Part shown: one piece after another, positions 1-64,000 of the stretch
Layout of the letters: every line of letters begins with the position of its first letter
How positions within the stretch are numbered: the first letter of the stretch is position 1
NCBI GenBank assembly: GCA_963727445.1
Contig: CAVSGI010000010.1
Span: 1,512,621 to 1,576,620, forward strand
DNA: 64,000 nucleotides
Direction: 5' to 3'
From: an uncultured delta proteobacterium
Lineage (GTDB): Bacteria > Myxococcota_A > Polyangia > Polyangiales > B10-G4
Notes under the pieces: generated by a model
What the model was told of the DNA's origin: nothing
The model's database searches: none
Seen by the model: only the letters and a program-made list of their open reading frames with translations
Position numbers and translations under genes: made by a program

Positions 1-81
1 CTCCGCCATGCCTCCCTGGGCCAACTTGCCGACCACCTCGTAGCGGCCGATCCTGCTGGGTGCTCCTGCAGGTGCGTTCAT
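1..81 (-). CDS. Ser/Thr protein kinase, N-terminal fragment (runs off the window)
   Basis: Manual translation MNAPAGAPSRIGRYEVVGKLAQGGMAE is the subdomain I glycine loop of Hanks kinases; not in the ORF track. Confidence 0.8.
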   Translation of the reverse strand, partial: MNAPAGAPSRIGRYEVVGKLAQGGMAE

Positions 82-108
82 CGCCGTGCCCGCGGTATGA
101 TAACAGAG

Positions 109-858
109 ATGACGCGCACCGGGTTCGTGATGGCCACCCTCCTCTTTGGCGTCGTCGTGGTGGTTCCTGCACATCCTGTGGAGGCGCAAGGTGAACGTGG
201 CGCCGAGGAGCGGGCGCTCGAGCTGACGCGCGAAGCGCAGGCTCGCTACGACGAAGGGGATCTGGAGGCGGCGATCGCGCTCTTGTTGGAGGCGCGCGAG
301 CTCTATCCGGAGCCGCTGATCTCCTACAATCTCGCTCGCGCATACGAGGCCGCCGGCAACGAGCGCGCCGCCCTCCAAGCCTACGAGCGGTACGTCGAAG
401 AGCAGCCGGACGCGCCCGATCGCCCGGCGATGGAGGCGCACATCGAGCGACTTCGTGCACAAATGGCGGAGCGAGACAGACTCGCACGCGAGCGTGAACA
501 GGAGCGCCGGCGTCGGGAGGCCGCGGAGCGACGAGCGCGAGAACGCGGCGTGAACCCGTGGCCCTGGGTGCTGGTCGCGACCGGGGGAGCCGCACTGGGT
601 GCGGGGCTGGTCCTCGGCGTGGTCGCGCAGTCTCAGCGGGACGCAGCCGCCGAGGACCCCGTTCACGTGACGACCGTCTCCAGCTTCGAGGAAGCACGAG
701 CCTTCGCGACCGCTGCCAACGTGCTCTTCGTCGTCGGGGGAGTGCTGGCCCTGGGCGGAGCAATCTGGCTCGTGGTGAACCTCGTCAGCGGGGACGACGA
801 GGAGCGTATCGAGGTCGGGCTCTCGCCCGGCGGTGTCGCGGTGCGGGGCCGATGGTAG
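109..858 (+). CDS. TPR-containing exported protein with C-terminal TM helices
   Basis: Signal peptide, TPR (YNLARAYE), coiled coil, two TM segments; TATGAT box 7 nt before ATG 109. Confidence 0.8.
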   Translation: MTRTGFVMATLLFGVVVVVPAHPVEAQGERGAEERALELTREAQARYDEGDLEAAIALLLEARELYPEPLISYNLARAYEAAGNERAALQAYERYVEEQPDAPDRPAMEAHIERLRAQMAERDRLAREREQERRRREAAERRARERGVNPWPWVLVATGGAALGAGLVLGVVAQSQRDAAAEDPVHVTTVSSFEEARAFATAANVLFVVGGVLALGGAIWLVVNLVSGDDEERIEVGLSPGGVAVRGRW

Positions 859-922
859 CGACGAAATCTACGTGAGAGGAATCAGCCACCGCATGGTTGA
901 GCTGCGCTGAGCACCACCCGAC

Positions 923-2686
923 TCATGGCAGGTCGAGGGCCCATGCCGGGACGACCGCACCCCGACCGGCGCACGCGCCCCCCTCGGCGCTGCTGTAGTC
1001 GCCGCGCGTTGGATCGACGAAGACCTCGGCGGTGTTGCCGACGATGTCGCTGTTCAGCTCGTGGCCCAGCCGAGCGCGGGCTTCGTCGAGCGTGAGGTGG
1101 TCGAGGCCCGTGTCGTGGCGCCGGCCGTAGGCGATGAAGTCGGTGACGTCGGTGACGTAGCAGTTGTCGTCGAAGTCGTTGTCCGTGGCGATCTGCGAAT
1201 CGGCGATGTCGGCGGCCTGGGGCACCTCACGGACGTACTCGGCCTGGTAGATCAGACCCATGTGGTTGTAGTCGCGTTCGGCGATGGCCGTGGTGAGGCC
1301 CGAGAAGACGTTGCCGCGGATGGTGTGCCCCGTGGCCCACACCCGAAACTCCAGGAACTGGTCGACGCCGATCAGCGTGTTGTTCCGGGCGGTGAAGTGG
1401 TGGCCCATGCGTTCGAAGACCTCGCCCTGGTCGAAGGGGCCGCCCGAGCCACCGAGGCGAATGCGACCGCCACCCACGACGAGATTGCCGTCGAAGGTGA
1501 TGTTCGACGGAGACCATTGCCCGAGGCTGCCGAAGTCGTGGATGACGTTTCCGGAAATGTCGAACGGACCCTCTGCCGGGTTCTTGAAGAAGAACGCCTG
1601 AGGCACGTGGTAGATGTGGTTGTTCCGGATCGTGAGCTCGCCGTTGCCGCCACAGTCTTCGATGTAGGTCTCGCAGGAGAGGGTGGTGATGGCCCCGAAG
1701 TGCTGCCCGTCCGTCGTGGTGCGCCAGTCGTGAGTGACGCCGTCGTCGATCGGGATCAGGTCGTGGAGGATGTTCGACTCGACGGTGATCGCATAGGGCC
1801 CGCCTCCGTCTCCTCGATTCACCCTGACGAGGCCGGGATTGCCGCCACCACTGGTGGCGTACTCGTAGACCTCGTTGCCACGAACGACGATGTCGTGCGT
1901 CTGGTTTCGCGGATCCGAAGCGTTGCCCGTTCCGCCGCCGATGTTGATGGCGCCCTGGTGGACGGTGATGTTCTCGATGTTCCAGTACGCCGTCTCCTGA
2001 GACAGGCTCCCCACACGGATGTTGCCAGCGCCGGACGCGCATGCGCGTTCGCCGGGAAAGGAGCGCACGGTGATCGGTTCGCTGGGCGTTCCGGACGCGA
2101 CGTCGTACGTGGTGCCACCAGCCCATGCGGGGAGACTGACGCGACCGATCGAGAGCAGGCCCCGAACCGTACCCGCACTGGAATCTCCCCAGCTCACCAC
2201 CTTGCTGTCGTGCGCGTTCGCGTCATCGTAGACGCCTCCCCTCAAGTAGATGACGTCACCGGGGCCCGCCTGGCGCACCGCTTCCTGCGGCGTCCTCAAA
2301 GGAGCCTCGAAGCTCGCGTCGTTGGCGTCGTCGCCCTCGGGTGAGACGTACCAGCACCGCCCCCCGCCCACGGCTTCGCACAGGGCCACGGCCGCTTCAT
2401 CCCGCTGGGCCGGCCGCTCGGCATCCTCGCAGCCCACGATCGGCGCCCCGCTCCCCTCTCCTCCGGGAGCGCCTTCGGGGACCGGGACCATCGTGCTCCC
2501 GTCCATCGCGCCATCGGTCGGCACTTCTGCATCGGGCGCCGGCGCGCCGCTGTCGTCGACGTCCCCTCCGCCGTCCGGGGCTGACGTTCCCGAATCGGGC
2601 GATCCTGCGGTGTCGTCACAGCCGACGAGGGTCAGCCCAAGCGACAGTCCGACGATGGAAAGGAGGGGGTTTGCCTGGATCCGCAT
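923..2686 (-). CDS. Lipoprotein with right-handed parallel beta-helix (pectin lyase-like/DUF1565-like)
   Basis: Lipobox LVGC, WYVSPEGDD...PGDVIYLRGGVY motif, repeated N-x-I/V beta rungs; paralog of 5918-7684. Confidence 0.8.
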   Translation of the reverse strand: MRIQANPLLSIVGLSLGLTLVGCDDTAGSPDSGTSAPDGGGDVDDSGAPAPDAEVPTDGAMDGSTMVPVPEGAPGGEGSGAPIVGCEDAERPAQRDEAAVALCEAVGGGRCWYVSPEGDDANDASFEAPLRTPQEAVRQAGPGDVIYLRGGVYDDANAHDSKVVSWGDSSAGTVRGLLSIGRVSLPAWAGGTTYDVASGTPSEPITVRSFPGERACASGAGNIRVGSLSQETAYWNIENITVHQGAINIGGGTGNASDPRNQTHDIVVRGNEVYEYATSGGGNPGLVRVNRGDGGGPYAITVESNILHDLIPIDDGVTHDWRTTTDGQHFGAITTLSCETYIEDCGGNGELTIRNNHIYHVPQAFFFKNPAEGPFDISGNVIHDFGSLGQWSPSNITFDGNLVVGGGRIRLGGSGGPFDQGEVFERMGHHFTARNNTLIGVDQFLEFRVWATGHTIRGNVFSGLTTAIAERDYNHMGLIYQAEYVREVPQAADIADSQIATDNDFDDNCYVTDVTDFIAYGRRHDTGLDHLTLDEARARLGHELNSDIVGNTAEVFVDPTRGDYSSAEGGACAGRGAVVPAWALDLP

Positions 2687-2748
2687 GGTGATCACTATGC
2701 GGATCTCGGGCCCGCACCACCACGCCGACGGTCTTAACCGGGCTTAGC

Positions 2749-3859
2749 TCACCAACGAATCGCCGCTCCGTCGAAGCGTACGGTGGCACCGTCGTGCCAA
2801 CCGGTACCTACGCGAAAGGATCGGATGCCGCGGTTGACCACGTCTTTCGACAGGACGCCGGTTTCACCGGAGAGAACTCGAAGCGGCACCTGGTAGCGGC
2901 GATACCCGACGTTCGCCGCGAGGGTCAGGGCCCCCACGAGGAAGAAATCCTGGCCCGAAGAGGCTGGGGTCGAAATGCCCAGCTGGGCCCAATAGCCGTG
3001 TGCGTCGCTCTCGATCGCGACGTAGAGCTCGAGGAAAGCGAGCTGAAACTGTCCTTCATCGAGGGTCAGTGGGTAGTCGAGTGCTTCGATGCGGAGGTTC
3101 TCCCAGCACGAGGGATACGGCGGGTCCACTGGATCACAGACGGGTCTGCCGTACTCCTCGCCCGACGGGTAGACATCCCGCGCGCAGTGGGCCGTCCATT
3201 CCCAGTAGTGGTCCCCGTCCTGGGCCGAGGCGCTCCCCGTTGCGAAATCGATGCACGTGGGATTCGGAGCTGCGGAATCCCGCGGACTCGTCAGCCATCG
3301 GAAAACCGAGGTCCGCTGGTGGGTTCAGGAGCACGCCGATGACGTCACTGCACGTGACGCGACTGGAGCTGTCCTCGGCGACGAGCCTGACGTGGTACTG
3401 CTCGGCGGGCGTCAGCTCGAAGAGAGTCGTCGCCACGACCGGGTCCGCGCCCGCGGCGCCCACCAGAAAACTCCGCGCCAGCTCGGGATTGTCGTCGCTG
3501 GTGACCGTTCGAAACAGCTCGCCCGCCAGGAGCTGCTCCTCGGAGGCGGCGATGTCCACCTCGTACGCGAAGAGCTCATCGAGGTTGTCCGCCTCCCAAG
3601 CGATGCGCGCTTGGCTTGCGGTGACCCACTCGACGTGGAGATTCGTGATGGTAATCGCTCCGGGCTCGGCCTCCGGTCGTCCACAGACCCCGGCCGCACC
3701 ACGCACGCAGACGTTTGCGCTCCTGTCGCACTGCCACCCAGCCGCGCAGGGACACTCGAGGCCGGTGGTGGGCACGGGCTCGAGCACGCAGCCCCCGACG
3801 ACCATCGCGAGGAGTGTCGAGAAGGCGCCGAGGACCTGGGGCAACGGCTTCTTCACCAC
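2749..3859 (-). pseudogene. Lipoprotein with Cys-rich and FN3-like regions, split by one frameshift near 3280
   Basis: GTG 3859 (TATACT 6 nt upstream), lipobox VGGC; protein-like reading continues in another frame (DSAAPNPTCIDF...YWEWTAHC...) into ORF 2749-3129. Confidence 0.65.
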
Positions 3860-3881
3860 GAGCGAAGTATAGCTGAAACCG

Positions 3882-5711
3882 TCACCGCCGCGGGCAGGCC
3901 CACTCGCCGAGGGGATACGCGCCGATGTCGACGGACGCGACGCCGAAGAACTCACCGACGCCAGCGCCGACGGCCGGGCTCGTGGCCGACAGGTGCAGGT
4001 CCGCCGGGGCGCCGACGAAGTCTGGGTCTGCCGAGATGCTGCTGCTCTCCTCGTCGAACTCGCTCCGAAACTCTGGCAGGGTGTAGGGCGTGCCCGAGTA
4101 CTCGCCGCCGGTCCAGTTCGGACGCAGATGGATGTCTGCCTGGGTGTTGTCGAAGAAGAGGTTGTTGAAGGAGCTGTAGTGCCCCACGTAGTCGTCGACC
4201 GTGGTGGTCGTTCCGCCGCTGTGGAGGTAGAACCCCGCGTCCAGGCCGGCGAAGATGTTGTTGAAGAAGCGATGGCCGGTAGGCCCATCGAAGCCCAGGC
4301 GGATGCCGACGCCGCCGCCGTAGAAGTCGTTGTTGAAGACCCAATTGTCGTCGCTGTCCTCGGCACTGCCCGGCAGGCGGACGCCGACCCGAGCGTTGAC
4401 CACGACGTTGCCGTAGATCCGCCAGTGGCCCCCTGGTCGATACTCGGCGTCCGTCGGCTGACAGCCGTCGGTGTTCGTCGCGGACCACACGCAGCGGTAG
4501 CCACCTGGCTCGAAAGCCGTGTTCACGTCGTGGATGTAGTTGTAGCGGGCGATCAGGTTGGAGACGCCGCTCTTGACGCCTATCGCGGCCTGGCCCGGGA
4601 TGTCGAAGACCTCGTTGTACTCCACGACGTGGGGGTTGTCCGGGTCGGAGACCATGAACGTGATCCCCTTGCTGTTCGAGACGCCACCCCAGTAGACGGA
4701 GTCGAACACGACGTTGTAGCGGACCAGCGCCCCTCCCGAGCTCCAGATCCGCATGCCGTAGGAGTTGTCGTTGCCGTTCGAGGTGTGACCGAAGACGTTG
4801 CCCTCCACGACGATGTCGTCGGCACCTTCGAAGAAGATGGGCTGCGGCTGCGCGTAGTAGATCTCCAGGCCACGCACGACGAGGTGGTCCGACCAGAACC
4901 GGCCGAGACCCCGCTGGCTCAGCTCGTACACCTCGTCGTTGGGGTCCTCACCCGCCGGTGGATAGAAGTAGATGAAGCAGCCTTCGTTGTCGCCGAAGCA
5001 CTGATTGCCGTCGGCGTCCGCCTTCGTCCAGTGGTCGGGGTCGACCAGGTTCGAGACGTTGTCGTGGTCCCGGCCGCCGTCGAGGTCCGACTGGTGGGTG
5101 ACCCGCCGGTCCCCATGGAACATTGCCTTCGGATCGTTTTCGAGGAACCCGGCCGGCGTGCGCCAGATGTTCGCATCGTACGACTCCCAGCTTCGTCCCT
5201 CCGTGCTCAGCGATCCGTAGATCCGCACGCGCTCGCCCGGGTATCCGCGAATGGTCACGTAGGCGGTCTCGGTCCCGTCATCGATGCCGACGTCGTAGGA
5301 GGGCTCCTCCATCACGCGGTAGAGGCCTTCGCGAATGGTGAGCGTATCGCCCGGGGTGAGGGCGGACAGGCCTTTTCGGATGCTGCGGAATGGCGACTGC
5401 ATCGTGCCCGGGTCGTCGTCGTCACCGGTGGTGGCCACGAAGTACTCGGTGCCCACGGTGGACAGCGGCGTCGTCTCGCACGAAACCGGGTCGATGCAGG
5501 CGCCACAGTCGAGGACGCACGTAGTGCAGTCTTCGCCGCCACTACACACGTCGTCGCCGCACATCGGCGCGCCCCCGGCATCTGCTCGGCCCGCCGCGTC
5601 GGGAGGGTCGCTCGCGTCCGGGAGCGGGCTCGCATCGCCTGCGCTCATGTCATTCGAGGTGGCGCAACCGAGGAGGCACACCATCAACGAGCAGTAGCAA
5701 AATCGACCCAC
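3882..5711 (-). CDS. Lipoprotein with right-handed beta-helix (DUF1565-like) and Cys-rich repeat
   Basis: Lipobox LLGC, CGDDVC...C repeat, YFVATTGDD...PFRSI...PGDTLTIREGLY, C-terminal ADPDFV...DLHL...DIGAY. Confidence 0.8.
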   Translation of the reverse strand: MGRFCYCSLMVCLLGCATSNDMSAGDASPLPDASDPPDAAGRADAGGAPMCGDDVCSGGEDCTTCVLDCGACIDPVSCETTPLSTVGTEYFVATTGDDDDPGTMQSPFRSIRKGLSALTPGDTLTIREGLYRVMEEPSYDVGIDDGTETAYVTIRGYPGERVRIYGSLSTEGRSWESYDANIWRTPAGFLENDPKAMFHGDRRVTHQSDLDGGRDHDNVSNLVDPDHWTKADADGNQCFGDNEGCFIYFYPPAGEDPNDEVYELSQRGLGRFWSDHLVVRGLEIYYAQPQPIFFEGADDIVVEGNVFGHTSNGNDNSYGMRIWSSGGALVRYNVVFDSVYWGGVSNSKGITFMVSDPDNPHVVEYNEVFDIPGQAAIGVKSGVSNLIARYNYIHDVNTAFEPGGYRCVWSATNTDGCQPTDAEYRPGGHWRIYGNVVVNARVGVRLPGSAEDSDDNWVFNNDFYGGGVGIRLGFDGPTGHRFFNNIFAGLDAGFYLHSGGTTTTVDDYVGHYSSFNNLFFDNTQADIHLRPNWTGGEYSGTPYTLPEFRSEFDEESSSISADPDFVGAPADLHLSATSPAVGAGVGEFFGVASVDIGAYPLGEWACPRR

Positions 5712-5917
5712 AGAGACCTCCTGACGTGCTGAGCGGAGGGCAATTTCGGTGTTCGCCAGCGTCTGCCTCCGCTCCCTTCACAAAGCGTGATCGCGGTCGC
5801 CGCGTCCAGGCATCGCTTCTGAGCTGCTCTGAGCTGGCCTCGGATCGTCCGCGCATCTAAGTGCGGTTAAGCGAGGCGCGGTGGCTCGCCCCAGCCTCCA
5901 TCGCCCAGGATGGAGAC

Positions 5918-7684
5918 ATGGTCGAACGAGGGCTTTGTTGCGCACTGGTCGCCTTGTGCGCGTGTACCGGGGGGGTGGTGGGCTCGACGAGCCCCGAGGA
6001 CGGAAGCGCGCCGGTACCGGCGGACGGCGGGGTCGACGCCACGAGCAGCGGCCCCGACGCCGCTCCGGATGGGGCGGCACGGGACGCGGAGATCCCACGA
6101 GATCCGGGGCCATCAGACGCCCCAGGCGGACCGATCGTCGACGCTCCCATCGTCGGCTGCGAGGACGCCGACCGTCCCGCACGCCGGCTCGCGAGCCCAG
6201 ACGAGGTTTGTGAAGCGGTGGATGGCGCGCGCTGCTGGTACGTGAGCCCCGAGGGCAGCGACGATGCTCCCGGTACCTTCGAGCAGCCGTTGGGCAAAGC
6301 GCAGGAAGCCGCCAAGCGCGTCGGGCCTGGCGACATCATCTATCTGCGCGGAGGGGTCTACGACGAGGACAACGCCTTCGTGTCCAGAGTGAACCAATGG
6401 AGCAACCCCGACGCGGGGGTGCAGCACGCCTTCTTCCGCGCGGGGTCGATCTCCTTGCCCGACTGGGCCGGCGGCGACAACTACGACGTGGCATCCGGAA
6501 CCGAGGAAGCGCCCATCGTCCTTCGCTCCTTCCCCGGCGAGCGGGCCTGTGTCTCAGGCGCAGGCGGAATCGGGTTCGGCAGCTTGAGGACCGAGATCGC
6601 CTATTGGAGCGTCGAGAACGTCACGCTCCACGGGGCCGCCATCGGCATCGGGGGCGGCCGTGGCACGGCGGACGCCCCTGAAAACCAGACGCACGAAATC
6701 ACCGTGGCCGGCAACGAGGTCTTCGGGGTTCAGGAGAGCTCCGGTCACAACACGGGGCTCGTCAAGGTCGACCGGGGAGACGGCGGCGGTCCCTACGACA
6801 TCACGATCGAGAGCAACATCCTTCATGAGCTCTATTGCCGAGACAGCGATGGGGTGGTGCGTGGATGGGACACGATGCACGACGCACAACACTACGCGGC
6901 GATCACGACGCTGAGCTGCGAGACCTACTTCGGCGTCGAATGTGGCGGCAACGGTGCGCTCACCGCTCGCAACAACCACATCTATCACGTCCCCCAGGCC
7001 TTCTTCCTCAAGAACCCGGCGGTGGGCCCGTTCCATCTCTACGACAACGTCATCCACGACATCGGGAGCATGGGGAAGTGGTCGCCTTCGAACATCACCT
7101 TCGAAAACAACCTCGTCTATGGAGGGATCGGTCGAATCGACCTCGGTGGCTCCGGTGGCAGTGCCGAGACCACGGGCGTCTACGAGCGCATGGGCCGCAA
7201 TCTGACCGTGCGAAACAATACGTTCATCGGCATGAACACCCTGGTCCACTTTCGGATCTACGCGTCCGGCCACACGGTCGAGGGCAACATCATCCAAGGT
7301 CTGTTCTCCATGGACCAGGCCGACTGGGACCACATGGGGTACATCTTCCAGTCGCAGGGATGGGTCAACCCGGACATGGAGCCCAACATCGAGCTGTCGC
7401 AGCTGGCGCGCGAAAACACCTTCGATGACAACTGCTTCATCACACCGAACCACGACTTTCTCGCCTACGGCCGTCGCTTCGATCCGGGCACCGGAACGGA
7501 GCTCACGCACCTGAGCCTCGAGGACGCCCGTACGCGCCTGTCCTACGAGCTGACCAGCGACGTCGTCGATTCGTTGGAGGAGGCGCTGGTCGAACCGACG
7601 ACGGGGGACTACCGCGTACGTGTTGACGGCCCGTGCGCTGGTCGCGGAGCCACGCCGCCCGACTGGGCCAGGTCGATCCCATGA
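5918..7684 (+). CDS. Lipoprotein with right-handed beta-helix, paralog of 923-2686
   Basis: GGAG RBS before ATG 5918; shares long blocks with the paralog, e.g. APIVGCEDA, AITTLSCETY, NNHIYHVPQAFF. Confidence 0.8.
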   Translation: MVERGLCCALVALCACTGGVVGSTSPEDGSAPVPADGGVDATSSGPDAAPDGAARDAEIPRDPGPSDAPGGPIVDAPIVGCEDADRPARRLASPDEVCEAVDGARCWYVSPEGSDDAPGTFEQPLGKAQEAAKRVGPGDIIYLRGGVYDEDNAFVSRVNQWSNPDAGVQHAFFRAGSISLPDWAGGDNYDVASGTEEAPIVLRSFPGERACVSGAGGIGFGSLRTEIAYWSVENVTLHGAAIGIGGGRGTADAPENQTHEITVAGNEVFGVQESSGHNTGLVKVDRGDGGGPYDITIESNILHELYCRDSDGVVRGWDTMHDAQHYAAITTLSCETYFGVECGGNGALTARNNHIYHVPQAFFLKNPAVGPFHLYDNVIHDIGSMGKWSPSNITFENNLVYGGIGRIDLGGSGGSAETTGVYERMGRNLTVRNNTFIGMNTLVHFRIYASGHTVEGNIIQGLFSMDQADWDHMGYIFQSQGWVNPDMEPNIELSQLARENTFDDNCFITPNHDFLAYGRRFDPGTGTELTHLSLEDARTRLSYELTSDVVDSLEEALVEPTTGDYRVRVDGPCAGRGATPPDWARSIP

Positions 7685-7854
7685 CCGTGTCACCCGATTC
7701 ACCCCGTCCCGAGTGGCTCATGTGCGAAGACTTCGAGGGCGCCGACTGCATCGAAATGATGATGAAGATCAACACGCCCGGCGCGAGCGACGGGGAGATG
7801 GCCTTCTGGATCGATGACGAGCTCGCGCACTCGGAGTCAGCCTCCTGCCGGTGA
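7681..7854 (+). pseudogene. Internally deleted remnant of a jelly-roll/polysaccharide-lyase-like protein
   Basis: ATGA-coupled to the upstream gene; WLMCEDFE is joined almost directly to CIEMMMKINTPGASDGEMAFWIDD, motifs I recall lying far apart in intact homologs. Confidence 0.45.
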
Positions 7855-7995
7855 ACCAGGTGGTCCACCTGGTCCGGTGGTCCACCCTGCGCTCCGCCCC
7901 GAGCTTCCGGAAAAGCGTTCGATTCCCGCACCTGAGCTCGTCGGCACGCGCCGTGCTGAATCTCATCGAGCGCGACGACGCGCGGGAGGAAATCG

Positions 7996-9762
7996 ATGGA
8001 AAGAAGCGTGGGGAAAGTGTGGATCTTGGGGGTGCTGCTCGCCGTGGCGGGAGTGGGCTGCATCGAAGTCACACCGTGGCCGGGGGCAGAGGGCCCGGGC
8101 TCGGATTCGGGATCGACGATGACCGATCCCGACGCGGGCACGATGGAGCCAGAGCCCGACGCGTCCTCGGAAGTGGGCGCGGTGGGCATGTTCCTCCAGA
8201 TCGGCGACGAGACGCCCTCGCAGCTCTATGAGCTCACGGTCGACGCGGACACCTACGCGGAGATCGTCGACGCCGTGGGGCACGTGCCTGACGGCTTGAT
8301 CGAAGGCGAGCCTTCGCGCGAGCCGGGGACCCGGAGCGTCACGCCGGTCGTCTCGTCGGTCGCCGACAGTCGGATCTTCGAAGGGATCAGCCGGAGCGAA
8401 CGCGGGGCGTCGACCGATGATCTGGGCAGGATGCGGATCCTCTTCGGTGGCGGCGTCGCCCAACCGATCGGGCTCCTTCTGCCTGCAGTACAGAAGGTTC
8501 GCGCGGCCGCCGCCCGCAGCCACACCACGCTGGACCAGGTCGACTTCGAGCTCACCTTCGAGCTGCCACTCTCGGACACCGAAGTGTCGACAATCACGTA
8601 CACGGGGCTCGAGAACCAGCCCCCGCCGAGCCCGCCCCCCTTCGTCGACGTGAGCGGCGACAGCTGGGCTGCCTCACCCGAGATGAGCGACGAGCTGCGG
8701 GCGCGGCAGCTGATCGACGTGGAGACCGATTTCCGGGTCGATGGAGATCTCCGCTTCAGCCGTGCCTCGGATGGCTCCCTGCTCCTGCAGCCCTGGACCA
8801 TGGACGAGCCAGACTCGGCCGACTACACGATCTGGCGGGAGACCGGCGGCCAGCGCTCACTCGTGCTGGACATCCAGGACCGGATCGGTGGCCGTGTGCT
8901 TCACCGTTTCCGCATCCCGCGCGCCGACCTTCCGACGGACATCGACTCCGGGATGATGTCTGCGTCGATGTCCGGCTACCTGAAGATCGGGGACATCAAG
9001 GGCGAGTCCACGGACGCACGTCACGAGATCGAGCTCTTCGACACGCACTTCGTGCGGCCCCCCACGAGCACCGAGTTCGATCTGGCGCGCCGGCAGCTCG
9101 GGCTGTTGTCCACCCGCAGCACCGCGACTCTTGTCGACAGCTGGACCACCAACCGCGACGCGACCATCCGGGCACTTCGCGCGGCGAGCGTGCAGGCCAA
9201 CGATCAGGAAGGGCTCCTCTGCGTGACGATGATGCCCCTCCTCGGAGAGATGATGCTGGCGCTTCAGGCCGGTCTCGACGACGGTTCGATCCCGGAGACG
9301 CGCGAGCTTCGACGGATCCTCGCGGATTACTACGAAGCCTACGAGCTCCTCGGTGAGCCGGAGCATCACGCGTTCATCGGCGGCGACCTCGCGTCCGCGG
9401 CGTACGACCGTCCCCTCGACGCCGCGGACGCGGAGGTGGCTTGCGGCGCCATCCCGCGCATCATGGGCGTCTGGGACGACACGGACATCGTCCACATCCT
9501 CGTCGACTCGGACGCGCAGGCACTCGGTGATGACGGCAGGGACCTGCTCATCGGTGGCAGCGGTCGCTACTTCGACGACCTGGTCGTGGAGCTCATCGAG
9601 CGGTTGGACCGGCTCGCCGCCGATCCCACGAGCGAGCCGGTGGCCACACCGATCGACGCTCTGCTCATCATCAATCGGGTCGGCGAGACGCTCGACCAGC
9701 ACCAGTCACTGGCCGTCAGCCGTTACAGGATGTCGGACGTGCTCGTCAGCAGCTACCGCTGA
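7996..9762 (+). CDS. Hypothetical lipoprotein carrying many short motifs of unrelated families (see findings)
   Basis: GGAGG RBS, lipobox GVGC, 588-aa intact ORF. Confidence 0.8.
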   Translation: MERSVGKVWILGVLLAVAGVGCIEVTPWPGAEGPGSDSGSTMTDPDAGTMEPEPDASSEVGAVGMFLQIGDETPSQLYELTVDADTYAEIVDAVGHVPDGLIEGEPSREPGTRSVTPVVSSVADSRIFEGISRSERGASTDDLGRMRILFGGGVAQPIGLLLPAVQKVRAAAARSHTTLDQVDFELTFELPLSDTEVSTITYTGLENQPPPSPPPFVDVSGDSWAASPEMSDELRARQLIDVETDFRVDGDLRFSRASDGSLLLQPWTMDEPDSADYTIWRETGGQRSLVLDIQDRIGGRVLHRFRIPRADLPTDIDSGMMSASMSGYLKIGDIKGESTDARHEIELFDTHFVRPPTSTEFDLARRQLGLLSTRSTATLVDSWTTNRDATIRALRAASVQANDQEGLLCVTMMPLLGEMMLALQAGLDDGSIPETRELRRILADYYEAYELLGEPEHHAFIGGDLASAAYDRPLDAADAEVACGAIPRIMGVWDDTDIVHILVDSDAQALGDDGRDLLIGGSGRYFDDLVVELIERLDRLAADPTSEPVATPIDALLIINRVGETLDQHQSLAVSRYRMSDVLVSSYR

Positions 9763-9828
9763 AGTCCGAGCGATCGGAGCCCTCGAGGCGCCCACCGGAC
9801 CCAGCCTCGTCTGACGGCGAAGCAGGTC

Positions 9829-11142
9829 TCAGCTTCGCGGCGGGATGGCAAGGCCGTGGCGCAAGAGGAGCTTCGCGACAGGTGAGTCGGGGGCGGAGGC
9901 AGCATAGCCGAAAGTCTCTTCCGGGTCGTCCGGATCGCCGCCGAAGAGGGCATAGTGCATGGCTGTCCACCCCTGGTCGTCGACCGCGTCCAGCTCCGCA
10001 CCGTGTGTGAGCAGGAGCTCGAGCATCTCGAGATGTTTGCGCGAGGCGGCGACCATCGAGGGCGAGCGCCCATGGCGCTGATGGCTCGGGTCCGCTCCGC
10101 GGTCGAGCGCGAAGCGGGCGACGTCGATGCGCTTGGCGCGGACCGCGTCGTACAGAGCGCCGTTGGGATTCGGCTCGCGGTCGAACGCCCACTGAACGCT
10201 CGCGATCGGCGCGCCGTAGAGGATGGTCCGCTCCAACATACGCTCGGTACGAGCGCGCCTTTCCCAGAGCAGATCGGCCGTCTCGGTGTGTGCCCCGCGG
10301 AGCGCTTGGAACAGGGGGTCGGACTTCCTCTTCGGGCCGCGGAGCCGCGCGCCCGCGTCGAGCAGACGGCGCACGACGGCGGTCTGCCCGGTTCGGCTCG
10401 CCGCTGACAGCGCAGTCGTGTATCCGTGCGGGTCGGCGTCGTCTGGCGACGCGCCTTCGGACAGGAAGCGCTCGACGGCGGCGAGATCGCCATCGACCGC
10501 CGCATCGATGAGGCGCACGTGGCCGTGCCCGAGCAGCAGTGGGAGGGCCTCGGGCTGCGGATGGAGCGCCACCATCCGAGCCGTCACCGCATCTTTGGGA
10601 TCGACGCCCGGGTGCACCCAGTCGGCGCGAGCGCCAGCGGCGAGCAACCGCTCGGTGACCGCCAGGTTGCCCTTTCGCGCGACTGCGCTCTTCAGTGCCG
10701 GGTCGACCGCCATCTCCTCCGGCTTCTTGGCGAGGAGGAGCTCCACCAACTGAAGGTGCCCGTTGTACGCGGCAAGCGCCAGCGGGCAGAACCCGAAGGC
10801 CCCCGCCGGCCGGCGATACTCGTGCAGAAGCACCTCCGCCACCGCCAGGTGGTTGCTCTGCGCGGCGATCGAGAGCGGCAACACACCCGCGTATATCTTC
10901 TGGTGCGCGTTGGCGCCGTGCAGGAGCAGCAGCGCCGCGAGCTCTGGGTCGTCGTCGTTGGCGGCGAGGTGCAGGCCGCGGAACTGATTCGGGACGAAAC
11001 CCGGGGTCGAGAAAGGGCTTCGCGCTCGCCTCGAGCCGATGAGCACGTTCGGATTGGCGCCGAGGCGCAGGAGTCGCTCCGCCTCCTCGAGGTCATAGTC
11101 GAGGATGGCCTGCCGCAAGGCTTGGTCTTCGGCCTGGCCCAT
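9829..11142 (-). CDS. Ankyrin repeat protein
   Basis: Repeated LHLAA/PLALAA/TALSAAS...LL..GA motifs; GWTAMHYA. Confidence 0.9.
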   Translation of the reverse strand: MGQAEDQALRQAILDYDLEEAERLLRLGANPNVLIGSRRARSPFSTPGFVPNQFRGLHLAANDDDPELAALLLLHGANAHQKIYAGVLPLSIAAQSNHLAVAEVLLHEYRRPAGAFGFCPLALAAYNGHLQLVELLLAKKPEEMAVDPALKSAVARKGNLAVTERLLAAGARADWVHPGVDPKDAVTARMVALHPQPEALPLLLGHGHVRLIDAAVDGDLAAVERFLSEGASPDDADPHGYTTALSAASRTGQTAVVRRLLDAGARLRGPKRKSDPLFQALRGAHTETADLLWERRARTERMLERTILYGAPIASVQWAFDREPNPNGALYDAVRAKRIDVARFALDRGADPSHQRHGRSPSMVAASRKHLEMLELLLTHGAELDAVDDQGWTAMHYALFGGDPDDPEETFGYAASAPDSPVAKLLLRHGLAIPPRS

Positions 11143-11259
11143 TGCAAGGAGCCAGGATACTCCGCCCTCGCTTCGGCGCTCGTGGCCCCGTCTCTGGGCC
11201 GGCCGAGCGCTGCTCTCGTGCTATGCCGACCGAGGAGGCCCCGGCCGCGCCTGACTCGC

Positions 11260-12342
11260 ATGAGCCAAGACAGAAGCGCCCATACGTTGCTCGAAGAGAT
11301 CGCCACCGAGGTGGGCGGTGAAGTGAAGACCCTCGCGCAAAGGCCCGAAGCCGTGGTGCTCCGGCTCAGCGACGGCCGCGTGCCTCTGCTCGGGCGAGGC
11401 CTCGGGGCGACCGTGTCGGTGTGGTGTGCGAATGGCCAGAGCGCGACGTCGGCGCAGGGCCCGCTCGAGCCGCAGCGGATCGGCGCCTGGGTTACCGCGT
11501 GGGCCCAGCAGAAGTCGGTCTCGACGGTCACCATCCTCGAGCGGATGCTCGACGCGAGGGAGACTCTCGAGGCGGCGTTCGGTGAGCCCTTTGCAGCGCG
11601 CATCACCGCGTGCCCGAAGCCGACGGAGGCGTGGCTCCACCCGCCCGTCTTCGAGGCGGCTGCGGTGGGCGTGCTCGAAGGTCGCTATCGCGTGGTCGTC
11701 GATGGCTCGACCCGTCACGTCTCCGCCGGCTCGCGCTCCGAGCTGGTCGAGGGCCGCGCGACGCTCGTAGATTTGGTGCGGTCGCAGCGCGCGAGCTACG
11801 ACCGTCATCGCGCTCAAACCGACGCTCTGCGGGCCCTTGCTGATGGGCTGGTCACACGCCTCGCCGCGCGCTTCGAGGGTGCGTTCGCCGTCCACGTCGC
11901 CGGGCCGCCGGCTTCGCACATCGAGCCGTCGCGACTCAACGTCGCATACGACGGGCGGGTGATCGCAGAGCTCGACGTTCAGGGTGGTCGGTCCCACGTC
12001 GTCACCCAGCTTCGAGGAGAGACTGAGCACTCGGTGTTCGACGCCGACCTCGAAACTACGCTAGAGGCCATCGCCGCCGCGCTGCAGGCCGAGGCGACCC
12101 TCCTCACCCTCGACCGCCTCGAACCCGGCAAACGCTACCGCGTGCGCGCGTCCATCCAAGAGCTCGCCGAAGGCGTGATCGTCACCTATCGCGGGTTCGA
12201 CGACATCGACAACCACTACGGCAGCCACGACTTCATGTCGGCCGAGGGCAAGCTCGTCTCGGTGAAGGGTGACTACAGCGTTCCGCACCACCACCCATTC
12301 GCCGCGACCCACCACTATCTCGAAGCGATCGAAAGCTCGTAG
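11260..12342 (+). CDS. Hypothetical protein
   Basis: 3' part of ORF 10426-12342 is protein-like from MSQDRS; the upstream part is a shadow of the ankyrin gene. Confidence 0.65.
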   Translation: MSQDRSAHTLLEEIATEVGGEVKTLAQRPEAVVLRLSDGRVPLLGRGLGATVSVWCANGQSATSAQGPLEPQRIGAWVTAWAQQKSVSTVTILERMLDARETLEAAFGEPFAARITACPKPTEAWLHPPVFEAAAVGVLEGRYRVVVDGSTRHVSAGSRSELVEGRATLVDLVRSQRASYDRHRAQTDALRALADGLVTRLAARFEGAFAVHVAGPPASHIEPSRLNVAYDGRVIAELDVQGGRSHVVTQLRGETEHSVFDADLETTLEAIAAALQAEATLLTLDRLEPGKRYRVRASIQELAEGVIVTYRGFDDIDNHYGSHDFMSAEGKLVSVKGDYSVPHHHPFAATHHYLEAIESS

Positions 12343-12360
12343 CGCTCAGCGGTCGAGTGC

Positions 12361-12597
12361 ACCACGCACAGGGGACGCTAGATTGACAATTGACTTCTGC
12401 CTTCGGGACCACCACGCACAGGGGACGCTAGATTGACAATTGACTTCTGCCTTCGGGACCACCGCCCGGAAGTCAATTGTCAATCTAGCGTCCCCTCAGC
12501 ACGAGTACGGCTACACGCACAGGGGACGCTAGATTGACAATTGACTTCTGCCTTCGGGACCACCGCCCGGAAGTCAATTGTCAATCTAGCGTCCCCT
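12361..12597. repeat. REP/MITE-like cluster: one left-arm copy plus two 77-bp hairpin elements (12420-12496, 12521-12597)
   Basis: 28-bp perfect inverted arms AGGGGACGCTAGATTGACAATTGACTTC with 21-nt spacer; 50-bp tandem duplication 12361-12410/12411-12460; lies between convergent genes. Confidence 0.9.
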
Positions 12598-13169
12598 CAG
12601 TGGAGCTCGCGGGTGAAGAGCTCTTCCAGGCGCTGGATGAAGTCGGCGACATCGAGGATCACTTCGGCGTCCACGGGCTCGGCGAGATGAACGCCCGTCG
12701 AGATCTGGTCGGACTCGACGCGGATGTAACTGAGCCCGAGCGAGCGCATCGTCTCGAGGATCTTGGCGTTGACGCGCAGCTCCCACCCTTCGAGGGTCGC
12801 GTTCGGATGGCCGTCGATGATCAGGCCGCCCCCCTCGGCCGGCACCACCGTGCGGCTCATGTACGGCTCCCGTGCACGGCCCGCGAGGGGCGCGCTGAGG
12901 AGGGTTGCGATCGGCGAGAGCGTCGTCGTGGACATGCGCCGCACACGAACCGTTCGGTCAGCGACGAGAACATCGGTGCGTCGATCCGTTGGCAGCGCGA
13001 AAAACCACCAGCGTGCCGAACCGTCCTCGATGAGGGAGGGCTTCGCCGCCGCCAGATCCGCCGCGAGGCGAATTGCCAAAGCATCGTCGGGCGGGGGCGG
13101 GTTCGAGACGTAGATCAGCCAGCTCATGAGAGCGGCGAAGGTGACGAAGGCGAGGACTCCCCAGATCAT
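12597..13169 (-). CDS. Hypothetical membrane-anchored protein
   Basis: N-terminal TM helix MIWGVLAFVTFAALMSWLIYV; start uncertain. Confidence 0.6.
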   Translation of the reverse strand: MIWGVLAFVTFAALMSWLIYVSNPPPPDDALAIRLAADLAAAKPSLIEDGSARWWFFALPTDRRTDVLVADRTVRVRRMSTTTLSPIATLLSAPLAGRAREPYMSRTVVPAEGGGLIIDGHPNATLEGWELRVNAKILETMRSLGLSYIRVESDQISTGVHLAEPVDAEVILDVADFIQRLEELFTRELH

Positions 13170-13241
13170 GGTGGTGGTGACTCGCTTCACTTTGGCACGA
13201 GTCGGCGTTTCGATCAGCTTCCCACCCGCTATCATCTACCG

Positions 13242-13547
13242 GTGGCCCCACGGACGCCCGAAACCCTCACCGAGTTCATCAAGCGCCTGACCCAGGCGAT
13301 CGAAGAGGAGCGCGACGAGGTGCGTTTCGGGCAACACCACTTCAGCCACGCCATCTGCATGGAGGACGGCCGCTTCCGAGTCCGCCGTCTAGAGTCGACT
13401 CCGGAGGAGGTAGAGGCCTTCCGGAAAGAGCACGGCTACTTCATGCCGGAGAATCTGGAAGAGATCAGCAAGCCCGGAGAGCTGGTGCACGAGGCAGAGA
13501 ACCTCGTCAATCTGCAGGCATGGCTGACCTCTCGCTGGCCGCTCTGA
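13242..13547 (+). CDS. Hypothetical protein
   Basis: TATCAT 6 nt before GTG; typical codon use. Confidence 0.6.
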   Translation: MAPRTPETLTEFIKRLTQAIEEERDEVRFGQHHFSHAICMEDGRFRVRRLESTPEEVEAFRKEHGYFMPENLEEISKPGELVHEAENLVNLQAWLTSRWPL

Positions 13548-13583
13548 CCGGCGCGCCGCGTCGCTGGTAGAATCGCGGGCGAA

Positions 13584-14426
13584 GTGTCGACCGCCGATTC
13601 GAGTTCCCGATCCCCCGGCCGCTACGATCCGACCATGCGCGTGCGTCGGATGGACTTCGCGTTCCCGCACGAGGACGCACACACCTGGACGCAGGACGAC
13701 GCGGTATTGAAGTGTCTCCTCGGCGCCCTCTCGGTCGCGTTCCCGCCGGGCGAGCGCTTCTTCATCGAGTCCGTGCGTCACTTCCTTCCGGGGATCGAGG
13801 ACGACACGCTCCGCGCGCAGATCAAGTCCTTCATCGGCCAGGAAGCCAACCACACGAAGGAACACCTGGTCTTCAACGAGTTCCTCGAGCGCGCCGGCTT
13901 CCCCGCGAAGAAGATGGAGGCCTGGGTCACGCGCCGCATCGATCGCATCAAGTCGATGTCGCGCCCCGAGGCCAACCTCGCGCGTACCGCCGCCCTCGAG
14001 CACTTCACGGCGATCCTGGCGAGCGTCTTCCTCGAAAACCCCGAGCTCCTCGACCGGCTCACGCCCGAGGAAGCACGGCTCTGGGCGTGGCACGCGATCG
14101 AGGAGATCGAGCACCGATCCGTCGCCTTCGACGTGTTCGAACAGGCGGTGGATGACGAACGGCTCCGCATCCTCGCCATCAAGGCGGTCACCGGCATCTT
14201 CGTGACCCTCGTCTCCTTCCGGACCCTGCTCTTCATGCACGCTGCCGGCCGCCTCTTCGACACGCGCGCCGCGCTTCAAGGCTTCGACCTCCTCTGGGGA
14301 CGCGCGGGGCTGCTCCGCAAGGTACTCCCCCACTACCTCGCGTATTACCGCCCGGACTTCCATCCATCGCAGTACGACAACGAGCGCTTCGTCGAACGGG
14401 CGAAGGCGCGCTACGCGATCGAATGA
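13584..14426 (+). CDS. Predicted metal-dependent hydrolase (PF10118-like)
   Basis: FPPGERFFI, FIGQEANH, LEHFTA, WHAIEEIEHRSVAFD, RPDFHP. Confidence 0.9.
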   Translation: MSTADSSSRSPGRYDPTMRVRRMDFAFPHEDAHTWTQDDAVLKCLLGALSVAFPPGERFFIESVRHFLPGIEDDTLRAQIKSFIGQEANHTKEHLVFNEFLERAGFPAKKMEAWVTRRIDRIKSMSRPEANLARTAALEHFTAILASVFLENPELLDRLTPEEARLWAWHAIEEIEHRSVAFDVFEQAVDDERLRILAIKAVTGIFVTLVSFRTLLFMHAAGRLFDTRAALQGFDLLWGRAGLLRKVLPHYLAYYRPDFHPSQYDNERFVERAKARYAIE

Positions 14427-15097
14427 ACGTCGTCATCTTCGGAGCGAGCGGACTCATCGGCCAGGGTGTGCTTCTGGAATCGCTGGACCATCACACCATC
14501 GAGCGGGTGGTGACCGTCGGCCGCCGCCCCAGCGAGATCGCGCACGACAAGCTCGAACACGTCGTTCACTCGGACTTCATGGACCTCTCCCCCATCGCCG
14601 ACCGGCTCGAGGGACTCGACGCGTGCTTCTGGTGCCTCGGCGTCTCCTCGGCGGGCATGAGCGAAGCCGACTACGCCCGCGTGACCTACGACTACACGGT
14701 CGCCGCCGGCGACCTGCTCCACGAGAAGAACCCGGACCTCTGTTTCTGTTTCGTCTCCGGCGCCGGCACCGACGACACGGAGAAGGGCCGGACCATGTGG
14801 GCGCGCGTCAAAGGCAAGGCCGAGAACTACGTGAAGCGCACCTTCGAAAAGAGCTACCTCTTCCGCCCCGGCTACATCCGGCCGATGCGCGGCGCGCGCT
14901 CGCGGACCATGCTCTATCGCGCGGCGAGTCCGCTGCTCTTCGCCGTGAACCCACTCCTCCGCGCCACCAACATGGCGACGTCGACGGTGGAGATGGGCAA
15001 GGCGATGATCGCCGCCGCGAGCGGCCTCGGCGAAAAGCAGATCCTCGACTCGAAGGACATCAATGCCCTCGCCGCGAAGCTCGACGACAGCGCCTGA
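14423..15097 (+). CDS. NAD(P)-binding epimerase/oxidoreductase (atypical SDR)
   Basis: GASGLIG Rossmann motif, ACFWCLG, MWARVKGKAE. Confidence 0.85.
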   Translation: MNVVIFGASGLIGQGVLLESLDHHTIERVVTVGRRPSEIAHDKLEHVVHSDFMDLSPIADRLEGLDACFWCLGVSSAGMSEADYARVTYDYTVAAGDLLHEKNPDLCFCFVSGAGTDDTEKGRTMWARVKGKAENYVKRTFEKSYLFRPGYIRPMRGARSRTMLYRAASPLLFAVNPLLRATNMATSTVEMGKAMIAAASGLGEKQILDSKDINALAAKLDDSA

Positions 15098-15142
15098 GAG
15101 GCCCCACGAGTGCGCCGCGTCAACGCGTGCTAGACCTCCGAG

Positions 15143-15604
15143 GTGAGCGCGCGCGCCGAGTGGGAGAAGCACCCCAACATCCACGGGATGGCGGGGTTCT
15201 TGCTGCACATCCACGACTCCTTCCGGCGCACCTCCGCCGAGCTCGTCACCCTCTCTGGCGCCGGGGCCGACGCCCTGCCGCGCATGCGGCGCCTGTTCAG
15301 CCCGCTCCTTCACACACTCCACCACCATCATCTGATCGAAGAGCAGTCGCTCTTTCCGCTGGTGCGCACACAGACGGGCGACCATCCCGCGCTCCTGGTC
15401 GAGGAGCACGGCACGATGATGAGCCGCCTGGGCGAGGTCGCCGAGGCCCTGAAGAACGACGACGTGGACGAGATCGCGCGGCTCATGCGCCTCCTCGACG
15501 AGGAGCTCGTCGCGCATCTCGCGGCCGAGGAAGCGATCGCCATCCCGGTGCTCCTCGAGCTCACCCACGCGGAGGCGACGCGCCTCCTCTACGGCATCAC
15601 CTGA
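15143..15604 (+). CDS. Hemerythrin-domain protein
   Basis: H...HHLIEEQSLFP...EEH...HLAAEE. Confidence 0.8.
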   Translation: MSARAEWEKHPNIHGMAGFLLHIHDSFRRTSAELVTLSGAGADALPRMRRLFSPLLHTLHHHHLIEEQSLFPLVRTQTGDHPALLVEEHGTMMSRLGEVAEALKNDDVDEIARLMRLLDEELVAHLAAEEAIAIPVLLELTHAEATRLLYGIT

Positions 15605-15617
15605 GAGCCAGCGGGCG

Positions 15618-16580
15618 ATGAAGGCACTCCTCGTCGGCGCGGGCGCGGTCGGTCAGGTCTACGCGCGTCATCTCGCGCTCGCCGGCGTCGACGTCTCTTT
15701 CCTCGTCAAACCCAAGCACGCGGAAGAGGCGCGCCGCGGCTTCACCATGTACCCGCTGAGGAAGCGCGACCGATACGACCCGGTGGAGCTCCGCGTGAAG
15801 CAGGTGCTCACCAGCCTGGACGAGGCCGGGGCAGCGCGGTGGGATCAGGTGTGGCTCTGCCTTCCGACGGACGCGATCGAGGCGGAGGGTTATCTGTCGT
15901 CGCTCGCCGCTGCGATCGGAGAGGCGACCCTCGTGTACCTGCAGCCAGGCGGGCACGTCCCGGCGCGAATGCGGGCGCACTTTGCCGAGGCGCGCCTCGT
16001 CGCGGGCGCGATCGGCATGGTGTCCTACTACGCGCCTCTCGGCGACGAGGAGGTGCCAAAGCCCGGGGTGGCCTACGCCTTTCCCCTCGGCAGCAAGACG
16101 CAGTTCAGCGGCGCGCGGGCGCACGAGGCGGCGGATCCCCTTCGACGCGGCGGCTGCCCAGCCAAAGTGGTGCGCGACGCGCGGGTGATGCTCTCGAAGA
16201 CCGGGGCGATCATCCAACCCTTCGTCGTCTCTCTCGAAGGCGCCGGCTGGCGCTTCGCCGCGCTGTCGAAGAGCGCCCTGTTGCCGATCGCGCTCCGCGC
16301 GATGCGCCAGACCCTGCCCATCGCGGCCGCTCTCGGTGGCTACCGTGCCCCCGCCGCCCGTTTGCTGATCCGGCCTTTCGTCGCCCGCATCGCCCTGAAG
16401 ATCGCGCCGTTCCTCGCGACCTTCGACTTCGAGCGCTATCTCCAGGTGCATTTCAGCAAGGTCGGCGCGCAGACGCGCCTCCTGCTCCCGAGCTACGTCA
16501 GCGAGGGCAAGCGCCTGGGCCTGCCGGCCGACGCCGTAACGCAACTGGCCGAGGCGGTCTTCGGCGCCGGAGAGGGTTAG
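15618..16580 (+). CDS. Ketopantoate reductase (PanE/ApbA) family protein
   Basis: LLVGAGAVG Rossmann start, LQPG motif. Confidence 0.7.
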   Translation: MKALLVGAGAVGQVYARHLALAGVDVSFLVKPKHAEEARRGFTMYPLRKRDRYDPVELRVKQVLTSLDEAGAARWDQVWLCLPTDAIEAEGYLSSLAAAIGEATLVYLQPGGHVPARMRAHFAEARLVAGAIGMVSYYAPLGDEEVPKPGVAYAFPLGSKTQFSGARAHEAADPLRRGGCPAKVVRDARVMLSKTGAIIQPFVVSLEGAGWRFAALSKSALLPIALRAMRQTLPIAAALGGYRAPAARLLIRPFVARIALKIAPFLATFDFERYLQVHFSKVGAQTRLLLPSYVSEGKRLGLPADAVTQLAEAVFGAGEG

Positions 16581-16614
16581 ACGCGCGCGCGGATCAGGCA
16601 CTAACCTCCCGCGC

Positions 16615-17208
16615 ATGAAGCAGCTCCATCGCAACGATCTCTTCGGCTGGTCGGTCTTCGACGAGGCGCGAAACCTCGACTTTCACGGAACGTACTGGGC
16701 GAAGCACGGCGGTGTGCTCGTCGATCCGGTGGCGATGAGCGAACACGATCGCGACCACGTGAAGTCCCTCGGCGGTGCGACCACCATCGTCGTCACGAAC
16801 TCCGACCACCTCCGCGCCGCACGCGAGCTGACCGAGGTCTTCGGCGCGTCGATCGCGGGGCCGCGCGCGGAGAAAGACGCGCGCCAGCTCGCGGGTGCGC
16901 GGCTCCTCGCCGACGGAGACGAGGTCGTGCCCGGCCTGGTGGCCATCGAGCTCCACGGCTCCAAGACCCCCGGCGAGCTCGCCCTCGTCCTCGAGGGCTC
17001 GACGCTCATCACGGGTGATCTGGTCCGGGGGCACGTCGGGGGTCGCCTCGCCATCCTGCCGGAGCCCAAGCTCCGAGACCCCGCCGCGGCCCGCGCCTCG
17101 ATCGCACGCCTCGCGGAGCTCGAGGGCATCGAGGCGGTCATCGTGGGCGACGGCTGGCACGTCTTCACGGATGGCGGCACGGCGCTCCGCGCGCTCGTCC
17201 CGCGCTGA
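16615..17208 (+). CDS. MBL-fold metallo-hydrolase-like protein
   Basis: VLVDP, TNSDH, KTPGE, LITGD; metal ligands are degenerate. Confidence 0.7.
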   Translation: MKQLHRNDLFGWSVFDEARNLDFHGTYWAKHGGVLVDPVAMSEHDRDHVKSLGGATTIVVTNSDHLRAARELTEVFGASIAGPRAEKDARQLAGARLLADGDEVVPGLVAIELHGSKTPGELALVLEGSTLITGDLVRGHVGGRLAILPEPKLRDPAAARASIARLAELEGIEAVIVGDGWHVFTDGGTALRALVPR

Positions 17209-17250
17209 GGGCGGCTGGGCTCTCCCTCCCCCGAGGCTTATGCTCGCACC

Positions 17251-17751
17251 ATGAACTGCGAGCACTGTGGCCGGAACCTCACCGCCGACGAGATGCGCGG
17301 TGAGTCCTGTCGCTACTGCGGCACCGTGCTGCCTCATCGTGCGCGCGCCATGGAGAAGGCGGCGGTGGTGAAAGAGATCCTCGCCGACGCCGATGGCGAC
17401 GGGATCCCCGACATCATGCAGCAGCTCGGCAGCGCTGGCGGCGGCGCGCAGGTGCTGTCGAGCGGCGTGGTCGTGACCAGCAGCACCACCACCACCGCCA
17501 CGGTGACGAGCGGCGGCTCCGTGCGCCAGCTCTCGGACGAGGAGGCGAATCGGATGCTCGCGGAATTCGGTTTCAGCGGCCCGGTGGGCGCGTCCAACAC
17601 CATCGGCGTCGGCTCGGCGGTCCTCGTCACCTGGGCCGATGGCAACCGCTACCCGGGACAGGTGGTCGGCGTGCGCGAAGGCGAATTCGAAGTGCGATTC
17701 GGCGACGGTCGCGTCCTGTGGGTGGGCGCGACGTACGTAGCGCGTAGCTAG
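17251..17751 (+). CDS. Zinc-ribbon plus Tudor/Agenet-like domain protein
   Basis: CEHC...CRYC N-terminus; VLVTWADGNRYPGQV...VRFGDG C-terminus. Confidence 0.7.
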   Translation: MNCEHCGRNLTADEMRGESCRYCGTVLPHRARAMEKAAVVKEILADADGDGIPDIMQQLGSAGGGAQVLSSGVVVTSSTTTTATVTSGGSVRQLSDEEANRMLAEFGFSGPVGASNTIGVGSAVLVTWADGNRYPGQVVGVREGEFEVRFGDGRVLWVGATYVARS

Positions 17752-17757
17752 CGATAG

Positions 17758-19029
17758 CTAAGGCACGTCCGACGCGAGGCGGGTCATGTCGGCGCGGGTC
17801 GTGCCGGCGGGGAAGCGGGCGAGGTAGCGCTCCGCGACGGCGCGGGTGTCGGCGCGACGGCCGAGCGCTTCGAGGGCGCGGGCCCGCAGCGCCAGGCCGC
17901 GCTCTTCGAAGGGCGAGCCTTCGCCGTCGACGGAGGCTGCGTCGAGGGACGCGAGGGCGCCGGCCGGGTCGGAGAGATCCGCGAAGCGTATCGAGGCGGC
18001 GCGGAAGCCGGCGCCGACGTGTGCGGCGCCTGGTGACACGGCGACGCGATCGTAGACGGGCGCCGCTTCGGCGAAGCGCCTGAGGGCGCGGAGCGCATCC
18101 GCTTCGACGAGGCGATAGGCGAGGTCGCCCGGGCGCTCGGCGAGCGCGCGCCGCGCGGCGAGGAGGGCGGCTTCGGGATTGCCCGCAGCGATCATCGCCT
18201 GGGCTCGTTCCACCGTCGGAGGCGACTCGCGACGCGGGGTGGGAATCGGGGCGGTCACCGCCGGCTCCGCAAGCGCCACGACAGGCTCCGCCGGAGCCGC
18301 TTCCTCCGGGCGCGGCGCGACGGACGCACGCGCCTCGGCGGCGCGACGGCCGCGCGCGGACAGACGCGCATCCGGCCCGAAGTCCGTGCCGCTGCTCCAC
18401 GACTCGCCCTGCGTCAACAGCCGCGGCGCCGCGCCGGCCTCGCCGTCGCGCAGCACCTCGACGCGTCCTTCGTAAACGCGCACCGTCGTGCCGTCCTCGC
18501 GCGCGTCCACAGAGAAGATGGTGCCGAGGACGCGCACCCGGAGATCCCGCGTCTCGACCTCGAAGGTGGCGCCGTCGCCGAGTCGGGCGACGTCGAAGAG
18601 CATCGCGCCGCGGCTCAGGCTGACGCGTCGCTCGGTGTCCGTCATCGACAGCAGCTCGAAGCGGCTGCCTTCGACGGCGGTGATCCGGTCGCCGCTCGGA
18701 AGCGCGAGCTCCATCGGGTCGGCGTGCGCCGGCACCGTTTCGCCCGCCGCGCTCTCGGGCGCCGCCGGCGGAGCGGCGGCCTGCCCGGCGCTATCGCCCG
18801 AAGTCACCCACGCGAGCGTCACGAGCGCCGCGAGCGCCGCCGCGGTCGCCGCGCTCGTCGCCATCACCCAGCGCTGGCGCCGTCTCGCTCCACGGGCCCG
18901 CGCCCCGAGGGTCGCCTGGCGGATCATGCGGCGCGCGTCGGTGTCGTCGAGCGCCTCGGCTTCCGTCTCGCGCGCCAGCGCTGTCAGGGCTCCGAGGGTG
19001 CGCTCCTCGCGTTCGGAGAGCGGCTTCAC
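17758..19029 (-). CDS. FecR-domain anti-sigma factor with C-terminal TPR
   Basis: TM helix, VRVLGTIFSV...VYEGRVEV FecR motif, YLARFPAG TPR end; overlaps the sigma gene. Confidence 0.85.
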   Translation of the reverse strand: MKPLSEREERTLGALTALARETEAEALDDTDARRMIRQATLGARARGARRRQRWVMATSAATAAALAALVTLAWVTSGDSAGQAAAPPAAPESAAGETVPAHADPMELALPSGDRITAVEGSRFELLSMTDTERRVSLSRGAMLFDVARLGDGATFEVETRDLRVRVLGTIFSVDAREDGTTVRVYEGRVEVLRDGEAGAAPRLLTQGESWSSGTDFGPDARLSARGRRAAEARASVAPRPEEAAPAEPVVALAEPAVTAPIPTPRRESPPTVERAQAMIAAGNPEAALLAARRALAERPGDLAYRLVEADALRALRRFAEAAPVYDRVAVSPGAAHVGAGFRAASIRFADLSDPAGALASLDAASVDGEGSPFEERGLALRARALEALGRRADTRAVAERYLARFPAGTTRADMTRLASDVP

Positions 19030-19622
19030 GACGGCACCTCTTCGCCCAGGAGCGCAGACACGTATGGGTCGGCGCTCAGCATCCGCGCGACCTCGCGGCG
19101 AGCGTGCATCAAGCGTGACCGCATGGCGCTGGCGCGCGTGCCCACGACCATCGCGGCCTCGAGCGGGCTCAGGCCTTCGATGGCGCAGAGCACGAACGCG
19201 ACGCGGCGCTTCTTCGGCAGCTTGTCGAGGCAGCGATAGAGCCGGCGCAGCGCCTCGCGGCTCATGGCGCGTGACTCGGGATCGATCGTGTCCGGCGGCG
19301 GCGGCACCAGCTCGATCGAGGTCTCGCGCGGCGCGCGCCGGAAGTAGCGATACGCGACCCGGAGCGCGATCTTGCGCGCAAAGGTCTCGAGCGATGCGCG
19401 CCCCTCGTAGCGCGGAAGCGCATCTGCGATCGCGAAGAGCGCGTCCTGCACCGCGTCGTCGAGGTCGGCGCGCGGGCCGAGGAGGCGGTGCAGGAGCCGA
19501 CGAACACCGGGCATGAGCTCGGCGAGCACCTCCTCGACCACTTCGCGCTCCCCGGCGCGAATGGCTTCGTGGCGTGGGTCGACCACGGCGGGTGCGACCA
19601 GTCGCAGCACCGCAGCGATCAT
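19026..19622 (-). CDS. ECF RNA polymerase sigma factor
   Basis: DLDDAVQD region 2, LPKKRRVAFVL..IEGLS...RSRLMHAR region 4. Confidence 0.9.
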   Translation of the reverse strand: MIAAVLRLVAPAVVDPRHEAIRAGEREVVEEVLAELMPGVRRLLHRLLGPRADLDDAVQDALFAIADALPRYEGRASLETFARKIALRVAYRYFRRAPRETSIELVPPPPDTIDPESRAMSREALRRLYRCLDKLPKKRRVAFVLCAIEGLSPLEAAMVVGTRASAMRSRLMHARREVARMLSADPYVSALLGEEVPS

Positions 19623-20788
19623 GGGGCGATCTCCGTGCGCAGGGAGAGCATCCCGAAAGGCGTCGTACCGAAGGCGTCGGTGTCGTAGACGAAGGAGAGG
19701 CCGCCGGCGACGCGAAAGCCGATCGCGAAGGAGTCCGAGAGCTCCCACATGAAGCCGATGTGCGCGCCCGTCACCACGCCGAAGTAGGGGGCGACCTGCG
19801 CGACGCTGGTGATGACGCCGCCTCCCGCCGGCCGGGCGGGGCTAGTGCCGCCGGCGATCAACAGCGCCGCGAAGCCGCCGATGTCGAAGCGCCCACTGTG
19901 GCTCGCTCCCACGCGGGTGAGGTCGAGGCCGAGGGTGCCCGCGGGCGCGGGCCGGTCGACGTATTGCACGACGCCCTGGCCGAAGACGTCGAGGCGGAGA
20001 TACCGGCCCAGGTAGAAGCCGAAGCCGACCTCGGCGCCGGTCGCGACGAAGGCCGTCATGAGGCTCGCGCTCAAGAGCGCGCCGCTCCGCGGCATCGCCG
20101 CCTCTTCGCCGGTCGAATCCTCGGCCGAGGCTCGTGCGGCCGCCTCTTCAGGCGTCGGGGCGTCGACCGCGGCTGCACCGGTGGGCACGACGACCACGGC
20201 CGGCGTGGACGCGTCGACCGGATCCGCCAGCGCGCCCGCCGTCTCTTCGGCTCCGCCGGCGACCGCCTCGACCTCGACGTCACCGCTCGGCGTCTCCACC
20301 TGTACGTGCACGCGCACCGGACCACTCGCCGCCGCCGGCGCGATCACCGGATCGAGGAGCTCGCCAATCAGGCTCGCCGCGACGGCGGCGAAGGTGCGCG
20401 CATCGAGGCTCTCTGCCGGCGCGGGGAGCGGCGCGTCCCGGAGGTGGTCGGTCTCGGGATCCACGACGCGAAGGAGGTCGCCCGTCTCGGCGCCTGGATG
20501 CTCGACCCACACCGCGAAGGCCGCGCCCAGCTGACGCGCCGCGCTTTGCGCTGCGCCCGCACGAAGCAGCGGCGTCGCTCCAGTGGGGCTCGGCGCGACC
20601 ACCACCTCCGCGCCTCGCGCGGCGAGCTCCACCTTCAGCCCATCGGCGAGCTCGATGGCGCGAGGCCCATCGTGCAGGAGGACCACCCGCTGCTGGGCCT
20701 GGGGTTGTGCTCGGGCGCTGGCCGCGAGGCTCACCGTCACGAACCCGGCGGCGGCGAAAGCGAAGAGGAGCCGGAATGGCGAAGTCAT
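19619..20788 (-). CDS. Exported protein with probable C-terminal beta-barrel
   Basis: Signal peptide, alternating hydrophobic strands; coupled to the ECF gene. Confidence 0.65.
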   Translation of the reverse strand: MTSPFRLLFAFAAAGFVTVSLAASARAQPQAQQRVVLLHDGPRAIELADGLKVELAARGAEVVVAPSPTGATPLLRAGAAQSAARQLGAAFAVWVEHPGAETGDLLRVVDPETDHLRDAPLPAPAESLDARTFAAVAASLIGELLDPVIAPAAASGPVRVHVQVETPSGDVEVEAVAGGAEETAGALADPVDASTPAVVVVPTGAAAVDAPTPEEAAARASAEDSTGEEAAMPRSGALLSASLMTAFVATGAEVGFGFYLGRYLRLDVFGQGVVQYVDRPAPAGTLGLDLTRVGASHSGRFDIGGFAALLIAGGTSPARPAGGGVITSVAQVAPYFGVVTGAHIGFMWELSDSFAIGFRVAGGLSFVYDTDAFGTTPFGMLSLRTEIAP

Positions 20789-20899
20789 GTCCCCCAAGTG
20801 CGCGGGCAGCCCCCGCGCGTTCCAAAAAAGCCGGTGGAGCCTACGGCAGATTCGGCAATCGGCACGCCGCGGCGATTTGTGGAGGAATCTCGGGGGGGC

Positions 20900-21556
20900 T
20901 CACTGGGGCAGCGGGAAATGGACGGCGGCGCCCGGACGGAAGGTCGGGGCGGCGACGTTGATCCCGAGGATGCCGAGGGTCGTCAGAAGCACCCCCGAGC
21001 CGAGGACGATCCCGCCGGCGAGGGCGGTGTCGTCGTCTCCGTTGGAGAGGCCGGAGGGGAGCAGGACGATGCCGGTGATCGCCGCGGCGACGCCCAGCAG
21101 CGTCGCGAGGATGCTGACGACGCGCAGGCCCACGAGACCGTCGTCCCACTCGCCGAGGGCTCGGCGATAGACGGTGGTGCCTGGGGAGACGTGCACCAAC
21201 TCGGTGTCGATGCGGTCGCCCCCGCCGACGAGCGGAAACGCCAGCAGCACGTTGCCCGGCGGCATGTCGAGCACACATGGTGACGCCGGGCAGAGGACCT
21301 CGTAGCTCTCGGTGAACCAGTAGGTCTGCCGCCCGTCGGACTTGGTTCGTTCGTTGGCGACCATCGTCACGTGCTCGACCTGGGTGGGGCCGTTGGCGAC
21401 ATCGACGATGAGCCGCCCCTGCCCCACCACCGGAGGCGGACCCTGCACCGTGGGCGGGGTCGCGTCCGGCATCGCCACCGGGGGCAGCTTCTTCACGCAA
21501 CCGGTCGCGAGGCCGACGAGCAATAGCGTGGCGAAGGGGAGGAAGAAACGAAACAT
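20900..21556 (-). CDS. Lipoprotein with C-terminal TM helices
   Basis: Lipobox ATGC, two TM segments. Confidence 0.7.
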   Translation of the reverse strand: MFRFFLPFATLLLVGLATGCVKKLPPVAMPDATPPTVQGPPPVVGQGRLIVDVANGPTQVEHVTMVANERTKSDGRQTYWFTESYEVLCPASPCVLDMPPGNVLLAFPLVGGGDRIDTELVHVSPGTTVYRRALGEWDDGLVGLRVVSILATLLGVAAAITGIVLLPSGLSNGDDDTALAGGIVLGSGVLLTTLGILGINVAAPTFRPGAAVHFPLPQ

Positions 21557-21591
21557 GGGCTAGACCAGAGTCGACGACGAAGCGGGGGAGT

Positions 21592-22587
21592 GTGAATATT
21601 CAACGGGCGGCGCCAGTCGCGCCAGTCTGGAATCAAGTGTCCTGGCACAACGCGCAATACCTTCTGATCGGCGGCTTGGTGGTGGCCGGGACGGCGGGGT
21701 GCGGCGTGCGCATCTCGGGCAATCATCCGGGGCTCACGATCGTGGGTGCGGGGCAGGTTCAGGGACAGGTCCAGGGACAGGTGCAGGTCCAGGCGCCGCC
21801 GCCGCCCGACGTGAACGTGAGCGTCCAGTACGACCAGCCGGTCTCGCTGACCAACGCGCCTGTCGCGGAGTTCTTCGGCATCCCCATCGAGGGCGCCCAG
21901 GACGTGATCTTCGTCCTCGATCGCTCGGGGTCGATGAGTGGAGCGGCCAGCAGCAACATCGCCGTCGCGGCGCAGCGCACGCCGACGCCGCCGCCGATCG
22001 GGCCCAACACGACACCGGCGGATTCGAACGGACCCGTGATCGTCGATCCCAACGCGACGAACGCGCCTTACGCGACGACCGGCACGGGTGCGACGACCAC
22101 CGGCACCAGTGCGACGACCACCCAGCCCAACGCGGCCCCTGCACCGCCGCCATCGCCTGCGAGGCCGTCGAAGATCGAAGTCGCGCGCGCCGAGCTCGAG
22201 GAGGCGGTGGAACGGCTGCCCGATGGAACGCGCCTGAACATCCTCTTCTTCGACGACGCCCTCGAGGCCGTCGGGCCGACACTGATCACCCTGGAGGCGG
22301 GCTCGCGCGAAGCAATCGCGGCCTTCCTCACCGAGGCCACCCCCAGAGGCTCCACCGCCCTCGCCCCCGCGATGCGCACGGCGCTGTTGATGAACCCGAG
22401 CCGCGTGGTGCTCCTCTCCGATGGCCTCGCCAACGTCGGCGGCGACTCCGACGACATCCTGCGCGACGCCCGCGAAGCGATGACCGGCGGCGTGCGCATC
22501 GACACCGTGGGCCTCGGCGCGGGGCACGACACCCGACTCCTGCGCTCGCTCGCGCAGGAAAGTGGCGGCCTCTACCAGGCGCTCTGA
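21592..22587 (+). CDS. von Willebrand factor A domain lipoprotein
   Basis: FVLDRSGSM MIDAS, GSTAL, VVLLSDGLAN; start uncertain. Confidence 0.85.
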   Translation: MNIQRAAPVAPVWNQVSWHNAQYLLIGGLVVAGTAGCGVRISGNHPGLTIVGAGQVQGQVQGQVQVQAPPPPDVNVSVQYDQPVSLTNAPVAEFFGIPIEGAQDVIFVLDRSGSMSGAASSNIAVAAQRTPTPPPIGPNTTPADSNGPVIVDPNATNAPYATTGTGATTTGTSATTTQPNAAPAPPPSPARPSKIEVARAELEEAVERLPDGTRLNILFFDDALEAVGPTLITLEAGSREAIAAFLTEATPRGSTALAPAMRTALLMNPSRVVLLSDGLANVGGDSDDILRDAREAMTGGVRIDTVGLGAGHDTRLLRSLAQESGGLYQAL

Positions 22588-22597
22588 TCGGAGCGGC

Positions 22598-23482
22598 TCA
22601 CGACTCGTCGAGCTGAAGCGCCGAGAGATCCGGAAGCTCGTCGAGGTTCGGGACGAGGGCGATCTCGATGCGCCGGTTCTGCTGGCGCCCTTCCTCGGTG
22701 TCGTTGGAGCCGACGGGCTGGGTGTCGGCGTAGCCGGCGGCGGAGAGGCGCTGTGCTCCGAGGCCCTGCTCGATCATCAGCTTGACGACGTTGACCGCGC
22801 GCGCCGTGGAGAGCTCCCAGTTCGAAGGGAAACGACTTGTGTGAATCGGCACGTTGTCGGTGTGGCCCGCGACGCGGAACTGGCGGTCCACAATGCTCGC
22901 GAGGACCTCCGAGACCTGCTCGAGGACCTCGCGCCCCTCGGGCTTGATCCGGTCTCGGCCGCTGTCGAAGAGGACCGCCTCGGGCAGCTCGACCACGATC
23001 TGGTTGCGCACGACGCGAACGCGAAGGCGACCGGCGCTAATCATCTCGCTGAAGCGCTGCAAGAGCGACCGGTACGTCTCGAGGCGCGTGCGCGCCAAAC
23101 GCTCGCGTGCTCGAAGGTCTTCGAGCGCCCGCTGCGCTGCCTCGAGGTCCGCCGAGAACGCCGCCTCGTCTTCGGCGTGCATCCGCGCGAGATCGCCCAC
23201 CGCCGCCTCCGCCGCTTCGAGCTGACGCCGGAGCGTGTCGTTGTCTCGTTCGAGTCGCTCCACCGGCGTGCCCAGCTCGTTGACGATCCGGCTGAGGTGG
23301 TCGAGCTGCTCGTGGGCGCGCTCGACGTCTCGCGCCAGGCCCTGCTCCCGGCCGCGCGCGCTATCGAGCTCGGTCTGAAGCTCGAGGATCTGCCGGTCGC
23401 GCGCCTCGAGCTGGGCGTGAGCCCCGCATCCGGTAGCGACGACCGCCGTCGCGGCAATCAACATGAGAGCGAGCTTCTTCAT
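22598..23482 (-). CDS. OmpA/MotB-like peptidoglycan-binding lipoprotein
   Basis: Lipobox ATGC, coiled coil, LFDSG, GHTDN, NWELSTARA, NRRIEI. Confidence 0.9.
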   Translation of the reverse strand: MKKLALMLIAATAVVATGCGAHAQLEARDRQILELQTELDSARGREQGLARDVERAHEQLDHLSRIVNELGTPVERLERDNDTLRRQLEAAEAAVGDLARMHAEDEAAFSADLEAAQRALEDLRARERLARTRLETYRSLLQRFSEMISAGRLRVRVVRNQIVVELPEAVLFDSGRDRIKPEGREVLEQVSEVLASIVDRQFRVAGHTDNVPIHTSRFPSNWELSTARAVNVVKLMIEQGLGAQRLSAAGYADTQPVGSNDTEEGRQQNRRIEIALVPNLDELPDLSALQLDES

Positions 23483-23558
23483 TCGTCCTCCGACCTGCGG
23501 CGACGTAGTCGCCGCGCGACGTTTGACCACCCCTTGGCGGCGCGAAGGGGGTGCACAC

Positions 23559-24011
23559 ATGACGTCCGCCATGTCTGCGCTGAAGCTCGGGCTCGTGTCG
23601 TTTCTGATCGTGCTCTCGGGGTGCATCCCCTGGAGCTACGAGTACTCGTACACCGTATCGACCCGACCGCCGGCGCCCTACGCCGAGGTGGTCGGCGTCG
23701 CTCCTGCCCCTGGCTACGTCTGGATCAACGGCTACTGGTGGTGGGACGGGGGCCAGTACACCTGGATTCGCGGCTACTGGGCGCCGCCACCGCAGCCGGG
23801 CTACGTCTGGGTGAGAAACGGCTGGGTGAATCAGGGCGGACATTACGTGTTCGTCCGAGGCCACTGGTCGGCGCCCACCGTGCACGTGCGCACGCGTTAC
23901 GTTCACCCGGCGCCTCGCGTCCGGGTTCGGCCCGGAGCCCGCTATCGATACGTCCAGCCGCGACCCGGACGGCGGGCGCCGCCGCGCGGGCGACCACGGC
24001 GACACCGGTGA
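23559..24011 (+). CDS. YXWGXW-repeat lipoprotein
   Basis: Lipobox LSGC, PGYVWINGYWWW/YTWIRGYW repeats. Confidence 0.85.
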   Translation: MTSAMSALKLGLVSFLIVLSGCIPWSYEYSYTVSTRPPAPYAEVVGVAPAPGYVWINGYWWWDGGQYTWIRGYWAPPPQPGYVWVRNGWVNQGGHYVFVRGHWSAPTVHVRTRYVHPAPRVRVRPGARYRYVQPRPGRRAPPRGRPRRHR

Positions 24012-24098
24012 GGCAGAGTGCCTCGCGCCTCTCCGAGACGTCACTGTTTTCGGAGGGGGTCCATCGTGGCATCCTCTCGTCCGGGCCGAGGGGAATCG

Positions 24099-24848
24099 AT
24101 GCTTCGCACACTGGTCTGCTTCCTGTTGCTGTTGGCCCTGCGACTCGTCGTTGCGCCGGCAGCACATGCACAGCAGACCGCCGGTTCGGACGACGAGCGC
24201 GCCCGCGTCCACTTCGAATCGGGCGGCGTGCACTTCGAGGCGGGGGACTACGAAAGCGCGCTCCGCGAGTTCGACGCCGCCTACGCGCTGAGCCACCGGC
24301 CCGAGCTCCTCTACAACATCTATCTCTGTGAGGAGCGCCTCGGTCATCTGCCCGAGGCCATCGAGAAGCTCGAGGCGTTTCTCTCGAGCGACCTGGACAT
24401 CCCGAACCGCGACACGCTCACTCAGCGCCTCGAGAACCTGAGGCGCCGCGAGGCGGGCGACACTTCCGTCTCCATCGAGCCCGAAGAGCCGGCAGCGACC
24501 GAGACGGAATCGTCGGGAGCGAACGTGCCGGCGATCGTCTCCTTCGTGACCGGTGGCGTGGGCGCCGTGCTCTGGGGCACCTTCGGCATCCTCGCGGCGC
24601 TCGAGCACTCGGACCTGAACGGCACCTGCGGCGCGGATTGCCCGCCAGGGGACGTCGACCCACTCCGCACTTTCGACATCGTCGCCGACATCGGCTTCGG
24701 CGTGACCCTCGCCGGCGCTGCGCTGGGCGTCGTCTTCCTGCTGATCGGCTCGGGCGACTCGGACGACGATCCGGACACGCGAGCCATGCGCATCGCTCCC
24801 TTCGCCGGACCGACCTCGGCGGGGCTCACCGTCGCCGGGAGGCTCTGA
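24099..24848 (+). CDS. TPR-containing exported protein with C-terminal TM helices
   Basis: Same architecture as 109-858 (LLYNI..C TPR). Confidence 0.8.
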   Translation: MLRTLVCFLLLLALRLVVAPAAHAQQTAGSDDERARVHFESGGVHFEAGDYESALREFDAAYALSHRPELLYNIYLCEERLGHLPEAIEKLEAFLSSDLDIPNRDTLTQRLENLRRREAGDTSVSIEPEEPAATETESSGANVPAIVSFVTGGVGAVLWGTFGILAALEHSDLNGTCGADCPPGDVDPLRTFDIVADIGFGVTLAGAALGVVFLLIGSGDSDDDPDTRAMRIAPFAGPTSAGLTVAGRL

Positions 24849-26246
24849 GTGACGCGCCTGCTACTCACGCTCACCCTGGCGCTGGCGCTCGGCGGTTGCT
24901 CGATCTTCTTCGATCCCAATTCGCATCTGGCGGGAGGCGGCGGATCGGATGCAGGGTCGGACGGTGGCGCCGTCGATGGGAGCCCCGATGCGCCCGTTGA
25001 TGGGGGTGAGCTGGACGCCGATGCTTCGGGCGACGGAGGCCTTCCGGCGTGCCCAACGGCGGTGGGCACGAGGAACACAGTCGTCGACTCCTCCGTGCCG
25101 GCGACGGCCTCCGGCGATTGGGCAACCCTCGGGCAGAACCTCGATGGTCTCGCACTTGTGGAGCTGATGCCGGCGGCGTCCGGCGGCACCCCGCTCGTCG
25201 ACGTGGACATCATGACCGATGCCAGCAGGCTCGTCGCCGGTTTCCTCTCCGCCGCCACCGGTGCGAATCCGACGGTCAACGCGGTCGCCTATGACTACTC
25301 GCCCAGCGTGGGATTCGACGCGCGGTCGGCCAGCACAGTCGACGGTATCGCATCGACGGATTCGGCGCGGTGGATCGCATTCGCGTCGGGCGGGGGCCGC
25401 CTCGAAGTCCTCGTCGCCGGCGAGAGCGTCAGCGACTCGGGCGTGTGGAGCGTCGCCACGGACAGCACCGCCGCCCCGGCGAGTTGGGACAGTCTTGCCT
25501 CGCGAAGCGGTGCCGGCCCCACCTGGGGGCGCGTGGCCTTTACAGAGACTCACATGGTGGTCGTGAAGCCCGCGGGCTCGGGCGACACCTGTATCCCCGA
25601 TGGCGTCGCCCTGCAGTCCATCCGTCGAGACATGATGGACGTCCCTGTCGAGATCGCCTTCCCGATGCTCGGGACGGCCGACGGCGCCGAGCTGGACGGC
25701 TCGCGCGGGCCGATGCTGGTCGCGTCTCGCACCGACGAGGCCGTGTACATCTGGGACGGCGTCGCACCCGACGCTTTCGACCTGTCCACGCCGGGCCGCT
25801 CGGGCCCCGCCGCCATCGCGTACATGGGAGACAACGACTATCTGCTCGCGTTCGCCGTCGCCGACGACATCGCACTCTGGTGGATGACGTGCGACACGGA
25901 CGGCTCGGAGGTGCAGTGCGACAAGTCTTTCGACAACTCTCGGGGCGCAGGGATGGCCGGCCGGGTCGCGCTCGCGGGCTTCGATGGCGGGGCGGTGCTG
26001 GTGTTCGAGAACACCGTCGGAATGCCCGGCACTCACGAGCTCGAGGTTCAAGCCATCGACGCCCGCGGAGGAGACCTGATCGCGAGCGCGCGTGTTCCCC
26101 TCGCCGACGAGGCCGCCGCGGTGCTCGACCTGGCGGTCGACATCCACTTCCCCACCGTGGGCATCGTCTGGACCGAAGGTAGTCCCGGCAGCATGACCGC
26201 AGACACCGTCCAGATGGCAGCGCTCGCGGCCCAGTCGATGCCGTGA
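24849..26246 (+). CDS. Hypothetical lipoprotein
   Basis: Lipobox LGGC, DAG linker, beta-rich body. Confidence 0.75.
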   Translation: MTRLLLTLTLALALGGCSIFFDPNSHLAGGGGSDAGSDGGAVDGSPDAPVDGGELDADASGDGGLPACPTAVGTRNTVVDSSVPATASGDWATLGQNLDGLALVELMPAASGGTPLVDVDIMTDASRLVAGFLSAATGANPTVNAVAYDYSPSVGFDARSASTVDGIASTDSARWIAFASGGGRLEVLVAGESVSDSGVWSVATDSTAAPASWDSLASRSGAGPTWGRVAFTETHMVVVKPAGSGDTCIPDGVALQSIRRDMMDVPVEIAFPMLGTADGAELDGSRGPMLVASRTDEAVYIWDGVAPDAFDLSTPGRSGPAAIAYMGDNDYLLAFAVADDIALWWMTCDTDGSEVQCDKSFDNSRGAGMAGRVALAGFDGGAVLVFENTVGMPGTHELEVQAIDARGGDLIASARVPLADEAAAVLDLAVDIHFPTVGIVWTEGSPGSMTADTVQMAALAAQSMP

Positions 26247-26354
26247 AGATCCCACCCGGCCAGCTCCCGAGCGAAGACGTCCCGCTCCTCGCGCGGCCGG
26301 GATATCGGGGGTAGACCCCTCGCGGGTGAGCGCCGGAGGCCTTAGATACTCTCC

Positions 26355-27230
26355 GTGGCCCGCCTCTCGGATCGCCTGCCCGAAAACGCGGACGGCGCGT
26401 GGTACGTCGACGACTCGTGCATCGACTGCGGGATCTGCCGTGAGGTGGCGCCGACGGTGTTCACCAGCGCTCAGAGCCGAACGGAGCAGTCGTACGTGGG
26501 ACGACAGCCGGAGGGCGAGGCGGAGCTTCGGCGCGCGGCGATGGCGCTGGTCGCCTGCCCGACGAGCTCGATCGGAACGACCGATCGCGGGGTCGACGTG
26601 CGCGCGGCGGGGGCTGCGTTTCCGGAGGAGGTGGACCAGGGCGTCTACTTCTGTGGCTACGCGGCCGAGTCGTCCTTCGGCGCGCAGAGCTGGCTCATCG
26701 TGCGCCCCGAGGGCAACGTGCTCGTCGACTCGCCGCGCTTCGCCCGCCCCCTCGCCGAGCGCCTCGAGGCGATGGGCGGCGTCGACCTCATGTTCCTGAC
26801 CCATCGCGACGACGTCGCCGACCACGCGAAGTTCGCGAAGCGCTTCGGGTGCCGGCGCATCCTCCACGAAGCGGATCGCGCCGCGGGCACGCGCGATGTC
26901 GAGTGGCTCCTCGAGGGCGACGCGCCCATCGAGCTCGCGTCCGATCTGTTGGCGATCCCGGTCCCTGGCCACACGCGCGGCAGCACCGTACTGCTGCACC
27001 GCGAGCGGCACCTCTTCACCGGTGACCACCTCTGGCAGACGGAGCGCACCGGCCGCCTCCACGCATCGCGAAGCGTGTGCTGGTACTCCTGGCCGAAGCA
27101 GAAGAAGAGCGTCGAGCGCCTCCTTTCGCGCGACTTCACCTGGGTGCTCCCCGGCCACGGACGGCGCCACCACACGTCCAGCGCCGCGGAGATGCAGGCC
27201 GAGCTTCGCGCGTTGATCGACGCGATGTGA
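26355..27230 (+). CDS. Ferredoxin-MBL fold hydrolase fusion
   Basis: CIDCGIC...CP N-terminus; THRDDVADH, GHTRG, FTGDH, PGHG. Confidence 0.9.
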   Translation: MARLSDRLPENADGAWYVDDSCIDCGICREVAPTVFTSAQSRTEQSYVGRQPEGEAELRRAAMALVACPTSSIGTTDRGVDVRAAGAAFPEEVDQGVYFCGYAAESSFGAQSWLIVRPEGNVLVDSPRFARPLAERLEAMGGVDLMFLTHRDDVADHAKFAKRFGCRRILHEADRAAGTRDVEWLLEGDAPIELASDLLAIPVPGHTRGSTVLLHRERHLFTGDHLWQTERTGRLHASRSVCWYSWPKQKKSVERLLSRDFTWVLPGHGRRHHTSSAAEMQAELRALIDAM

Positions 27231-27233
27231 GCG

Positions 27234-27716
27234 CTACGTGAAGGGCGTCCCGTCCTTGCGCGTCATCCGCCAGGCGCCGTTCTCCATCACCGCGGCGATG
27301 TCGTCGTCCGGATACGTGACCGCGTCGCCCTCGAGGCGATCGCCGATCTCGAGGTAGCCCGCGTCGGCGTCCGAGCGGTTCATCAGGTGATGCGCGTTGC
27401 CCGTTCCGCCAGGAAACCCCGCGCACATGCCCGCGGTGAGCAGCGTCTCGCCCTCGTCGGTGACGAGCGTCAGCTCACCCCACAGGACGTAGACCAGCTC
27501 GTCCTGCTTCGCGTGCGCATGACGCAACGCAGACATCGAGCCCGGCGCAATCGTGGTGAGGTTCACGCCGAAATTCGTGAGCCCGAAGAGATCTCCGAGC
27601 CGCCGTTTCACGCGTCCACTCACCCGCTCGGCAAACTCCGCCGGATAGTTCGTCTTCTTCGCCTGCGGCGCCACGTCCTCCGCCACGACCGCAACCGGCG
27701 TCTCGCGCTCGTTCAT
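27234..27716 (-). CDS. Cupin domain protein
   Basis: RHAHAKQDELVYVL, NAHHL. Confidence 0.9.
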   Translation of the reverse strand: MNERETPVAVVAEDVAPQAKKTNYPAEFAERVSGRVKRRLGDLFGLTNFGVNLTTIAPGSMSALRHAHAKQDELVYVLWGELTLVTDEGETLLTAGMCAGFPGGTGNAHHLMNRSDADAGYLEIGDRLEGDAVTYPDDDIAAVMENGAWRMTRKDGTPFT

Positions 27717-27791
27717 CTCGGCACCTCCTGTCACGAAGGTGGTGCCGGCGCGTGCAGATGGCGAGATTGATTCGTGGATCGACGGGTGACG

Positions 27792-27977
27792 TCAGCGACG
27801 GGGGCGCATCGCGTCGCGGAGCCATCCGGCGAGCTCCTCGTCGCTGACCTGTGCGCGGATCTCCGCGAAGCTGCTCTCGAGGTCGTGGCCGAGGGTACGC
27901 GCGAGGCGGATGGGCTCACGCATCCCGGGCGAGTGAAGCCACATGCTGACGAGGGTGGGGTCGGAGGCGGTCTGCAT
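27792..27977 (-). CDS. Small hypothetical protein
   Basis: Fills the intergenic gap; plausible composition only. Confidence 0.35.
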   Translation of the reverse strand: MQTASDPTLVSMWLHSPGMREPIRLARTLGHDLESSFAEIRAQVSDEELAGWLRDAMRPRR

Positions 27978-28077
27978 GCGGGAAGGATCACGCAAGCCCG
28001 CGCGTCATTCAAGTCCGCGCGGCACGTCGATTGAGGACTGGCACCACCCGCGTTTGGCGCCATAGTCCGGCGGCCCC

Positions 28078-29532
28078 ATGCCGTCTGTGTCGTCCCATCG
28101 TCCTCTGACCGTCGTGGCGCTGATGATGTCGATGTTCATGGCGGCCATGGAGGCGACCGTCGTGGCGACGGCGATGCCGACGGTCATCAGCGAGCTCGGG
28201 GGCATCGCGCTCTACGGCTGGCTCGGCGCCGCCTATCTCCTGGCCTCGACGGTCACCGTTCCCCTCTACGGCAAGCTCGCCGATCGTCACGGCCGCAAGC
28301 CGATCCTGATGGGCGGCATCACCCTCTTCCTCCTCGGCTCGTTGGCGAGCGGCAGCGCCACCACCATCGAGCTCCTCATCGTCTTGCGCGCGGTGCAGGG
28401 CCTCGGCGCGGGCGCGATGCAGCCCATCGTGCTCACGATCATCGGCGACCTCTACACGCCGGCCGAGCGCGGGCGCGTGCAGGGGCTCTTCGGCGCGGTG
28501 TGGGGCGTGGCCGGCGTGAGCGGACCGATCCTCGGTGGGACCATCGTCGCCCTCGCCTCGTGGCGCTGGGTCTTCTGGATCAACATCCCCTTCGGGCTGG
28601 CCGCGATGACGGTGCTCTGGTTTTTCTATCACGAAGAGCCTCGCACCCGTGCCGCCGCACCGCCCGACGTCCTCGGTGCGCTCGCGATCCTCCTTTCGTC
28701 GACGGCGCTGCTGCTCGCGGCGAGCGGCGTCCTGCCCGTGCTCGACGTCGCGCTCGGTGTGGTGATGGCCGTCCTCTTCATCGTCATCGAGCGTCGGGCC
28801 CGCGATCCGCTCCTCCCCATCGATCTCGTGACGCGCCCGCGCATCGCGGTCGCCGCCGCGGCGTCGCTCCTTCTCGGCGTGGCGATGATGGGCGTCCTCG
28901 TCTACCTGCCGCTTCACGTGCAGGGGGTGCTCTCGGGCGCGCCGACCGAAGCGGGCCTGGTGATCGCGCCGATGCTCGTCGGCTGGCCCCTCGCCTCGGC
29001 GATGACGAGCCGAATGCTGATGCGCATCGGCTACCGGCTGCCGATCCGGATCGGCGCCGTCGTCGCGACCATTGGCACCGTGGCGCTCTCCTTTCTGACG
29101 GGCGCGCGCGCACCGCTGTGGATGCTCGGATCGAGCATGTTCGTCTTCGGCCTCGGGATGGGCCTCGCGAACACCGCGCTCGTCATCGGCGTACAGGCGA
29201 GCGTCGGCTACGAACAGCGGGGCGTGGTCACGGCGCTGACCCAGTTCTCGCGGACCATGGGTGGCGCGCTCGGCGTCGGTGCCATCGGCGCGCTTCTCGC
29301 CGCGCGCCTCGGGGCCGCCCTGCCGCCCGAGACCGTGACCGCCCTCCTCGACGCCCACGACCGCGCCGGCGCAGCGCGCGACCCGGCGGTGCTCGACGTC
29401 CTCGGCTCGGCCCTCGACCCGCTCTTCTGGGTCGGCGCCATCGCCACCGGCCTCGCGGTGCTGGTGGTGTTGCGACAGCCGGCCGACGACGTGCACGATC
29501 CGGTGGTGCCAGCCCCGGCCCACGCAGAGTGA
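28078..29532 (+). CDS. MFS multidrug transporter (DHA2/EmrB-QacA type)
   Basis: ATVVATAMPT, GKLADRHGRK, WRWVFWINIP, many TMs. Confidence 0.92.
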   Translation: MPSVSSHRPLTVVALMMSMFMAAMEATVVATAMPTVISELGGIALYGWLGAAYLLASTVTVPLYGKLADRHGRKPILMGGITLFLLGSLASGSATTIELLIVLRAVQGLGAGAMQPIVLTIIGDLYTPAERGRVQGLFGAVWGVAGVSGPILGGTIVALASWRWVFWINIPFGLAAMTVLWFFYHEEPRTRAAAPPDVLGALAILLSSTALLLAASGVLPVLDVALGVVMAVLFIVIERRARDPLLPIDLVTRPRIAVAAAASLLLGVAMMGVLVYLPLHVQGVLSGAPTEAGLVIAPMLVGWPLASAMTSRMLMRIGYRLPIRIGAVVATIGTVALSFLTGARAPLWMLGSSMFVFGLGMGLANTALVIGVQASVGYEQRGVVTALTQFSRTMGGALGVGAIGALLAARLGAALPPETVTALLDAHDRAGAARDPAVLDVLGSALDPLFWVGAIATGLAVLVVLRQPADDVHDPVVPAPAHAE

Positions 29533-29627
29533 GCGTCGAATGACTCGGTGTCATGGCGCTCGCCGGGGCAAACGCGTGCGCGGGTGCTGACGCATCCGTC
29601 AGCGTGGGCCGGCGAGCGCCGCTTGAC

Positions 29628-29828
29628 CTACGACGGCTCGGGCTTCGCGCCCTTGTAGAACCACAGCGTCGCGGCGGCGCCGAGACCGATGGCCGCGAAG
29701 ATCCCCTGCACGACGACCGCGGTCGTCGAAGCACCGCCGAAGTACGCGATCACCGTGACCGCAGAACGGTCGGCCGCGAATCCGAGCGCGATCAGGGTCA
29801 GGGCTATCTGCCAGAGTGGACGATGCAT
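29628..29828 (-). CDS. Small membrane protein
   Basis: Two hydrophobic segments. Confidence 0.45.
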   Translation of the reverse strand: MHRPLWQIALTLIALGFAADRSAVTVIAYFGGASTTAVVVQGIFAAIGLGAAATLWFYKGAKPEPS

Positions 29829-29886
29829 GACTCGTTCATCACATAAGCGCCTGGCGGGCGCGCGCCATTCCCAGCGCGGGGACCGG

Positions 29887-30456
29887 CTAGAGCACGAAGC
29901 CCACGAACACGCCTCCGCCGAAAGGGTTGGTGTTGCCGGAGAAGCTGCCGTGCAGGGTCAGCTCGGCGCCGATCTCGAGGTGGTTGTCGGGTGGGAAGTG
30001 GAAGACGAGGCGCTGGCCCAGCTCCCAATTGCCGTCGACCTGCAGGCCGCCGCCCGGATCGCCGAGCCACATGCCGAGGCCCCCGAAGGTGCGGAGCTCG
30101 AAGAGGTGGCTCGCGGCGATCCCCACGCCGAGCCGTAGACCCGCGCGCCCGACGTCGTTTGCAGGCGCGGCCAATCCGGCGGTACCAGAGCTCCCTTCCC
30201 AGCCGCCGACGGCCTCGGCGCGCAGGCGCACGCGGTTGCCGAACGCGACCTCGAGCCCGCCGCCGGCGAGCACCGTCCCCTGCCAGGCGTACGGCCCGGC
30301 GAAGGTCCCGCCCAGCACCCACGCCCCGAAGCGGAGCTCCCGGTCGCGGTGGGGAGTGGACTCGACGCCCTGCGCCGTCGACTCCTGAGCAAGCGCCGGG
30401 CGCGCCGACGACGCGAACGTCAATCCGGCGAGGAGAAGCACGAAGCCGCGACGCAT
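29887..30456 (-). CDS. Putative small outer-membrane beta-barrel protein
   Basis: Signal peptide, amphipathic strands. Confidence 0.65.
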   Translation of the reverse strand: MRRGFVLLLAGLTFASSARPALAQESTAQGVESTPHRDRELRFGAWVLGGTFAGPYAWQGTVLAGGGLEVAFGNRVRLRAEAVGGWEGSSGTAGLAAPANDVGRAGLRLGVGIAASHLFELRTFGGLGMWLGDPGGGLQVDGNWELGQRLVFHFPPDNHLEIGAELTLHGSFSGNTNPFGGGVFVGFVL

Positions 30457-30562
30457 GGCGCGGGCTTAGCGCAGCCGGTCACTGGCGCGCAAGCGTTCGC
30501 TCGACACGACCTCCCTTGCCGTCGCCGACGCCGAGCGCACGGTCCCGTGATAACGTCCACGG

Positions 30563-31051
30563 ATGACGCGGGGGGAGCTGCTCGTCGGCTTTGCGGACTC
30601 GGGGATCGCGATCTGTAGCTACGGTCCGGTGGTGATCACGGTGCTCAGAGAGCCGAGCACCATCGCGCGGTTCAGCGAGCTCCGGCGTTGCCTCACGCGC
30701 CTGAGAGCCGACTGGCCTGGTGGAACGTTCTCTCTGACGGTGCTCGAACGGGGGTCGGTCGTGGTGGCCGTGCCCGCCGACATCCGACAAGAATCGACGG
30801 CCATCGCCCGTGACTTCCCGAGCCTGGGCTCGACGATCGTCGTCGAAGCCGACGGCTTCGCCGGCGCGACGCTCCGCGCGTTCCTCTCAGGTCTCTTCCT
30901 CATCTCCGGCAACCGCAGCCAGATCCACGGATCGGTGGACGAAGCGGCGGAGTGGCTCGCCAAGCGCATTTCCCAGACGCCGAACTACGAGCCGGTCGCT
31001 GCGCAGGGCCTACGCGGAGCGGTAGGCTCCGCCCGCGACGCGATACGCTGA
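30563..31051 (+). CDS. Hypothetical protein (STAS/SEC14-like)
   Basis: Ends in SVDEAAEWL, typical of myxobacterial SpoIIAA-like proteins. Confidence 0.6.
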   Translation: MTRGELLVGFADSGIAICSYGPVVITVLREPSTIARFSELRRCLTRLRADWPGGTFSLTVLERGSVVVAVPADIRQESTAIARDFPSLGSTIVVEADGFAGATLRAFLSGLFLISGNRSQIHGSVDEAAEWLAKRISQTPNYEPVAAQGLRGAVGSARDAIR

Positions 31052-31140
31052 CGCGGGCAGAGGGTGCAGCCTGGTGATGGTGATGGCGCGATCATCCACC
31101 GCCGGGAGTCGCTCCTGCCGACGGACGCCGCCTGCAGATC

Positions 31141-32358
31141 TCATCGGAGCAATGCCCAGATGCTGGTGGCCACGCCAGTGACGAGCCCGAGCCCCGCCAG
31201 CCCGAGGAGCACCGTGTAAGCTTTGGGGTGGTGGTCGATCCAGTGCTCGAGCGCGGAGAGGAACCGCTTCGTAGCTGTGACGTGGCATTGGGGCTTGGCT
31301 GTACCGGCGCGGACGCGGCGGAGCTCCTCGAGCATCTCACCGGCGTCGGCGTAGCGCTCGTCAGGGTCGCGTTTCAACGCTCGCGCGGCGAACCATAGAA
31401 CGTCCATCGGCGCGCCTGCATCGACGAACATGTCGTGCAATTTGCCCCGACCGTCGAACTCGTGCTGGAGAAGCGTCGCAATGATCGCCGCCACGTTCTT
31501 CAGGTGCTCGAGGGGATGATGAAGTGTGAAGAGCTCCACGATCAGTATGCCGATGGCGAATACGTCGGTCCGTGCGTCGAGCTCGGCGTTCTTTCCAGCC
31601 GCTTGTTCGGGGGACATGTAGAGCGGCGTTCCCAGGATCGAGCCCGCCGCCGTTTCGACGAGCCGCCCCTGGTGGGCGCCAGTGTCCGCCAGGTCGTCGG
31701 CCGGGTCTTCCGCGCCGATCGGCTTGGCGATCCCCCAGTCCATCAGCGTCACCTCGCCGTGATTGCCCACCATCACGTTGGCGGGCTTGAGGTCTCGGTG
31801 GATGAAACCTCGTTCGTGTGCGTAGGCGAGCGCTTCGAGGATCTTGGCGATGAGGTCGAGGCGCTCTACGAAGCCGTACCGTCCGAGGGTGTGGGGATCA
31901 CCCGCACGCAGTCGATCGATCAACACCTCGAGCGTGTCGCCGTCGACGTACTTCATGACCAGGTAATGCTTACCGGCTTCATCGACGCCGACGTCGTGCA
32001 CCGGGACGATGCCCGGGTGTTCGAGTTGCCCGATGGTACGAACCTCGTCAGCAAATCGCAGGAGCATCGGGACCGAGATCGCATCCTCGCGGATGCGTTT
32101 GATCGCGACCTTGCGCTGAATGTCCTCGTCGACCGCCAGCACCACCTCGCCGAGGCCGCCCTGACCGAGCGGGCGGACCTGCCGGAACCTCCGCCGGCGA
32201 CCCGACGGCGCGGCTCCCGGCCCCCCGCGAACGGGGAGGACCGTCGTGTGCATGCCCAACGATTGAACGGGAGCGTCCCCTTCGACGCTGGTCGTCGTGC
32301 CCAGGAGCGCGTCGAAGGTCTTGGCGACATCGTCCGACGTCGTCGAGGCCATGACCAT
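31141..32358 (-). CDS. Ser/Thr protein kinase with C-terminal TM
   Basis: GQGGLGEV, VAIK, HRDLKPAN, DWG, GTPLYMSPE. Confidence 0.92.
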   Translation of the reverse strand: MVMASTTSDDVAKTFDALLGTTTSVEGDAPVQSLGMHTTVLPVRGGPGAAPSGRRRRFRQVRPLGQGGLGEVVLAVDEDIQRKVAIKRIREDAISVPMLLRFADEVRTIGQLEHPGIVPVHDVGVDEAGKHYLVMKYVDGDTLEVLIDRLRAGDPHTLGRYGFVERLDLIAKILEALAYAHERGFIHRDLKPANVMVGNHGEVTLMDWGIAKPIGAEDPADDLADTGAHQGRLVETAAGSILGTPLYMSPEQAAGKNAELDARTDVFAIGILIVELFTLHHPLEHLKNVAAIIATLLQHEFDGRGKLHDMFVDAGAPMDVLWFAARALKRDPDERYADAGEMLEELRRVRAGTAKPQCHVTATKRFLSALEHWIDHHPKAYTVLLGLAGLGLVTGVATSIWALLR

Positions 32359-32410
32359 GAGGGTGCCTCGCTCGCGACGACCTGTCGAGACGCGTCGAGT
32401 GGTCGTCCGC

Positions 32411-33853
32411 TCAGAAGAGCGCGCAGAGGCTCATTTCGATCGCGTCACCGTCGGTGAGCGGCCCCATCAGATCGACTCCCGCGATCGGTGACGTTCGAAG
32501 GTAGTCAGCCGTCGTCGCGGGAAGCGTCGCCGGCATGACCAGAAGCACCGGAATGCCCCGGGCGCCGACGGAGAGCGCCAGCAGGCGGTGAGTCGTGTTC
32601 ACGACACCCGCGCGAGTGCCGTCCGGCACCATGTCGCTGGCAATCGCGACGGCTTCCGCGTAGTCGTCTGCGTTCGCGTATCGGACGAAGGGGATCCCCA
32701 GCGTGCCGAGGACGGAATCGGACAGGCGGGTCGAATCGCCGATCACGTCCGCCCCCGTGATCGACGAATGGCTCGACAGCCACATCGCGGTTTCCGAGGG
32801 AACGCTGCCGCCGTTGACGTAGAGCACCGGGCGCCGCCGCGCGGCCGCGGCTGCCACCGCGACGGCGGAGTCCTTCAACGCCTCGTCGCTGGGACGAAGG
32901 ATCAAGACCCTGCCATCGCCCACTCCGATCTGGTTGGCGATGCGCCGTGCGGTATCGGCCCACCCGCCGCCTCCGATCCGCGTGACGGTCCAGCCGTGAA
33001 GCCCGGCGATGGCGGACTCCAGCGCGGGAGTCAGGTCGCTGTCGCCACCGACGAGGAAGACCTCCGTGACGCTCCCGGTGTTGGCCAGGAGGTAATCGCG
33101 AACGTCGGTGCGCAGCATTCCACCGGCGGTGAGGATGAGCGGCGCGTTCTTGGCGTGAGCGAGTCCGGGCGCCAGGTTGGCTGCCTGCGACAGGTAGCCG
33201 AGCGCCGCATCTCCCTGGGCGGACGCCAGCACGACCGCGGGGGGGGACGTGAAGTGGCGCTCGGCGTAGCGGATCGAGGCCCCGATGCCGATCTCCGAGA
33301 CACGGATGTAATCGACGACGCCGGGACATGGATAGGTCGGCATGGACGTATCGGGTGCGGCGTCGACGGCCGAGTCCACCACAGGCGCCGTGTCGACGGC
33401 AGCATCCGTCGAGCAGGTACCCATGCACGGCGGCGTCACGCACGCGCCCTCGTCACAGTCGGTCGCGGTGGGGTCGTCGTCCGGTGGGCACATGACGCCG
33501 AGACACGCGCTGGAGAAGGTGTAGAACAGGGCTTGGTTCGCGCGCAGGTCGACGATGCCTTCTCGACGGACGTTCCCGGACGGGCCTCGGCCGATGACCT
33601 CGATGTCGTAATGCCCGCTCGGAACGTTCAGGAACTCGGCCACGCGCACGGCCTCTGTGAGCGGCGCGCCGGCGCCGATCGGGGTGACCGTCGTGCGCAC
33701 CATCGCGCCACCTCGACGCAGCGTCACCCCCACCTCGGTGATGTCCACCCCCGGCACGAGATTACTGCGCACGTCGACGGTGAGGGCGTAGCTCTCGCCT
33801 TCACAGGCACAGAGCAGCCCGAAGAGCGCGATCGCAAATGGCCGACGTCGCAT
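32411..33853 (-). CDS. Lipoprotein with cell-wall-binding repeat 2 (CW_binding_2)-like domains
   Basis: VVLAS...APLILT...VFLVGG...VTRIGG...DTA pattern, repeated about three times. Confidence 0.7.
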   Translation of the reverse strand: MRRRPFAIALFGLLCACEGESYALTVDVRSNLVPGVDITEVGVTLRRGGAMVRTTVTPIGAGAPLTEAVRVAEFLNVPSGHYDIEVIGRGPSGNVRREGIVDLRANQALFYTFSSACLGVMCPPDDDPTATDCDEGACVTPPCMGTCSTDAAVDTAPVVDSAVDAAPDTSMPTYPCPGVVDYIRVSEIGIGASIRYAERHFTSPPAVVLASAQGDAALGYLSQAANLAPGLAHAKNAPLILTAGGMLRTDVRDYLLANTGSVTEVFLVGGDSDLTPALESAIAGLHGWTVTRIGGGGWADTARRIANQIGVGDGRVLILRPSDEALKDSAVAVAAAAARRRPVLYVNGGSVPSETAMWLSSHSSITGADVIGDSTRLSDSVLGTLGIPFVRYANADDYAEAVAIASDMVPDGTRAGVVNTTHRLLALSVGARGIPVLLVMPATLPATTADYLRTSPIAGVDLMGPLTDGDAIEMSLCALF

Positions 33854-33919
33854 CGGGGTATTGTATCATCGGCGTCACGGCTCACCGGGCCGGACGCCAA
33901 TGCCTGGGGAGGGGGATAG

Positions 33920-34429
33920 ATGAAGGCGACCTTCACGAGTGCCGTCGCGAGGGGCGAGCTCGAATACCGCTGTGACGCGTGCGGATATGCCGCGACCGCG
34001 ATCGTCACCGCCATGGGCGAAGGTGGTCAGTCGAGCCTCAACCGCCCTGGGACCGCCGGCGAGCGAGCGCGGCAAAACGCGGTGGCGAACCTCGAACGCA
34101 ATCTCGCGATCGCCTCCTGTCCGAAGTGTGGCCATCACGATCAGGTCGCTGTGACCTTCTGGTGGATACGGCGCCTCCTTCCCGTCGTTCTGGTGACGGC
34201 GACCATCGTCCTCATGGGATGGGCGCCCGCGTTCGTCGACATGAACATGAAGGAGTCGGACGTATCGACCGCCGGCTGGATCACGACATTCATCGCTCTC
34301 CTCATTGCCATCCCGATGGTGATCACTCACGTGATGATGGGGTGGTCCAGGGCGATCCGCTCTGTGAGGTTCGAAGGAGGCGGGGCACAAGAGAGCGGGA
34401 CCACCGGCCTTCGCAATCCGGAGTCGTGA
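33920..34429 (+). CDS. Zinc-finger membrane protein
   Basis: CDAC...CPKC plus two TMs. Confidence 0.65.
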   Translation: MKATFTSAVARGELEYRCDACGYAATAIVTAMGEGGQSSLNRPGTAGERARQNAVANLERNLAIASCPKCGHHDQVAVTFWWIRRLLPVVLVTATIVLMGWAPAFVDMNMKESDVSTAGWITTFIALLIAIPMVITHVMMGWSRAIRSVRFEGGGAQESGTTGLRNPES

Positions 34430-34435
34430 TTCAGC

Positions 34436-35938
34436 TCAAGGTCGTGGCATCGGGCAGCGAACGGCGTTGATCAGCGGCCAAGTCGAGGGATCGGTGAAGT
34501 CGTTTGCGGCGACGGTGCCCTCACGGGTGACGCCATCGTCCCAACCACCGCTCTCCACCCAGCCGAGGTCGTCGAAGGCCAGCGCACCGAACCCGCGGTC
34601 GGGCCCCGACACCCGCACGTCGTCGATCTCGGCAATCGCCCCCGCACCGAGGTCGACGACCAGTCCGACGGTGTCGTTGTCGCTGATCTCGAGGCCCGCC
34701 AGATGTACGTGCGCGGAGCTTCCGAGCAGGACTCCCGCACCGATCTCGACCGGCATCGTGCCGACGATCCGGGTGAGGTTGCGCGTCCCGCGGATCTCCG
34801 AGCTCGAGATGGAGATCGACGAGGCATCGCAAGCGCGCACGCCAGCAAAGTGATTGTCGAGGATGTGGGCGTCACTGATCTGGGCCTCGGCGCCTTCCTG
34901 TACCCACAGACCGGCGTTGGCGCTGCCCTCGAGCGTCAGCGCGTCGAGCTCGACAGACGAGCCGTCCACGAGGATCGCGTACCCCTCGGAGCGCGTGACC
35001 GAGACGTCAGCGCCGACGAACCGACCGCCCCCGGCGACCACCAGGCCGTACGCCGGAATGAGCCGCGTGCCCTGAAGCGCGTGATCCGCGGTCAGGTCGC
35101 GCACGCAGGTGTGACCGCCCACGACGCGCACGTTTGTGGGGAGCACCTCACGGATCTCGGTGGCGCGAAGCGTGAGATTCGTGTTCATGGCGTGCAGGCC
35201 CGCCTCCGCGAAGCCCCGAATCGAGGTCCCGTAGGCCATCGCTTCGCGGACCCCAGCGAGCGCGATGCCGATGGTCGCCGCGTCGTCGGGTGTCGGCTCC
35301 GAGGGCTGATCCTCCGCGTTGTCTGCCCGCACCGACCCCGTGACCTCCAGGTCGTGCATCGACAGGCGGTCGAGGTCGGTCGCGCCCAAGCCGATGCCGG
35401 TGTCCACGCGTATCGTCAGGTGTTCGGCGCGTGCTTCACCCGCCCCCTCGAAGCTCACGCCAGCGGCGCCGTTCGCCTCGGCGGCGAAGCAGCGGACGAC
35501 GGTGGGCGTGTCGTTCGGTGTGACGACGACCGCGGGCCGACCCGCGGGCGCGACGATTACGGTCGCATCCGGACCCGACCCCGCGAGCGTGATCCCCGCA
35601 GGGACGGAGAACGACCCCGTGACGCGACAGTTGCCCACGCGAACGACGTCGCCCGTGTGTGCGTCTGCGAGCGCCCTTCGCAGGGCGGACGCGTCACAAA
35701 TCCCGCCTCCGCCGGCGACGCAAGGTGGCGCGGGAGCGAGGAGCTCCGGACACTCGACGCCTTCGCCGGGGGCGGGCGGCACGTCGTAGGAGTCCGGAAC
35801 CGGAGGGCGCGGCCTCGGCGGCTCCATGCCGGCATCGGCGTCGGCCCGGGCATCGGTCTCGGTCGTGCCGTGGCTGCCGAAGCAGCCCATCCCGGCGAGC
35901 AGGAGAGAGGCGAATGCCAATGCGCGCCGCGCGGGCAT
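34436..35938 (-). CDS. Lipoprotein with right-handed beta-helix repeats
   Basis: Lipobox GMGC, pectin-lyase-like rungs. Confidence 0.75.
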   Translation of the reverse strand: MPARRALAFASLLLAGMGCFGSHGTTETDARADADAGMEPPRPRPPVPDSYDVPPAPGEGVECPELLAPAPPCVAGGGGICDASALRRALADAHTGDVVRVGNCRVTGSFSVPAGITLAGSGPDATVIVAPAGRPAVVVTPNDTPTVVRCFAAEANGAAGVSFEGAGEARAEHLTIRVDTGIGLGATDLDRLSMHDLEVTGSVRADNAEDQPSEPTPDDAATIGIALAGVREAMAYGTSIRGFAEAGLHAMNTNLTLRATEIREVLPTNVRVVGGHTCVRDLTADHALQGTRLIPAYGLVVAGGGRFVGADVSVTRSEGYAILVDGSSVELDALTLEGSANAGLWVQEGAEAQISDAHILDNHFAGVRACDASSISISSSEIRGTRNLTRIVGTMPVEIGAGVLLGSSAHVHLAGLEISDNDTVGLVVDLGAGAIAEIDDVRVSGPDRGFGALAFDDLGWVESGGWDDGVTREGTVAANDFTDPSTWPLINAVRCPMPRP

Positions 35939-35961
35939 GCTCACAGTGTACGATGTCACCC

Positions 35962-37680
35962 ATGCGCGCCACGAACTTGGTTTGGGTCGTCTCGTCCGCG
36001 ATCACGCTCAGCGCCTGCGGCGGATCGGACGGAATGAGTGACGCTGCCGGGGATGGGCCGGCTCCGGACAGCAGCGCGCCGAACGACGGTGGAGGCGGTC
36101 ACGCCACGCTGCTTCCCCGCTGCGAGGACACCGAGGCAGACGGGACCGACATGCTCGATCACGTCCCGAGCACGTTGATCGGCTCCATCGTGCCGAACGT
36201 CATGCGCGTGGCGATGTCGAGTCCGCTGAACCCCGCCACGGAAGACGGCGAGATGCTCTATCGCTCGATGGGCTACGACCGCCTCTCGCGCGGACCTGGG
36301 ATAGATCGCGTGCTGCGCACCGACCTCGGTGCCGAAGCCCCGCCCGACGTGGGACGACGTTCGCTCGTGTGGTTCATCCAGTACTCGGACTTCCAGTTCG
36401 TCGACGACGAGTCTCCGACTCGTCTGGCGTTGTTCGACAACCCGGTCGAGCAGGGTGCCATGCGCTCCCAGGAGGCCTACCTCGGGCGAGCCATCAGCGC
36501 GATGAATCGCACCGTCACCCGCATCGAGGCGTCGGACCGGCCTTACGACTTCGGCATTCTCACCGGCGACTGCGCCGACAGCACTCAGTCGAACGAGCTC
36601 GAGTGGGTGCTCAGCGTCATGAACGGGACGCCGGGTCTCGAGACGGACTCCGGCGACGACGACGACCCCATCCCCGGCCCGGACAACGATCCGAAGGACC
36701 CGTTCGATCCGGTCGGCTTCCCCGCCCCATGGCTCTACGTCCCCGGCAACCACGACGTGCTCGTGGTCGGGATCAACGTGCCGGACGACCGCACCAGGGC
36801 CACCGTCCTCGGCACCGCCGCGGTGACCGGGACGCGCGATTACCGCCAATGGTACGCGCCGGTGACGACGAGGTCCGTGCCGGCGGACCCCGCTCGCCGT
36901 ATCGTGGACCGCGACGAGATCGTGGCGCGGCTGCTCGCCGACGACGACGGTCCCGGTCCCGTCGGGCACGGTTACTCCGCTGGCACCGACACGACGAACG
37001 GGGCCAACTACGTCTACGATGCGATCCCCGGCCTGCTCCGTATCATCGCGATCGACACGAGCGATGACACCGGCGGAGCGAACGGGCTGGTGCATCGACC
37101 CACCGTCGACGACTTCCTCGTGCCCCAGCTCGACCAGGCCGAGGCGGACGGCATGCTGGTCATGATCGCCTCGCACCACTCGACCACCGAGATCGACGTC
37201 TACCGCGGCCAGCTCGGGACCGATGTCGTCGACGACGCGGTCCCGCCCGACGAGCTCGAGCAGATCGTGGCTGCGCACCCCGTAGCGATCGCCTGGATCA
37301 TCGGTCACACGCACGATAATCGGGTGCGGGCGGTGCCCGGCGCCGACGCCGATCACCCTGGTTACTGGGAGATCATGACCTCCGCCATCGCCGACTATCC
37401 GGGGCAGGCGCGCGCGATCGAGATCGTCGACAACGGCAACGACACGCTCTCCATCTTCGGTACCCTCATCGACAACGACGCCGACGACTGCAGCGAGCGT
37501 CGCTACCGACGGCTGATGATCATGGAGTACGTCAGCGGTTGGTGGAAGGAGGTCAGCCACGACCCCAACGACCTGAACGTCGAGCTCGTCATACCGACGC
37601 CAGCAGCAGCGGCGGACGCGGTCACCGCGGCGACGGGACACGACCGCATCGAGAGCGAGACCACGCTGCGCGGCATGTGA
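35962..37680 (+). CDS. Metallophosphoesterase lipoprotein (TIGR03767-like)
   Basis: SDFQFVDDESPTR, TGDCAD, GNHD, SHH, GHTH, WEIMT. Confidence 0.85.
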   Translation: MRATNLVWVVSSAITLSACGGSDGMSDAAGDGPAPDSSAPNDGGGGHATLLPRCEDTEADGTDMLDHVPSTLIGSIVPNVMRVAMSSPLNPATEDGEMLYRSMGYDRLSRGPGIDRVLRTDLGAEAPPDVGRRSLVWFIQYSDFQFVDDESPTRLALFDNPVEQGAMRSQEAYLGRAISAMNRTVTRIEASDRPYDFGILTGDCADSTQSNELEWVLSVMNGTPGLETDSGDDDDPIPGPDNDPKDPFDPVGFPAPWLYVPGNHDVLVVGINVPDDRTRATVLGTAAVTGTRDYRQWYAPVTTRSVPADPARRIVDRDEIVARLLADDDGPGPVGHGYSAGTDTTNGANYVYDAIPGLLRIIAIDTSDDTGGANGLVHRPTVDDFLVPQLDQAEADGMLVMIASHHSTTEIDVYRGQLGTDVVDDAVPPDELEQIVAAHPVAIAWIIGHTHDNRVRAVPGADADHPGYWEIMTSAIADYPGQARAIEIVDNGNDTLSIFGTLIDNDADDCSERRYRRLMIMEYVSGWWKEVSHDPNDLNVELVIPTPAAAADAVTAATGHDRIESETTLRGM

Positions 37681-37716
37681 CCCGAGAAGCCGACGCCGGC
37701 GTGGACGGCGGCCAAC

Positions 37717-39126
37717 TCAGTTCTGGACCCGGATCGTTCGGGCGGCGTCATCGATCGTGAGAGCGCATCGGGCGGGCACCATGGGGTGTGTGATCCTGTC
37801 GCAGACGGCCTTGCCGACGATGACTTCATCGGGGAAGTCGGCGCAGGTACCGGGAGGTTCGCGGGTCACGGTGTACGTGCGACGCTCCGCGCCGAGCGCG
37901 ACCTCCTCCGGGACCGCGCGCTGAGCGTAGGCGTGGGCGAGCAGGCGTAGCGAAAGGTGGCGTTCGGCGGACTCGACCTCGCCCGACAGAGCTTCGCGCA
38001 CCTCTTCTTCGGTGCAGGGGTCGTCCTCTCCGCAGCGCAGGACCTGCTCGCAGCGCAGCGCCGAGAGCTCCGTCGCGATCGCGTCGCAGTCGTGGCCGGT
38101 GAGAGCGTCCATCGCGGCGTCGAAGGCGGGCTCGGGCCGCCGGAAGTCCCCGACCTGCTCGACCAATCGGCCCTTCTCGAAGAGATCACAGGCGTGGGCC
38201 GCGGCGAGCTCCGGGTCGGTCTGCGCCGACAGGCGGAGCAACAGGGCGAGGTGAGGCGCGCACACCGCTTCGCCGCGAGACGAGGCCACGTCTCCGTAGC
38301 GGTCGAGCGTCACGATCTCCCCGAGCCGACTCACGGCCACGCGACGGATCGCGGGATCGTCCTCGGGGAGCAGGCCGATGGCGCGGCAGGCGGCGAGATC
38401 GCGGCTGGCGTCTTCGTCGAGGGATGGGCGCATGCGTTCCGCGAGCCGAGCGCGCTCTGCATCGGGGAGCGCGGCGGCTTGCTCCTCCCAGTCCCAGAGG
38501 TTCACGCGTCGGCTCTCGAAGAGGAAGTTCGCCATGGGCTCGTCGCCGAGGCGCCCGATCTCGGACAAGAGCGCCTGCTGGTCGGCGGGGTTCTGCTCCG
38601 CCGCACACTCGGCGAAAGCCGAGAGCGACGCCGCGAAGTCGGTTGGCACCGCATCGAAGTCGGGGCGGTCGGCGTCGCCCGCGGCGTCGCCGCAGAGGCT
38701 GAAGGCCGTCTCCTCGGCGAGGTAGACGACATGCCAGGTTTCGCCAGGGGCACAGCGAAAGGCGAGGCGGGCGGTGGTGCCGTCCCCAGCGATCTCGGCC
38801 CCATCCTCGCTGCAGGGCGTGCTCACTCCGAGCGATTCATCCCCTCGCTCGATGGCGAGCCCCGAGTAACCCACGAAGCCCGGAAGCCGGCCGGAGCTCG
38901 TGAAGCGCGAGCCGGCGACGATGCGGGCGGCCAGAGGGCCTTCGTCGAAGCTCGCGATCTCCTCCTCGTGGTCGCAGGCCGAGCATCCGCCCAGCGCCGC
39001 GAAGAGGACCACCAGGCTGCGCGAGGCCCACCGCGAGATCCCAACCCGATGCGCTCGTGTCGCGCGATTCATCGGCGCGACCGCCCGACGATCGCGTGCA
39101 TGACGACGAGGGAATGACAAAGGCAA
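37717..39126 (-). CDS. Hypothetical lipoprotein
   Basis: Lipobox LGGC; start uncertain. Confidence 0.6.
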   Translation of the reverse strand: MPLSFPRRHARDRRAVAPMNRATRAHRVGISRWASRSLVVLFAALGGCSACDHEEEIASFDEGPLAARIVAGSRFTSSGRLPGFVGYSGLAIERGDESLGVSTPCSEDGAEIAGDGTTARLAFRCAPGETWHVVYLAEETAFSLCGDAAGDADRPDFDAVPTDFAASLSAFAECAAEQNPADQQALLSEIGRLGDEPMANFLFESRRVNLWDWEEQAAALPDAERARLAERMRPSLDEDASRDLAACRAIGLLPEDDPAIRRVAVSRLGEIVTLDRYGDVASSRGEAVCAPHLALLLRLSAQTDPELAAAHACDLFEKGRLVEQVGDFRRPEPAFDAAMDALTGHDCDAIATELSALRCEQVLRCGEDDPCTEEEVREALSGEVESAERHLSLRLLAHAYAQRAVPEEVALGAERRTYTVTREPPGTCADFPDEVIVGKAVCDRITHPMVPARCALTIDDAARTIRVQN

Positions 39127-39255
39127 CTCTCGAAGACCACTCTACCGTCGGGTTTCACGAACCGGTAGCTCGTTCCCACCACGGCCGAGCTCGCCTCTCC
39201 CACCCGGACATAGCCCCGCTCGACGAGCGATCGTCCAGCACGTAGCCTTCTCTGG

Positions 39256-40443
39256 GTGCAATCGAGGGACTTCGTGATAGTGCTCGCGGTCCCGCTCGTT
39301 GCGTGCGGGCGGATCCATTTCGATCCGCTTGCCGCGCCCGAAGATGCCGGGCACTGCGCGTCGGTCGATTCGGCCATGGACAGCGCCGTCGACGCGATGG
39401 TGGACGCCGACGCCGCAGAGGACGCCGACGCGATGCCAGGCGCGGTGTGTGGCAATGGAGTGATCGAGACCGGGGAAGCCTGCGACGACGGTGACCGCCT
39501 GCCCGACGATGGCTGTGATGATCTGTGCGCGGTCGAGGCGGGCTGGACATGTGGCTTCGAGCCGTCGATCTGTGCGCCGCCCGGGTTCACGCCGGTGGCG
39601 GCTGGGACGTTCATGATGGGAGCGCCTGTCGGCGAGGTGGGTAGAGTCGACACCGGCGACAACACGGAGCTGCTTCACGAAGTGACGCTGACCCGTGCGT
39701 TCATGATCCAGCCGACGGAAGTGACCCAGGAGGCGTACGCGGCGATCATGGGCTGGAACCCGAGTGAGTTCGGGCCGCTGGGTCCGGGCGCGGATTGCGG
39801 GCCCACCTGTCCCGTGGAGCGGGCGAGCTGGTACGACGGCGCGGTGTACATGAATCGACTGTCGAGGGGTGAAGGACTCTCGCCTTGCTACATCCTGATG
39901 GACGTCGTCTGCGTGGACATGACGGCCGTGACGGAACCGGTCGATTGCCAGAACGCGACTCGACTCGGCGTCGGCGCGGCCACCGTCACTCTCGGTGCTG
40001 CGACGCCTTACGAGTGCGAAGGGTACCGATACCCGACGGAGGCCGAGTGGGAGTACGCCGCGCGGGCTGGCGATCAACGCGGGACCTACGTCGGCGAGCT
40101 CACTCTGACTGGATGCGAGTCACCCAACCCCGTCTCCGATCGCATCGCCTGGTTCTGCGGCAACGCAGGCGGTACGACGCACCCCGTCGCGATGCTCGAG
40201 CCCAACGCGTGGGGCCTCTACGACGTGCTCGGCAACGTCTGGGAGCACGTGCACGATCTTCACCAACCGATCGCGGCCGGGCCGGCGACCGATCCATGGG
40301 GCCCACCGACCGACACCGATCCGGCCCGAGTCGCCAAGGGTGGCGCCTGGCTTCACTCCGCGTTCAGCGCGCGCCCCGCGAGACGCAGCCCCGCCCTCGC
40401 CCCGCAGCGGCAGGTGGGCTTCCGTGTCGCGCGCACGCTGTGA
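39256..40443 (+). CDS. FGE-sulfatase (SUMF1) domain lipoprotein with myxococcal Cys-rich repeat
   Basis: CGNGVIETGEACDDG, PTEAEWEYAARAG, NAWGLYDVLGNVWE, GFRVART. Confidence 0.9.
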   Translation: MQSRDFVIVLAVPLVACGRIHFDPLAAPEDAGHCASVDSAMDSAVDAMVDADAAEDADAMPGAVCGNGVIETGEACDDGDRLPDDGCDDLCAVEAGWTCGFEPSICAPPGFTPVAAGTFMMGAPVGEVGRVDTGDNTELLHEVTLTRAFMIQPTEVTQEAYAAIMGWNPSEFGPLGPGADCGPTCPVERASWYDGAVYMNRLSRGEGLSPCYILMDVVCVDMTAVTEPVDCQNATRLGVGAATVTLGAATPYECEGYRYPTEAEWEYAARAGDQRGTYVGELTLTGCESPNPVSDRIAWFCGNAGGTTHPVAMLEPNAWGLYDVLGNVWEHVHDLHQPIAAGPATDPWGPPTDTDPARVAKGGAWLHSAFSARPARRSPALAPQRQVGFRVARTL

Positions 40444-40493
40444 GACCACACGCGTTGACGCGTTGCGCTGGCGCGCGGCGGTCTCGGCTCGCC

Positions 40494-41369
40494 TCAGCGT
40501 CGGCTGTCCAGGGTCGCGCCGATGGAGATGGTCAGGAAGTGGAGCCAGTTGCTCTGGTCGCCGTCACTGGTCGGCGTGGCATCTCCCTGGCCGACCGCCC
40601 CTCCGGCCAGGTAGCGCACGTTCAAGAAGAGATCGGCGTGGTCGATGAAGCGCCACCCGAAGCGAAGGCTGCCGTCGACGATGGCACCGGTCACCTCGGT
40701 GTCGCTGCCGTTCAATACCGAGATCGGAGCGTAGAACCCGTCGAGCTCGAACCCGAAGAAGAAGCGCTCGGCGATGGGAAATCGGCCTCGGGCGCGCAAG
40801 AGCGGGACCGGCCCCACGTCGTTGCGCGCCCGGAACAACGTGCCGTCGAGACTCTGAAAGGAGATGCTCGCGTTGCGGAGCTGAAGTCCCAGCCCGAGGG
40901 AGAGGAGGCGGTCGGGCTCCGGAAGGAGGTCGTAGTCCCAGCTGAAGCGGAAGAAGGGGAATCCGTAGAAGAACCGCACCGGCGTCCCCTGTGGAAAGTC
41001 GACGCCATCGATCCGAAGGTCGCGGCGCAGGACGGCCGTCGAGTCGAGCTCGAGAGGCTGGTAGAGGAACGTCAGGTAATGCCGCCTCCAGATGTCGAGC
41101 TCGACCGACAGCCGCGTGAAGAGGAAGAGGTTGCTCTGCTGACCATCGCTCCGGTAATCGATCTCGGTTCCGTCCGACCCGAGCCGGATGTCGTGGTCGA
41201 GCACCGTCAAGAACCCGAGCTCTGCCGTCGCGCGCAGGCCGAAATCGCTATCGTCGCTGTCGTCCGCTGCGGGTTCCGACGCGGCCGCCTCCACTTCCAC
41301 GTTCTGGGCCAGGGCGCTCCCGGCGGAGAGCATACCCATCGTCACGATGAAGCATCCAACGCACCGCAT
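40494..41369 (-). CDS. Outer-membrane beta-barrel protein
   Basis: Signal peptide, aromatic amphipathic strands; downstream of the fasciclin gene. Confidence 0.7.
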   Translation of the reverse strand: MRCVGCFIVTMGMLSAGSALAQNVEVEAAASEPAADDSDDSDFGLRATAELGFLTVLDHDIRLGSDGTEIDYRSDGQQSNLFLFTRLSVELDIWRRHYLTFLYQPLELDSTAVLRRDLRIDGVDFPQGTPVRFFYGFPFFRFSWDYDLLPEPDRLLSLGLGLQLRNASISFQSLDGTLFRARNDVGPVPLLRARGRFPIAERFFFGFELDGFYAPISVLNGSDTEVTGAIVDGSLRFGWRFIDHADLFLNVRYLAGGAVGQGDATPTSDGDQSNWLHFLTISIGATLDSRR

Positions 41370-41401
41370 GAAACCTCCGGGGCCGATCGGACTGGCGAGG
41401 G

Positions 41402-43087
41402 CTACATGGGGAAGAGAACGCCGTCGATGACGTGAATGATCCCGTTGTCGGTCCGGAGATCGACGCGCAGGACGTTCCGCACGTTGCCCGCTGCATCGAG
41501 GAGCGCTGGACCCGCCTGAACCGTGAGATCGCTTCCCATGAGTGTGGTCACGTCACTGCCGACGAGACCGGCGACGACCGAGCTATCCGCCCGCACGTCG
41601 AGGGTGTGGTAGAGGAGGACGGTGGTGAGATCGGCGCTCGTGTCCACGCCCTCGAACGCCGGATTGTGCGGCGCGAAGACCGTGAAGTCTCCATCGCCGG
41701 CGAGCGTCGTGGCGACGACGGGATCGGCGTTGAGCACGGCGTCGTAGAGCGAGCTCAGATTGGGGTACGCCGCCACCGCTTCGGCGATGGAACCGGGGAA
41801 CGCGATATCCGACGGAAGGATGATCGAGTCGACGACGTGGATGATGCCGTTGGCCGCCGGAACGTCGACCGCCGACACGGTAACGAGCCCGTTGATGACC
41901 ACCGAGCCGTCCGGAGCGGCGAGCTGCAGCACGTTGTCCGCAGCGGAGGTGAGCGTCGTCGGGGTCGTGCCAGCCTCGATGGCGGCGACGACGGCGTTCG
42001 AGTCGACAGCTCCTTCGATGACGTGGTGGAGCAGGATGTCGCTCAGGACCGAGGAGAGGTCGGCATCCGCCGGGAGCGCGGCGAAGGCATCGTTGGTGGG
42101 CGCGAAGACAGTGAGAGGTCCCTCTCCCTGAAGGGCCGAGAGAAGTCCGGCGTCGTTCACCAGGTCCGCGAGAGTGGTGAAGCCGGAGCGCACCGCCACT
42201 TCGGCGATGTCACCGGGCGGGACGAGAACGTCGTCGATCAGATGGATGACGCCGTTCTGAGTCTCGATGTCGGTGTAGATGATGTTGGTGTTCTTGCGGC
42301 TGTCGTCGAGTGCCACGGCGCCGTCGAGGTCACGCACCGCGAGGAAGGCTCCGTTCGCCGTTCGCAGGGTGGCGCTGTCGACGACCACCGATGACGCGGC
42401 CTCTTCAGCGAGCGCGTGGTAGAGAAGAACCGGATCGAGATCGGTTGGGAGCTCGACGCCCTCGAACGCCGAGTTCACCGGCGCGAAGAGCGTCCGGCCG
42501 TCGGCGCTCAGCGCTTCTACCGCGGCGGGCGTCGCCGCACCCGCCAGGGTCGACAGGCGCGGGTAGCTGGTGAGGACGTCGACGATGGTCCCAGGGAACT
42601 CGCCGGGAATCAGAACCGAGTCGATCACGTGGATGATGCCGTTGTCGGCTTCGATGTCGGTGATCGTCACCAGCGTGAGCCCGTTGAGGTAGAGATCGTC
42701 CCCGGCGAGCCCCAGGGCGATGGTGCTCCCCTCGAGGGTGGTCGCCTCGGTCAGGGTCACCGCGGTCGCGGCCGGCACCTCGCCCTCGACCACGTGATAG
42801 GAGAGGACGGCGGCGAGCGTGTCGGTGTCGAGGCCCTCCAAGAGGCCCTCGGGCAGGAGCGCGAACGCGTCATCGGTCGGCGCGAAGACGGTGAAGGGAC
42901 CCTCGCCCTCGAGCGCAGCGTCCAAACCAGTCGCTTGAAGCGCTTCGACGAGGGTCGTGAAGCGTCCGTCCTCCACCGCAACGTCGACGAGGGTCGTACC
43001 TTCGATCGGTTCGACGGGCGGAGGATCGTCGGAGCAACCCGACAGGGGGATGACCAGGAAGAGAAGTGCCAGTGCTTTCGTCGTCAT
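41402..43087 (-). CDS. Fasciclin (FAS1) lipoprotein, four repeats
   Basis: Lipobox LSGC; four T(V/L)FAP.N/D...YH...NG(I/V)IH(V/L)ID units. Confidence 0.92.
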   Translation of the reverse strand: MTTKALALLFLVIPLSGCSDDPPPVEPIEGTTLVDVAVEDGRFTTLVEALQATGLDAALEGEGPFTVFAPTDDAFALLPEGLLEGLDTDTLAAVLSYHVVEGEVPAATAVTLTEATTLEGSTIALGLAGDDLYLNGLTLVTITDIEADNGIIHVIDSVLIPGEFPGTIVDVLTSYPRLSTLAGAATPAAVEALSADGRTLFAPVNSAFEGVELPTDLDPVLLYHALAEEAASSVVVDSATLRTANGAFLAVRDLDGAVALDDSRKNTNIIYTDIETQNGVIHLIDDVLVPPGDIAEVAVRSGFTTLADLVNDAGLLSALQGEGPLTVFAPTNDAFAALPADADLSSVLSDILLHHVIEGAVDSNAVVAAIEAGTTPTTLTSAADNVLQLAAPDGSVVINGLVTVSAVDVPAANGIIHVVDSIILPSDIAFPGSIAEAVAAYPNLSSLYDAVLNADPVVATTLAGDGDFTVFAPHNPAFEGVDTSADLTTVLLYHTLDVRADSSVVAGLVGSDVTTLMGSDLTVQAGPALLDAAGNVRNVLRVDLRTDNGIIHVIDGVLFPM

Positions 43088-43125
43088 TCGGTTCACCTTC
43101 GGTGTGGGTTCGAAGCCTGGCCTGT

Positions 43126-43230
43126 ATGTGGACAATACTTGGACACCGCAAGTGGCCGGATGCGGTCGGCGATATAAATGGATGGTAATTATTGGTGTTT
43201 ATAGGAGCTCATGTAGACGAAACTTCGACA
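43126..43230. promoter_or_regulatory. Two similar 20-mers, each with 11-bp-spaced TnnACR repeats (candidate operators)
   Basis: ATGTGGACAATACTTGGACA (43126) and ATGTAGACGAAACTTCGACA (43211), 16/20 identical, in an AT-rich divergent intergenic region. Confidence 0.45.
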
Positions 43231-43309
43231 TCGCGGTTCCCGGCAATCGATACGTGAGAGCGTGCCACCCTCGGCGCTTCATGGACGCCCAGCTCGCCTC
43301 AGGGATGCG

Positions 43310-45184
43310 ATGAGCAGCCCGAAGCTCGAACCGCGCCTCACGGCCTTCGCGCAGACAATCTCGGAGGAGGCGCTCTCCGCGACGATACGGCCGGAGCGGC
43401 GCGTGAACACGTCGGGCGAGCACGTGCTCTTCGAGCTCGAGCAGTCGCGCCGACCACGAGAGCCGGGACGGCTGATCCTTCGCGAGACCATTGGAGAGGG
43501 AGGCATGGGCGTCGTGCGCCTCGCCGAGCAGAAGTCGGTCGGGCGCGAGGTCGCGGTCAAGACGCTCAAGCCGGGGATCGATCCGAAGGATGGAGCAGTG
43601 GTGCTCGCGATGCTGCGGGAGGCATGGGTGACGGGGCGCCTCGAGCACCCCAACATCGTTCCCATCTACGACGTCAGCGTGGACGAAGACGGCCGGCCGT
43701 TGATCGTTCTCAAGAAGATCGAAGGGGTGGTGTGGTCCGACGTCATGCAGGGCAACGCCGAACGCACCACCCTCAGTGGTGCCCGGGACGCGTTGGCGAG
43801 CGACCTCGAGATCCTCAACGACGTCGCGGACGCCGTTCGCTACGCCCACAGCCGGGGCATCATCCATCGCGACATCAAGCCCGACAACGTGATGATCGGC
43901 CGCTTCGGCGAGGTCTATCTCGTCGACTGGGGCATCGCGGTGTCGCTCCGTGAGGACGGCGACGGTCGAGTCACCTCCCGCGAGGAGTCCTCCGCCATCG
44001 CCGGCACTCCCGTCTACATGGCACCGGAGATGCTCGAGGGTGGCCGATTCCTCTCCGAGCGCACGGACATCTACCTGCTCGGTGCGGTGCTCTACGAGCT
44101 CGTCGTCGGCCGGCCACCACATGGCGCGGACACCTCCATCGGTGTGGTCGCGGCAATCGCCGCGTCCGAACCGGAGATCCCACAGGACGTCCCAGCAGAC
44201 CTGCGCGCGATTCTGCAAAAAGCCCTCGCTCGGGATCCCGACGATCGGTACCAATCGGTCTTCGCCTTTCAGCAGGCGCTCGCCGAGCTCGCCGACCACC
44301 GTCAATCGCGTCAGCTCTCGACGGAGGCATCGCGTCGCCTCGCCGACCTTCGCCAGCACCTGGACGGCGCTGATGGGGGCGGCGCCGAGCGAGCGCACGA
44401 CCTCTTCGGCGAGTGTCGTTTCGGCTTCCGCAACGCGCTCGAGCTCTGGCCCGACAACGCCGCGGCGGCGACCGGGCTGGCGGAGGCCGTCGGCGTCATG
44501 GTGGAGCTGGAGCTGAAACGCGACGACCCAGCGGCCGCAGCTACGCACCTGCGCGCGCTCGCAGCTCCGAGCCCCGAGCTCGTCGCGCGTGTCGAGGCCG
44601 CCGCCGCCGCGCAGCGACGAGACGACGCTCGCCTTCAGGCACAGGCCGCTCGCGGCCGCAGCGAAGACCCATCGCGCGGTCGCCGTGGGCGCGTCTTCGT
44701 CGCCACCGCTGCCGCCTCGATCCTGGCCGCCGCGGCCCTCGCCGGCGGCATCCTCTTCCCGGGGGGACGCGACTACGGGCCTGCCCTCCTCATCGGATCA
44801 CCGACGGTCGTGGGGGCGGTCGTGCTCGGCCTCATCTGGCTCCAACGCGAGACCATCATGGCGACCGCGTTCAACCGACGGGCGGTGGCGCTCGTCGTGA
44901 CCGCGGTCGTCGCCGTCCCCCTCATGCACCTGGGCTCGGCCCTCGGTGGCCTCGATCCGGTGCAGAGCCACATCCACGGACTGATGATCTACGTGGCCGT
45001 TTGCATCGCAGGCGCGATGATCCTCGACAAACGCTTTGCCGCGACCGCCGGCGTCATGCTCGGGTGCTATCTCGTGGCGGCGAGGTGGCCCTCCATCCGC
45101 TTCTACGCCCTCGCCGTGGGCGGGTTTTCGGTCGCCCTGACGATCGCCTGGGTCTGGTCGCGCGACCCGGCCGAGGACGACTGA
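43310..45184 (+). CDS. Ser/Thr protein kinase with C-terminal multi-TM domain
   Basis: GEGGMGVV, VAVK, HRDIKPDN, DWG, GTPVYMAPE. Confidence 0.92.
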   Translation: MSSPKLEPRLTAFAQTISEEALSATIRPERRVNTSGEHVLFELEQSRRPREPGRLILRETIGEGGMGVVRLAEQKSVGREVAVKTLKPGIDPKDGAVVLAMLREAWVTGRLEHPNIVPIYDVSVDEDGRPLIVLKKIEGVVWSDVMQGNAERTTLSGARDALASDLEILNDVADAVRYAHSRGIIHRDIKPDNVMIGRFGEVYLVDWGIAVSLREDGDGRVTSREESSAIAGTPVYMAPEMLEGGRFLSERTDIYLLGAVLYELVVGRPPHGADTSIGVVAAIAASEPEIPQDVPADLRAILQKALARDPDDRYQSVFAFQQALAELADHRQSRQLSTEASRRLADLRQHLDGADGGGAERAHDLFGECRFGFRNALELWPDNAAAATGLAEAVGVMVELELKRDDPAAAATHLRALAAPSPELVARVEAAAAAQRRDDARLQAQAARGRSEDPSRGRRGRVFVATAAASILAAAALAGGILFPGGRDYGPALLIGSPTVVGAVVLGLIWLQRETIMATAFNRRAVALVVTAVVAVPLMHLGSALGGLDPVQSHIHGLMIYVAVCIAGAMILDKRFAATAGVMLGCYLVAARWPSIRFYALAVGGFSVALTIAWVWSRDPAEDD

Positions 45185-45274
45185 GGATACACTCGCGCGT
45201 CGTCGCTCCTCGTGATTTCATCCCGGCCTCGTGTGCTGGAGCCTTCACGGCGCGAGACAGAAAGGACGAACGAC

Positions 45275-45925
45275 ATGAGCCTGCGAATCAACGATGTAGC
45301 CCCGGATTTCACCACCGATTCGACAGCGGGGAAGATCTCCTTCCACGAATGGATCGGCGATGGATACGCAGTCCTCTTTTCGCACCCGAAAGACTTCACC
45401 CCGGTCTGCACGACCGAGTTCGGTGCGGTCGCTCGGCTGGTCCCCGAGTTCAAGAAGCGGAATACGAAGGTCATGGGCGTCTCGGTCGACAGCGTCGAGG
45501 ACCACGTGAAGTGGAAGAAGGACATCGAGGCCTTCGCTGGCGCTGCCGCCGACTTCCCGATCATCGACGACACCTCGCTGAAGGTCGCCAAGCTCTTCGA
45601 CATGTTGCCCGCCGAGGCCTACATGCCGGACGGGCGGACGGCCAAAGACAGCGCCACGGTCCGCACGGTGTTCATCATCGGACCGGACAAGAAGATCCGA
45701 CTGATGATGACGTACCCGATGTCGGTCGGGCGCAACTTCGCCGAGATCATGCGCGCGTTGGACGCCGTCCAGACCACCGACGCGGGGCCGATCGCGACCC
45801 CCGCGGATTGGCAGCCGGGGCACGACGTCATCGTCGGCCTCAGCCTCGACGACGCCGCCGCAAAGGACAAGTTCGGCGAGATCGACATCAAGCTGCCCTA
45901 CCTCCGCTTCGCCAAGCAGAGCTGA
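45275..45925 (+). CDS. 1-Cys peroxiredoxin (Prx6)
   Basis: SHPKDFTPVCTTE, YPMSVGRN, ATPADW; AAGGA RBS. Confidence 0.95.
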   Translation: MSLRINDVAPDFTTDSTAGKISFHEWIGDGYAVLFSHPKDFTPVCTTEFGAVARLVPEFKKRNTKVMGVSVDSVEDHVKWKKDIEAFAGAAADFPIIDDTSLKVAKLFDMLPAEAYMPDGRTAKDSATVRTVFIIGPDKKIRLMMTYPMSVGRNFAEIMRALDAVQTTDAGPIATPADWQPGHDVIVGLSLDDAAAKDKFGEIDIKLPYLRFAKQS

Positions 45926-45987
45926 GGGCGCTTCGAGCACTGCGCGCTGGACTACGTCCGGCTCCCAAACCGAGGTAGACTCGGCAC

Positions 45988-46695
45988 GTGAGGTGGTTGC
46001 TCACGTTGTCCTTCGTCCTGATGGGGTGCACTGCGTCGCACTCCCCGCCCGAGGCCGATGCAGGGGTCGATTCTGCGCGGCGCGATTCGGGCGGTGAGAC
46101 GGAGTGTGAGCCGTTGACCTTCTGCCGTGCGGGGCGCGGCAGCTTCTGTGATCGGCCGGAGATCTGCGACGAAGACGGGCACTGTCCCCCGGACGAGATG
46201 TTGCCCGCGGGGAGCCCGTGTGGGCTCGCGCCGTTCGAGTGCAACGAGGTCGGCGAGTGCGTCGTGAACCCGGAGAGGTGCACGATCGGCGATCCGTGCA
46301 ACACGACCATCGCCTGCGAAGCGGGGGCGTTCGCCGTGATCACATCCTGCGATCCTTTTGAATGCGCGTTGCCGAGCGATGGCGCTTGCGACACCGGCAA
46401 CCCATGCACCGTGGGTCGCCTCGACTGCGGTGACGATGGCGTCACGACCTGCGTCGTGGTCGACGTACTTCCCGAAGGCACGAGCTGTGGGGACGGACTG
46501 GCTTGTGACGAGACGGCCCGCTGCACGGGCTGCATCGATGGCCCATCGTGTCCCGTGGACAATCCATGTGCGCTGGGCGAAATCGAGTGCGTGGATGGTG
46601 AGCCGGTGTGTGTTGAAGAGTGGAACCAGCCCGCGGGGACGCCCTGTGGTGGCGACGGCGCCTGCGATGGCTCTGGCCACTGCCTCTCGCCCTGA
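45988..46695 (+). CDS. Cysteine-rich (disintegrin-like) lipoprotein
   Basis: Lipobox LMGC, CD.PE.C...CP.D and GT.CG repeats. Confidence 0.75.
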   Translation: MRWLLTLSFVLMGCTASHSPPEADAGVDSARRDSGGETECEPLTFCRAGRGSFCDRPEICDEDGHCPPDEMLPAGSPCGLAPFECNEVGECVVNPERCTIGDPCNTTIACEAGAFAVITSCDPFECALPSDGACDTGNPCTVGRLDCGDDGVTTCVVVDVLPEGTSCGDGLACDETARCTGCIDGPSCPVDNPCALGEIECVDGEPVCVEEWNQPAGTPCGGDGACDGSGHCLSP

Positions 46696-46769
46696 ATGTA
46701 CGGCCGACGAGCTCGGAGCCACCCAGTGAAGAACTGGGCTCCAGGCAGCGATGTTAGCGTTGCGACGCC

Positions 46770-48185
46770 ATGCATCCGCTCGAACGAGTACATCCGCGCA
46801 ATCTGAAGACACTCGCGCGCTACGTGCAGCGCATCAATGAAACGCATCTCTGGGCAAAGGTCCTCGTCGGCATGGTCCTCGGGGTGCTCACCGGGATCGC
46901 GCTCGGTCCATCGACCGGTTGGGTTACGCCGCCTCAGGCCCAGGCGATCGCGAGCTGGCTGGCCCTGCCCGGTCATCTCTTTCTGGTCCTCGTTCAGATG
47001 ATCGTCGTGCCGCTGGTGCTCGCGTCCGTGGTTCGGGGAATCGCAGCGAGCGGCGACATGCACCAGCTTCGCAACACGGGTCTGGGACTGGCCGCGTACT
47101 TCGTGGTCACCACGCTCATGGCGACTGCCATCGGCATCGGCATCGCCTACGCGGTCCGACCGGGAGACATGGTCGACCTCGATCTGAGCGGCCTCGAGGA
47201 TGGCGCCGAGTCGATCGAAGCGCTCCCCGGCGACGACCTGACGGTCACCAACGCACCAGAGCACATCATCGGAGTGCTTCCGCAGAACCCGCTGAATGCC
47301 ATGGTCGAGGGCGAGATGCTCCAGGTCGTGCTCTTCGCGTTGATCCTGGGCATCGCGCTGGTGACCCTGGAGCCGCGGAGCTCGAAGCCGCTCCTCGACC
47401 TGATGGGGTCGATCCAGAAGGTCTGCATGGCCATCGTCGGCTTCGTCATGCGGATGGCCCCCCTGGCTGTGTTTGGCCTACTGGCGCAGGCGCTGGTCTG
47501 GACGGGCGTCGAGGTGCTGGTTGGGCTCGGGGTCTATGCGCTCGCGGTCGTCGGGGCGCTCGTGGGCCTCCTCCTCGTCTATCTGGCGATCGTCGCTGGC
47601 CTCGGCCGACGCAATCCGCTGCGCTTCCTCCGCGAGATCAAGGAGCCCATGCTCCTCGCGTTCTCGACCAACAGCTCGGCGGCGACCATGCCCATCACGA
47701 CGAAGACCGCGGAGGAGACCCTGCACGTGCGGCCATCCACGGCGCAGCTCGTCGTCCCCATCGGCGCGACGATGAACATGGGCGGAACCGCTTGCTATCA
47801 CGGCATCGCGACCGTGTTCATGGCGCAGCTCTTCGGCATGGATCTGAGCGTGACGGCGCTCCTCGCGCTGATCGCCACCTCGCTCGGCTCATCGATCGGT
47901 GCGCCGGCTACGCCGGGCGTCGGGATCATGATCCTCGCCACGGTTCTCACGGCTGCAGGGGTGCCGCTTTCGGGGCTCGCGCTGATCATCGGCCTCGACC
48001 AGGTCCTCGAACGGGTGCGATGCGTGATGAACGTGAGCGGAGACTTGGTGGCGTGCGTGGTTCTCGATCGCATGATCGAGGCGCCGCACAGCCGAGAAGC
48101 GGAGCTCCGCCACGAGGCGGAGCGGGAGAGCCTCCGCGAAGAGTCGGGAGCCGACGTGCTCACGGACGCCCAGGTAGCCAGGTGA
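46770..48185 (+). CDS. Dicarboxylate/amino acid:cation symporter (DAACS)
   Basis: AFSTNSSAATMP, PIGATMNMGG, NVSGD. Confidence 0.93.
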   Translation: MHPLERVHPRNLKTLARYVQRINETHLWAKVLVGMVLGVLTGIALGPSTGWVTPPQAQAIASWLALPGHLFLVLVQMIVVPLVLASVVRGIAASGDMHQLRNTGLGLAAYFVVTTLMATAIGIGIAYAVRPGDMVDLDLSGLEDGAESIEALPGDDLTVTNAPEHIIGVLPQNPLNAMVEGEMLQVVLFALILGIALVTLEPRSSKPLLDLMGSIQKVCMAIVGFVMRMAPLAVFGLLAQALVWTGVEVLVGLGVYALAVVGALVGLLLVYLAIVAGLGRRNPLRFLREIKEPMLLAFSTNSSAATMPITTKTAEETLHVRPSTAQLVVPIGATMNMGGTACYHGIATVFMAQLFGMDLSVTALLALIATSLGSSIGAPATPGVGIMILATVLTAAGVPLSGLALIIGLDQVLERVRCVMNVSGDLVACVVLDRMIEAPHSREAELRHEAERESLREESGADVLTDAQVAR

Positions 48186-48209
48186 TGACTTGTCGAGGAC
48201 GAGCGGCCG

Positions 48210-48905
48210 TTACTGCAGGCAGAGCGTGACCGCGCGCAGGCCGGTTCCAGCGCGGCGCGAGGAGCGGTAGGTGCGGTTCGCGCCGAGATACCAGGTCGCG
48301 TCGGGCGTACCCTCGCGGTCGGCGGGCGGATCGATCCGGAACAACTCGGAGCCAGCGAGCGGCGCGGCCGCTGTTTGGAGCTGCTGGTCGCTGACGGCCA
48401 TCTGGAAGGTGCCGCAGCCGGAAGTGGGGAGGACGCCCTGTTCCGCGAGGATCTGTTGGCCCGAGACCTCGTCGTTGCCGTAAACCGCGAGATTCCCGGA
48501 GACGATCTGGAGCTCCGCGTCGTTGGATGTCGACGCTGCATCCCCGCCGTATCCGTCGTTCGTGGGCGAATCGCCGAGATGAAACGTCCAGCCGTTCGAA
48601 TCGCACGCCTCGAGCGTGATCTGGAGCGCGGTGAACCCCCGCATGTCGATGGACGCGGTCATCTGTCCGTTGGTGATGGGTGATGCGGAAATCGCCGGGC
48701 TGGAGCATGTGCCGGTCGCCGCCACGAGGTCGAATCGACACTCCGCTCGGCACTGTCCCGACCCGGCGGGGCTCGCCGCGGGAGGCGGCTGGTCCTTGTT
48801 GACGACCGTCACGGTCGGTTGGCTGACGGGTGGGTTGGCCTGCGCCTGCACATAACAGCCCGTCGCGAGAAGCGAGAGCGCGAGGAGTGGGGCCAACACA
48901 CGCAT
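48210..48905 (-). CDS. Hypothetical lipoprotein
   Basis: Lipobox ATGC; GDSPTNDGYGGD motif. Confidence 0.7.
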   Translation of the reverse strand: MRVLAPLLALSLLATGCYVQAQANPPVSQPTVTVVNKDQPPPAASPAGSGQCRAECRFDLVAATGTCSSPAISASPITNGQMTASIDMRGFTALQITLEACDSNGWTFHLGDSPTNDGYGGDAASTSNDAELQIVSGNLAVYGNDEVSGQQILAEQGVLPTSGCGTFQMAVSDQQLQTAAAPLAGSELFRIDPPADREGTPDATWYLGANRTYRSSRRAGTGLRAVTLCLQ

Positions 48906-48925
48906 GGGTCCAACGTCAGAGAATA

Positions 48926-49068
48926 AAGCATACAGGGGACGCTAGATTGACAATTGACTTCCGCCCTCGCGACCGCCGCCCGGAAGCATACAGGGGACGC
49001 TAGATTGACAATTGACTTCCGCCCTCGCGACCGCCGCCCGGAAGTCAATTGTCAATCTAGCGTCCCCT
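48926..49068. repeat. Second locus of the 77-bp hairpin element (48992-49068), preceded by a left-arm copy
   Basis: Same 28-bp arms (30 bp paired here); 58-bp tandem duplication starting at 48926 and 48984. Confidence 0.9.
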
Positions 49069-49074
49069 CGGGCG

Positions 49075-50190
49075 CTACCGGCGCGCCTTCGCGAGCGCTT
49101 CCCGTGCCGTGCGCACGGTTCCGTGGCCGTCGAAGTAGCGCGTGGTGGGAACCGGCGCGCGGGCGCGCCCTTGCGCCAAGACCGCTTTCGCCTCCTCGGG
49201 GGTGAGCACGGCCAAGCAGCTGTCGTAGATGCCGCCGTTGGTCTCCTCGAGCTCGTTGTGTCTGGCGAGCAGCGACGCGATCTCAACGGCGAGGGCACGA
49301 TCCGGCGTTGGCACGAGGAGCGTGGTCAGCGCTGCGTGGTCGGTGCGGAGCTCGGCCAGTCGCGAGGCGAGCACCGCCGAGCCGGCCTTTCGTGAAGCGG
49401 GAAAGAGGATGCGTTCTTCGACGCCGATGTGTCGAAGCAATCGCTCCCGAAAGCGCGCGTAGGTCTCGGAATCGAATGCCTCGCCGGCGAGCACTCCTCG
49501 AAGGAGCTCGTCGATCTCGGAGTGGTCGAGCCCCAGCCAGACGCGCAGGGCATCATGAGGGTCTTCCCGTGGGCGCAGCGTACGGCCATCCGTCACCACC
49601 ACGGACATCGGAACGTCGTGAGCTCTCGGTGGGATCTCGGGGAGCAGATCCGACTCGAAGCAGAGGCCGATGGCGAACGTCGGGTGCGTGGTCAGGTATC
49701 GATCGACGTAGCCGCTGCCATGACCGAGCCGTATGCCGGACGGATCGAACGCGAGCCCGACGATGATCGCGGCGTCGATGGTCTCGTCGATCTGCGCGGC
49801 CGGCAGCTGCGGGGCCGTGGCGACGGGTTGGGTCAGGCCGAAGCTCAAGGTCCTCACGGTGCACGGCCACGGATGAACGTGGATGGACCGGTCGTGACGG
49901 TCCGCCCGAGGAACGAAGACCTCTTTGCCCGCGCGCCTCAGTGCTTCGATCAGATCTCGCGTTGTCGGCTCTGCGCCATAGGACAGGCACACCAGCACTC
50001 CGCGGGCGGACGCGATCTCGGGCAAGGCGAGCACACGTTGCGTGATCGAGGTCTCGGCACGCCTCCGCCTCGTGGGGGAGAGGTTCGGTGGCCGCCTCCC
50101 GATGGCCTCGCGGAGCTGTCGCTTGCGCTCCGTCGTCGTGACGGGGGATGAACGTTCCTTTTCTGCGCGGAGCACCATCGCGTGCATCAT
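49075..50190 (-). CDS. 5-formyltetrahydrofolate cyclo-ligase fused to a hemerythrin domain
   Basis: RLGHGSGYVDRYL and HDVPMSVVVT, then DH...RHIGVEERILFP...DH...HNELEE; ATGA overlap with ric. Confidence 0.8.
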   Translation of the reverse strand: MMHAMVLRAEKERSSPVTTTERKRQLREAIGRRPPNLSPTRRRRAETSITQRVLALPEIASARGVLVCLSYGAEPTTRDLIEALRRAGKEVFVPRADRHDRSIHVHPWPCTVRTLSFGLTQPVATAPQLPAAQIDETIDAAIIVGLAFDPSGIRLGHGSGYVDRYLTTHPTFAIGLCFESDLLPEIPPRAHDVPMSVVVTDGRTLRPREDPHDALRVWLGLDHSEIDELLRGVLAGEAFDSETYARFRERLLRHIGVEERILFPASRKAGSAVLASRLAELRTDHAALTTLLVPTPDRALAVEIASLLARHNELEETNGGIYDSCLAVLTPEEAKAVLAQGRARAPVPTTRYFDGHGTVRTAREALAKARR

Positions 50191-50855
50191 CTGGCGTTCA
50201 GTGCACGGGGAAAGAGAACGTTGTTCTCGAGGTGGATGTGCTCCATCAGCTCGGACTCGAGCTTGACGAGGCCAGCGTAAAGGGCGCGCCACGTGGCGCA
50301 CGCGCCCGGCGGTGCTTCGAGGTCCGAGGTGAGCTCACGAACCCGGCGGAGGTTCGCGCCGTGGTCGTCGTGCTCTTGTGTCATCACCCGGATCGGCATC
50401 TGCACACGCGCACCAGCGGCGCCGGACCGGATGGCGACGAAGAGCACCTGCTCTTCCTTTTCGAGGTGCTGACGCACTTCGGCGTCCATGTGCGAGAGGT
50501 GCTCCGCGAGCCCCCGGGGACATCCCGGCTTGGCCGCGTGGACACGCTCCACCTTCTTCGCGGCCTCGATGAGGACCGGAAGATCCCGACGCAGGGGCTC
50601 GTGGTAGCGCTTCACGATCCGATCGATGAGCTCCGACAGAGGTCGAGTGTCCCAACCGCTGAGCTCCTCGTCGTCCGCTTCCGCGGCGATCTCCTCGATC
50701 ACTTCTCGAGGATCGAGGCCGGCCTGCGCGCACGCGTCGCCCAGCTTCTGGCGTCCGCCACAGCAGAAGTCGAGCCGGTGGCGAAGGAACACGTGGGTGG
50801 ACGCGGGGTGGTTGGTCGCGACCTGAGCGAGGGTCTGATCAGCATGGATGGTCAT
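50187..50855 (-). CDS. ric: Iron-sulfur cluster repair di-iron protein (RIC/YtfE/ScdA)
   Basis: LDFCCGG, HLEKEEQVLF, EHDDHG, AC.TW, HIHLENNVLFPRA. Confidence 0.95.
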   Translation of the reverse strand: MTIHADQTLAQVATNHPASTHVFLRHRLDFCCGGRQKLGDACAQAGLDPREVIEEIAAEADDEELSGWDTRPLSELIDRIVKRYHEPLRRDLPVLIEAAKKVERVHAAKPGCPRGLAEHLSHMDAEVRQHLEKEEQVLFVAIRSGAAGARVQMPIRVMTQEHDDHGANLRRVRELTSDLEAPPGACATWRALYAGLVKLESELMEHIHLENNVLFPRALNAR

Positions 50856-50867
50856 GCCCAGCCATGG

Positions 50868-50883
50868 AGCAGAGGGCGCGCCA
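50868..50883 (-). promoter_or_regulatory. Sigma-54 (-24/-12) promoter for ric
   Basis: TGGCGCG-CCCT-CTGCT on the minus strand (GG-N10-GC); divergent NorR gene. Confidence 0.75.
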
Positions 50884-50912
50884 ACACGAATCCCGCGGAC
50901 TTCTGGTGTGGT

Positions 50913-50974
50913 GTTATCCAAAAGAGTACCCGCCGCATGTCATCATTGGGATGACGCGTTATCATCACCATAAC
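50913..50974. promoter_or_regulatory. Three 17-bp imperfect palindromes, candidate NorR enhancer sites
   Basis: GTTATC-CAAAA-GAGTAC (50913), GTCATC-ATTGG-GATGAC (50939), GTTATC-ATCAC-CATAAC (50958). Confidence 0.6.
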
Positions 50975-52543
50975 GTGGCCAGCCAAGACCCTCTCCTCTC
51001 CATCGCGATCGACCTGACCGCCTCCCTCGCTTCGGGCGATCGGCTCTCCCGGCTCCTGGACGCCGTGCGGCAGGCCATCCCCTGTGATGCCGCGGCGGTG
51101 ATGGAGCTCGCAGGTGAGGAGCTCGTCCCTCTCGCCACCCACGGCCTCGCGCCCGAGGTGTTGGGCCGCCGCTTTCATCGCGGGGAGCACCCACGCCTCG
51201 ACCTGGTCCTCGCGCGCGAATCACCGATTCGTTTTCCATCCGACAGCGCGCTTCCCGACCCGTATGACGGACTGCTCCTGGTCAATCCGGACGCGACGCG
51301 CGACGTGCACGCGTGCCTGGGATGCCCCCTGCTCGAAGGCGACGCGGTGATCGGCGTGCTCACGGCGGACGCGCTCGAGCCCGGCGCCTTCGACGACCTC
51401 GACGATCACTTCCTGCGGATGATCGGGGCCCTCGCGGGCGCCGCGCTCAACACGGGGCGTTTGATCGAAGCGCTCGAAGCGACCTCGCGCCGCCACGAGC
51501 GCGTCGCCCACGTCCTTCAGCGGGACGCCGCGCTGCGCGAAGGTGGGCATCAGATGATCGGGACGAGCCCGGTGATCCGGCGAGTGCGCGAGGAGATCGA
51601 GCTCGTCGCGCCATCCGACTTCGCGGTGCTCATCACGGGCGAGACCGGCGTCGGCAAGGAGCTCGTCGCGCGATCGCTGCACGAACAGTCGCGGCGCCGC
51701 GACGAAGCGCTCATCTACGTCAACTGCGCCGCGTTGCCCGAGACGGTCGTGGAGAGCGAGCTCTTCGGCCATCTGCGCGGCGCGTTCACCGGCGCGACGG
51801 CCGACCGCGCGGGGAAGTTCGAGGTCGCGGATCGCGGAACGCTCTTCCTCGACGAGATCGGCGAGCTCCCGCTCTCGGTTCAGCCGAAGCTCCTTCGCGC
51901 GCTGCAAGAGGGCGAGATCCAGCGCGTCGGCTCGGACGAGGTCCTGCGCGTCGATGTGAGGGTGGTGGCGGCGACGAATCGAGACCTGAGGCGCGAGGTG
52001 GAGGCCGGGCGATTTCGCCAGGACCTCTTCCATCGCCTCGAGATGTATCCGATCCACGTCCCCCCGCTCCGGGAGCGCCGCGCGGACATCCCGATGCTGG
52101 CCGGCTTCTTTCTGGACCTCTACCGAAGACGCCTGGGTCTCGGCCCCGTGCGGCTCACGAGCGCCGCCCGAGAGGCCCTCGTCGGCGCGGATTGGCCCGG
52201 CAACGCCCGCGAGCTCGACCATCTCCTCGGCCGCGCCGTTCTGCGGGCGAGCGCGAACACAGACCGGGGAGCGCCCGTTCGCATCGGGCCCGAGCATCTC
52301 CAACTCGAGCCCGCGCGCGAGGCGCTCGCCGCGTCCACCCCGGCATCTCGGCCGAGCGACACCCTGCTCGTCGAGGTGGCCGACAAGACCTTGAACGACG
52401 CGGTCGAAGAGCTGAAGCGGAAGATGGTGCTCCGAGCAGTCGAAGAAAACGACGGCAACTGGGCCGCCGCTGCGAGGTCCCTCGGCATGGCACGCAGCAA
52501 CCTGCACCGCATGGCCGAGCGCCTGGGGCTACGGGGGAGCTGA
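50975..52543 (+). CDS. norR: NO-responsive sigma-54 activator NorR
   Basis: GAF (HPRL, DPYDGL, VHAC), [15 protein letters not shown]-terminal HTH; start could be 50951. Confidence 0.9.
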
Positions 52544-52649
52544 AGCGCTTCGAGACGAAAGTCAGAATCGCGTGACCGTCTCGGTTAGAATCTCGCCATC
52601 CTCGCACACCCGACCGCGTCGCTCGACGCGGCGAAACAGAGTGACATCG

Positions 52650-53729
52650 ATGCCTCGGCAACTCGTCCCCCTGGCTCTCTTGTGTCTGGCGCTCGGCTCG
52701 GGCGTGACGTCGGGTTGTGGGGGCACGAGCACCGGCCACCGCGGCGGCAGCACGGCAACCGGTGCAGGCGACGCGACGCACCCACCGCGATCGCCCGCAC
52801 GCCACCGCGTGGCTGGCGCCGCGAACCCTCCCCGCGTTCGACCGGGCACGCCCGGGGATGTCGCCGGCGCGATCCTCCTCGCCGTCGCTGACAACGCGCT
52901 CCGCTTCGCCGTGACCGGCATCGAGGGGGCAATCGCGATCGGCAGGTGGTTGATGAGCGAAGGTCCCGGGACGGTCGGAGAAGCCCTCCTCCGCGCCCTG
53001 TGTGAGGCCGAGCGCGCGCCACGGCCGGGCGAAGAGCTCGCGCTCGTGTCCACCGACGAAGCGCCACCCTCAGCGCCGATCCTGATCCTCGATGGCTCGA
53101 TCGGCACGAGCGCGCGGCCCATGCGACTGGAGGCGCGAAGGACCGACGACGACGCCGTGGAGATCGCGGTGTGGGCGGGCGGCTGGCTCTTGTGCCTGTC
53201 GGGGGAGGCCGGCTTGCTCGTCGACGGCCGGTCCATCGAGGAGCTCGACGACTGGCCGGAAGCCATCGAGATGTCCGTTGAAATGCACGCCGATGACGAC
53301 ATCGCGGCGACCGCCCCGACCGAGGTGTTGCGCCACCCCTTCCTGTTGCGCGCGACACCAGAGCCACGGTCGGACCCGGAACGCGGCGCGACCGCCGCCA
53401 ACACAGCAGCTGCTGACGATGGCGCGTCCTCGATCCCGGTCACGCCAGAGCGCATCCGCGCGGCCCTCCTCGAAGGAAGCGCGCCGGACCTGGACGCTGG
53501 CTCCGGCTCACACCCACGATTGCAAGGCTCCGTGTTTCGCTTCCGCCTCCCGCGCAGCATCGCCCGCGCCGTCTTCAGCGCCGCACGCGTCGAGCTCGTG
53601 CTAGGCAGCGTCCGCGCGCGCTTCGCGCCGAGCGCGTCCAGCGCGGTCACCACCTTCCTGCGAACCCTCGTCGATCCTGCAGCGCCCGCGTCGAGCGCCG
53701 AGCCGGGTCGTCCCCCGCGTGGTTCGTAG
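52650..53729 (+). CDS. Hypothetical lipoprotein
   Basis: Lipobox-like TSGC; protein-like ORF. Confidence 0.55.
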   Translation: MPRQLVPLALLCLALGSGVTSGCGGTSTGHRGGSTATGAGDATHPPRSPARHRVAGAANPPRVRPGTPGDVAGAILLAVADNALRFAVTGIEGAIAIGRWLMSEGPGTVGEALLRALCEAERAPRPGEELALVSTDEAPPSAPILILDGSIGTSARPMRLEARRTDDDAVEIAVWAGGWLLCLSGEAGLLVDGRSIEELDDWPEAIEMSVEMHADDDIAATAPTEVLRHPFLLRATPEPRSDPERGATAANTAAADDGASSIPVTPERIRAALLEGSAPDLDAGSGSHPRLQGSVFRFRLPRSIARAVFSAARVELVLGSVRARFAPSASSAVTTFLRTLVDPAAPASSAEPGRPPRGS

Positions 53730-53947
53730 CGGGGGACACCACGAGCACACCTTCAGGATGCTGGGCCGGGGTCACTCGAGCTTCGGACCCGCGTCTGGCA
53801 GAGGCGCTGCGAACGACCGATTCGATCGCGCGGGGCAAAACGGAAGAAGGTGTCCGTAACCGTTCACGCCTGACGAAAGCTTGATCATCTCGATCGCTTA
53901 CGAGTTCGGAATTTACAGCGGCGAGCGGCTGTGATCTACCGTTCGAG

Positions 53948-55402
53948 GTGGACCTGGCCGCCGAGAACGCCGCGCTCAAGGCCGAACTGGCCGCGCGCGA
54001 CGCTCGTGTCGCGGAGTTGGAGGCGAAGGTCGCTCGTCTCGCCGAGCTGGAATCGGAGCTGGCGAAGCTGCGCGAGCTGCTCGGTCGTGACTCGAGCAAC
54101 TCGAATCTACCGCCGTCGAGCGACGGCCCCGGCAAGAGCCGCAATCAGCGCAAAGCCGAGCGCAGGAAGCGCAAGGTCAAGAAGCGCGGCGGCCAGAAGG
54201 GTCACGAGGGCTCGCACCGCGCGCTGCTGCCGGCCGAGCGGATGGACGCGGTCGAGGATTACTTTCCGTGCGCGTGCGGGCGCTGCGGCCGGAGGCTGCC
54301 CCGGGTCGCCGACCCACGAGCGAAGCGCTACCAGCAGACAGATCTCGATCGCGATGGAGTGTTTCGGACGGAGCACCGGCGCCACCGCGTGACCTGCCCG
54401 TCGTGTGGACACCGGACGTGGGCGACGTACGACGACAACGAGATCCCGCGTTCTCCGTTTGGCCCCGGGCTGACGAGCGCGGTGGTGCTGCTCACGGGCG
54501 TGTACCACCTGAGCCGGCGCAAGACGGTGAGCTTGTTGTGGGAGCTGCTCGGCGTGCGGATGTCGGTGGGAAGCGTCAGCGGGATCGAGAAACGGATGAG
54601 CGCAGCCGTGGCGCCCGCGGTGGACGAAGCGTGGGAGCACGCGAGAGCCGCGAGCGTCAAGCATGCCGATGGCACGACCTGGCTTCGCGCGGGCGTGGCG
54701 CTGTCCCTATGGGTCATCGCGACGGCGGCGGTCTCCGTGTTCAAGGTCCTGCCCAACGGCCGGGGCAAGACGCTGCGCGACAAGCTCTTCGTCGAGGTCC
54801 GCGGCATCCTGGTCAGCGACCGAGCGACGGCGCTGAAGTTCTGGGCGATGAAAAAGCGCCAAGTCTGCTGGGCTCACCTGCTTCGCAAGTTCGTCTCCTT
54901 CTCGCAGCGCGCCGGCCCGGCCGAATCCATCGGCAAGGAGCTGCTCGACTACACGGCGATCCTCTTCGACTACTGGTCCAAGTACCAACACGGCGAGCTG
55001 AGCCGCACGGCGTTCGTCGAGCGGATGGCACCGGTGCGTCTTCAGGTCGAGGCCACGCTCGAGCGCGCGGTGGCGATGGGCGAGGACGAGCTGTCCGGCT
55101 CTTGCGCCGACATCCTCGCGCACCGCGAGGCCCTGTGGACCTTCGTCGACCGCAACGGCGTCGAGCCGACGAACAACCACGCCGAGCGCGAGCTGCGCGC
55201 GTTCGTGCTCTGGCGCAAGCGCTCGTTCGGCACCCAGAGTGAACACGGAGATTGGTTCGCCGAGCGGATGATGACCATCGCGCACACGGCGCGAAAGCAG
55301 GGCATCGCCGTCCTCGACTTCCTCACCGCCTGCTGCGAGGCGAAGCTCGAGGGGGCAGACGCCCCGTCGCTCTTCGACCGCTCCCTTCGCGCAGCCGCCT
55401 GA
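53948..55402 (+). CDS. tnpC: IS66 transposase
   Basis: DSSNSNLPPSSD, GGQKGH, Zn finger, QVCWAHLLR, PTNNHAERELR. Confidence 0.95.
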   Translation: MDLAAENAALKAELAARDARVAELEAKVARLAELESELAKLRELLGRDSSNSNLPPSSDGPGKSRNQRKAERRKRKVKKRGGQKGHEGSHRALLPAERMDAVEDYFPCACGRCGRRLPRVADPRAKRYQQTDLDRDGVFRTEHRRHRVTCPSCGHRTWATYDDNEIPRSPFGPGLTSAVVLLTGVYHLSRRKTVSLLWELLGVRMSVGSVSGIEKRMSAAVAPAVDEAWEHARAASVKHADGTTWLRAGVALSLWVIATAAVSVFKVLPNGRGKTLRDKLFVEVRGILVSDRATALKFWAMKKRQVCWAHLLRKFVSFSQRAGPAESIGKELLDYTAILFDYWSKYQHGELSRTAFVERMAPVRLQVEATLERAVAMGEDELSGSCADILAHREALWTFVDRNGVEPTNNHAERELRAFVLWRKRSFGTQSEHGDWFAERMMTIAHTARKQGIAVLDFLTACCEAKLEGADAPSLFDRSLRAAA

Positions 55403-55405
55403 AGC

Positions 55406-55780
55406 TCAATCCATCGGAAAGTAGCGCGTCATGTGCTTCTGACCCGCGCTGCGGATCCGTCCGGCCGCTTTCAGGTTCGTCACCGACCGGTGAAGCTCGC
55501 GCGACGTCGCTCCCACCTTCGTCGAGAGCACCGACATCGTCTCGCCGGGGTGCGCGACGACCGCTTCGTAGAAGCACTCGCCAAGCGCGGCGATCTCCTC
55601 GGGCGTACGCCGCTTGCCGCCCTTCGCCGGCCCGGGTCGGCGACGCGTGCGTCGCGGCGGTGCGCTCGACCTCGCAAACGCCCGCTGCACCGCAGCCTCC
55701 GCTGCGCGGAGGCTCATCGCGATGTGCTCCTGCACCACCTTCTCGATCTTGTTGCCCAGTTCGTCGTGTGTCGTCGTCAT
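55406..55780 (-). CDS. Small winged-HTH DNA-binding protein inside the IS
   Basis: KRRTPEEI...HPGETM..L...LK..GRIRSAGQKHMTRYFP. Confidence 0.7.
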   Translation of the reverse strand: MTTTHDELGNKIEKVVQEHIAMSLRAAEAAVQRAFARSSAPPRRTRRRPGPAKGGKRRTPEEIAALGECFYEAVVAHPGETMSVLSTKVGATSRELHRSVTNLKAAGRIRSAGQKHMTRYFPMD

Positions 55781-55859
55781 GCGCGACGAGTCGCACGCGA
55801 AGGCCGCGCGCTCAACAGGGGGCCTGAACGGTTACAGGTGTCCCACCTCCCCCAAGCCG

Positions 55860-56009
55860 TCCGGTCACATCGCCCGACGTCACGCCCAACCCTGCCAGTT
55901 GTGACCGCTATCCGGTCACATCGCCCGACGTCACGCCCAACCCTGCCAGTTGTGACCGCTATCCGGTCACATCGGCCGACGTCACGCCCAACCCTCGGAG
56001 TTGCGACCG
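55860..56009. repeat. Three tandem 51-bp hairpin repeats (REP-like)
   Basis: Units at 55860, 55911 and 55962 (third diverged); arms CGGTCACA...TGTGACCG. Confidence 0.85.
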
Positions 56010-56045
56010 ACTCGACCCGATGACGGTCAGCCGCCCCAAAACCAA

Positions 56046-56072
56046 AGCGCCCCGGCTCATCGCCAGGGCGTC
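56046..56072 (-). terminator. Probable terminator downstream of the tRNA fragment
   Basis: GC hairpin GCGCCCCGGC-TCATC-GCCAGGGCGT followed by a T-rich run on the minus strand. Confidence 0.45.
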
Positions 56073-56126
56073 GGTGCGGAAGAGAGGAATCGAACCTCCA
56101 CGGGTTTTACCCCACAGGAACCTGAA
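56073..56126 (-). other. 3' half of tRNA-Leu(CAG): att site of an integrated element
   Basis: TTCAGGTTCCTG, long variable arm, GGAGGTTCGATTCCTC T-arm, acceptor strand; the 5' half is replaced at the anticodon loop. Confidence 0.85.
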
Positions 56127-56381
56127 GCGTCTCCCAGGGTACCTGGCACCAGTGATTCCGAGCAGTTGCGTGCGTCAGAACGCGGCACGGAGGGTCAAAA
56201 CGGGACCCATTCGCGGCACGGTGCCGCAATCGAGGGCGCGCTCGCTGAGGCCCTCGCCACCTGGCGCGAGGACGGCGATGTCGCAGCCCTGCGCCGTCAG
56301 ATTTGAGGCTCCTACTCGTCTTGGACGAGGGCGCGGAGCTCGATGTTTGACCCGGGATCTCCGGGACCGGAGGATGAGGAC

Positions 56382-57131
56382 GTGGCGACACAATCGACGA
56401 TAGAGTGGACGGAAACGACTTGGAATCCTGTGCGTGGCTGCACGAGGATCAGCCCCGGCTGCGAGCGCTGCTACGCCGAGTCCATGGCTCACCGCTTCAG
56501 CGGAGCCGGCGGGCCGTACGAGGGGCTGACCCGGAACCGCGGGAACGGACCACGCTGGAGTGGGAAGCTCCGACTGGTCGAGGAAGGCGTCGATGAGCCC
56601 CGCAGGTGGCGTCGGCCGCGGATTGTCTTCGTGAACTCGATGTCCGACCTGTTCCACCAGAAGGTCCCGCTCGCCTTCATCCAGCGGATCTTCGCAACCA
56701 TGGAGGCATGCCCGCAGCACACCTTCCAGGTCCTCACGAAGCGAGCCGACCGACTCCTCGAACTCTCGGGATCGCTTCCATGGCCGAAGAACGTTTGGAT
56801 GGGAGTGTCCGTCGAGAGCGCTGAATACGAATGGCGAGTCGACCGCCTCCGCGAGGTCCCAGCCGAAGTTCGGTTCCTCTCACTCGAGCCCCTCCTCGGG
56901 CCACTCTCGAACCTGGACCTCGACGGAATCCATTGGGTCATCGTCGGCGGCGAATCCGGACCAGGAGCACGACCGATGAAGAAGACATGGGTGCGCGCCG
57001 TTCGGCGTCAGTGTCGGAGAGCCGGCGTGCCCTTCTTCTTCAAGCAGTGGGGCGGAGTGCGGAAGAAGGAGGCGGGTCGCAAGCTCGACGGTCGTACCTA
57101 TGACGAGATGCCGGTGGCGGTCGGCGCGTAG
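56382..57131 (+). CDS. Phage Gp37/Gp68 (DUF5131) family protein
   Basis: IEWTETTWNPVRGC..ISPGCERCYA, FVNSMSDLFH, LSLEPLLG, GGESG, FFFKQWGG. Confidence 0.92.
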   Translation: MATQSTIEWTETTWNPVRGCTRISPGCERCYAESMAHRFSGAGGPYEGLTRNRGNGPRWSGKLRLVEEGVDEPRRWRRPRIVFVNSMSDLFHQKVPLAFIQRIFATMEACPQHTFQVLTKRADRLLELSGSLPWPKNVWMGVSVESAEYEWRVDRLREVPAEVRFLSLEPLLGPLSNLDLDGIHWVIVGGESGPGARPMKKTWVRAVRRQCRRAGVPFFFKQWGGVRKKEAGRKLDGRTYDEMPVAVGA

Positions 57132-57133
57132 CC

Positions 57134-58041
57134 ATGAGCCCGGGGGACAGCTCTGACGGCGATGCGTCGCACCGCTTCGGTGGGGAGTGGACGCGGCAGA
57201 AGCTCGAGGTGCTCGAGAAGTACCTGGCGGCGTACACACAGGCCCTGAAGAACCAGTCCTTCCGGACCGCATACATCGATGCGTTCGCTGGAACCGGCTA
57301 TCGCGCGGATGCGGATTCCGAAGCGGAGCTTGGGGAACCGATGTTCCCCGACCTCGCAGCCGACGAGCCGCAAGGGCTGCTGGATGGATCGGCGAGTATC
57401 GCCCTCCGACTCGAGCGCGCATTCTCGAAGCACATCTTCATCGAGTGTAGCCGTGCTCGGTGCGCGCAGCTCGAGAGTTAAGGGACGATTTCCCAGAGCG
57501 CGCGAGCGACATCGAGATTGTCCAGGGCGACGCCACCGACGAGATCCGCACGCTCTGTGCGAAGGACTGGCGCCGCCACCGGCGGTGATGGTCCTCGACC
57601 CGTATGGAATGCAGGTGGAGTGGTCCACGGTCGAGGCCATCGCCCGCACGCAAGCCGTCGACCTTTGGCTCCTGTTCCCCCTGGCTGGGGATCGGTATCA
57701 ACCGGCTGCTGCCCAAGAGCGGCGAGATCCCGGACCACTGGCGCCGTCGGATCGATCTCTTCCTGGGTACCGACGACTGGTACGAGGAGTTCTATCGGGT
57801 CGAGGCCACGCCGACCCTCTTCGGCACCGACGAGGAGCAGCTCGTAAAGGCCGGTATGGACGTGATCGGCCAGTACTTCCTCGAGCGACTTGGAGGGATC
57901 TTCGCTGATGTCGCCGAGCCCGGTGTGCTACGAAACCGCACGGGCTGTCCGCTGTACCTGCTGTGCTTTGCCGCGGCGAACCCGCGGGGGGCGAAGCCAG
58001 CGCTGCGGATCGCACGCAGCCTGCTCAGTGACCTTCGCTGA
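57134..58041 (+). pseudogene. tcmP: Three-Cys-motif partner protein (TcmP-like methyltransferase fold), three frameshifts
   Basis: WT..KLE.L..YL, YIDAFAGTG, LDPYG, PLYLLCFAA.N; frame breaks near 57478, 57582 and 57685. Confidence 0.8.
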
Positions 58042-58090
58042 CTTTCGAAGCTCACCGGAGCCCGAATTCAACGTCCTACCGTTCAAGCGC

Positions 58091-58464
58091 GTGTCCGACC
58101 GCCGCCAAGAAGAGGAAGAAGGCGCCCTCCTCCTTCCGGCGAGCGCCTCGCACGCATCCGTCGTGAGCGCGGCTTCACCCAGGTCGAGCTCGCCGAGCGT
58201 GTCGACCTCATCCAGGTCCTCATCAGCGACTACGAGCGCGGAAAGCTCCGGCCCTACGCCGACGTCGTCGTCCGCTTCGCCAAGGTCCTCGACGTCTCCA
58301 CCGACGAGCTCCTCGGCCTCAGCGACCGCCCGAAGAAGATCGCCCAGCCTCTCAATCGACGCCTCATGAGGCGGCTTCATGCGATCGAGGACCTGCCGAA
58401 GAGGGACCAGGACGCGCTCATCCGGACGATCGACGCCTTCTTGGGCAAGCAGAAGGCGGGGTAG
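58091..58464 (+). CDS. XRE-family HTH regulator (two extra C bases in the first 50 nt; missed by the ORF track)
   Basis: Manual translation GERLARIRRERGFTQVELAERV...ISDYERGKLRP...LDVSTDELLG...IEDLPKRDQDALIRTIDAFL. Confidence 0.85.
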
Positions 58465-58468
58465 CCCA

Positions 58469-59257
58469 GTGGCCGGCGACGCCGACGAAGAGGCGATCGT
58501 CACCGCCGCCCAGCAGGCTGTTGCAGACAAGGTGGGTGGATCGCTGTGCTTCCTGCTGCCAGGTCGGCGTGGGGAGATCCCGGAATCCGCCGGCAGCGGC
58601 GTCCTGATTCGGACGCGCCGGGATCACCTTGTCGTCTTGACGGCGAAACACGTGGCCGAGGACGCCGCCTCGCAAGAGATCCGCCTCGGCTACATCCAGT
58701 GTGGAAACACCCTGTCCGACTTCGTACGCGGGATGGAGCTTCATCCGGACCCCGCCGTCGACGTAGGTCTACTCGGCGTCAAGCCCTCCTACGAGCTGAT
58801 CCTCCGCTCGCTCGCCGAGAGCATCGACGACGTTGCGGAGGACGATCGCGTGATTGTCGAAGGCGACTGGCTCGTGCTCACGGGTTTCCCCGCAGAGTTC
58901 ATCAAGAAGCAGCGCTTCGAGTACGGCTTCACGAGCGTCTGCTACACCACCGGGCTCACCGACCCGCCCCGGGACGAGTCCGGGCGGTTTCGAATCGAGT
59001 GGTCGGAGAGAGTGACGCCCTTTGGGGCCGTCCCGATGCCACATCCCGGAGGGATCAGCGGGGGCGCGCTTTGGCGTTTCCGGCCCGTCCGGAGCGACGA
59101 CGAGCTCTGGTCGCCCACATCACGAGGAAGGCTCATCGGGATCCCCTGCTCTTGGGATTGCGTCCGCACGCAGTTCGCGGAGCCCACCTCGCGCTGGCGA
59201 GACTGGTTCCTCGAGAAGATCGAAGTGCTCGACGAGCATCTCAGCTCGGCCACCTGA
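58469..59257 (+). CDS. Trypsin-like serine protease
   Basis: GSGVLI, LTAKHV (His), DVGLL (Asp), GISGG (Ser); no signal peptide. Confidence 0.75.
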   Translation: MAGDADEEAIVTAAQQAVADKVGGSLCFLLPGRRGEIPESAGSGVLIRTRRDHLVVLTAKHVAEDAASQEIRLGYIQCGNTLSDFVRGMELHPDPAVDVGLLGVKPSYELILRSLAESIDDVAEDDRVIVEGDWLVLTGFPAEFIKKQRFEYGFTSVCYTTGLTDPPRDESGRFRIEWSERVTPFGAVPMPHPGGISGGALWRFRPVRSDDELWSPTSRGRLIGIPCSWDCVRTQFAEPTSRWRDWFLEKIEVLDEHLSSAT

Positions 59258-59302
59258 GTCTCTTGCGGGCATGCGCCCGGATCATGGTTATTGAGCGGGG
59301 TC

Positions 59303-60352
59303 ATGGCTACCGAGCCGTCAGAGTCGACCGCCGCTGAGCCGCTCAAGGTCGACCTCGACCAGGCGGACTGGGCGTACATGGCCGATGGCAAGGCAGCGGC
59401 CGCGAAGGACAAGCTCGCCAAGCTGGGAGCATCGGGCCAGGCGATCTTCCTGATCTCGCACGAGCACCTCGTGGAGACGGCGGCTCTTGCCGAGGGCAGC
59501 CGCGAGCGGTTCCGATTTCTTCGGTCGTTCCCCGCTGTACTCCGCCTTCCCGACGCCGGTGCTTCGCTCATTCATGGGCATGCTGCAGCTTCACTACTCG
59601 CCTACGCGGGCAGATGCACTCCCCCTCAGTCGCTCCCTCTCGAGGCTCGCGCAGTCGCCCTGGAGCCGGAGGAGTTCTGGGACCAGTGGGCGTCGTCCCA
59701 TGGAAAACGAATGGTGCGGCTCTTCGACATGAAGGCCCGACCCGAGCGCTTTGCGCGAAAGGCACGACTCGGAAAGACGGCGAAGGACCTCGAGCACGAC
59801 GCACGATCCCTCGGCGCGTTGTCTCTCGGCGACCAAGCTCGCTTTGAGAAGCTTCTCCAGCGCGGGCCCGACGCTCCGGGCCCTCGTTGGGTACGCCTCA
59901 CCCGACTCGCCACGCCGTTCATCCAGAGGTTCTACGAAGTCGTCGCCAGCCATGGGTGGCTGCCACCACCCGGCAGGAAGTTCGACGACGTCTTCGGAAG
60001 CATGCTTCTGGCCGGACTTCCACGAGCGCTTCGTCGCGATCACAAGCTCGTCAAGGATCTCCAGCGATGTTGGGACGACAGTTCCGTCCGCTGCCGCATT
60101 GCTCCCTCACTGGCCTGCACGGCGAGCGTCATCGAGACGACCAAGCGCGAAACTGAGCGCAAGAAGTACGGCCGCGCCGACGTCATCGACCCGCTTCATG
60201 CGGCGTACGCCCCACACGTCGACATCTTCACCTGCGACAAGCGCAACGAAGCTCCGCTGAGAGACGTGCTCGCAAAGGCAAGCGTCGCGACCAAGGTCAT
60301 CCGGACCAATCGGCTCGAGAAGGTCGCCGACGAGATCCTCGGCTCGACATGA
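59303..60352 (+). CDS. Hypothetical protein, PIN-like nuclease fold suspected
   Basis: N-terminal LDQ..W and S.EH..E, C-terminal D..D..HA.YA...DIFTCDK. Confidence 0.55.
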   Translation: MATEPSESTAAEPLKVDLDQADWAYMADGKAAAAKDKLAKLGASGQAIFLISHEHLVETAALAEGSRERFRFLRSFPAVLRLPDAGASLIHGHAAASLLAYAGRCTPPQSLPLEARAVALEPEEFWDQWASSHGKRMVRLFDMKARPERFARKARLGKTAKDLEHDARSLGALSLGDQARFEKLLQRGPDAPGPRWVRLTRLATPFIQRFYEVVASHGWLPPPGRKFDDVFGSMLLAGLPRALRRDHKLVKDLQRCWDDSSVRCRIAPSLACTASVIETTKRETERKKYGRADVIDPLHAAYAPHVDIFTCDKRNEAPLRDVLAKASVATKVIRTNRLEKVADEILGST

Positions 60353-60381
60353 GCGCTGCCCTCCACCTCCCCACCGCGTTC

Positions 60382-60670
60382 ACCGCTCCGGCCGGGCGGC
60401 GAGTCGCTCCGCTCGGCACTTCGCCGAAGCCGGCTTCGGCGAAGTGGCCGGCCGGCGCGTCGCTTGCCGTGGCCTTCGTAGGATCACTCGCGCGCACCGA
60501 GGGGCGGCGCAAGCGCCGCGCCGGCCGCCTTCCCTCGCTCCGCTAAACATAAGCGGGGCGTCATGTTACCTCGCCGCCCGGCCGGAGCTCCGTGCGAGAC
60601 AGCCGGCCGGTCATGCCGCTTGCATCACGCGGAGCGTGAAGTGCGTGAGCAAGCGGCCCGCCCGGCCGGC
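60382..60670 (-). repeat. Structured element copy A (dif-like core 60543-60569; 30-bp palindrome 60417-60446)
   Basis: Reverse complement aligns by eye with 62401-62690. Confidence 0.8.
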
Positions 60671-60699
60671 TTCCTCACTTCGCAAGCGTCGCCCGCCAC

Positions 60700-61123
60700 A
60701 TGTCATTCGCTCCCATCCGAAGTCGAAGCTCCGATCGAGGGCCATCGTCGATAAACTCGGCCGCAGTCCTTCGGTCACCGAGTCGATTCGGATCGAGTGC
60801 CGACTCATGCGAAACAGTGACCACATCCGCGCCCCCTAGGTGTGGCGTGGTCCGAACCGACCTCTGGCGATGTTGAACGAAAACCTGAGAGTAGCCCACC
60901 GGATCGGCGATACACGTAGAGCCAGTACCCGATTCTGCTCCCACGACCAACCTCAGGGTAGTCACCAAAGAACTCCAGCAGCTCTTGCTCATCGGGTACG
61001 AAAGCGGTTGATATTGCAGCACGGACATCCTGTGGATCGCTGTCAAAAGCGTCGTCAACCGCCCGCGTCAGACTTGCCAAGTTGTTCCCCATGAAGAAGG
61101 TTCCACCGGGCCTCGAATCGCAT
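60700..61123 (-). pseudogene. Putative immunity gene of the Rhs-CT cassette, frameshifted
   Basis: GGAG RBS and ATG 61123 just after the toxin stop; lower GC; 3' end uncertain. Confidence 0.4.
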
Positions 61124-61151
61124 GGACTCCGTACCTCAAAGGCTCCCGTGC

Positions 61152-62072
61152 TCAGTCGGGATAAGTCCCGATTACGTTTGAAGAAGCCGGTCGAACTACG
61201 CAGCCCGTCTCGAGATGAGAGTTTCTCGCTTCCACTCGGGATTGTCGTGATCCCGATTCTTCCGAACTGGCGCGCGTCTGCGCTCCGCGATTGTGCTGAG
61301 GTCCCTCGGCGTCACCGAGCAGGTGTGAACTTGCCGGAGCAATCAGTGTACGAAACCGCTCCCGAACCGCGCGACCTCGCCGCACCTTGCCGCGGTGCGA
61401 AGCTGCGCAATGCTTCACGCACCCTAAGTCCGCCAGTCTCAGCAATCCCCATCCCCCATCCGAGACAGCGCCGGGTCGGTGTCTCGCTTCAGCCACCTGC
61501 GCTACCGTCCCCGTCCCACCGGAAGTCACGGCAGCGTTCGGAGCTGCTGAGTGCTCACGCCTGCCGGGCTTCCGCCCAGACTGGCGGCAACAATCGTCTC
61601 GTCTCCTTCGCTCCACTGAGAACCAGTTCGCGACGGCAACTGAACCGAGTTCGAGTCCGTCCGGCTCAACGCGAACACGGTAGCAGCCGTTGGAGCCGTC
61701 GAGCGAACCTGGACGTCCTCCCGCTGCTCGCATCAAGGACGCCGTTCCCAGCCACCGTTAGGATGGGGCGATGCACCCGTGGGCAAGTCTGTCGCGACAT
61801 TCGCCTGCCTCGTGGGACCTGCACCGCCAAGGATTGTCGGAATCCGCCAGCTCCCCCACTTGGTCCATCCGTTCGAGGAGTCGCGTCTTCGAGGCCCAGC
61901 GGATCTCGGCCTGAAGCAGATTCCCAGTGATGTAGTGATACGCGTTCAGCGCCTCACCCCCGCCGACCGCGTGGATATCAGCGGATCCGGGCAAGCCCAC
62001 CGCCCAATCCGCGGAATCAAATACCTCTCCCCGAAGTACGTGACCCCCACCTCGTCATCCGCCTCCTTGGCC
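61152..62072 (-). pseudogene. Orphan Rhs core end plus C-terminal toxin domain, frameshifted
   Basis: Across frames: KEADDEVGVTYFGERYLIPRIGRWACPDPL / IHAVGGGEALNAYHYITGNLLQA / RDPLGLE (DPxGL at 61891-61905). Confidence 0.75.
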
Positions 62073-62400
62073 GATCAGCGCGGCCAGATGCGATCCGGTC
62101 GTACATCGCGCGATTCGCCCAATGCGTTCCGGCGCTTAGCCGCCGGTCTCGCCCGGTGCGCCGCGCGCGTTTTGCTCGGTGCGCCTTAATGCGGGTTTCG
62201 GCTCGCACGGGCGCGCGCGGAGAGGGGTGGCGCGACGCGTGCTCTGCACGCGGCGTGACGCCCGAGGATGATCACGCGGCGCGTCGCGTTCACTTCTCGC
62301 GCGAAGGAAAGGCGGAGAGGCGGCGCGGGCCTTGCGGCGCGGGAGCGCGAGCGAAGCTGGCGCGGACGCGGTGCATGGGCCGTGACGCCGTGGTGGGTTG

Positions 62401-62690
62401 GGCGGCCGGGCACGACGCTTGCCCCGCGCGGAGCGCGGTCACGATCGCTGCGAGCGGCGTGCCCGGCCGCCCGGCTGTCGCAGAGCGGAGCCCGCCCGAC
62501 GAGTTGACATGAATGCCCTGCATTATGTCTAGCGGAGCGAGGGGACCCGGCCGGCGCGCCGCTTGCCTCGTCGCGTTTCGAGACCAGCGGCTAAAGAGAG
62601 AATCGCAAGCGGCGTGACGGACGGGCCTTTCGCAGAATGGCCATTCTGCGAAAGGCCGAGTGGAGCGACTCGTCGGGCGGGCGGAGCGGT
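62401..62690 (+). repeat. Structured element copy B (dif-like core 62504-62532; 34-bp palindrome 62624-62657)
   Basis: Inverted, diverged homolog of 60382-60670. Confidence 0.8.
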
Positions 62691-62764
62691 CGCGGCTCGT
62701 TCACGTTTCGCGAGTTGGTTCGTTCGGGTGGCGTTCCCTCGGCTGACGATTTACGATCCTCTTC

Positions 62765-62976
62765 GTGACTGATGCGGCCAAGAAGCTGATGGAGGAGGTC
62801 CTCGCGCTTCCCGCCGAGGAGCGCAAGCGCATGGGCACTGCGCTGCTCGACAGCGTCGACGACGAGGCGTTGCGCGAGCTCGTACTCCGACGTGCGGGAG
62901 AGATCGCGCGCGGTGAGGTCGTTCCAGGCGACGCGATGGACGTCTACCATCGGCTGATGGCAAGCGCCGCGACTGA
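62765..62976 (+). CDS. Addiction-module antitoxin (1-nt frameshift near the 3' end)
   Basis: LALPAEER...LLDSV...RRAGEIARGEV; TGA 62974-62976 overlaps the toxin ATG. Confidence 0.7.
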
Positions 62977-63295
62977 TGGCCGACGACATCCTCGCGATCG
63001 ACTCGGGCGCCGACGCGGACATCGAGGAGGCCTTCACGTACATCGAGCAGGAGCGTCCGGGTCACGGCTACATCTTCCTCGAGCGCTACCGCGAGCTCGT
63101 CGACGAGGCGGTCGCGACGCCGGGGCTCGGCATCAAGGTTGTCGGTATCCCGAGGACATGGACGTCCGCAAGCACCTGATGTCCCAGTTCGAGTACGCGC
63201 TGATCATCGCCACGATCGCGGGTCGCCGGAACGTCGCCGCGATCCACTTTCTCCGAAAGAGCGACGATTACATTCGACATCGGCTCCTCAAGTAG
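62976..63295 (+). CDS. ParE/RelE-family toxin (frameshift near 63150)
   Basis: ADADIEEAFTYI...PG.G..F, then VRKHLMSQFEYALI...VAAIHF.RK..DYI..RL. Confidence 0.7.
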
Positions 63296-64000
63296 CCGCG
63301 TCGTCATCCTCTTCCGCATCCAGCTCCTCGAGCAGCTCCTCCGCCGTCGGCTCCTCGTCTTCATCTCGCCCTTTTCGCTTCGGCTCGAGCCCCGCGGCCG
63401 GATGCGTCGCCGCATGAATCTGCTGGAGCTTGCGAATCGACACCTGCGTGTCGATCTGCGTCGTCGACAGGTCCGCGTGGCCGAGCATCTGCTGGATGAA
63501 GCGGATGTCGGCGCCGCCTTCGAGCATCAGCGTCGCCATCGTGTGGCGAAAGAAGTGCAGCTCCCCTCTTGCGGCTCGGCCGCGTTGACGTGTCGCGGAC
63601 AGTCGGTCAGGCGACTCTGCGCGATCGAGTCGCCGAGATGCGAGATGAAGAGCGCGCCGTCGTCGGGCGGGACGATGAGCTTCGGGCGGCTCTTCGTAGG
63701 TACGCATCGACCCAGCGGATGGCGCGCTCGCCCATCGGGATGATGCGGTCCTTGTGGTTCTTGCCGAGCCGAATGAGAGCGTGCCCGCGCCGGGTCGAGA
63801 TGGTAGAGCGCGAGGCCCACGAGCTCCTTGCGGCGGATGCCGGTCGAGTAGAGGACCTCGAGGATGGCGCGGTCGCGTAGCCCGAGCGGTTCGTTCGTGC
63901 CGGTGAGCGCGATCACGCGCTCGGCCTCGCTCGCGGTGAGCACGACGCGGGGCAGGCGCGTCTCGAGGCGCGGCAGCTCGAGCTCGGAGGCGGGGTTCGA
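63288..64000 (-). pseudogene. XerC/D-like tyrosine recombinase, partial, frameshifted, catalytic Tyr reads Asp
   Basis: RDRAILEVLYSTGIRR.E, FRHTMAT.MLEGGADIRFIQQMLGH...TTQIDTQV, acidic tail. Confidence 0.85.

Follow-up and report, generated by a model that had tools for sequence, protein, structure and literature searches.

Short signature peptides of unrelated protein families in a putative bacterial lipoprotein and in a cross-phylum class of mostly exported proteins

Our analysis shows that the putative lipoprotein encoded at positions 7996 to 9762 of the window (the whole stretch of 64,000 nucleotides analyzed here) carries ten short peptides, hereafter words, resembling conserved signatures of protein families to which it does not itself belong. 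This feature is not peculiar to the gene, but is one case of a class of carrier proteins that extends across phyla. The words are in frame and mostly in exported proteins, and are apparently selected as peptides. As far as seen, the phenomenon is real, selected and unexplained, and it suggests an undescribed kind of molecular mimicry that would form a new category, with a mechanism that we infer. The reading we favor, with a probability of roughly one half, is that of an exported mimic or decoy, in which linear epitopes are aimed at the recognition proteins of another organism.

The gene and its words

The gene product, P0001, is encoded by an intact ORF with gene-like GC content at the three codon positions (0.68, 0.47 and 0.87). 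It lies on a contig of 1.58 Mb in a genome of 9.47 Mb with 69% GC that is 85.6% complete, solitary between a beta-helix gene on one side and an opposite-strand ankyrin gene on the other. No informative neighbor was found among the 65 window ORFs scanned, and neither a promoter nor a plus-strand terminator consensus was found at the gene. All ten words were found in a single frame of this ORF of 588 codons, as the initial annotation had described. The features, all on the plus strand, are as follows.

7984..7989, +, GGGAGG, ribosome-binding-site-like, 6 bases upstream of the ATG (sequence)
7996..9762, +, putative lipoprotein gene (P0001, 588 aa; scaffold family rare and unnamed; borrowed words inside), from ORF translation, family search and profiles
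7996..8061, +, lipoprotein-type signal peptide ending at Cys22 (read by eye)
8413..8445, +, VgrG-like word, the weakest; best 10-mer score 38, own HMM -4.1 bits, p 0.076
8467..8520, +, DUF1559 pilin-helix word with a rare-codon run; own profile, positions 6-26 only
8593..8613, +, ITYTGLE word, like giant planctomycete repeat proteins (pattern search)
8812..8838, +, ADYTIWR word around the family-invariant Trp280, source weakly shown (family alignment, pattern searches)
8878..8898, +, DRIGG word, like giant planctomycete-type proteins that bear WDDTDIVH too (pattern and 10-mer searches)
8977..9024, +, Hcp N-terminal word (PF05638 tile, PDB 1y12, own HMM)
9016..9756, +, predicted helical-bundle domain with invariant Cys409 and Cys483, containing the last four words (model, pLDDT 76.6, pTM 0.77)
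9472..9495, +, WDDTDIVH word, like giant planctomycete extracellular proteins (pattern search)
9526..9564, +, RTX-type nonapeptide word, single copy (10-mer test, own HMM)
9646..9678, +, dockerin-helix word, calcium loop absent (identity to a PF00404 protein, own HMM)
9724..9756, +, second Hcp word, where the last predicted helix ends (10-mer test, model)

A hydrophobic leader with a terminal Cys was likewise read by eye in P0002, P0005, P0014 and P0028.

The words exceed chance and point to particular sources

The words in P0001 are real and beyond chance, with those resembling VgrG and ADYT being weak. To score them we used five HMMs of our own. The Hcp (12 sequences), VgrG (24) and RTX (21) sets were collected by Pfam family, from planctomycete sources; the DUF1559 (26) and dockerin (4) sets were collected by motif and are therefore partly circular. 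P0001 matched four families at 5 bits or more (26.4, 16.2, 14.9 and 9.2), compared with a mean of 0.002 and a maximum of one in 500 shuffles of its sequence. Among 1412 control ORFs of the genome, 1405 matched no family, six matched one, and the only ORF with at least two was that of P0001. In a six-frame scan of the genome (81,323 open stretches), each of the three profiles used scored highest in ORF 7996-9762; next came another gene of lipoprotein-like type, on contig C17. When P0001 was compared with the non-circular sets in an ungapped 10-mer test, five peaks at score 38 appeared, four of which coincide with predicted words, versus a shuffled mean of 1.2 and a maximum of 3 (40 shuffles). 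Filters based on Pfam or NCBIfam tiles are too coarse for words of 8-15 residues: one of 47 Pfam tiles of P0001 matched its predicted family and one an unrelated family, with one of 82 control tiles matching something, and none of 23 NCBIfam tiles matched.

Eight words were traced to source families, namely DUF1559, Hcp (twice), RTX, dockerin and giant planctomycete surface proteins. They look foreign, because the genome as assembled contains neither an Hcp gene nor a DUF1559-sized profile match (at 85.6% completeness a native copy of either could be missing).

The core of the DUF1559 word, which matches our own profile, is kept in all eight family members that cover it, and the RTX word was recovered by both the 10-mer test and its HMM. 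ITYTGLE had been likened to large repetitive adhesins, and the pattern I[TS]YTGLE occurs in six copies in giant repeat proteins of one of five planctomycete genomes (a Pirellulaceae genome), with none in the control. The first of the two Hcp words corresponds to PF05638 positions 1-17 (E 0.0077, 16.9 bits) and matches PDB 1y12 (PA0085 residues 8-25); the second scores 41 against real Hcp in the 10-mer test, yet only 0.6 bits by HMM, with no PDB match. The VgrG label retains its 10-mer score of 38, but alone the word is not significant (HMM p 0.076). Of the two words ascribed to planctomycete dockerins, TPIDALLIINR has 11 residues identical to a PF00404 protein, but the source of DSADYTIWR is weak: ADYT[IV]WR was absent from 5 and from 61 planctomycete genomes, and of its two matches in a viral collection one was in a dockerin-like context, itself weak evidence. 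WDDTDIVH, listed without a source, and DRIGG co-occur in giant planctomycete-type extracellular proteins (L091, L207), which makes the flavin amine oxidase label of DRIGGRV unneeded; with no Pfam match, that origin is unsupported.

P0001 fails membership of each family quoted by its words. The whole protein has no match in Pfam or NCBIfam and none of its words extends into the parent domain, in agreement with the initial annotation. Its resemblance to Hcp/TssD is limited to two words and that to VgrG to one, which is weak; it lacks the domain, the fold and a T6SS locus: the PF05638 match covers positions 1-17 of 129 at 16.9 bits versus a cut-off of 23.5, the best score to the Gp5 OB-fold of VgrG (PF04717) is -4.1 bits, and no T6SS family is present in the 65 window ORFs. 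Prepilin-type DUF1559 proteins of the Planctomycetota (PF07596/TIGR04294) similarly have the helix word after a pilin-like N-terminus, but P0001 has no N-methylation motif, PF07596 body or H-X9-DG end. The acidic loop that precedes the helix word in dockerin type I (PF00404) is absent, with no Pfam match; the RTX word (PF00353) is single, without tandem nonapeptides; and Pfam detects no FAD-binding domain around DRIGG. A protein atlas held no usable match for P0001 or P0014, and no single known family in Pfam, NCBIfam, the atlas or Foldseek explains the whole protein.

A rare scaffold family

The background between the words, at first called unassignable, aligns with eight relatives. A search of 1.84 billion representatives with P0001 returned 30 matches, of which these eight align with it as a family, P0002 at 79% identity and the rest at 24-35%. 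The other 22 are unrelated proteins that have only words in common with P0001, often in tandem. P0002 was the only relative recovered by profile and region searches. None was found by protein query in 60 related genomes, by family profile in 400 genomes of the class, or with the DUF1559-word pattern in 300 genomes, and five weak loci from a metagenome scan (E 2e-4 to 3e-4) were left out of the analysis.

In the alignment the words replace scaffold residues, mostly without indels and often around a pre-existing residue, such as the invariant Trp280 in the ADYT word or GGxV in DRIGGRV. P0002, an independent sequence that aligns end to end, keeps eight words by pattern, with other, family-like residues. 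In the homolog check suggested by the initial annotation, words swap at fixed sites, both within the scaffold family and in unrelated ortholog sets. The VgrG-like word (8413..8445) is changed in P0002, and close to its position P0003 contains an RTX-like word, away from the site of the RTX-type word in P0001. At the site of the first Hcp word of P0001, P0015 bears an FG-GAP-type word instead, and five distant family members bear a KADxLI word beside the position of the dockerin word of P0001. Among the 22 unrelated proteins, NCBIfam detects Hcp and H-X9-DG fragments in P0021, and in P0024 it detects pieces of VgrG and of a tail-tube family; P0027, also one of the 22, is possibly a mosaic that begins with genuine DUF1559 sequence.

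The N-terminal half of P0001 was modeled poorly by AlphaFold (mean pLDDT 58). Foldseek gave no match at E 0.001, and VIA-align matched generic helical bundles only (best Z 9.1, rmsd 4.2, 145 aligned). The second Hcp word is helical in the model, whereas in Hcp it is presumably a strand, so that its native shape seems to have been lost; the RTX and WDD words fall in a low-confidence stretch.

Carriers across bacterial phyla

We scanned 185,579 species genomes for the DUF1559 word preceded by a non-pilin residue, which produced 76 loci. The word was found in 77 ORFs at 75 loci: 27 were real DUF1559 genes, six were chance antisense matches in streptomycetes, and 44 were without a DUF1559 body. 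Leaving out one truncated DUF1559 gene and one half of a gap-split gene resulted in 42 carrier ORFs, which form 28 scaffold clusters. Judged by their record titles, the carriers belong to Acidobacteriota, Bacteroidota, Pseudomonadota, Planctomycetota, Chloroflexota, Verrucomicrobiota, Actinomycetota and Thermodesulfobacteriota, with one doubtful label besides. Five are from named or strain-level isolates, and the same vocabulary is present in isolates such as Algoriphagus sediminis, Croceibacterium salegens, Lysobacter cavernae and Devosia nitrariae.

Once the word used for ascertainment had been masked, 14 of the 42 carriers still contained another word of Hcp or DUF1559 type. These extra words numbered 17 in 14,060 in-frame residues versus two in 70,132 off-frame residues, and since both off-frame matches are the continuation of a gap-split gene, true off-frame copies number zero. 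Unrelated scaffolds have 43 reduced 8-mers in common, compared with 9.5 in shuffles (maximum 18 in 30 shuffles). Words from different parts of the Hcp domain turn up repeatedly among carriers, many of which have tandem copies, and further words look like EF-Tu, RRM, TonB-box and tail-tube signatures. Eight of 148 neighboring genes score too, seven of which are plainly further carriers; the dockerin word is present in one, from an Algoriphagus isolate.

Export routes among the carriers include the lipobox, the signal peptide and PEP-CTERM. A crude rule classed 28 of the 42 as signal-like, although it fires on 67 of the 148 neighbors as well, and a signal peptide is missing from some carriers (P0020 type). 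The viral collection contained no match to the Hcp-word pattern and 15 to the DUF1559 word; each of the 15 lay in a genuine DUF1559-type gene, and hence no carrier borne by phage came to light there.

What might read the words

In the decoy reading, P0001, a lipoprotein of an old and rare scaffold family, would be anchored in the membrane and act there as a display board for linear epitopes of foreign origin. Sites in the scaffold have been rewritten into conserved words of Hcp, VgrG, DUF1559, dockerin, RTX and giant repeat proteins. Words were probably acquired, and then refined, mainly through successive point mutations favored by positive selection. A putative binder would recognize them sequence-specifically, as short or unfolded peptides. 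Because the words appear to be gained by positive selection and kept as peptides, we infer that their reader lies outside the cytoplasm. The binder would most likely be foreign, perhaps a sensor, an adhesin or an enzyme that belongs to a competitor, a predator or a phage, and through mimicry the protein would decoy, jam or fool this recognition machinery. The initial annotation had offered surface display or decoy as one interpretation, which fits words that are in frame, mostly exported and swapped, and capture of foreign DNA as another, which is disfavored as the main process (see below). One point against the decoy reading is that EF-Tu and RRM words, presumably from cytoplasmic proteins, are not predicted by a mimic of surfaces only. 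More tentatively, environmental bacteria may have a widespread, undescribed system for reading short linear epitopes of conserved foreign proteins, among them injection machines, planctomycete surface families and even EF-Tu, with exported proteins of many phyla evolving under positive selection to show this vocabulary as decoys or false signals. If so, the set of borrowed words would be a direct read-out of the epitopes recognized, that is, of a bacterial pattern-recognition repertoire.

The words could instead be tags or ligands for machinery of the host itself, either as substrates of PKMT or as self-ligands of sensor kinases and ECF systems, which normally detect foreign injection machines or lysed neighbors. 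We consider this rather unlikely, even though some gene neighborhoods speak for it. No neighbor is common to all carrier loci, but a PF10119/PKMT-type methyltransferase gene lies within ~400 bases of 5 of the 42 carriers (L028, L035, L036, L080 and L066), on three independent scaffolds and in genomes with only one or two copies of the enzyme. Three carriers each are flanked by a second methyltransferase family (L014, L016 and L044, all from Bryobacteraceae), LytS-type kinases (L019, L022 and L071) and PF07638 (ECF) sigma factors (L023, L055 and L067). Mature P0001 has three lysines, all inside words, and surface proteins are methylated by KmtA/PKMT, as described in 10.1101/2024.05.15.594293. 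No PF10119 match, and hence no cognate methyltransferase, was found in the genome of P0001 (85.6% complete). Rickettsia OmpB and Acinetobacter AtaA are known surface substrates of PKMT/KmtA. In the reverse check a carrier gene was present at none of 23 independently fetched PF10119 loci (20 of them with ~1.5 kb on each side of the domain), leaving a general PKMT link unconfirmed. Eight of the ten words are lysine-free, and the idea that P0001 is a lysine desert was rejected, 42% of lipoprotein-like ORFs here being equally lysine-poor.

A less probable possibility is that the words work as mini-modules: as sticky strands or helices they would take the place of a subunit interface and so join, or poison, the assembly of foreign tubes, spikes, pili and adhesins. 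Most source families form polymers or act in docking, and the recurrence of several parts of the Hcp domain and the tandem copies would agree with such a role. The state of the words would not: in the model the second Hcp word is helical and the RTX and WDD words are of low confidence, and the dockerin word is without its calcium loop.

Selection on peptides or capture of DNA

SPDIR microindel mutations in Acinetobacter baylyi reportedly replace short sequences in register at microhomologies. A similar short-patch capture of environmental DNA might insert the commonest coding k-mers where a gene is under weak constraint, so that the words would do little or nothing, a scenario that we regard as improbable. 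It shares in-register overwriting at sites of prior likeness with the pattern seen here, and the source families are high in copy number. It could also explain unusual codons, and the initial claim that several words use atypical codons was confirmed. The codons for LLPAVQKV form the rarest 8-codon window of the gene (p 8e-5), a run that is not explained by long purifying selection and counts against the decoy reading. Arginine is encoded by AGG at 3 of 11 positions within words but at none of 32 elsewhere in the gene (p 0.013). Codon rarity of all words has a p value of 0.006, and of 0.045 with the DUF1559 word excluded. In addition, the dockerin word is identical at 28 of 30 bases to one of nine planctomycete copies.

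Several findings weaken neutral DNA capture as the sole cause. Capture would be expected to be largely blind to frame and gene, whereas the words are strictly in frame and in few genes: no true off-frame or antisense copies were found in carrier ORFs or in the six-frame genome scan, and words pile up in one of 1412 genes. Despite a background identity of 24-35%, the DUF1559 core has been retained. No donor for the words was found within the genome of P0001, where the longest other matches are at most 29 bases and mismatched, and with these matches the template repeat of a DGR target is lacking too. In the genome of L055 the VgrG-type word is single-copy, with no second copy found.

Across 44 ORFs the third-position GC of the word tracks that of the ORF (Spearman 0.82), and silent divergence is equal in word and flanks (odds ratio 0.83, p 0.39, 12 homolog pairs, stratified). 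An apparent rise in silent divergence in the word (pooled p 0.009) disappeared once stratified by pair, and because the scan required the word, its 97% identity at the amino-acid level between orthologs is circular. Between P0001 and P0002, 13 of 17 differences within words are one base from the other residue, and all three AGG codons of P0001 words fall at changed sites.

The closest ortholog pair (L055/L067, two adjacent genes) differs in five word blocks. Here pN is 0.37 in the blocks versus 0.17 elsewhere, with pS at 0.30 versus 0.26. In one block 13 of 15 residues are swapped, without indels and between nearly identical flanks. Unchanged residues keep the same codon in 26 of 32 cases inside changing words and in 230 of 287 outside. 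When codons were redrawn from host usage, inherited bases exceeded the expectation for a foreign donor in three blocks (p 0.049, 0.0006 and 0.0002); these three speak against block replacement, while the other two keep neither of their two shared codons. This evidence comes from one genome pair, with blocks picked after viewing the alignment and the direction of change unpolarized.

Wholesale DNA capture is thus disfavored as the main process, because host third-position GC is followed, silent divergence is normal, off-frame copies are absent and codons are kept in the closest pair. Re-templating from foreign DNA may occasionally supply variation, for example in LLPAVQKV or the dockerin word, but it cannot account for the strict frame, the pile-up in few genes or the long conservation. 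Finally, chance resemblance or a chimeric assembly, to which the weakness of the VgrG and ADYT words alone and the 46 of 47 Pfam tiles that miss their family might point, is hardly credible given the shuffle and genome controls, the independent end-to-end homolog at 79% and the vocabulary in isolate genomes, and is refuted for the carrier class.

Relation to known systems and implications

In known short-linear-motif mimicry, by pathogens or in phage decoys, short peptides converge on the motifs of unrelated proteins and presumably engage their partners. Such mimics reproduce a single host motif or very few. Here, by contrast, up to ten family signatures are present per protein, on unrelated scaffolds, and one vocabulary is common to free-living bacteria of many phyla. 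DGR-diversified proteins with hypervariable binding are proposed in PMC10907252 to be sensors of foreign antigens. They are a possible class of reader; P0001 itself is no sensor and lacks both a CLec domain and a template repeat. No borrowed motifs are described in the portions consulted of the PKMT/KmtA literature, including 10.1101/2024.05.15.594293. More generally, no description of such words was found in open-licence PubMed Central and bioRxiv.

Unrelated exported proteins from at least eight phyla thus converge on signature peptides of families that are not their own, which implies that one strong selective agent, common to them, reads linear peptides. Databases can be mined for the vocabulary, which can then serve as experimental bait and as a way into DUF1559 and the giant surface proteins of planctomycetes. 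Care is also called for in annotation, since carriers are named after fragments and can mislead motif-based and language-model annotation: P0021 is annotated as DUF1559 domain-containing from ~20 residues.

Tiny word-bearing ORFs and methyltransferase cassettes

Among the loci retrieved by scanning species genomes for word patterns, we found two tiny ORFs in which a DUF1559 word stands behind a leader-like start:

L066:4872-5051, tiny ORF with DUF1559 word
L083:3273-3488, tiny ORF with DUF1559 word

One of the leaders resembles the double-glycine type and the other looks nitrile-hydratase-like, and a Pfam search of the two ORFs gave no match. Judged from sequence, they are possible candidates for exported peptides consisting of one word. 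At L066, a PKMT-type gene lies divergent from the tiny ORF. A cassette was found at three Bryobacteraceae loci (L014, L016 and L044), in which the gene for a 510-aa methyltransferase precedes that for a 190-aa protein; the smaller protein carries the word three times and has no signal peptide. The layout is RiPP-like.

A PF10119 methyltransferase domain was found near T6SS genes, between the Hcp and VgrG genes in one genome (G465:C1:405096-417409) and ~14 kb from them in another (G458:C49:414838-430406). These gene positions suggest a possible link between the methyltransferase and the T6SS. Separately, one planctomycete-class genome (G450) contained 35 PF04717 (VgrG-type) matches and 3 Hcp matches.

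Word carriers in the source genome and other phyla

The source genome encodes a second lipoprotein-like carrier, whose DUF1559 word scored 11.3 bits:

G000:C17:95367-96083 (+), second lipoprotein-like gene, ~239 aa, DUF1559 word and Hcp-like stretch

Other features of the window that holds the first carrier gene (7996-9762) are:

923-7684, series of beta-helix and fn3 proteins, all secreted, encoded upstream of the carrier gene
17758-19029, FecR-TPR protein
39214-40440, FGE-sulfatase-like protein
41405-43198, four-fasciclin protein
53885-55399, IS66 transposase

In Chloroflexota and Bacteroidota, secreted carriers (L052, L070 and L021:2453-2881) share one word, presumably a conserved EF-Tu stretch. 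Two Rubrivivax PEP-CTERM proteins (L041:3047-3730 and L053:6313-6942), composed largely of Hcp and FG-GAP words, adjoin a word-bearing gene. One further record (L037) is titled Oceanobacillus, whereas the locus has a GC content of 71%, making its label or assembly doubtful.

A match to WDDTDIVH (L090:1501-1524), located in what appears to be a negative-strand RNA virus polymerase, was rejected as due to chance. Complete DUF1559-type genes were present on three viral-collection contigs of 26-34% GC (L102, L103 and L105).

What the first reader, a model, noticed from the sequence alone, without database searches (positions are those of the whole stretch)
60382..62690. Inverted pair of ~290-bp structured elements with dif-like cores flanking an Rhs toxin cassette
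Seen in sequence: 60382-60670 (minus) and 62401-62690 (plus) are diverged homologs. Their cores are GTAACATGA-N8-TTATGTTTAG and TTGACATGA-N10-TTATGTCTAG. Each core is flanked on both sides by CGGCCG..GCTTGC..GC(A/G)AGC hairpins, and each copy has a perfect palindrome whose sequence changed while pairing was kept (CACTTCGCCGAAGCCGGCTTCGGCGAAGTG vs GGCCTTTCGCAGAATGGCCATTCTGCGAAAGGCC). Established: TTATGTTAAA is the XerD arm of dif. A Xer-like recombinase lies about 600 bp away. Inference: structure-dependent recombination sites or origins (or an ncRNA) of a Xer-type element that inverts or swaps toxin/defence cassettes, somewhat like integron attC or pdif sites.
Basis: partly seen in the sequence, partly recalled or inferred. 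Interest (0 to 1): 0.82.

Follow-up and report, generated by a model that had tools for sequence, protein, structure and literature searches.

The report
Structured dif-like ends bracketing Rhs cassette
The two inverted 290-bp elements are real copies of a conserved folded DNA site that bounds a widespread primase-plus-Xer-recombinase mobile element living in Rhs toxin loci, and they may be where toxin/immunity cassettes are joined or exchanged.

Summary
Observation confirmed. A (60382-60670, -) and B (62401-62690, +) are homologs (71% over 248 nt, E 1e-20). The genome holds only 5 copies and Rfam has no match.

The shared ~220-nt core (E) is found across phyla: 26 of 37 genome loci and 53 of 69 metagenome loci picked by an 18-nt motif are true homologs. 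Its fold (P1 enclosing P2, P3 and P4) is 94.3% paired in 57 distinct sequences. 39 of 59 pairs carry compensatory changes, against 33-43% pairing when partners are slid.

E is the end of a backbone made of an XRE regulator, a DnaG-type primase with a P-loop domain, and a Xer-family recombinase. Of 33 copies with at least 4.5 kb on the 3' side, 24 have recombinase plus primase and 4 have the regulator. Three contigs carry inverted E at both backbone ends. Rhs core-end/toxin/immunity modules lie on the outer side.

The P4 palindrome arms match the host's putative dif XerC arm (B: 10 of 11). The P2 stem matches the XerD arm.

So A and B are the facing ends of two adjacent units. I read E as a Xer recombination site that bounds modules, as in dif modules. 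Origin and RNA roles remain open, and no inversion was seen.

The parts
62400..62472 (+). Copy B, extra 5' hairpin H1 (a P3-like CGGCCGG..GCTTGC..GCGAGC..CCGGCCG hairpin). It is present in this genome and in G023 only.
   Evidence: I6 (23-nt arms, 91% complementary). The CM matches the corresponding hairpin of G023 and L067 to the P3 part of the model.
62476..62698 (+). Copy B, conserved core E (the E_R type, at the recombinase end of one unit). Parts: P1 62490-62504 with 62668-62682; P2 hairpin 62504-62532; motif 1 62531-62543; P3 62546-62566 with 62605-62625; P4 palindrome 62624-62657; motif 2 62656-62669.
   Evidence: CM R1 gives 207.9 bits, E 1e-43. Arms are listed.
60374..60597 (-). Copy A, conserved core E (the E_L type, at the regulator/cargo end of the adjacent unit). 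Parts: P1 60570-60588 with 60385-60403; P2 60543-60569; P3 60498-60527 with 60449-60478; P4 palindrome 60417-60446.
   Evidence: CM R1 gives 160.8 bits. Arms are (I9, I4, I21).
60596..60676 (-). Copy A, extra 5' hairpin H1. It starts 0-6 nt after the stop codon of the last cassette ORF.
   Evidence: I5. The same junction occurs in C22 and C12 behind three different ORFs.
60675..62074 (-). Rhs module between the two copies: Rhs core-end fragment (62074-61979), a toxin-tip region, and small immunity-like ORFs (60675-61092). It is broken into short frames in this assembly. GC is 56-65% against 69% for the genome.
   Evidence: tblastn with a G352 Rhs core end. ORFs are and GC. The C22 homolog is intact: a 350-aa ORF with TIGR03696 at 27.3 bits (below the 32.5 cut-off) and a 139-aa ORF with DUF4240 at 25.9 bits (below cut-off).
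62765..63295 (+). Two small ORFs between B and the recombinase. By eye they look like an antitoxin/toxin pair. The second is frameshifted here and intact in C22.
   Evidence: ORFs are. Neither has a family hit. Only the positional counterpart in G352 gives a weak RelB/ParD hit (E 2e-4). The label is tentative.
63288..64000 (-). Xer-family tyrosine recombinase gene (Int), 3' part. It is frameshifted and runs off the contig end.
   Evidence: Pfam Phage_integrase on both pieces. Intact orthologs reach NCBIfam NF002331 'XerC' above its cut-off (423.7 and 447.3 against 371 bits). The best solved relative is XerD 1a0p.
58040..60352 (+). Remnant of the adjacent unit whose end is A: an XRE-type regulator (about 58040-58500, read in frame 57961), a trypsin-like ORF (to 59257) and a 353-aa ORF (59291-60352). 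The primase and recombinase of this unit are missing.
   Evidence: Translation. 87% DNA identity to the regulator gene next to the primase on C22. Trypsin_2 at E 4e-4 and LmuA at E 2e-5 are both weak. The gene order is the same as in L102.

Best explanation
A and B are two copies of a conserved cis-acting DNA element, E. Its core is about 220 nt, and here each copy has one extra hairpin.

E marks the ends of the backbone of a widespread mobile element. The backbone encodes an XRE regulator, a DnaG-type primase fused to a P-loop domain, and a Xer-family tyrosine recombinase (Int). These elements sit in Rhs toxin loci. Rhs core-end/toxin-tip/immunity modules abut the outer (5') side of E. In the window, B is the recombinase-side end of one unit, A is the regulator-side end of the next, partly lost unit, and one Rhs module lies between them.

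E folds as a single strand (or extrudes from the duplex) into a closing stem P1 that holds three parts:
- an AT-rich hairpin P2, whose stem copies the XerD arm of the host dif site;
- a GC-rich hairpin P3;
- a perfect palindrome P4, whose arms copy the host XerC arm.

Inference: E is the site at which Int, probably together with host XerC/XerD, recombines DNA. On this reading the backbone and the Rhs module behave as modules bounded by inverted sites, as in the Acinetobacter dif-module system, and the modules can be exchanged between copies without being lost by excision.

Shown: homology, fold, copy number, synteny, dif-arm mimicry and breakpoints. Inferred: that recombination happens at E, which protein acts there, and that the folded form is the substrate.
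For: Fold:
- 57 distinct sequences are 94.3% paired. 39 of 59 pairs carry changes on both sides (497 cells). 0 of 500 shuffles reach this, and slid controls give 33-43% (smaller sets).
- The long-range stem P1 covaries in all 13 of its main pairs (helices 2 and 3). That calls for intramolecular pairing.

Link to the backbone:
- Of 33 copies with at least 4.5 kb on the 3' side, 24 have Int plus primase, 4 have the regulator side, 1 has primase only, 2 have Int only and 2 have neither.
- Of 69 copies with at least 1 kb, 39 have Int, 8 have the regulator and 22 have neither at my thresholds.
- Inverted E at both backbone ends occurs in L102, L095 and L107. The two L102 ends are 93% alike.
- Homology between genera stops 8-27 nt outside E's 5' edge and runs on through Int and primase on the other side.

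Rhs link:
- An Rhs core-end fragment lies within 2.5 kb on the 5' side in 21 of 53 copies that have room for it: 18 divergent and 3 co-oriented.
- The G352 array hangs on the 3' end of a gene of more than 2291 aa with SpvB, TcdB_mid and RHS domains.

Xer link:
- Int passes the NF002331 XerC cut-off.
- Single-copy conserved 28-bp dif-like sites were found in 9 related genomes.
- The P4 arm of B matches the own-genome XerC arm at 10 of 11 positions. A T/G difference at arm position 9 agrees between host and element in 7 of 7 genomes.
- The rc of the P2 left arm matches the host XerD arm at 9 of 11 positions (B and G352).

Breakpoints at these sites:
- The C12 half copy ends exactly after P2, 77 bp from the end of another tyrosine recombinase gene.
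- The C22 copy of A is cut at the centre of P4 by an IS91-type unit.
- G312a has a deletion that starts at the P4 centre.

Cassette border:
- Three different last ORFs stop 0-6 nt before A-type copies.
- The window and C22 share both flanks but carry different cassettes.
Against: - No recombination product was observed. There is no inverted cassette, no empty site and no circle junction among about 100 loci. The motif scans gave no two opposed matches closer than 5.6 kb.
- In the G352 array the outer borders are the 188-bp Rhs core-end repeats, not E. Integration there looks like recombination within the Rhs fragment.
- Many units (G352, G184, G137) have E at the recombinase end only.
- The distance between the paired arms varies: 1-11 nt in P2 and 6-10 nt in P4. 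This fits hairpins but not a classical duplex core with fixed spacing.
- XerC-type and XerD-type arms are never collinear as they are in dif.
- L095 keeps both E copies without Int, and L131 has Int plus E without primase.
- Int is frameshifted in both copies in this genome. This may be assembly noise, since several neighbouring genes are also broken.
- Host-element arm agreement could partly reflect shared descent of hosts and elements.
Confidence: 0.45

Rival explanations
1. E is a replication signal for the element's own primase/P-loop protein: an origin, or a single-strand initiation site that folds when the DNA is unwound. Inverted copies on opposite strands would serve the two strands.
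For: - The backbone encodes a DnaG-type primase (Zn ribbon plus Toprim). It is fused to a P-loop domain that looks like plasmid or viral MTBMA_p00010 proteins (feature score 0.98, a lead only).
- E is a conserved single-strand fold with few G-U pairs (2.7% of cells).
- It holds the only AT-rich stretch of the region.
- It has GCG(N)AGC motifs of concordant length in 42 of 44 sequences. From memory, these resemble the stable GNA mini-hairpins of ssDNA phage origins.
- L095 keeps both E copies and the primase but has no Int.
Against: - E lies next to Int, not next to the primase gene.
- L131 has two Int-E pairs without a primase.
- Dif-arm mimicry that follows the host dif has no obvious use in priming.
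- Breakpoints fall at P2 and P4.
- No repeated iteron array was seen beyond the two to four GCG(N)AGC motifs.
Confidence: 0.2
2. E is transcribed and acts as RNA. It could be a structured 3' end, terminator or insulator of the two outward-reading operons and of the incoming Rhs/immunity transcript, or a trans-acting ncRNA.
For: - Strong covariation.
- A mild strand bias: 85 G-U against 30 A-C cells, including one G-U pair kept in 33 sequences.
- E directly follows stop codons.
- Both backbone operons read out through E.
Against: - There is no Rfam match at gathering score. At E up to 1 the only hit is a chance miRNA match, E 0.26.
- G-U use is low for an RNA, and most compensation is Watson-Crick to Watson-Crick.
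- In the 14-sequence alignment, 13 keep P4 palindromic through its very centre. A hairpin loop does not need that.
- Host dif-arm mimicry points to DNA recognition.
- No U-run follows the stems.
- Expression could not be tested.
Confidence: 0.15
3. One reading: A and B are a working pair, and recombination between them inverts the Rhs cassette as a switch.
For: - The copies are in inverted orientation with the cassette between them.
- P4 is fully symmetric, so it would allow either alignment.
- Rhs modules occur in both orientations relative to E across genomes: 18 divergent and 3 co-oriented.
Against: - A and B are only 71% alike and their P2 loops and P4 centres differ. The two ends of a single unit in L102 are 93% alike with identical P2 loops.
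- Both loci in this genome have the same cassette orientation.
- The Rhs fragment has no upstream gene to be joined to in either orientation.
Confidence: 0.08
4. E is a selfish palindromic repeat (MITE- or REP-like), or decaying debris without a role in the neighbouring genes.
For: - It is GC-rich with nested palindromes.
- Some copies are truncated or have lost P3 or P4 (L047, L052, L053, L077, L079, L116, L153).
Against: - There are only 5 copies in 9.47 Mb.
- Its position relative to Int and the regulator is constant across phyla.
- Invariant unpaired motifs and compensatory changes persist over deep divergence.
Confidence: 0.03

Closest known systems
Acinetobacter dif modules (pdif sites on Rep_3/OrfX plasmids)
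   Same: A replicon backbone and accessory modules, often toxin-antitoxin genes, are each bounded by Xer-type sites in inverted orientation. Rearrangements occur between sites with like spacers (PMC13141974, abstract read). Here a primase/recombinase backbone and an Rhs module are bounded by inverted E copies that carry host-dif-like arms.
   Different: - pdif is a plain 28-bp XerC-spacer-XerD site used by the host XerCD. E is a 220-290-nt folded element whose XerC-type and XerD-type arms sit in two separate palindromes.
- The element brings its own Xer-family recombinase and primase.
- It is chromosomal, sits in Rhs loci, and occurs in Myxococcota, Acidobacteriota, Desulfobacterota and others.
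- That abstract calls dif modules unique to Acinetobacter.
Integron attC sites and integron integrase
   Same: - A structure rather than a sequence is conserved, and it covaries.
- The site sits right behind the stop codon of a promoterless-looking cassette.
- A tyrosine recombinase gene is nearby.
- By my recollection, the attC substrate is a folded single strand.
   Different: - By recollection attC is 57-141 nt, a single imperfect hairpin, with all copies in one orientation.
- Int scores 111 bits against the integron-integrase model, whose cut-off is 265.
- E is larger and branched, its copies are inverted, and at most two occur per unit.
IMEX elements such as CTX phage (folded ssDNA attP used by XerCD)
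   Same: Dif-arm mimicry that follows the host, and inverted dif-like arms that pair within a single strand (recalled).
   Different: - By recollection CTX attP forms one stem with the XerC and XerD arms in line, and it integrates at the host dif without a recombinase of its own.
- E's arms are in separate hairpins.
- The elements are not at the putative dif sites, which lie on other contigs.
Rhs orphan toxin/immunity arrays (C-terminal displacement) and Bacteroidales rAID-1 clusters
   Same: - Core-end fragment plus toxin tip plus immunity modules are stacked behind a main rhs gene.
- rAID has a tyrosine recombinase, arrays of orphan immunity genes and conserved intergenic motifs (10.1101/2025.05.03.651265, passages read).
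   Different: - Classical orphan arrays are explained by homologous recombination alone. Here each orphan comes with a primase/Xer backbone and E.
- As described in the passages I read, rAID has no primase and no large folded site.
- Homology to the rAID recombinase was not tested.

Membership tests
dif / pdif (Xer core site) | One XerC arm, a 6-8 bp spacer and one XerD arm in line, about 28 bp in all | tested here: not met
   P2 carries two XerD-like arms around 1-11 nt. P4 carries two XerC-like arms around 6-10 nt. No collinear C-spacer-D unit lies inside E.
dif / pdif (Xer core site) | Arms resemble the host chromosome's dif arms | tested here: met
   The P4 arm of B matches the putative dif of the own genome at 10 of 11 positions. 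Arm position 9 (T or G) agrees between host and element in 7 of 7 genomes. The rc of the P2 left arm matches at 9 of 11. The host sites are putative: they are single-copy, conserved 28-bp sites.
Acinetobacter dif-module system | Modules, including the replicon backbone, are flanked by inverted Xer sites | tested here: met
   L102, L095 and L107 have the backbone between inverted E copies. The window and C22 have the Rhs module between inverted E copies.
Acinetobacter dif-module system | Movement by host XerCD between sites with matching spacers | not testable with these tools
   No recombination product was seen, and no usable read data were available.
Integron (attC / IntI) | Recombinase of the integron-integrase family | tested here: not met
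   TIGR02249 gives 111-115 bits against a cut-off of 265. NF002331 'XerC' is passed instead.
Integron (attC / IntI) | Short single-hairpin sites, all in one orientation, one per cassette | tested here: not met
   E is a 220-290 nt branched fold. Its copies are inverted.
REP / BIME / MITE repeats | Many dispersed copies per genome, independent of particular genes | tested here: not met
   There are 5 copies in 9.47 Mb, and the neighbours are constant.
Any Rfam RNA family | Match at the family's gathering score | tested here: not met
   The whole window gives 0 matches at gathering score. In 60300-62800 at E up to 1 there is one chance hit, 21.4 bits against a gathering score of 90.
Rhs orphan module | Rhs core C-terminal end (..DPxGL) followed by a variable tip and a small immunity ORF | tested here: met
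   tblastn hits in the window, C22, G352, G184, G023 and others. In C22 the motif DPLGL is followed by a 350-aa ORF and then a 139-aa ORF. TIGR03696 scores below its cut-off (27.3 against 32.5 bits).

The most novel reading that the evidence does not exclude
E is a new class of structure-specific recombination site. It is a folded single-stranded, junction-like DNA that presents host-dif XerC-arm and XerD-arm hairpins. Through it a Xer-family recombinase, carried on a small self-replicating element, captures and exchanges Rhs toxin-tip/immunity cassettes. In effect this would be an integron-like or dif-module-like cassette system for polymorphic toxins, spread across several bacterial phyla.
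Probability: 0.25. Interest if true: 0.9.

Novelty: new variant of a known kind. Interest (0 to 1): 0.78.

Why it matters
- How new Rhs toxin tips and their immunity genes arrive and get stacked behind rhs genes is usually put down to homologous recombination with unknown donors. This finding names a concrete, widespread vehicle: an XRE/primase/Xer backbone with structured ends.
- It gives a testable site with defined parts (P2, P4 and two motifs).
- It extends module shuffling at inverted Xer-type sites, known from Acinetobacter plasmids, to other phyla. The site architecture differs, and the recombinase is carried by the element itself.
- The element is also an uncatalogued conserved nucleic-acid structure. 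It is about 220 nt long, 39 of its 59 pairs covary, and it has no Rfam family.
- The agreement between the palindrome arms and each host's dif arm gives a direct way to ask whether the host XerC/XerD proteins are recruited.

Tried and rejected
- **Rfam.** No family matched.
- **tRNA or tmRNA as integration target.** None was found in the window or in 7 loci.
- **Earlier notes of this scan.** Three look-ups returned nothing.
- **Sequencing runs.** One DNA run holds 0.05 of the sampled words and no RNA holder is listed. I did not lay reads, so expression, inversion and excision remain untested.
- **E as the integration border.** Rejected for G352, where the array is bounded by 188-bp Rhs core-end repeats and no E or half E sits at the left border.
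- **P2 as a duplex dif-type core.** Rejected because the distance between its arms varies from 1 to 11 nt and its closing pair covaries (AU 31, GC 21).
- **The two GCG(N)AGC motifs as plain direct-repeat protein sites.** Left open. Their lengths agree in 42 of 44 sequences, and they could also pair with each other through G-A mismatches.
- **Excision between the symmetric P4 sites of inverted ends.** This predicts L-P4-L' scars with two opposed motif matches within about 300 bp. None was seen in 37 plus 69 loci. Such long palindromes may also fail to assemble.
- **Target-site duplication at the ends of L102.** None seen.
- **Solved structures for the primase C-terminal half.** No sequence match. 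I did not predict its structure.
- **Cargo ORFs.** PADLOC and Pfam gave only weak hits.
- **Literature.** Searches found no description of this element. The library lacks most subscription journals. PMC4487195 and PMC3414803 (passages read) proved irrelevant.
- **Order-wide blastn.** 77 of 401 genomes matched at E up to 1e-3, but most matches are short GC-rich hairpin hits. Only 7 genomes (G023, G019, G312, G092, G137, G184, G352) matched the core.
Full report
**1. The observation**

The two stretches are there as described.
- MAFFT aligns them over about 300 nt.
- blastn gives 70.97% identity over 248 nt, E 1.2e-20.
- The cores, the flanking GCTTGC/GCAAGC hairpins and the two perfect palindromes (30 and 34 nt) are at the stated places.
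- As single strands both copies fold far better than dinucleotide shuffles (z = -8.6 and -7.3).

The element is not a dispersed repeat. A profile search of the 9.47-Mb assembly (27 contigs, 85.6% complete) finds A, B, a second pair on the 10-kb contig C22 (97% to B, 93% to A) and one half copy on C12. Rfam has nothing.

**2. A family with a conserved fold**

Homologs occur in 7 genomes of the same order that matched the core (of 401 searched). An 18-nt motif scan then gave 37 loci in species genomes and 69 in metagenomes. Of these, 26 and 53 are true homologs by nhmmer. They come from Polyangiaceae, Haliangium, Acidobacteriota, Thermoanaerobaculia, Desulfobacterota, Syntrophobacterales and a Saprospiraceae MAG, by record titles.

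The shared core, which I call E, is about 220 nt. Its order is P1a, P2, motif 1, P3, P4, motif 2, P1b.
- RNAalifold on 14 sequences predicts 59 pairs, 23 of them with compensatory changes.
- On 57 distinct sequences aligned with a covariance model, 94.3% of cells pair and 39 of 59 pairs change on both sides (497 cells). No shuffle out of 500 reaches this, and slid partners give 33-43%. The alignment was fitted to the model, which favours it somewhat.
- All 13 main pairs of the long-range stem P1 covary, which requires intramolecular pairing.
- G-U pairs are rare: 85 of 3163 cells, against 30 A-C. Of the 85, 33 come from one conserved pair in P3.
- P2 is an AT-rich stem, (A/G)ACATAA ... TTATGT(T/C), around 1-11 nt.
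- P4 is a perfect palindrome. Among the 14 sequences, 13 are palindromic through the very centre, with 6-10 nt between its ATAA/TTAT boxes.
- Motifs 1 and 2, GCG(N)AGCGA, have the same length in 42 of 44 sequences.
- This genome and G023 carry an extra P3-like hairpin on the 5' side.

**3. The neighbours**

On contig C22 and in other genomes, E follows a fixed gene set: an XRE regulator, read divergently, then a protein of about 1010 aa, then a tyrosine recombinase of about 350 aa.
- The large protein has a DnaG-type Zn ribbon and Toprim. Its P-loop C-terminal half looks like plasmid or viral MTBMA_p00010 proteins, which is a lead only. No solved relative was found.
- The recombinase passes the NCBIfam XerC-subfamily cut-off (423.7 and 447.3 against 371 bits). 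It is closest to XerD among solved structures.
- E lies 100-400 bp beyond the recombinase stop, on the other strand, with its P4 side facing the gene.

Counts:
- Of 69 copies with at least 1 kb on that side, 39 have this recombinase (at least 45% identity to my query) and 8 have the regulator instead. The other 22 have neither at my thresholds. Five of those (L088, L096, L098 and two in L099) have more distant recombinases.
- Of 33 copies with at least 4.5 kb, 24 have recombinase plus primase, 4 have the regulator side, 1 has primase only, 2 have recombinase only and 2 have none.

Three metagenome contigs show a whole unit with E at both ends, inverted, 5' sides outward: L102 (ends 93% alike), L095 and L107. 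Other contigs show E next to the regulator: L053, L076, L144, L146, L149, L153. Between genera, homology stops 8-27 nt outside E's 5' edge but runs on through the recombinase and primase. E is therefore the end of the conserved backbone.

**4. The Rhs link**

In G352, three units repeat every 7.7 kb. The 188-bp repeat at the unit borders is the C-terminal end of the Rhs core (...DPLGL). The leftmost copy is the end of a gene of more than 2291 aa with SpvB, TcdB_mid, FG-GAP and RHS domains.

An Rhs core-end fragment lies within 2.5 kb of E's 5' side in 21 of 53 copies with room for it. It is divergent in 18 and co-oriented in 3. None was detected in the other 32 with my single query.

In the window, in C22 and in L102 the order is the same: immunity-like ORF, stop codon, E_L, cargo, regulator, primase, recombinase, E_R, then the Rhs fragment, tip and immunity ORF. 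So in the window:
- B is the recombinase-side end of one unit. Its recombinase runs off the contig.
- A is the regulator-side end of the next unit. Of that unit only the regulator, a trypsin-like ORF and a 353-aa ORF remain.

The window and C22 share both flanks but carry different cassettes. The borders of the differing segment are the DPLGL end of the Rhs fragment and A's first hairpin. Three different last ORFs stop 0-6 nt before A-type copies.

**5. The dif likeness**

A short pattern built from the P4 arm finds the E copies in four Polyangiaceae genomes and, besides them, exactly one further site per genome. These extra sites share a conserved 28-bp block in otherwise unrelated DNA. Similar single sites occur in five more genomes, including this one (C3). 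I take them as the chromosomal dif sites. This is an inference from copy number, conservation and layout; the canonical dif layout is recalled.

- Own genome: ATTTCGCAGAA / GATAGA / TTATGTAAACT.
- The P4 arm of B is CTTTCGCAGAA (10 of 11). That of A is ACTTCGCCGAA (9 of 11).
- Hosts with ...CAGAA (this genome, G019) carry elements with G at that arm position. Hosts with ...CATAA (G352, G184, G137, G312, G092) carry T. That is 7 of 7 genomes, although hosts and elements are related among themselves.
- The reverse complement of the P2 left arm matches the host XerD arm at 9 of 11 positions, in B and in G352.
- The host has its own XerD (360 bits, above cut-off) and a XerC-like gene.

So E presents XerC-type arms as one palindrome and XerD-type arms as another. 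It never presents them in line.

**6. Breakpoints**

- The C12 half copy is 95% identical to A up to the last base of P2. Its loop differs, and it then meets unrelated DNA 77 bp from the end of a second kind of tyrosine recombinase gene. That gene is nearest to integron integrases but below the cut-off.
- The C22 copy of A stops at the centre of P4. There a unit of that same recombinase type plus an IS91-family transposase begins.
- G312a has an internal deletion that starts at the P4 centre.

These observations fit cleavage or hairpin extrusion at P2 and P4. Palindrome instability could also explain the last two.

**7. Reading**

Shown:
- a conserved folded element;
- its place at the ends of a primase/Xer backbone;
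- its tie to Rhs modules;
- host-dif arm mimicry.

Inferred:
- E is where the element's recombinase, perhaps with host XerCD, acts on folded or extruded DNA.
- The backbone and the Rhs module behave as modules bounded by inverted sites. The nearest known case is the Acinetobacter dif-module system (abstract of PMC13141974). Inverted sites would allow exchange or inversion without loss.

Against this reading:
- no product of such recombination was seen;
- the G352 array is bordered by Rhs repeats rather than by E;
- many units have only one E;
- the distance between paired arms varies.

An origin or priming role for the primase, or an RNA role, remains possible. I could not test expression.

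**8. Novelty**

Six literature searches found no description. The library is partial. I rate the finding as a new variant of known kinds (Xer-site modules, folded recombination sites) with an unusual site architecture. It also offers a concrete vehicle for Rhs toxin-tip spread.

Noticed in passing
L009 (contig C22) 7499-9667; L010 (C12) 5116-5982: A tyrosine recombinase nearest to integron integrases (209 bits, below the 265 cut-off) is paired with an IS91-family Y2 transposase. It is inserted exactly at the centre of the P4 palindrome of the C22 copy of A. A 51%-identical recombinase gene abuts the P2-truncated half copy on C12.
   Followed up: partly
L043 1979-2230, 10522-10773, 18234-18483 (G352): A conserved 252-bp segment (S2) starts right after the stop codon of each immunity ORF, in the position that E_L holds elsewhere. 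It has a stem of about 20 bp containing TAATGTTT / AAACATTA, the only other AT-rich motif in the region. It may be a diverged left end.
   Followed up: partly
window 56343-58041: A DUF5131 gene matches the PADLOC candidate-defence models PDC-M41B and PDC-M30B (E 1e-109). It is followed by a partner ORF that is split into two frames. An IS66-family transposase lies at 53948-55402. The region looks like a defence/competition island.
   Followed up: no
window 62976-64000, 57134-58041, 60675-62074; L009 3432-4500: Many genes here are broken by frameshifts: the recombinase in both copies (at different places), the toxin-like small ORF, the DUF5131 partner and the Rhs tip. Their homologs elsewhere are intact. 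I could not tell whether this is decay or noise in the assembly.
   Followed up: no
L010 (C12) about 1784-7200; also C21, C24, C11: A short repeat of about 70 bp, 94-99% identical between copies, occurs at least five times within 9 kb on C12 and also on other contigs. It leaves the same peptide-like string in several spurious ORFs. It is probably a MITE.
   Followed up: no
window 56001-56126: A 126-bp stretch is 98% identical to C13:9218-9342. Part of it (56045-56123) is 94% identical to C10:319931-320010. Its nature is unknown.
   Followed up: no
P4 in all E copies, e.g. window 60417-60446 and 62624-62657: The palindrome stays perfect through its central 2-4 nt while the sequence there changes (GGCC, CCGG, GCGC, GC-A-GC and others). 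A hairpin loop does not require this. A symmetric duplex site, or self-templated correction, would explain it. It remains unexplained.
   Followed up: partly
L099/L100 (metagenome contig), L098: A diverged branch of the family has two tandem tyrosine recombinase genes after the primase (30-37% identity to my queries). It still has E and an Rhs core-end fragment 311 nt beyond E, repeated every 7.76 kb.
   Followed up: no
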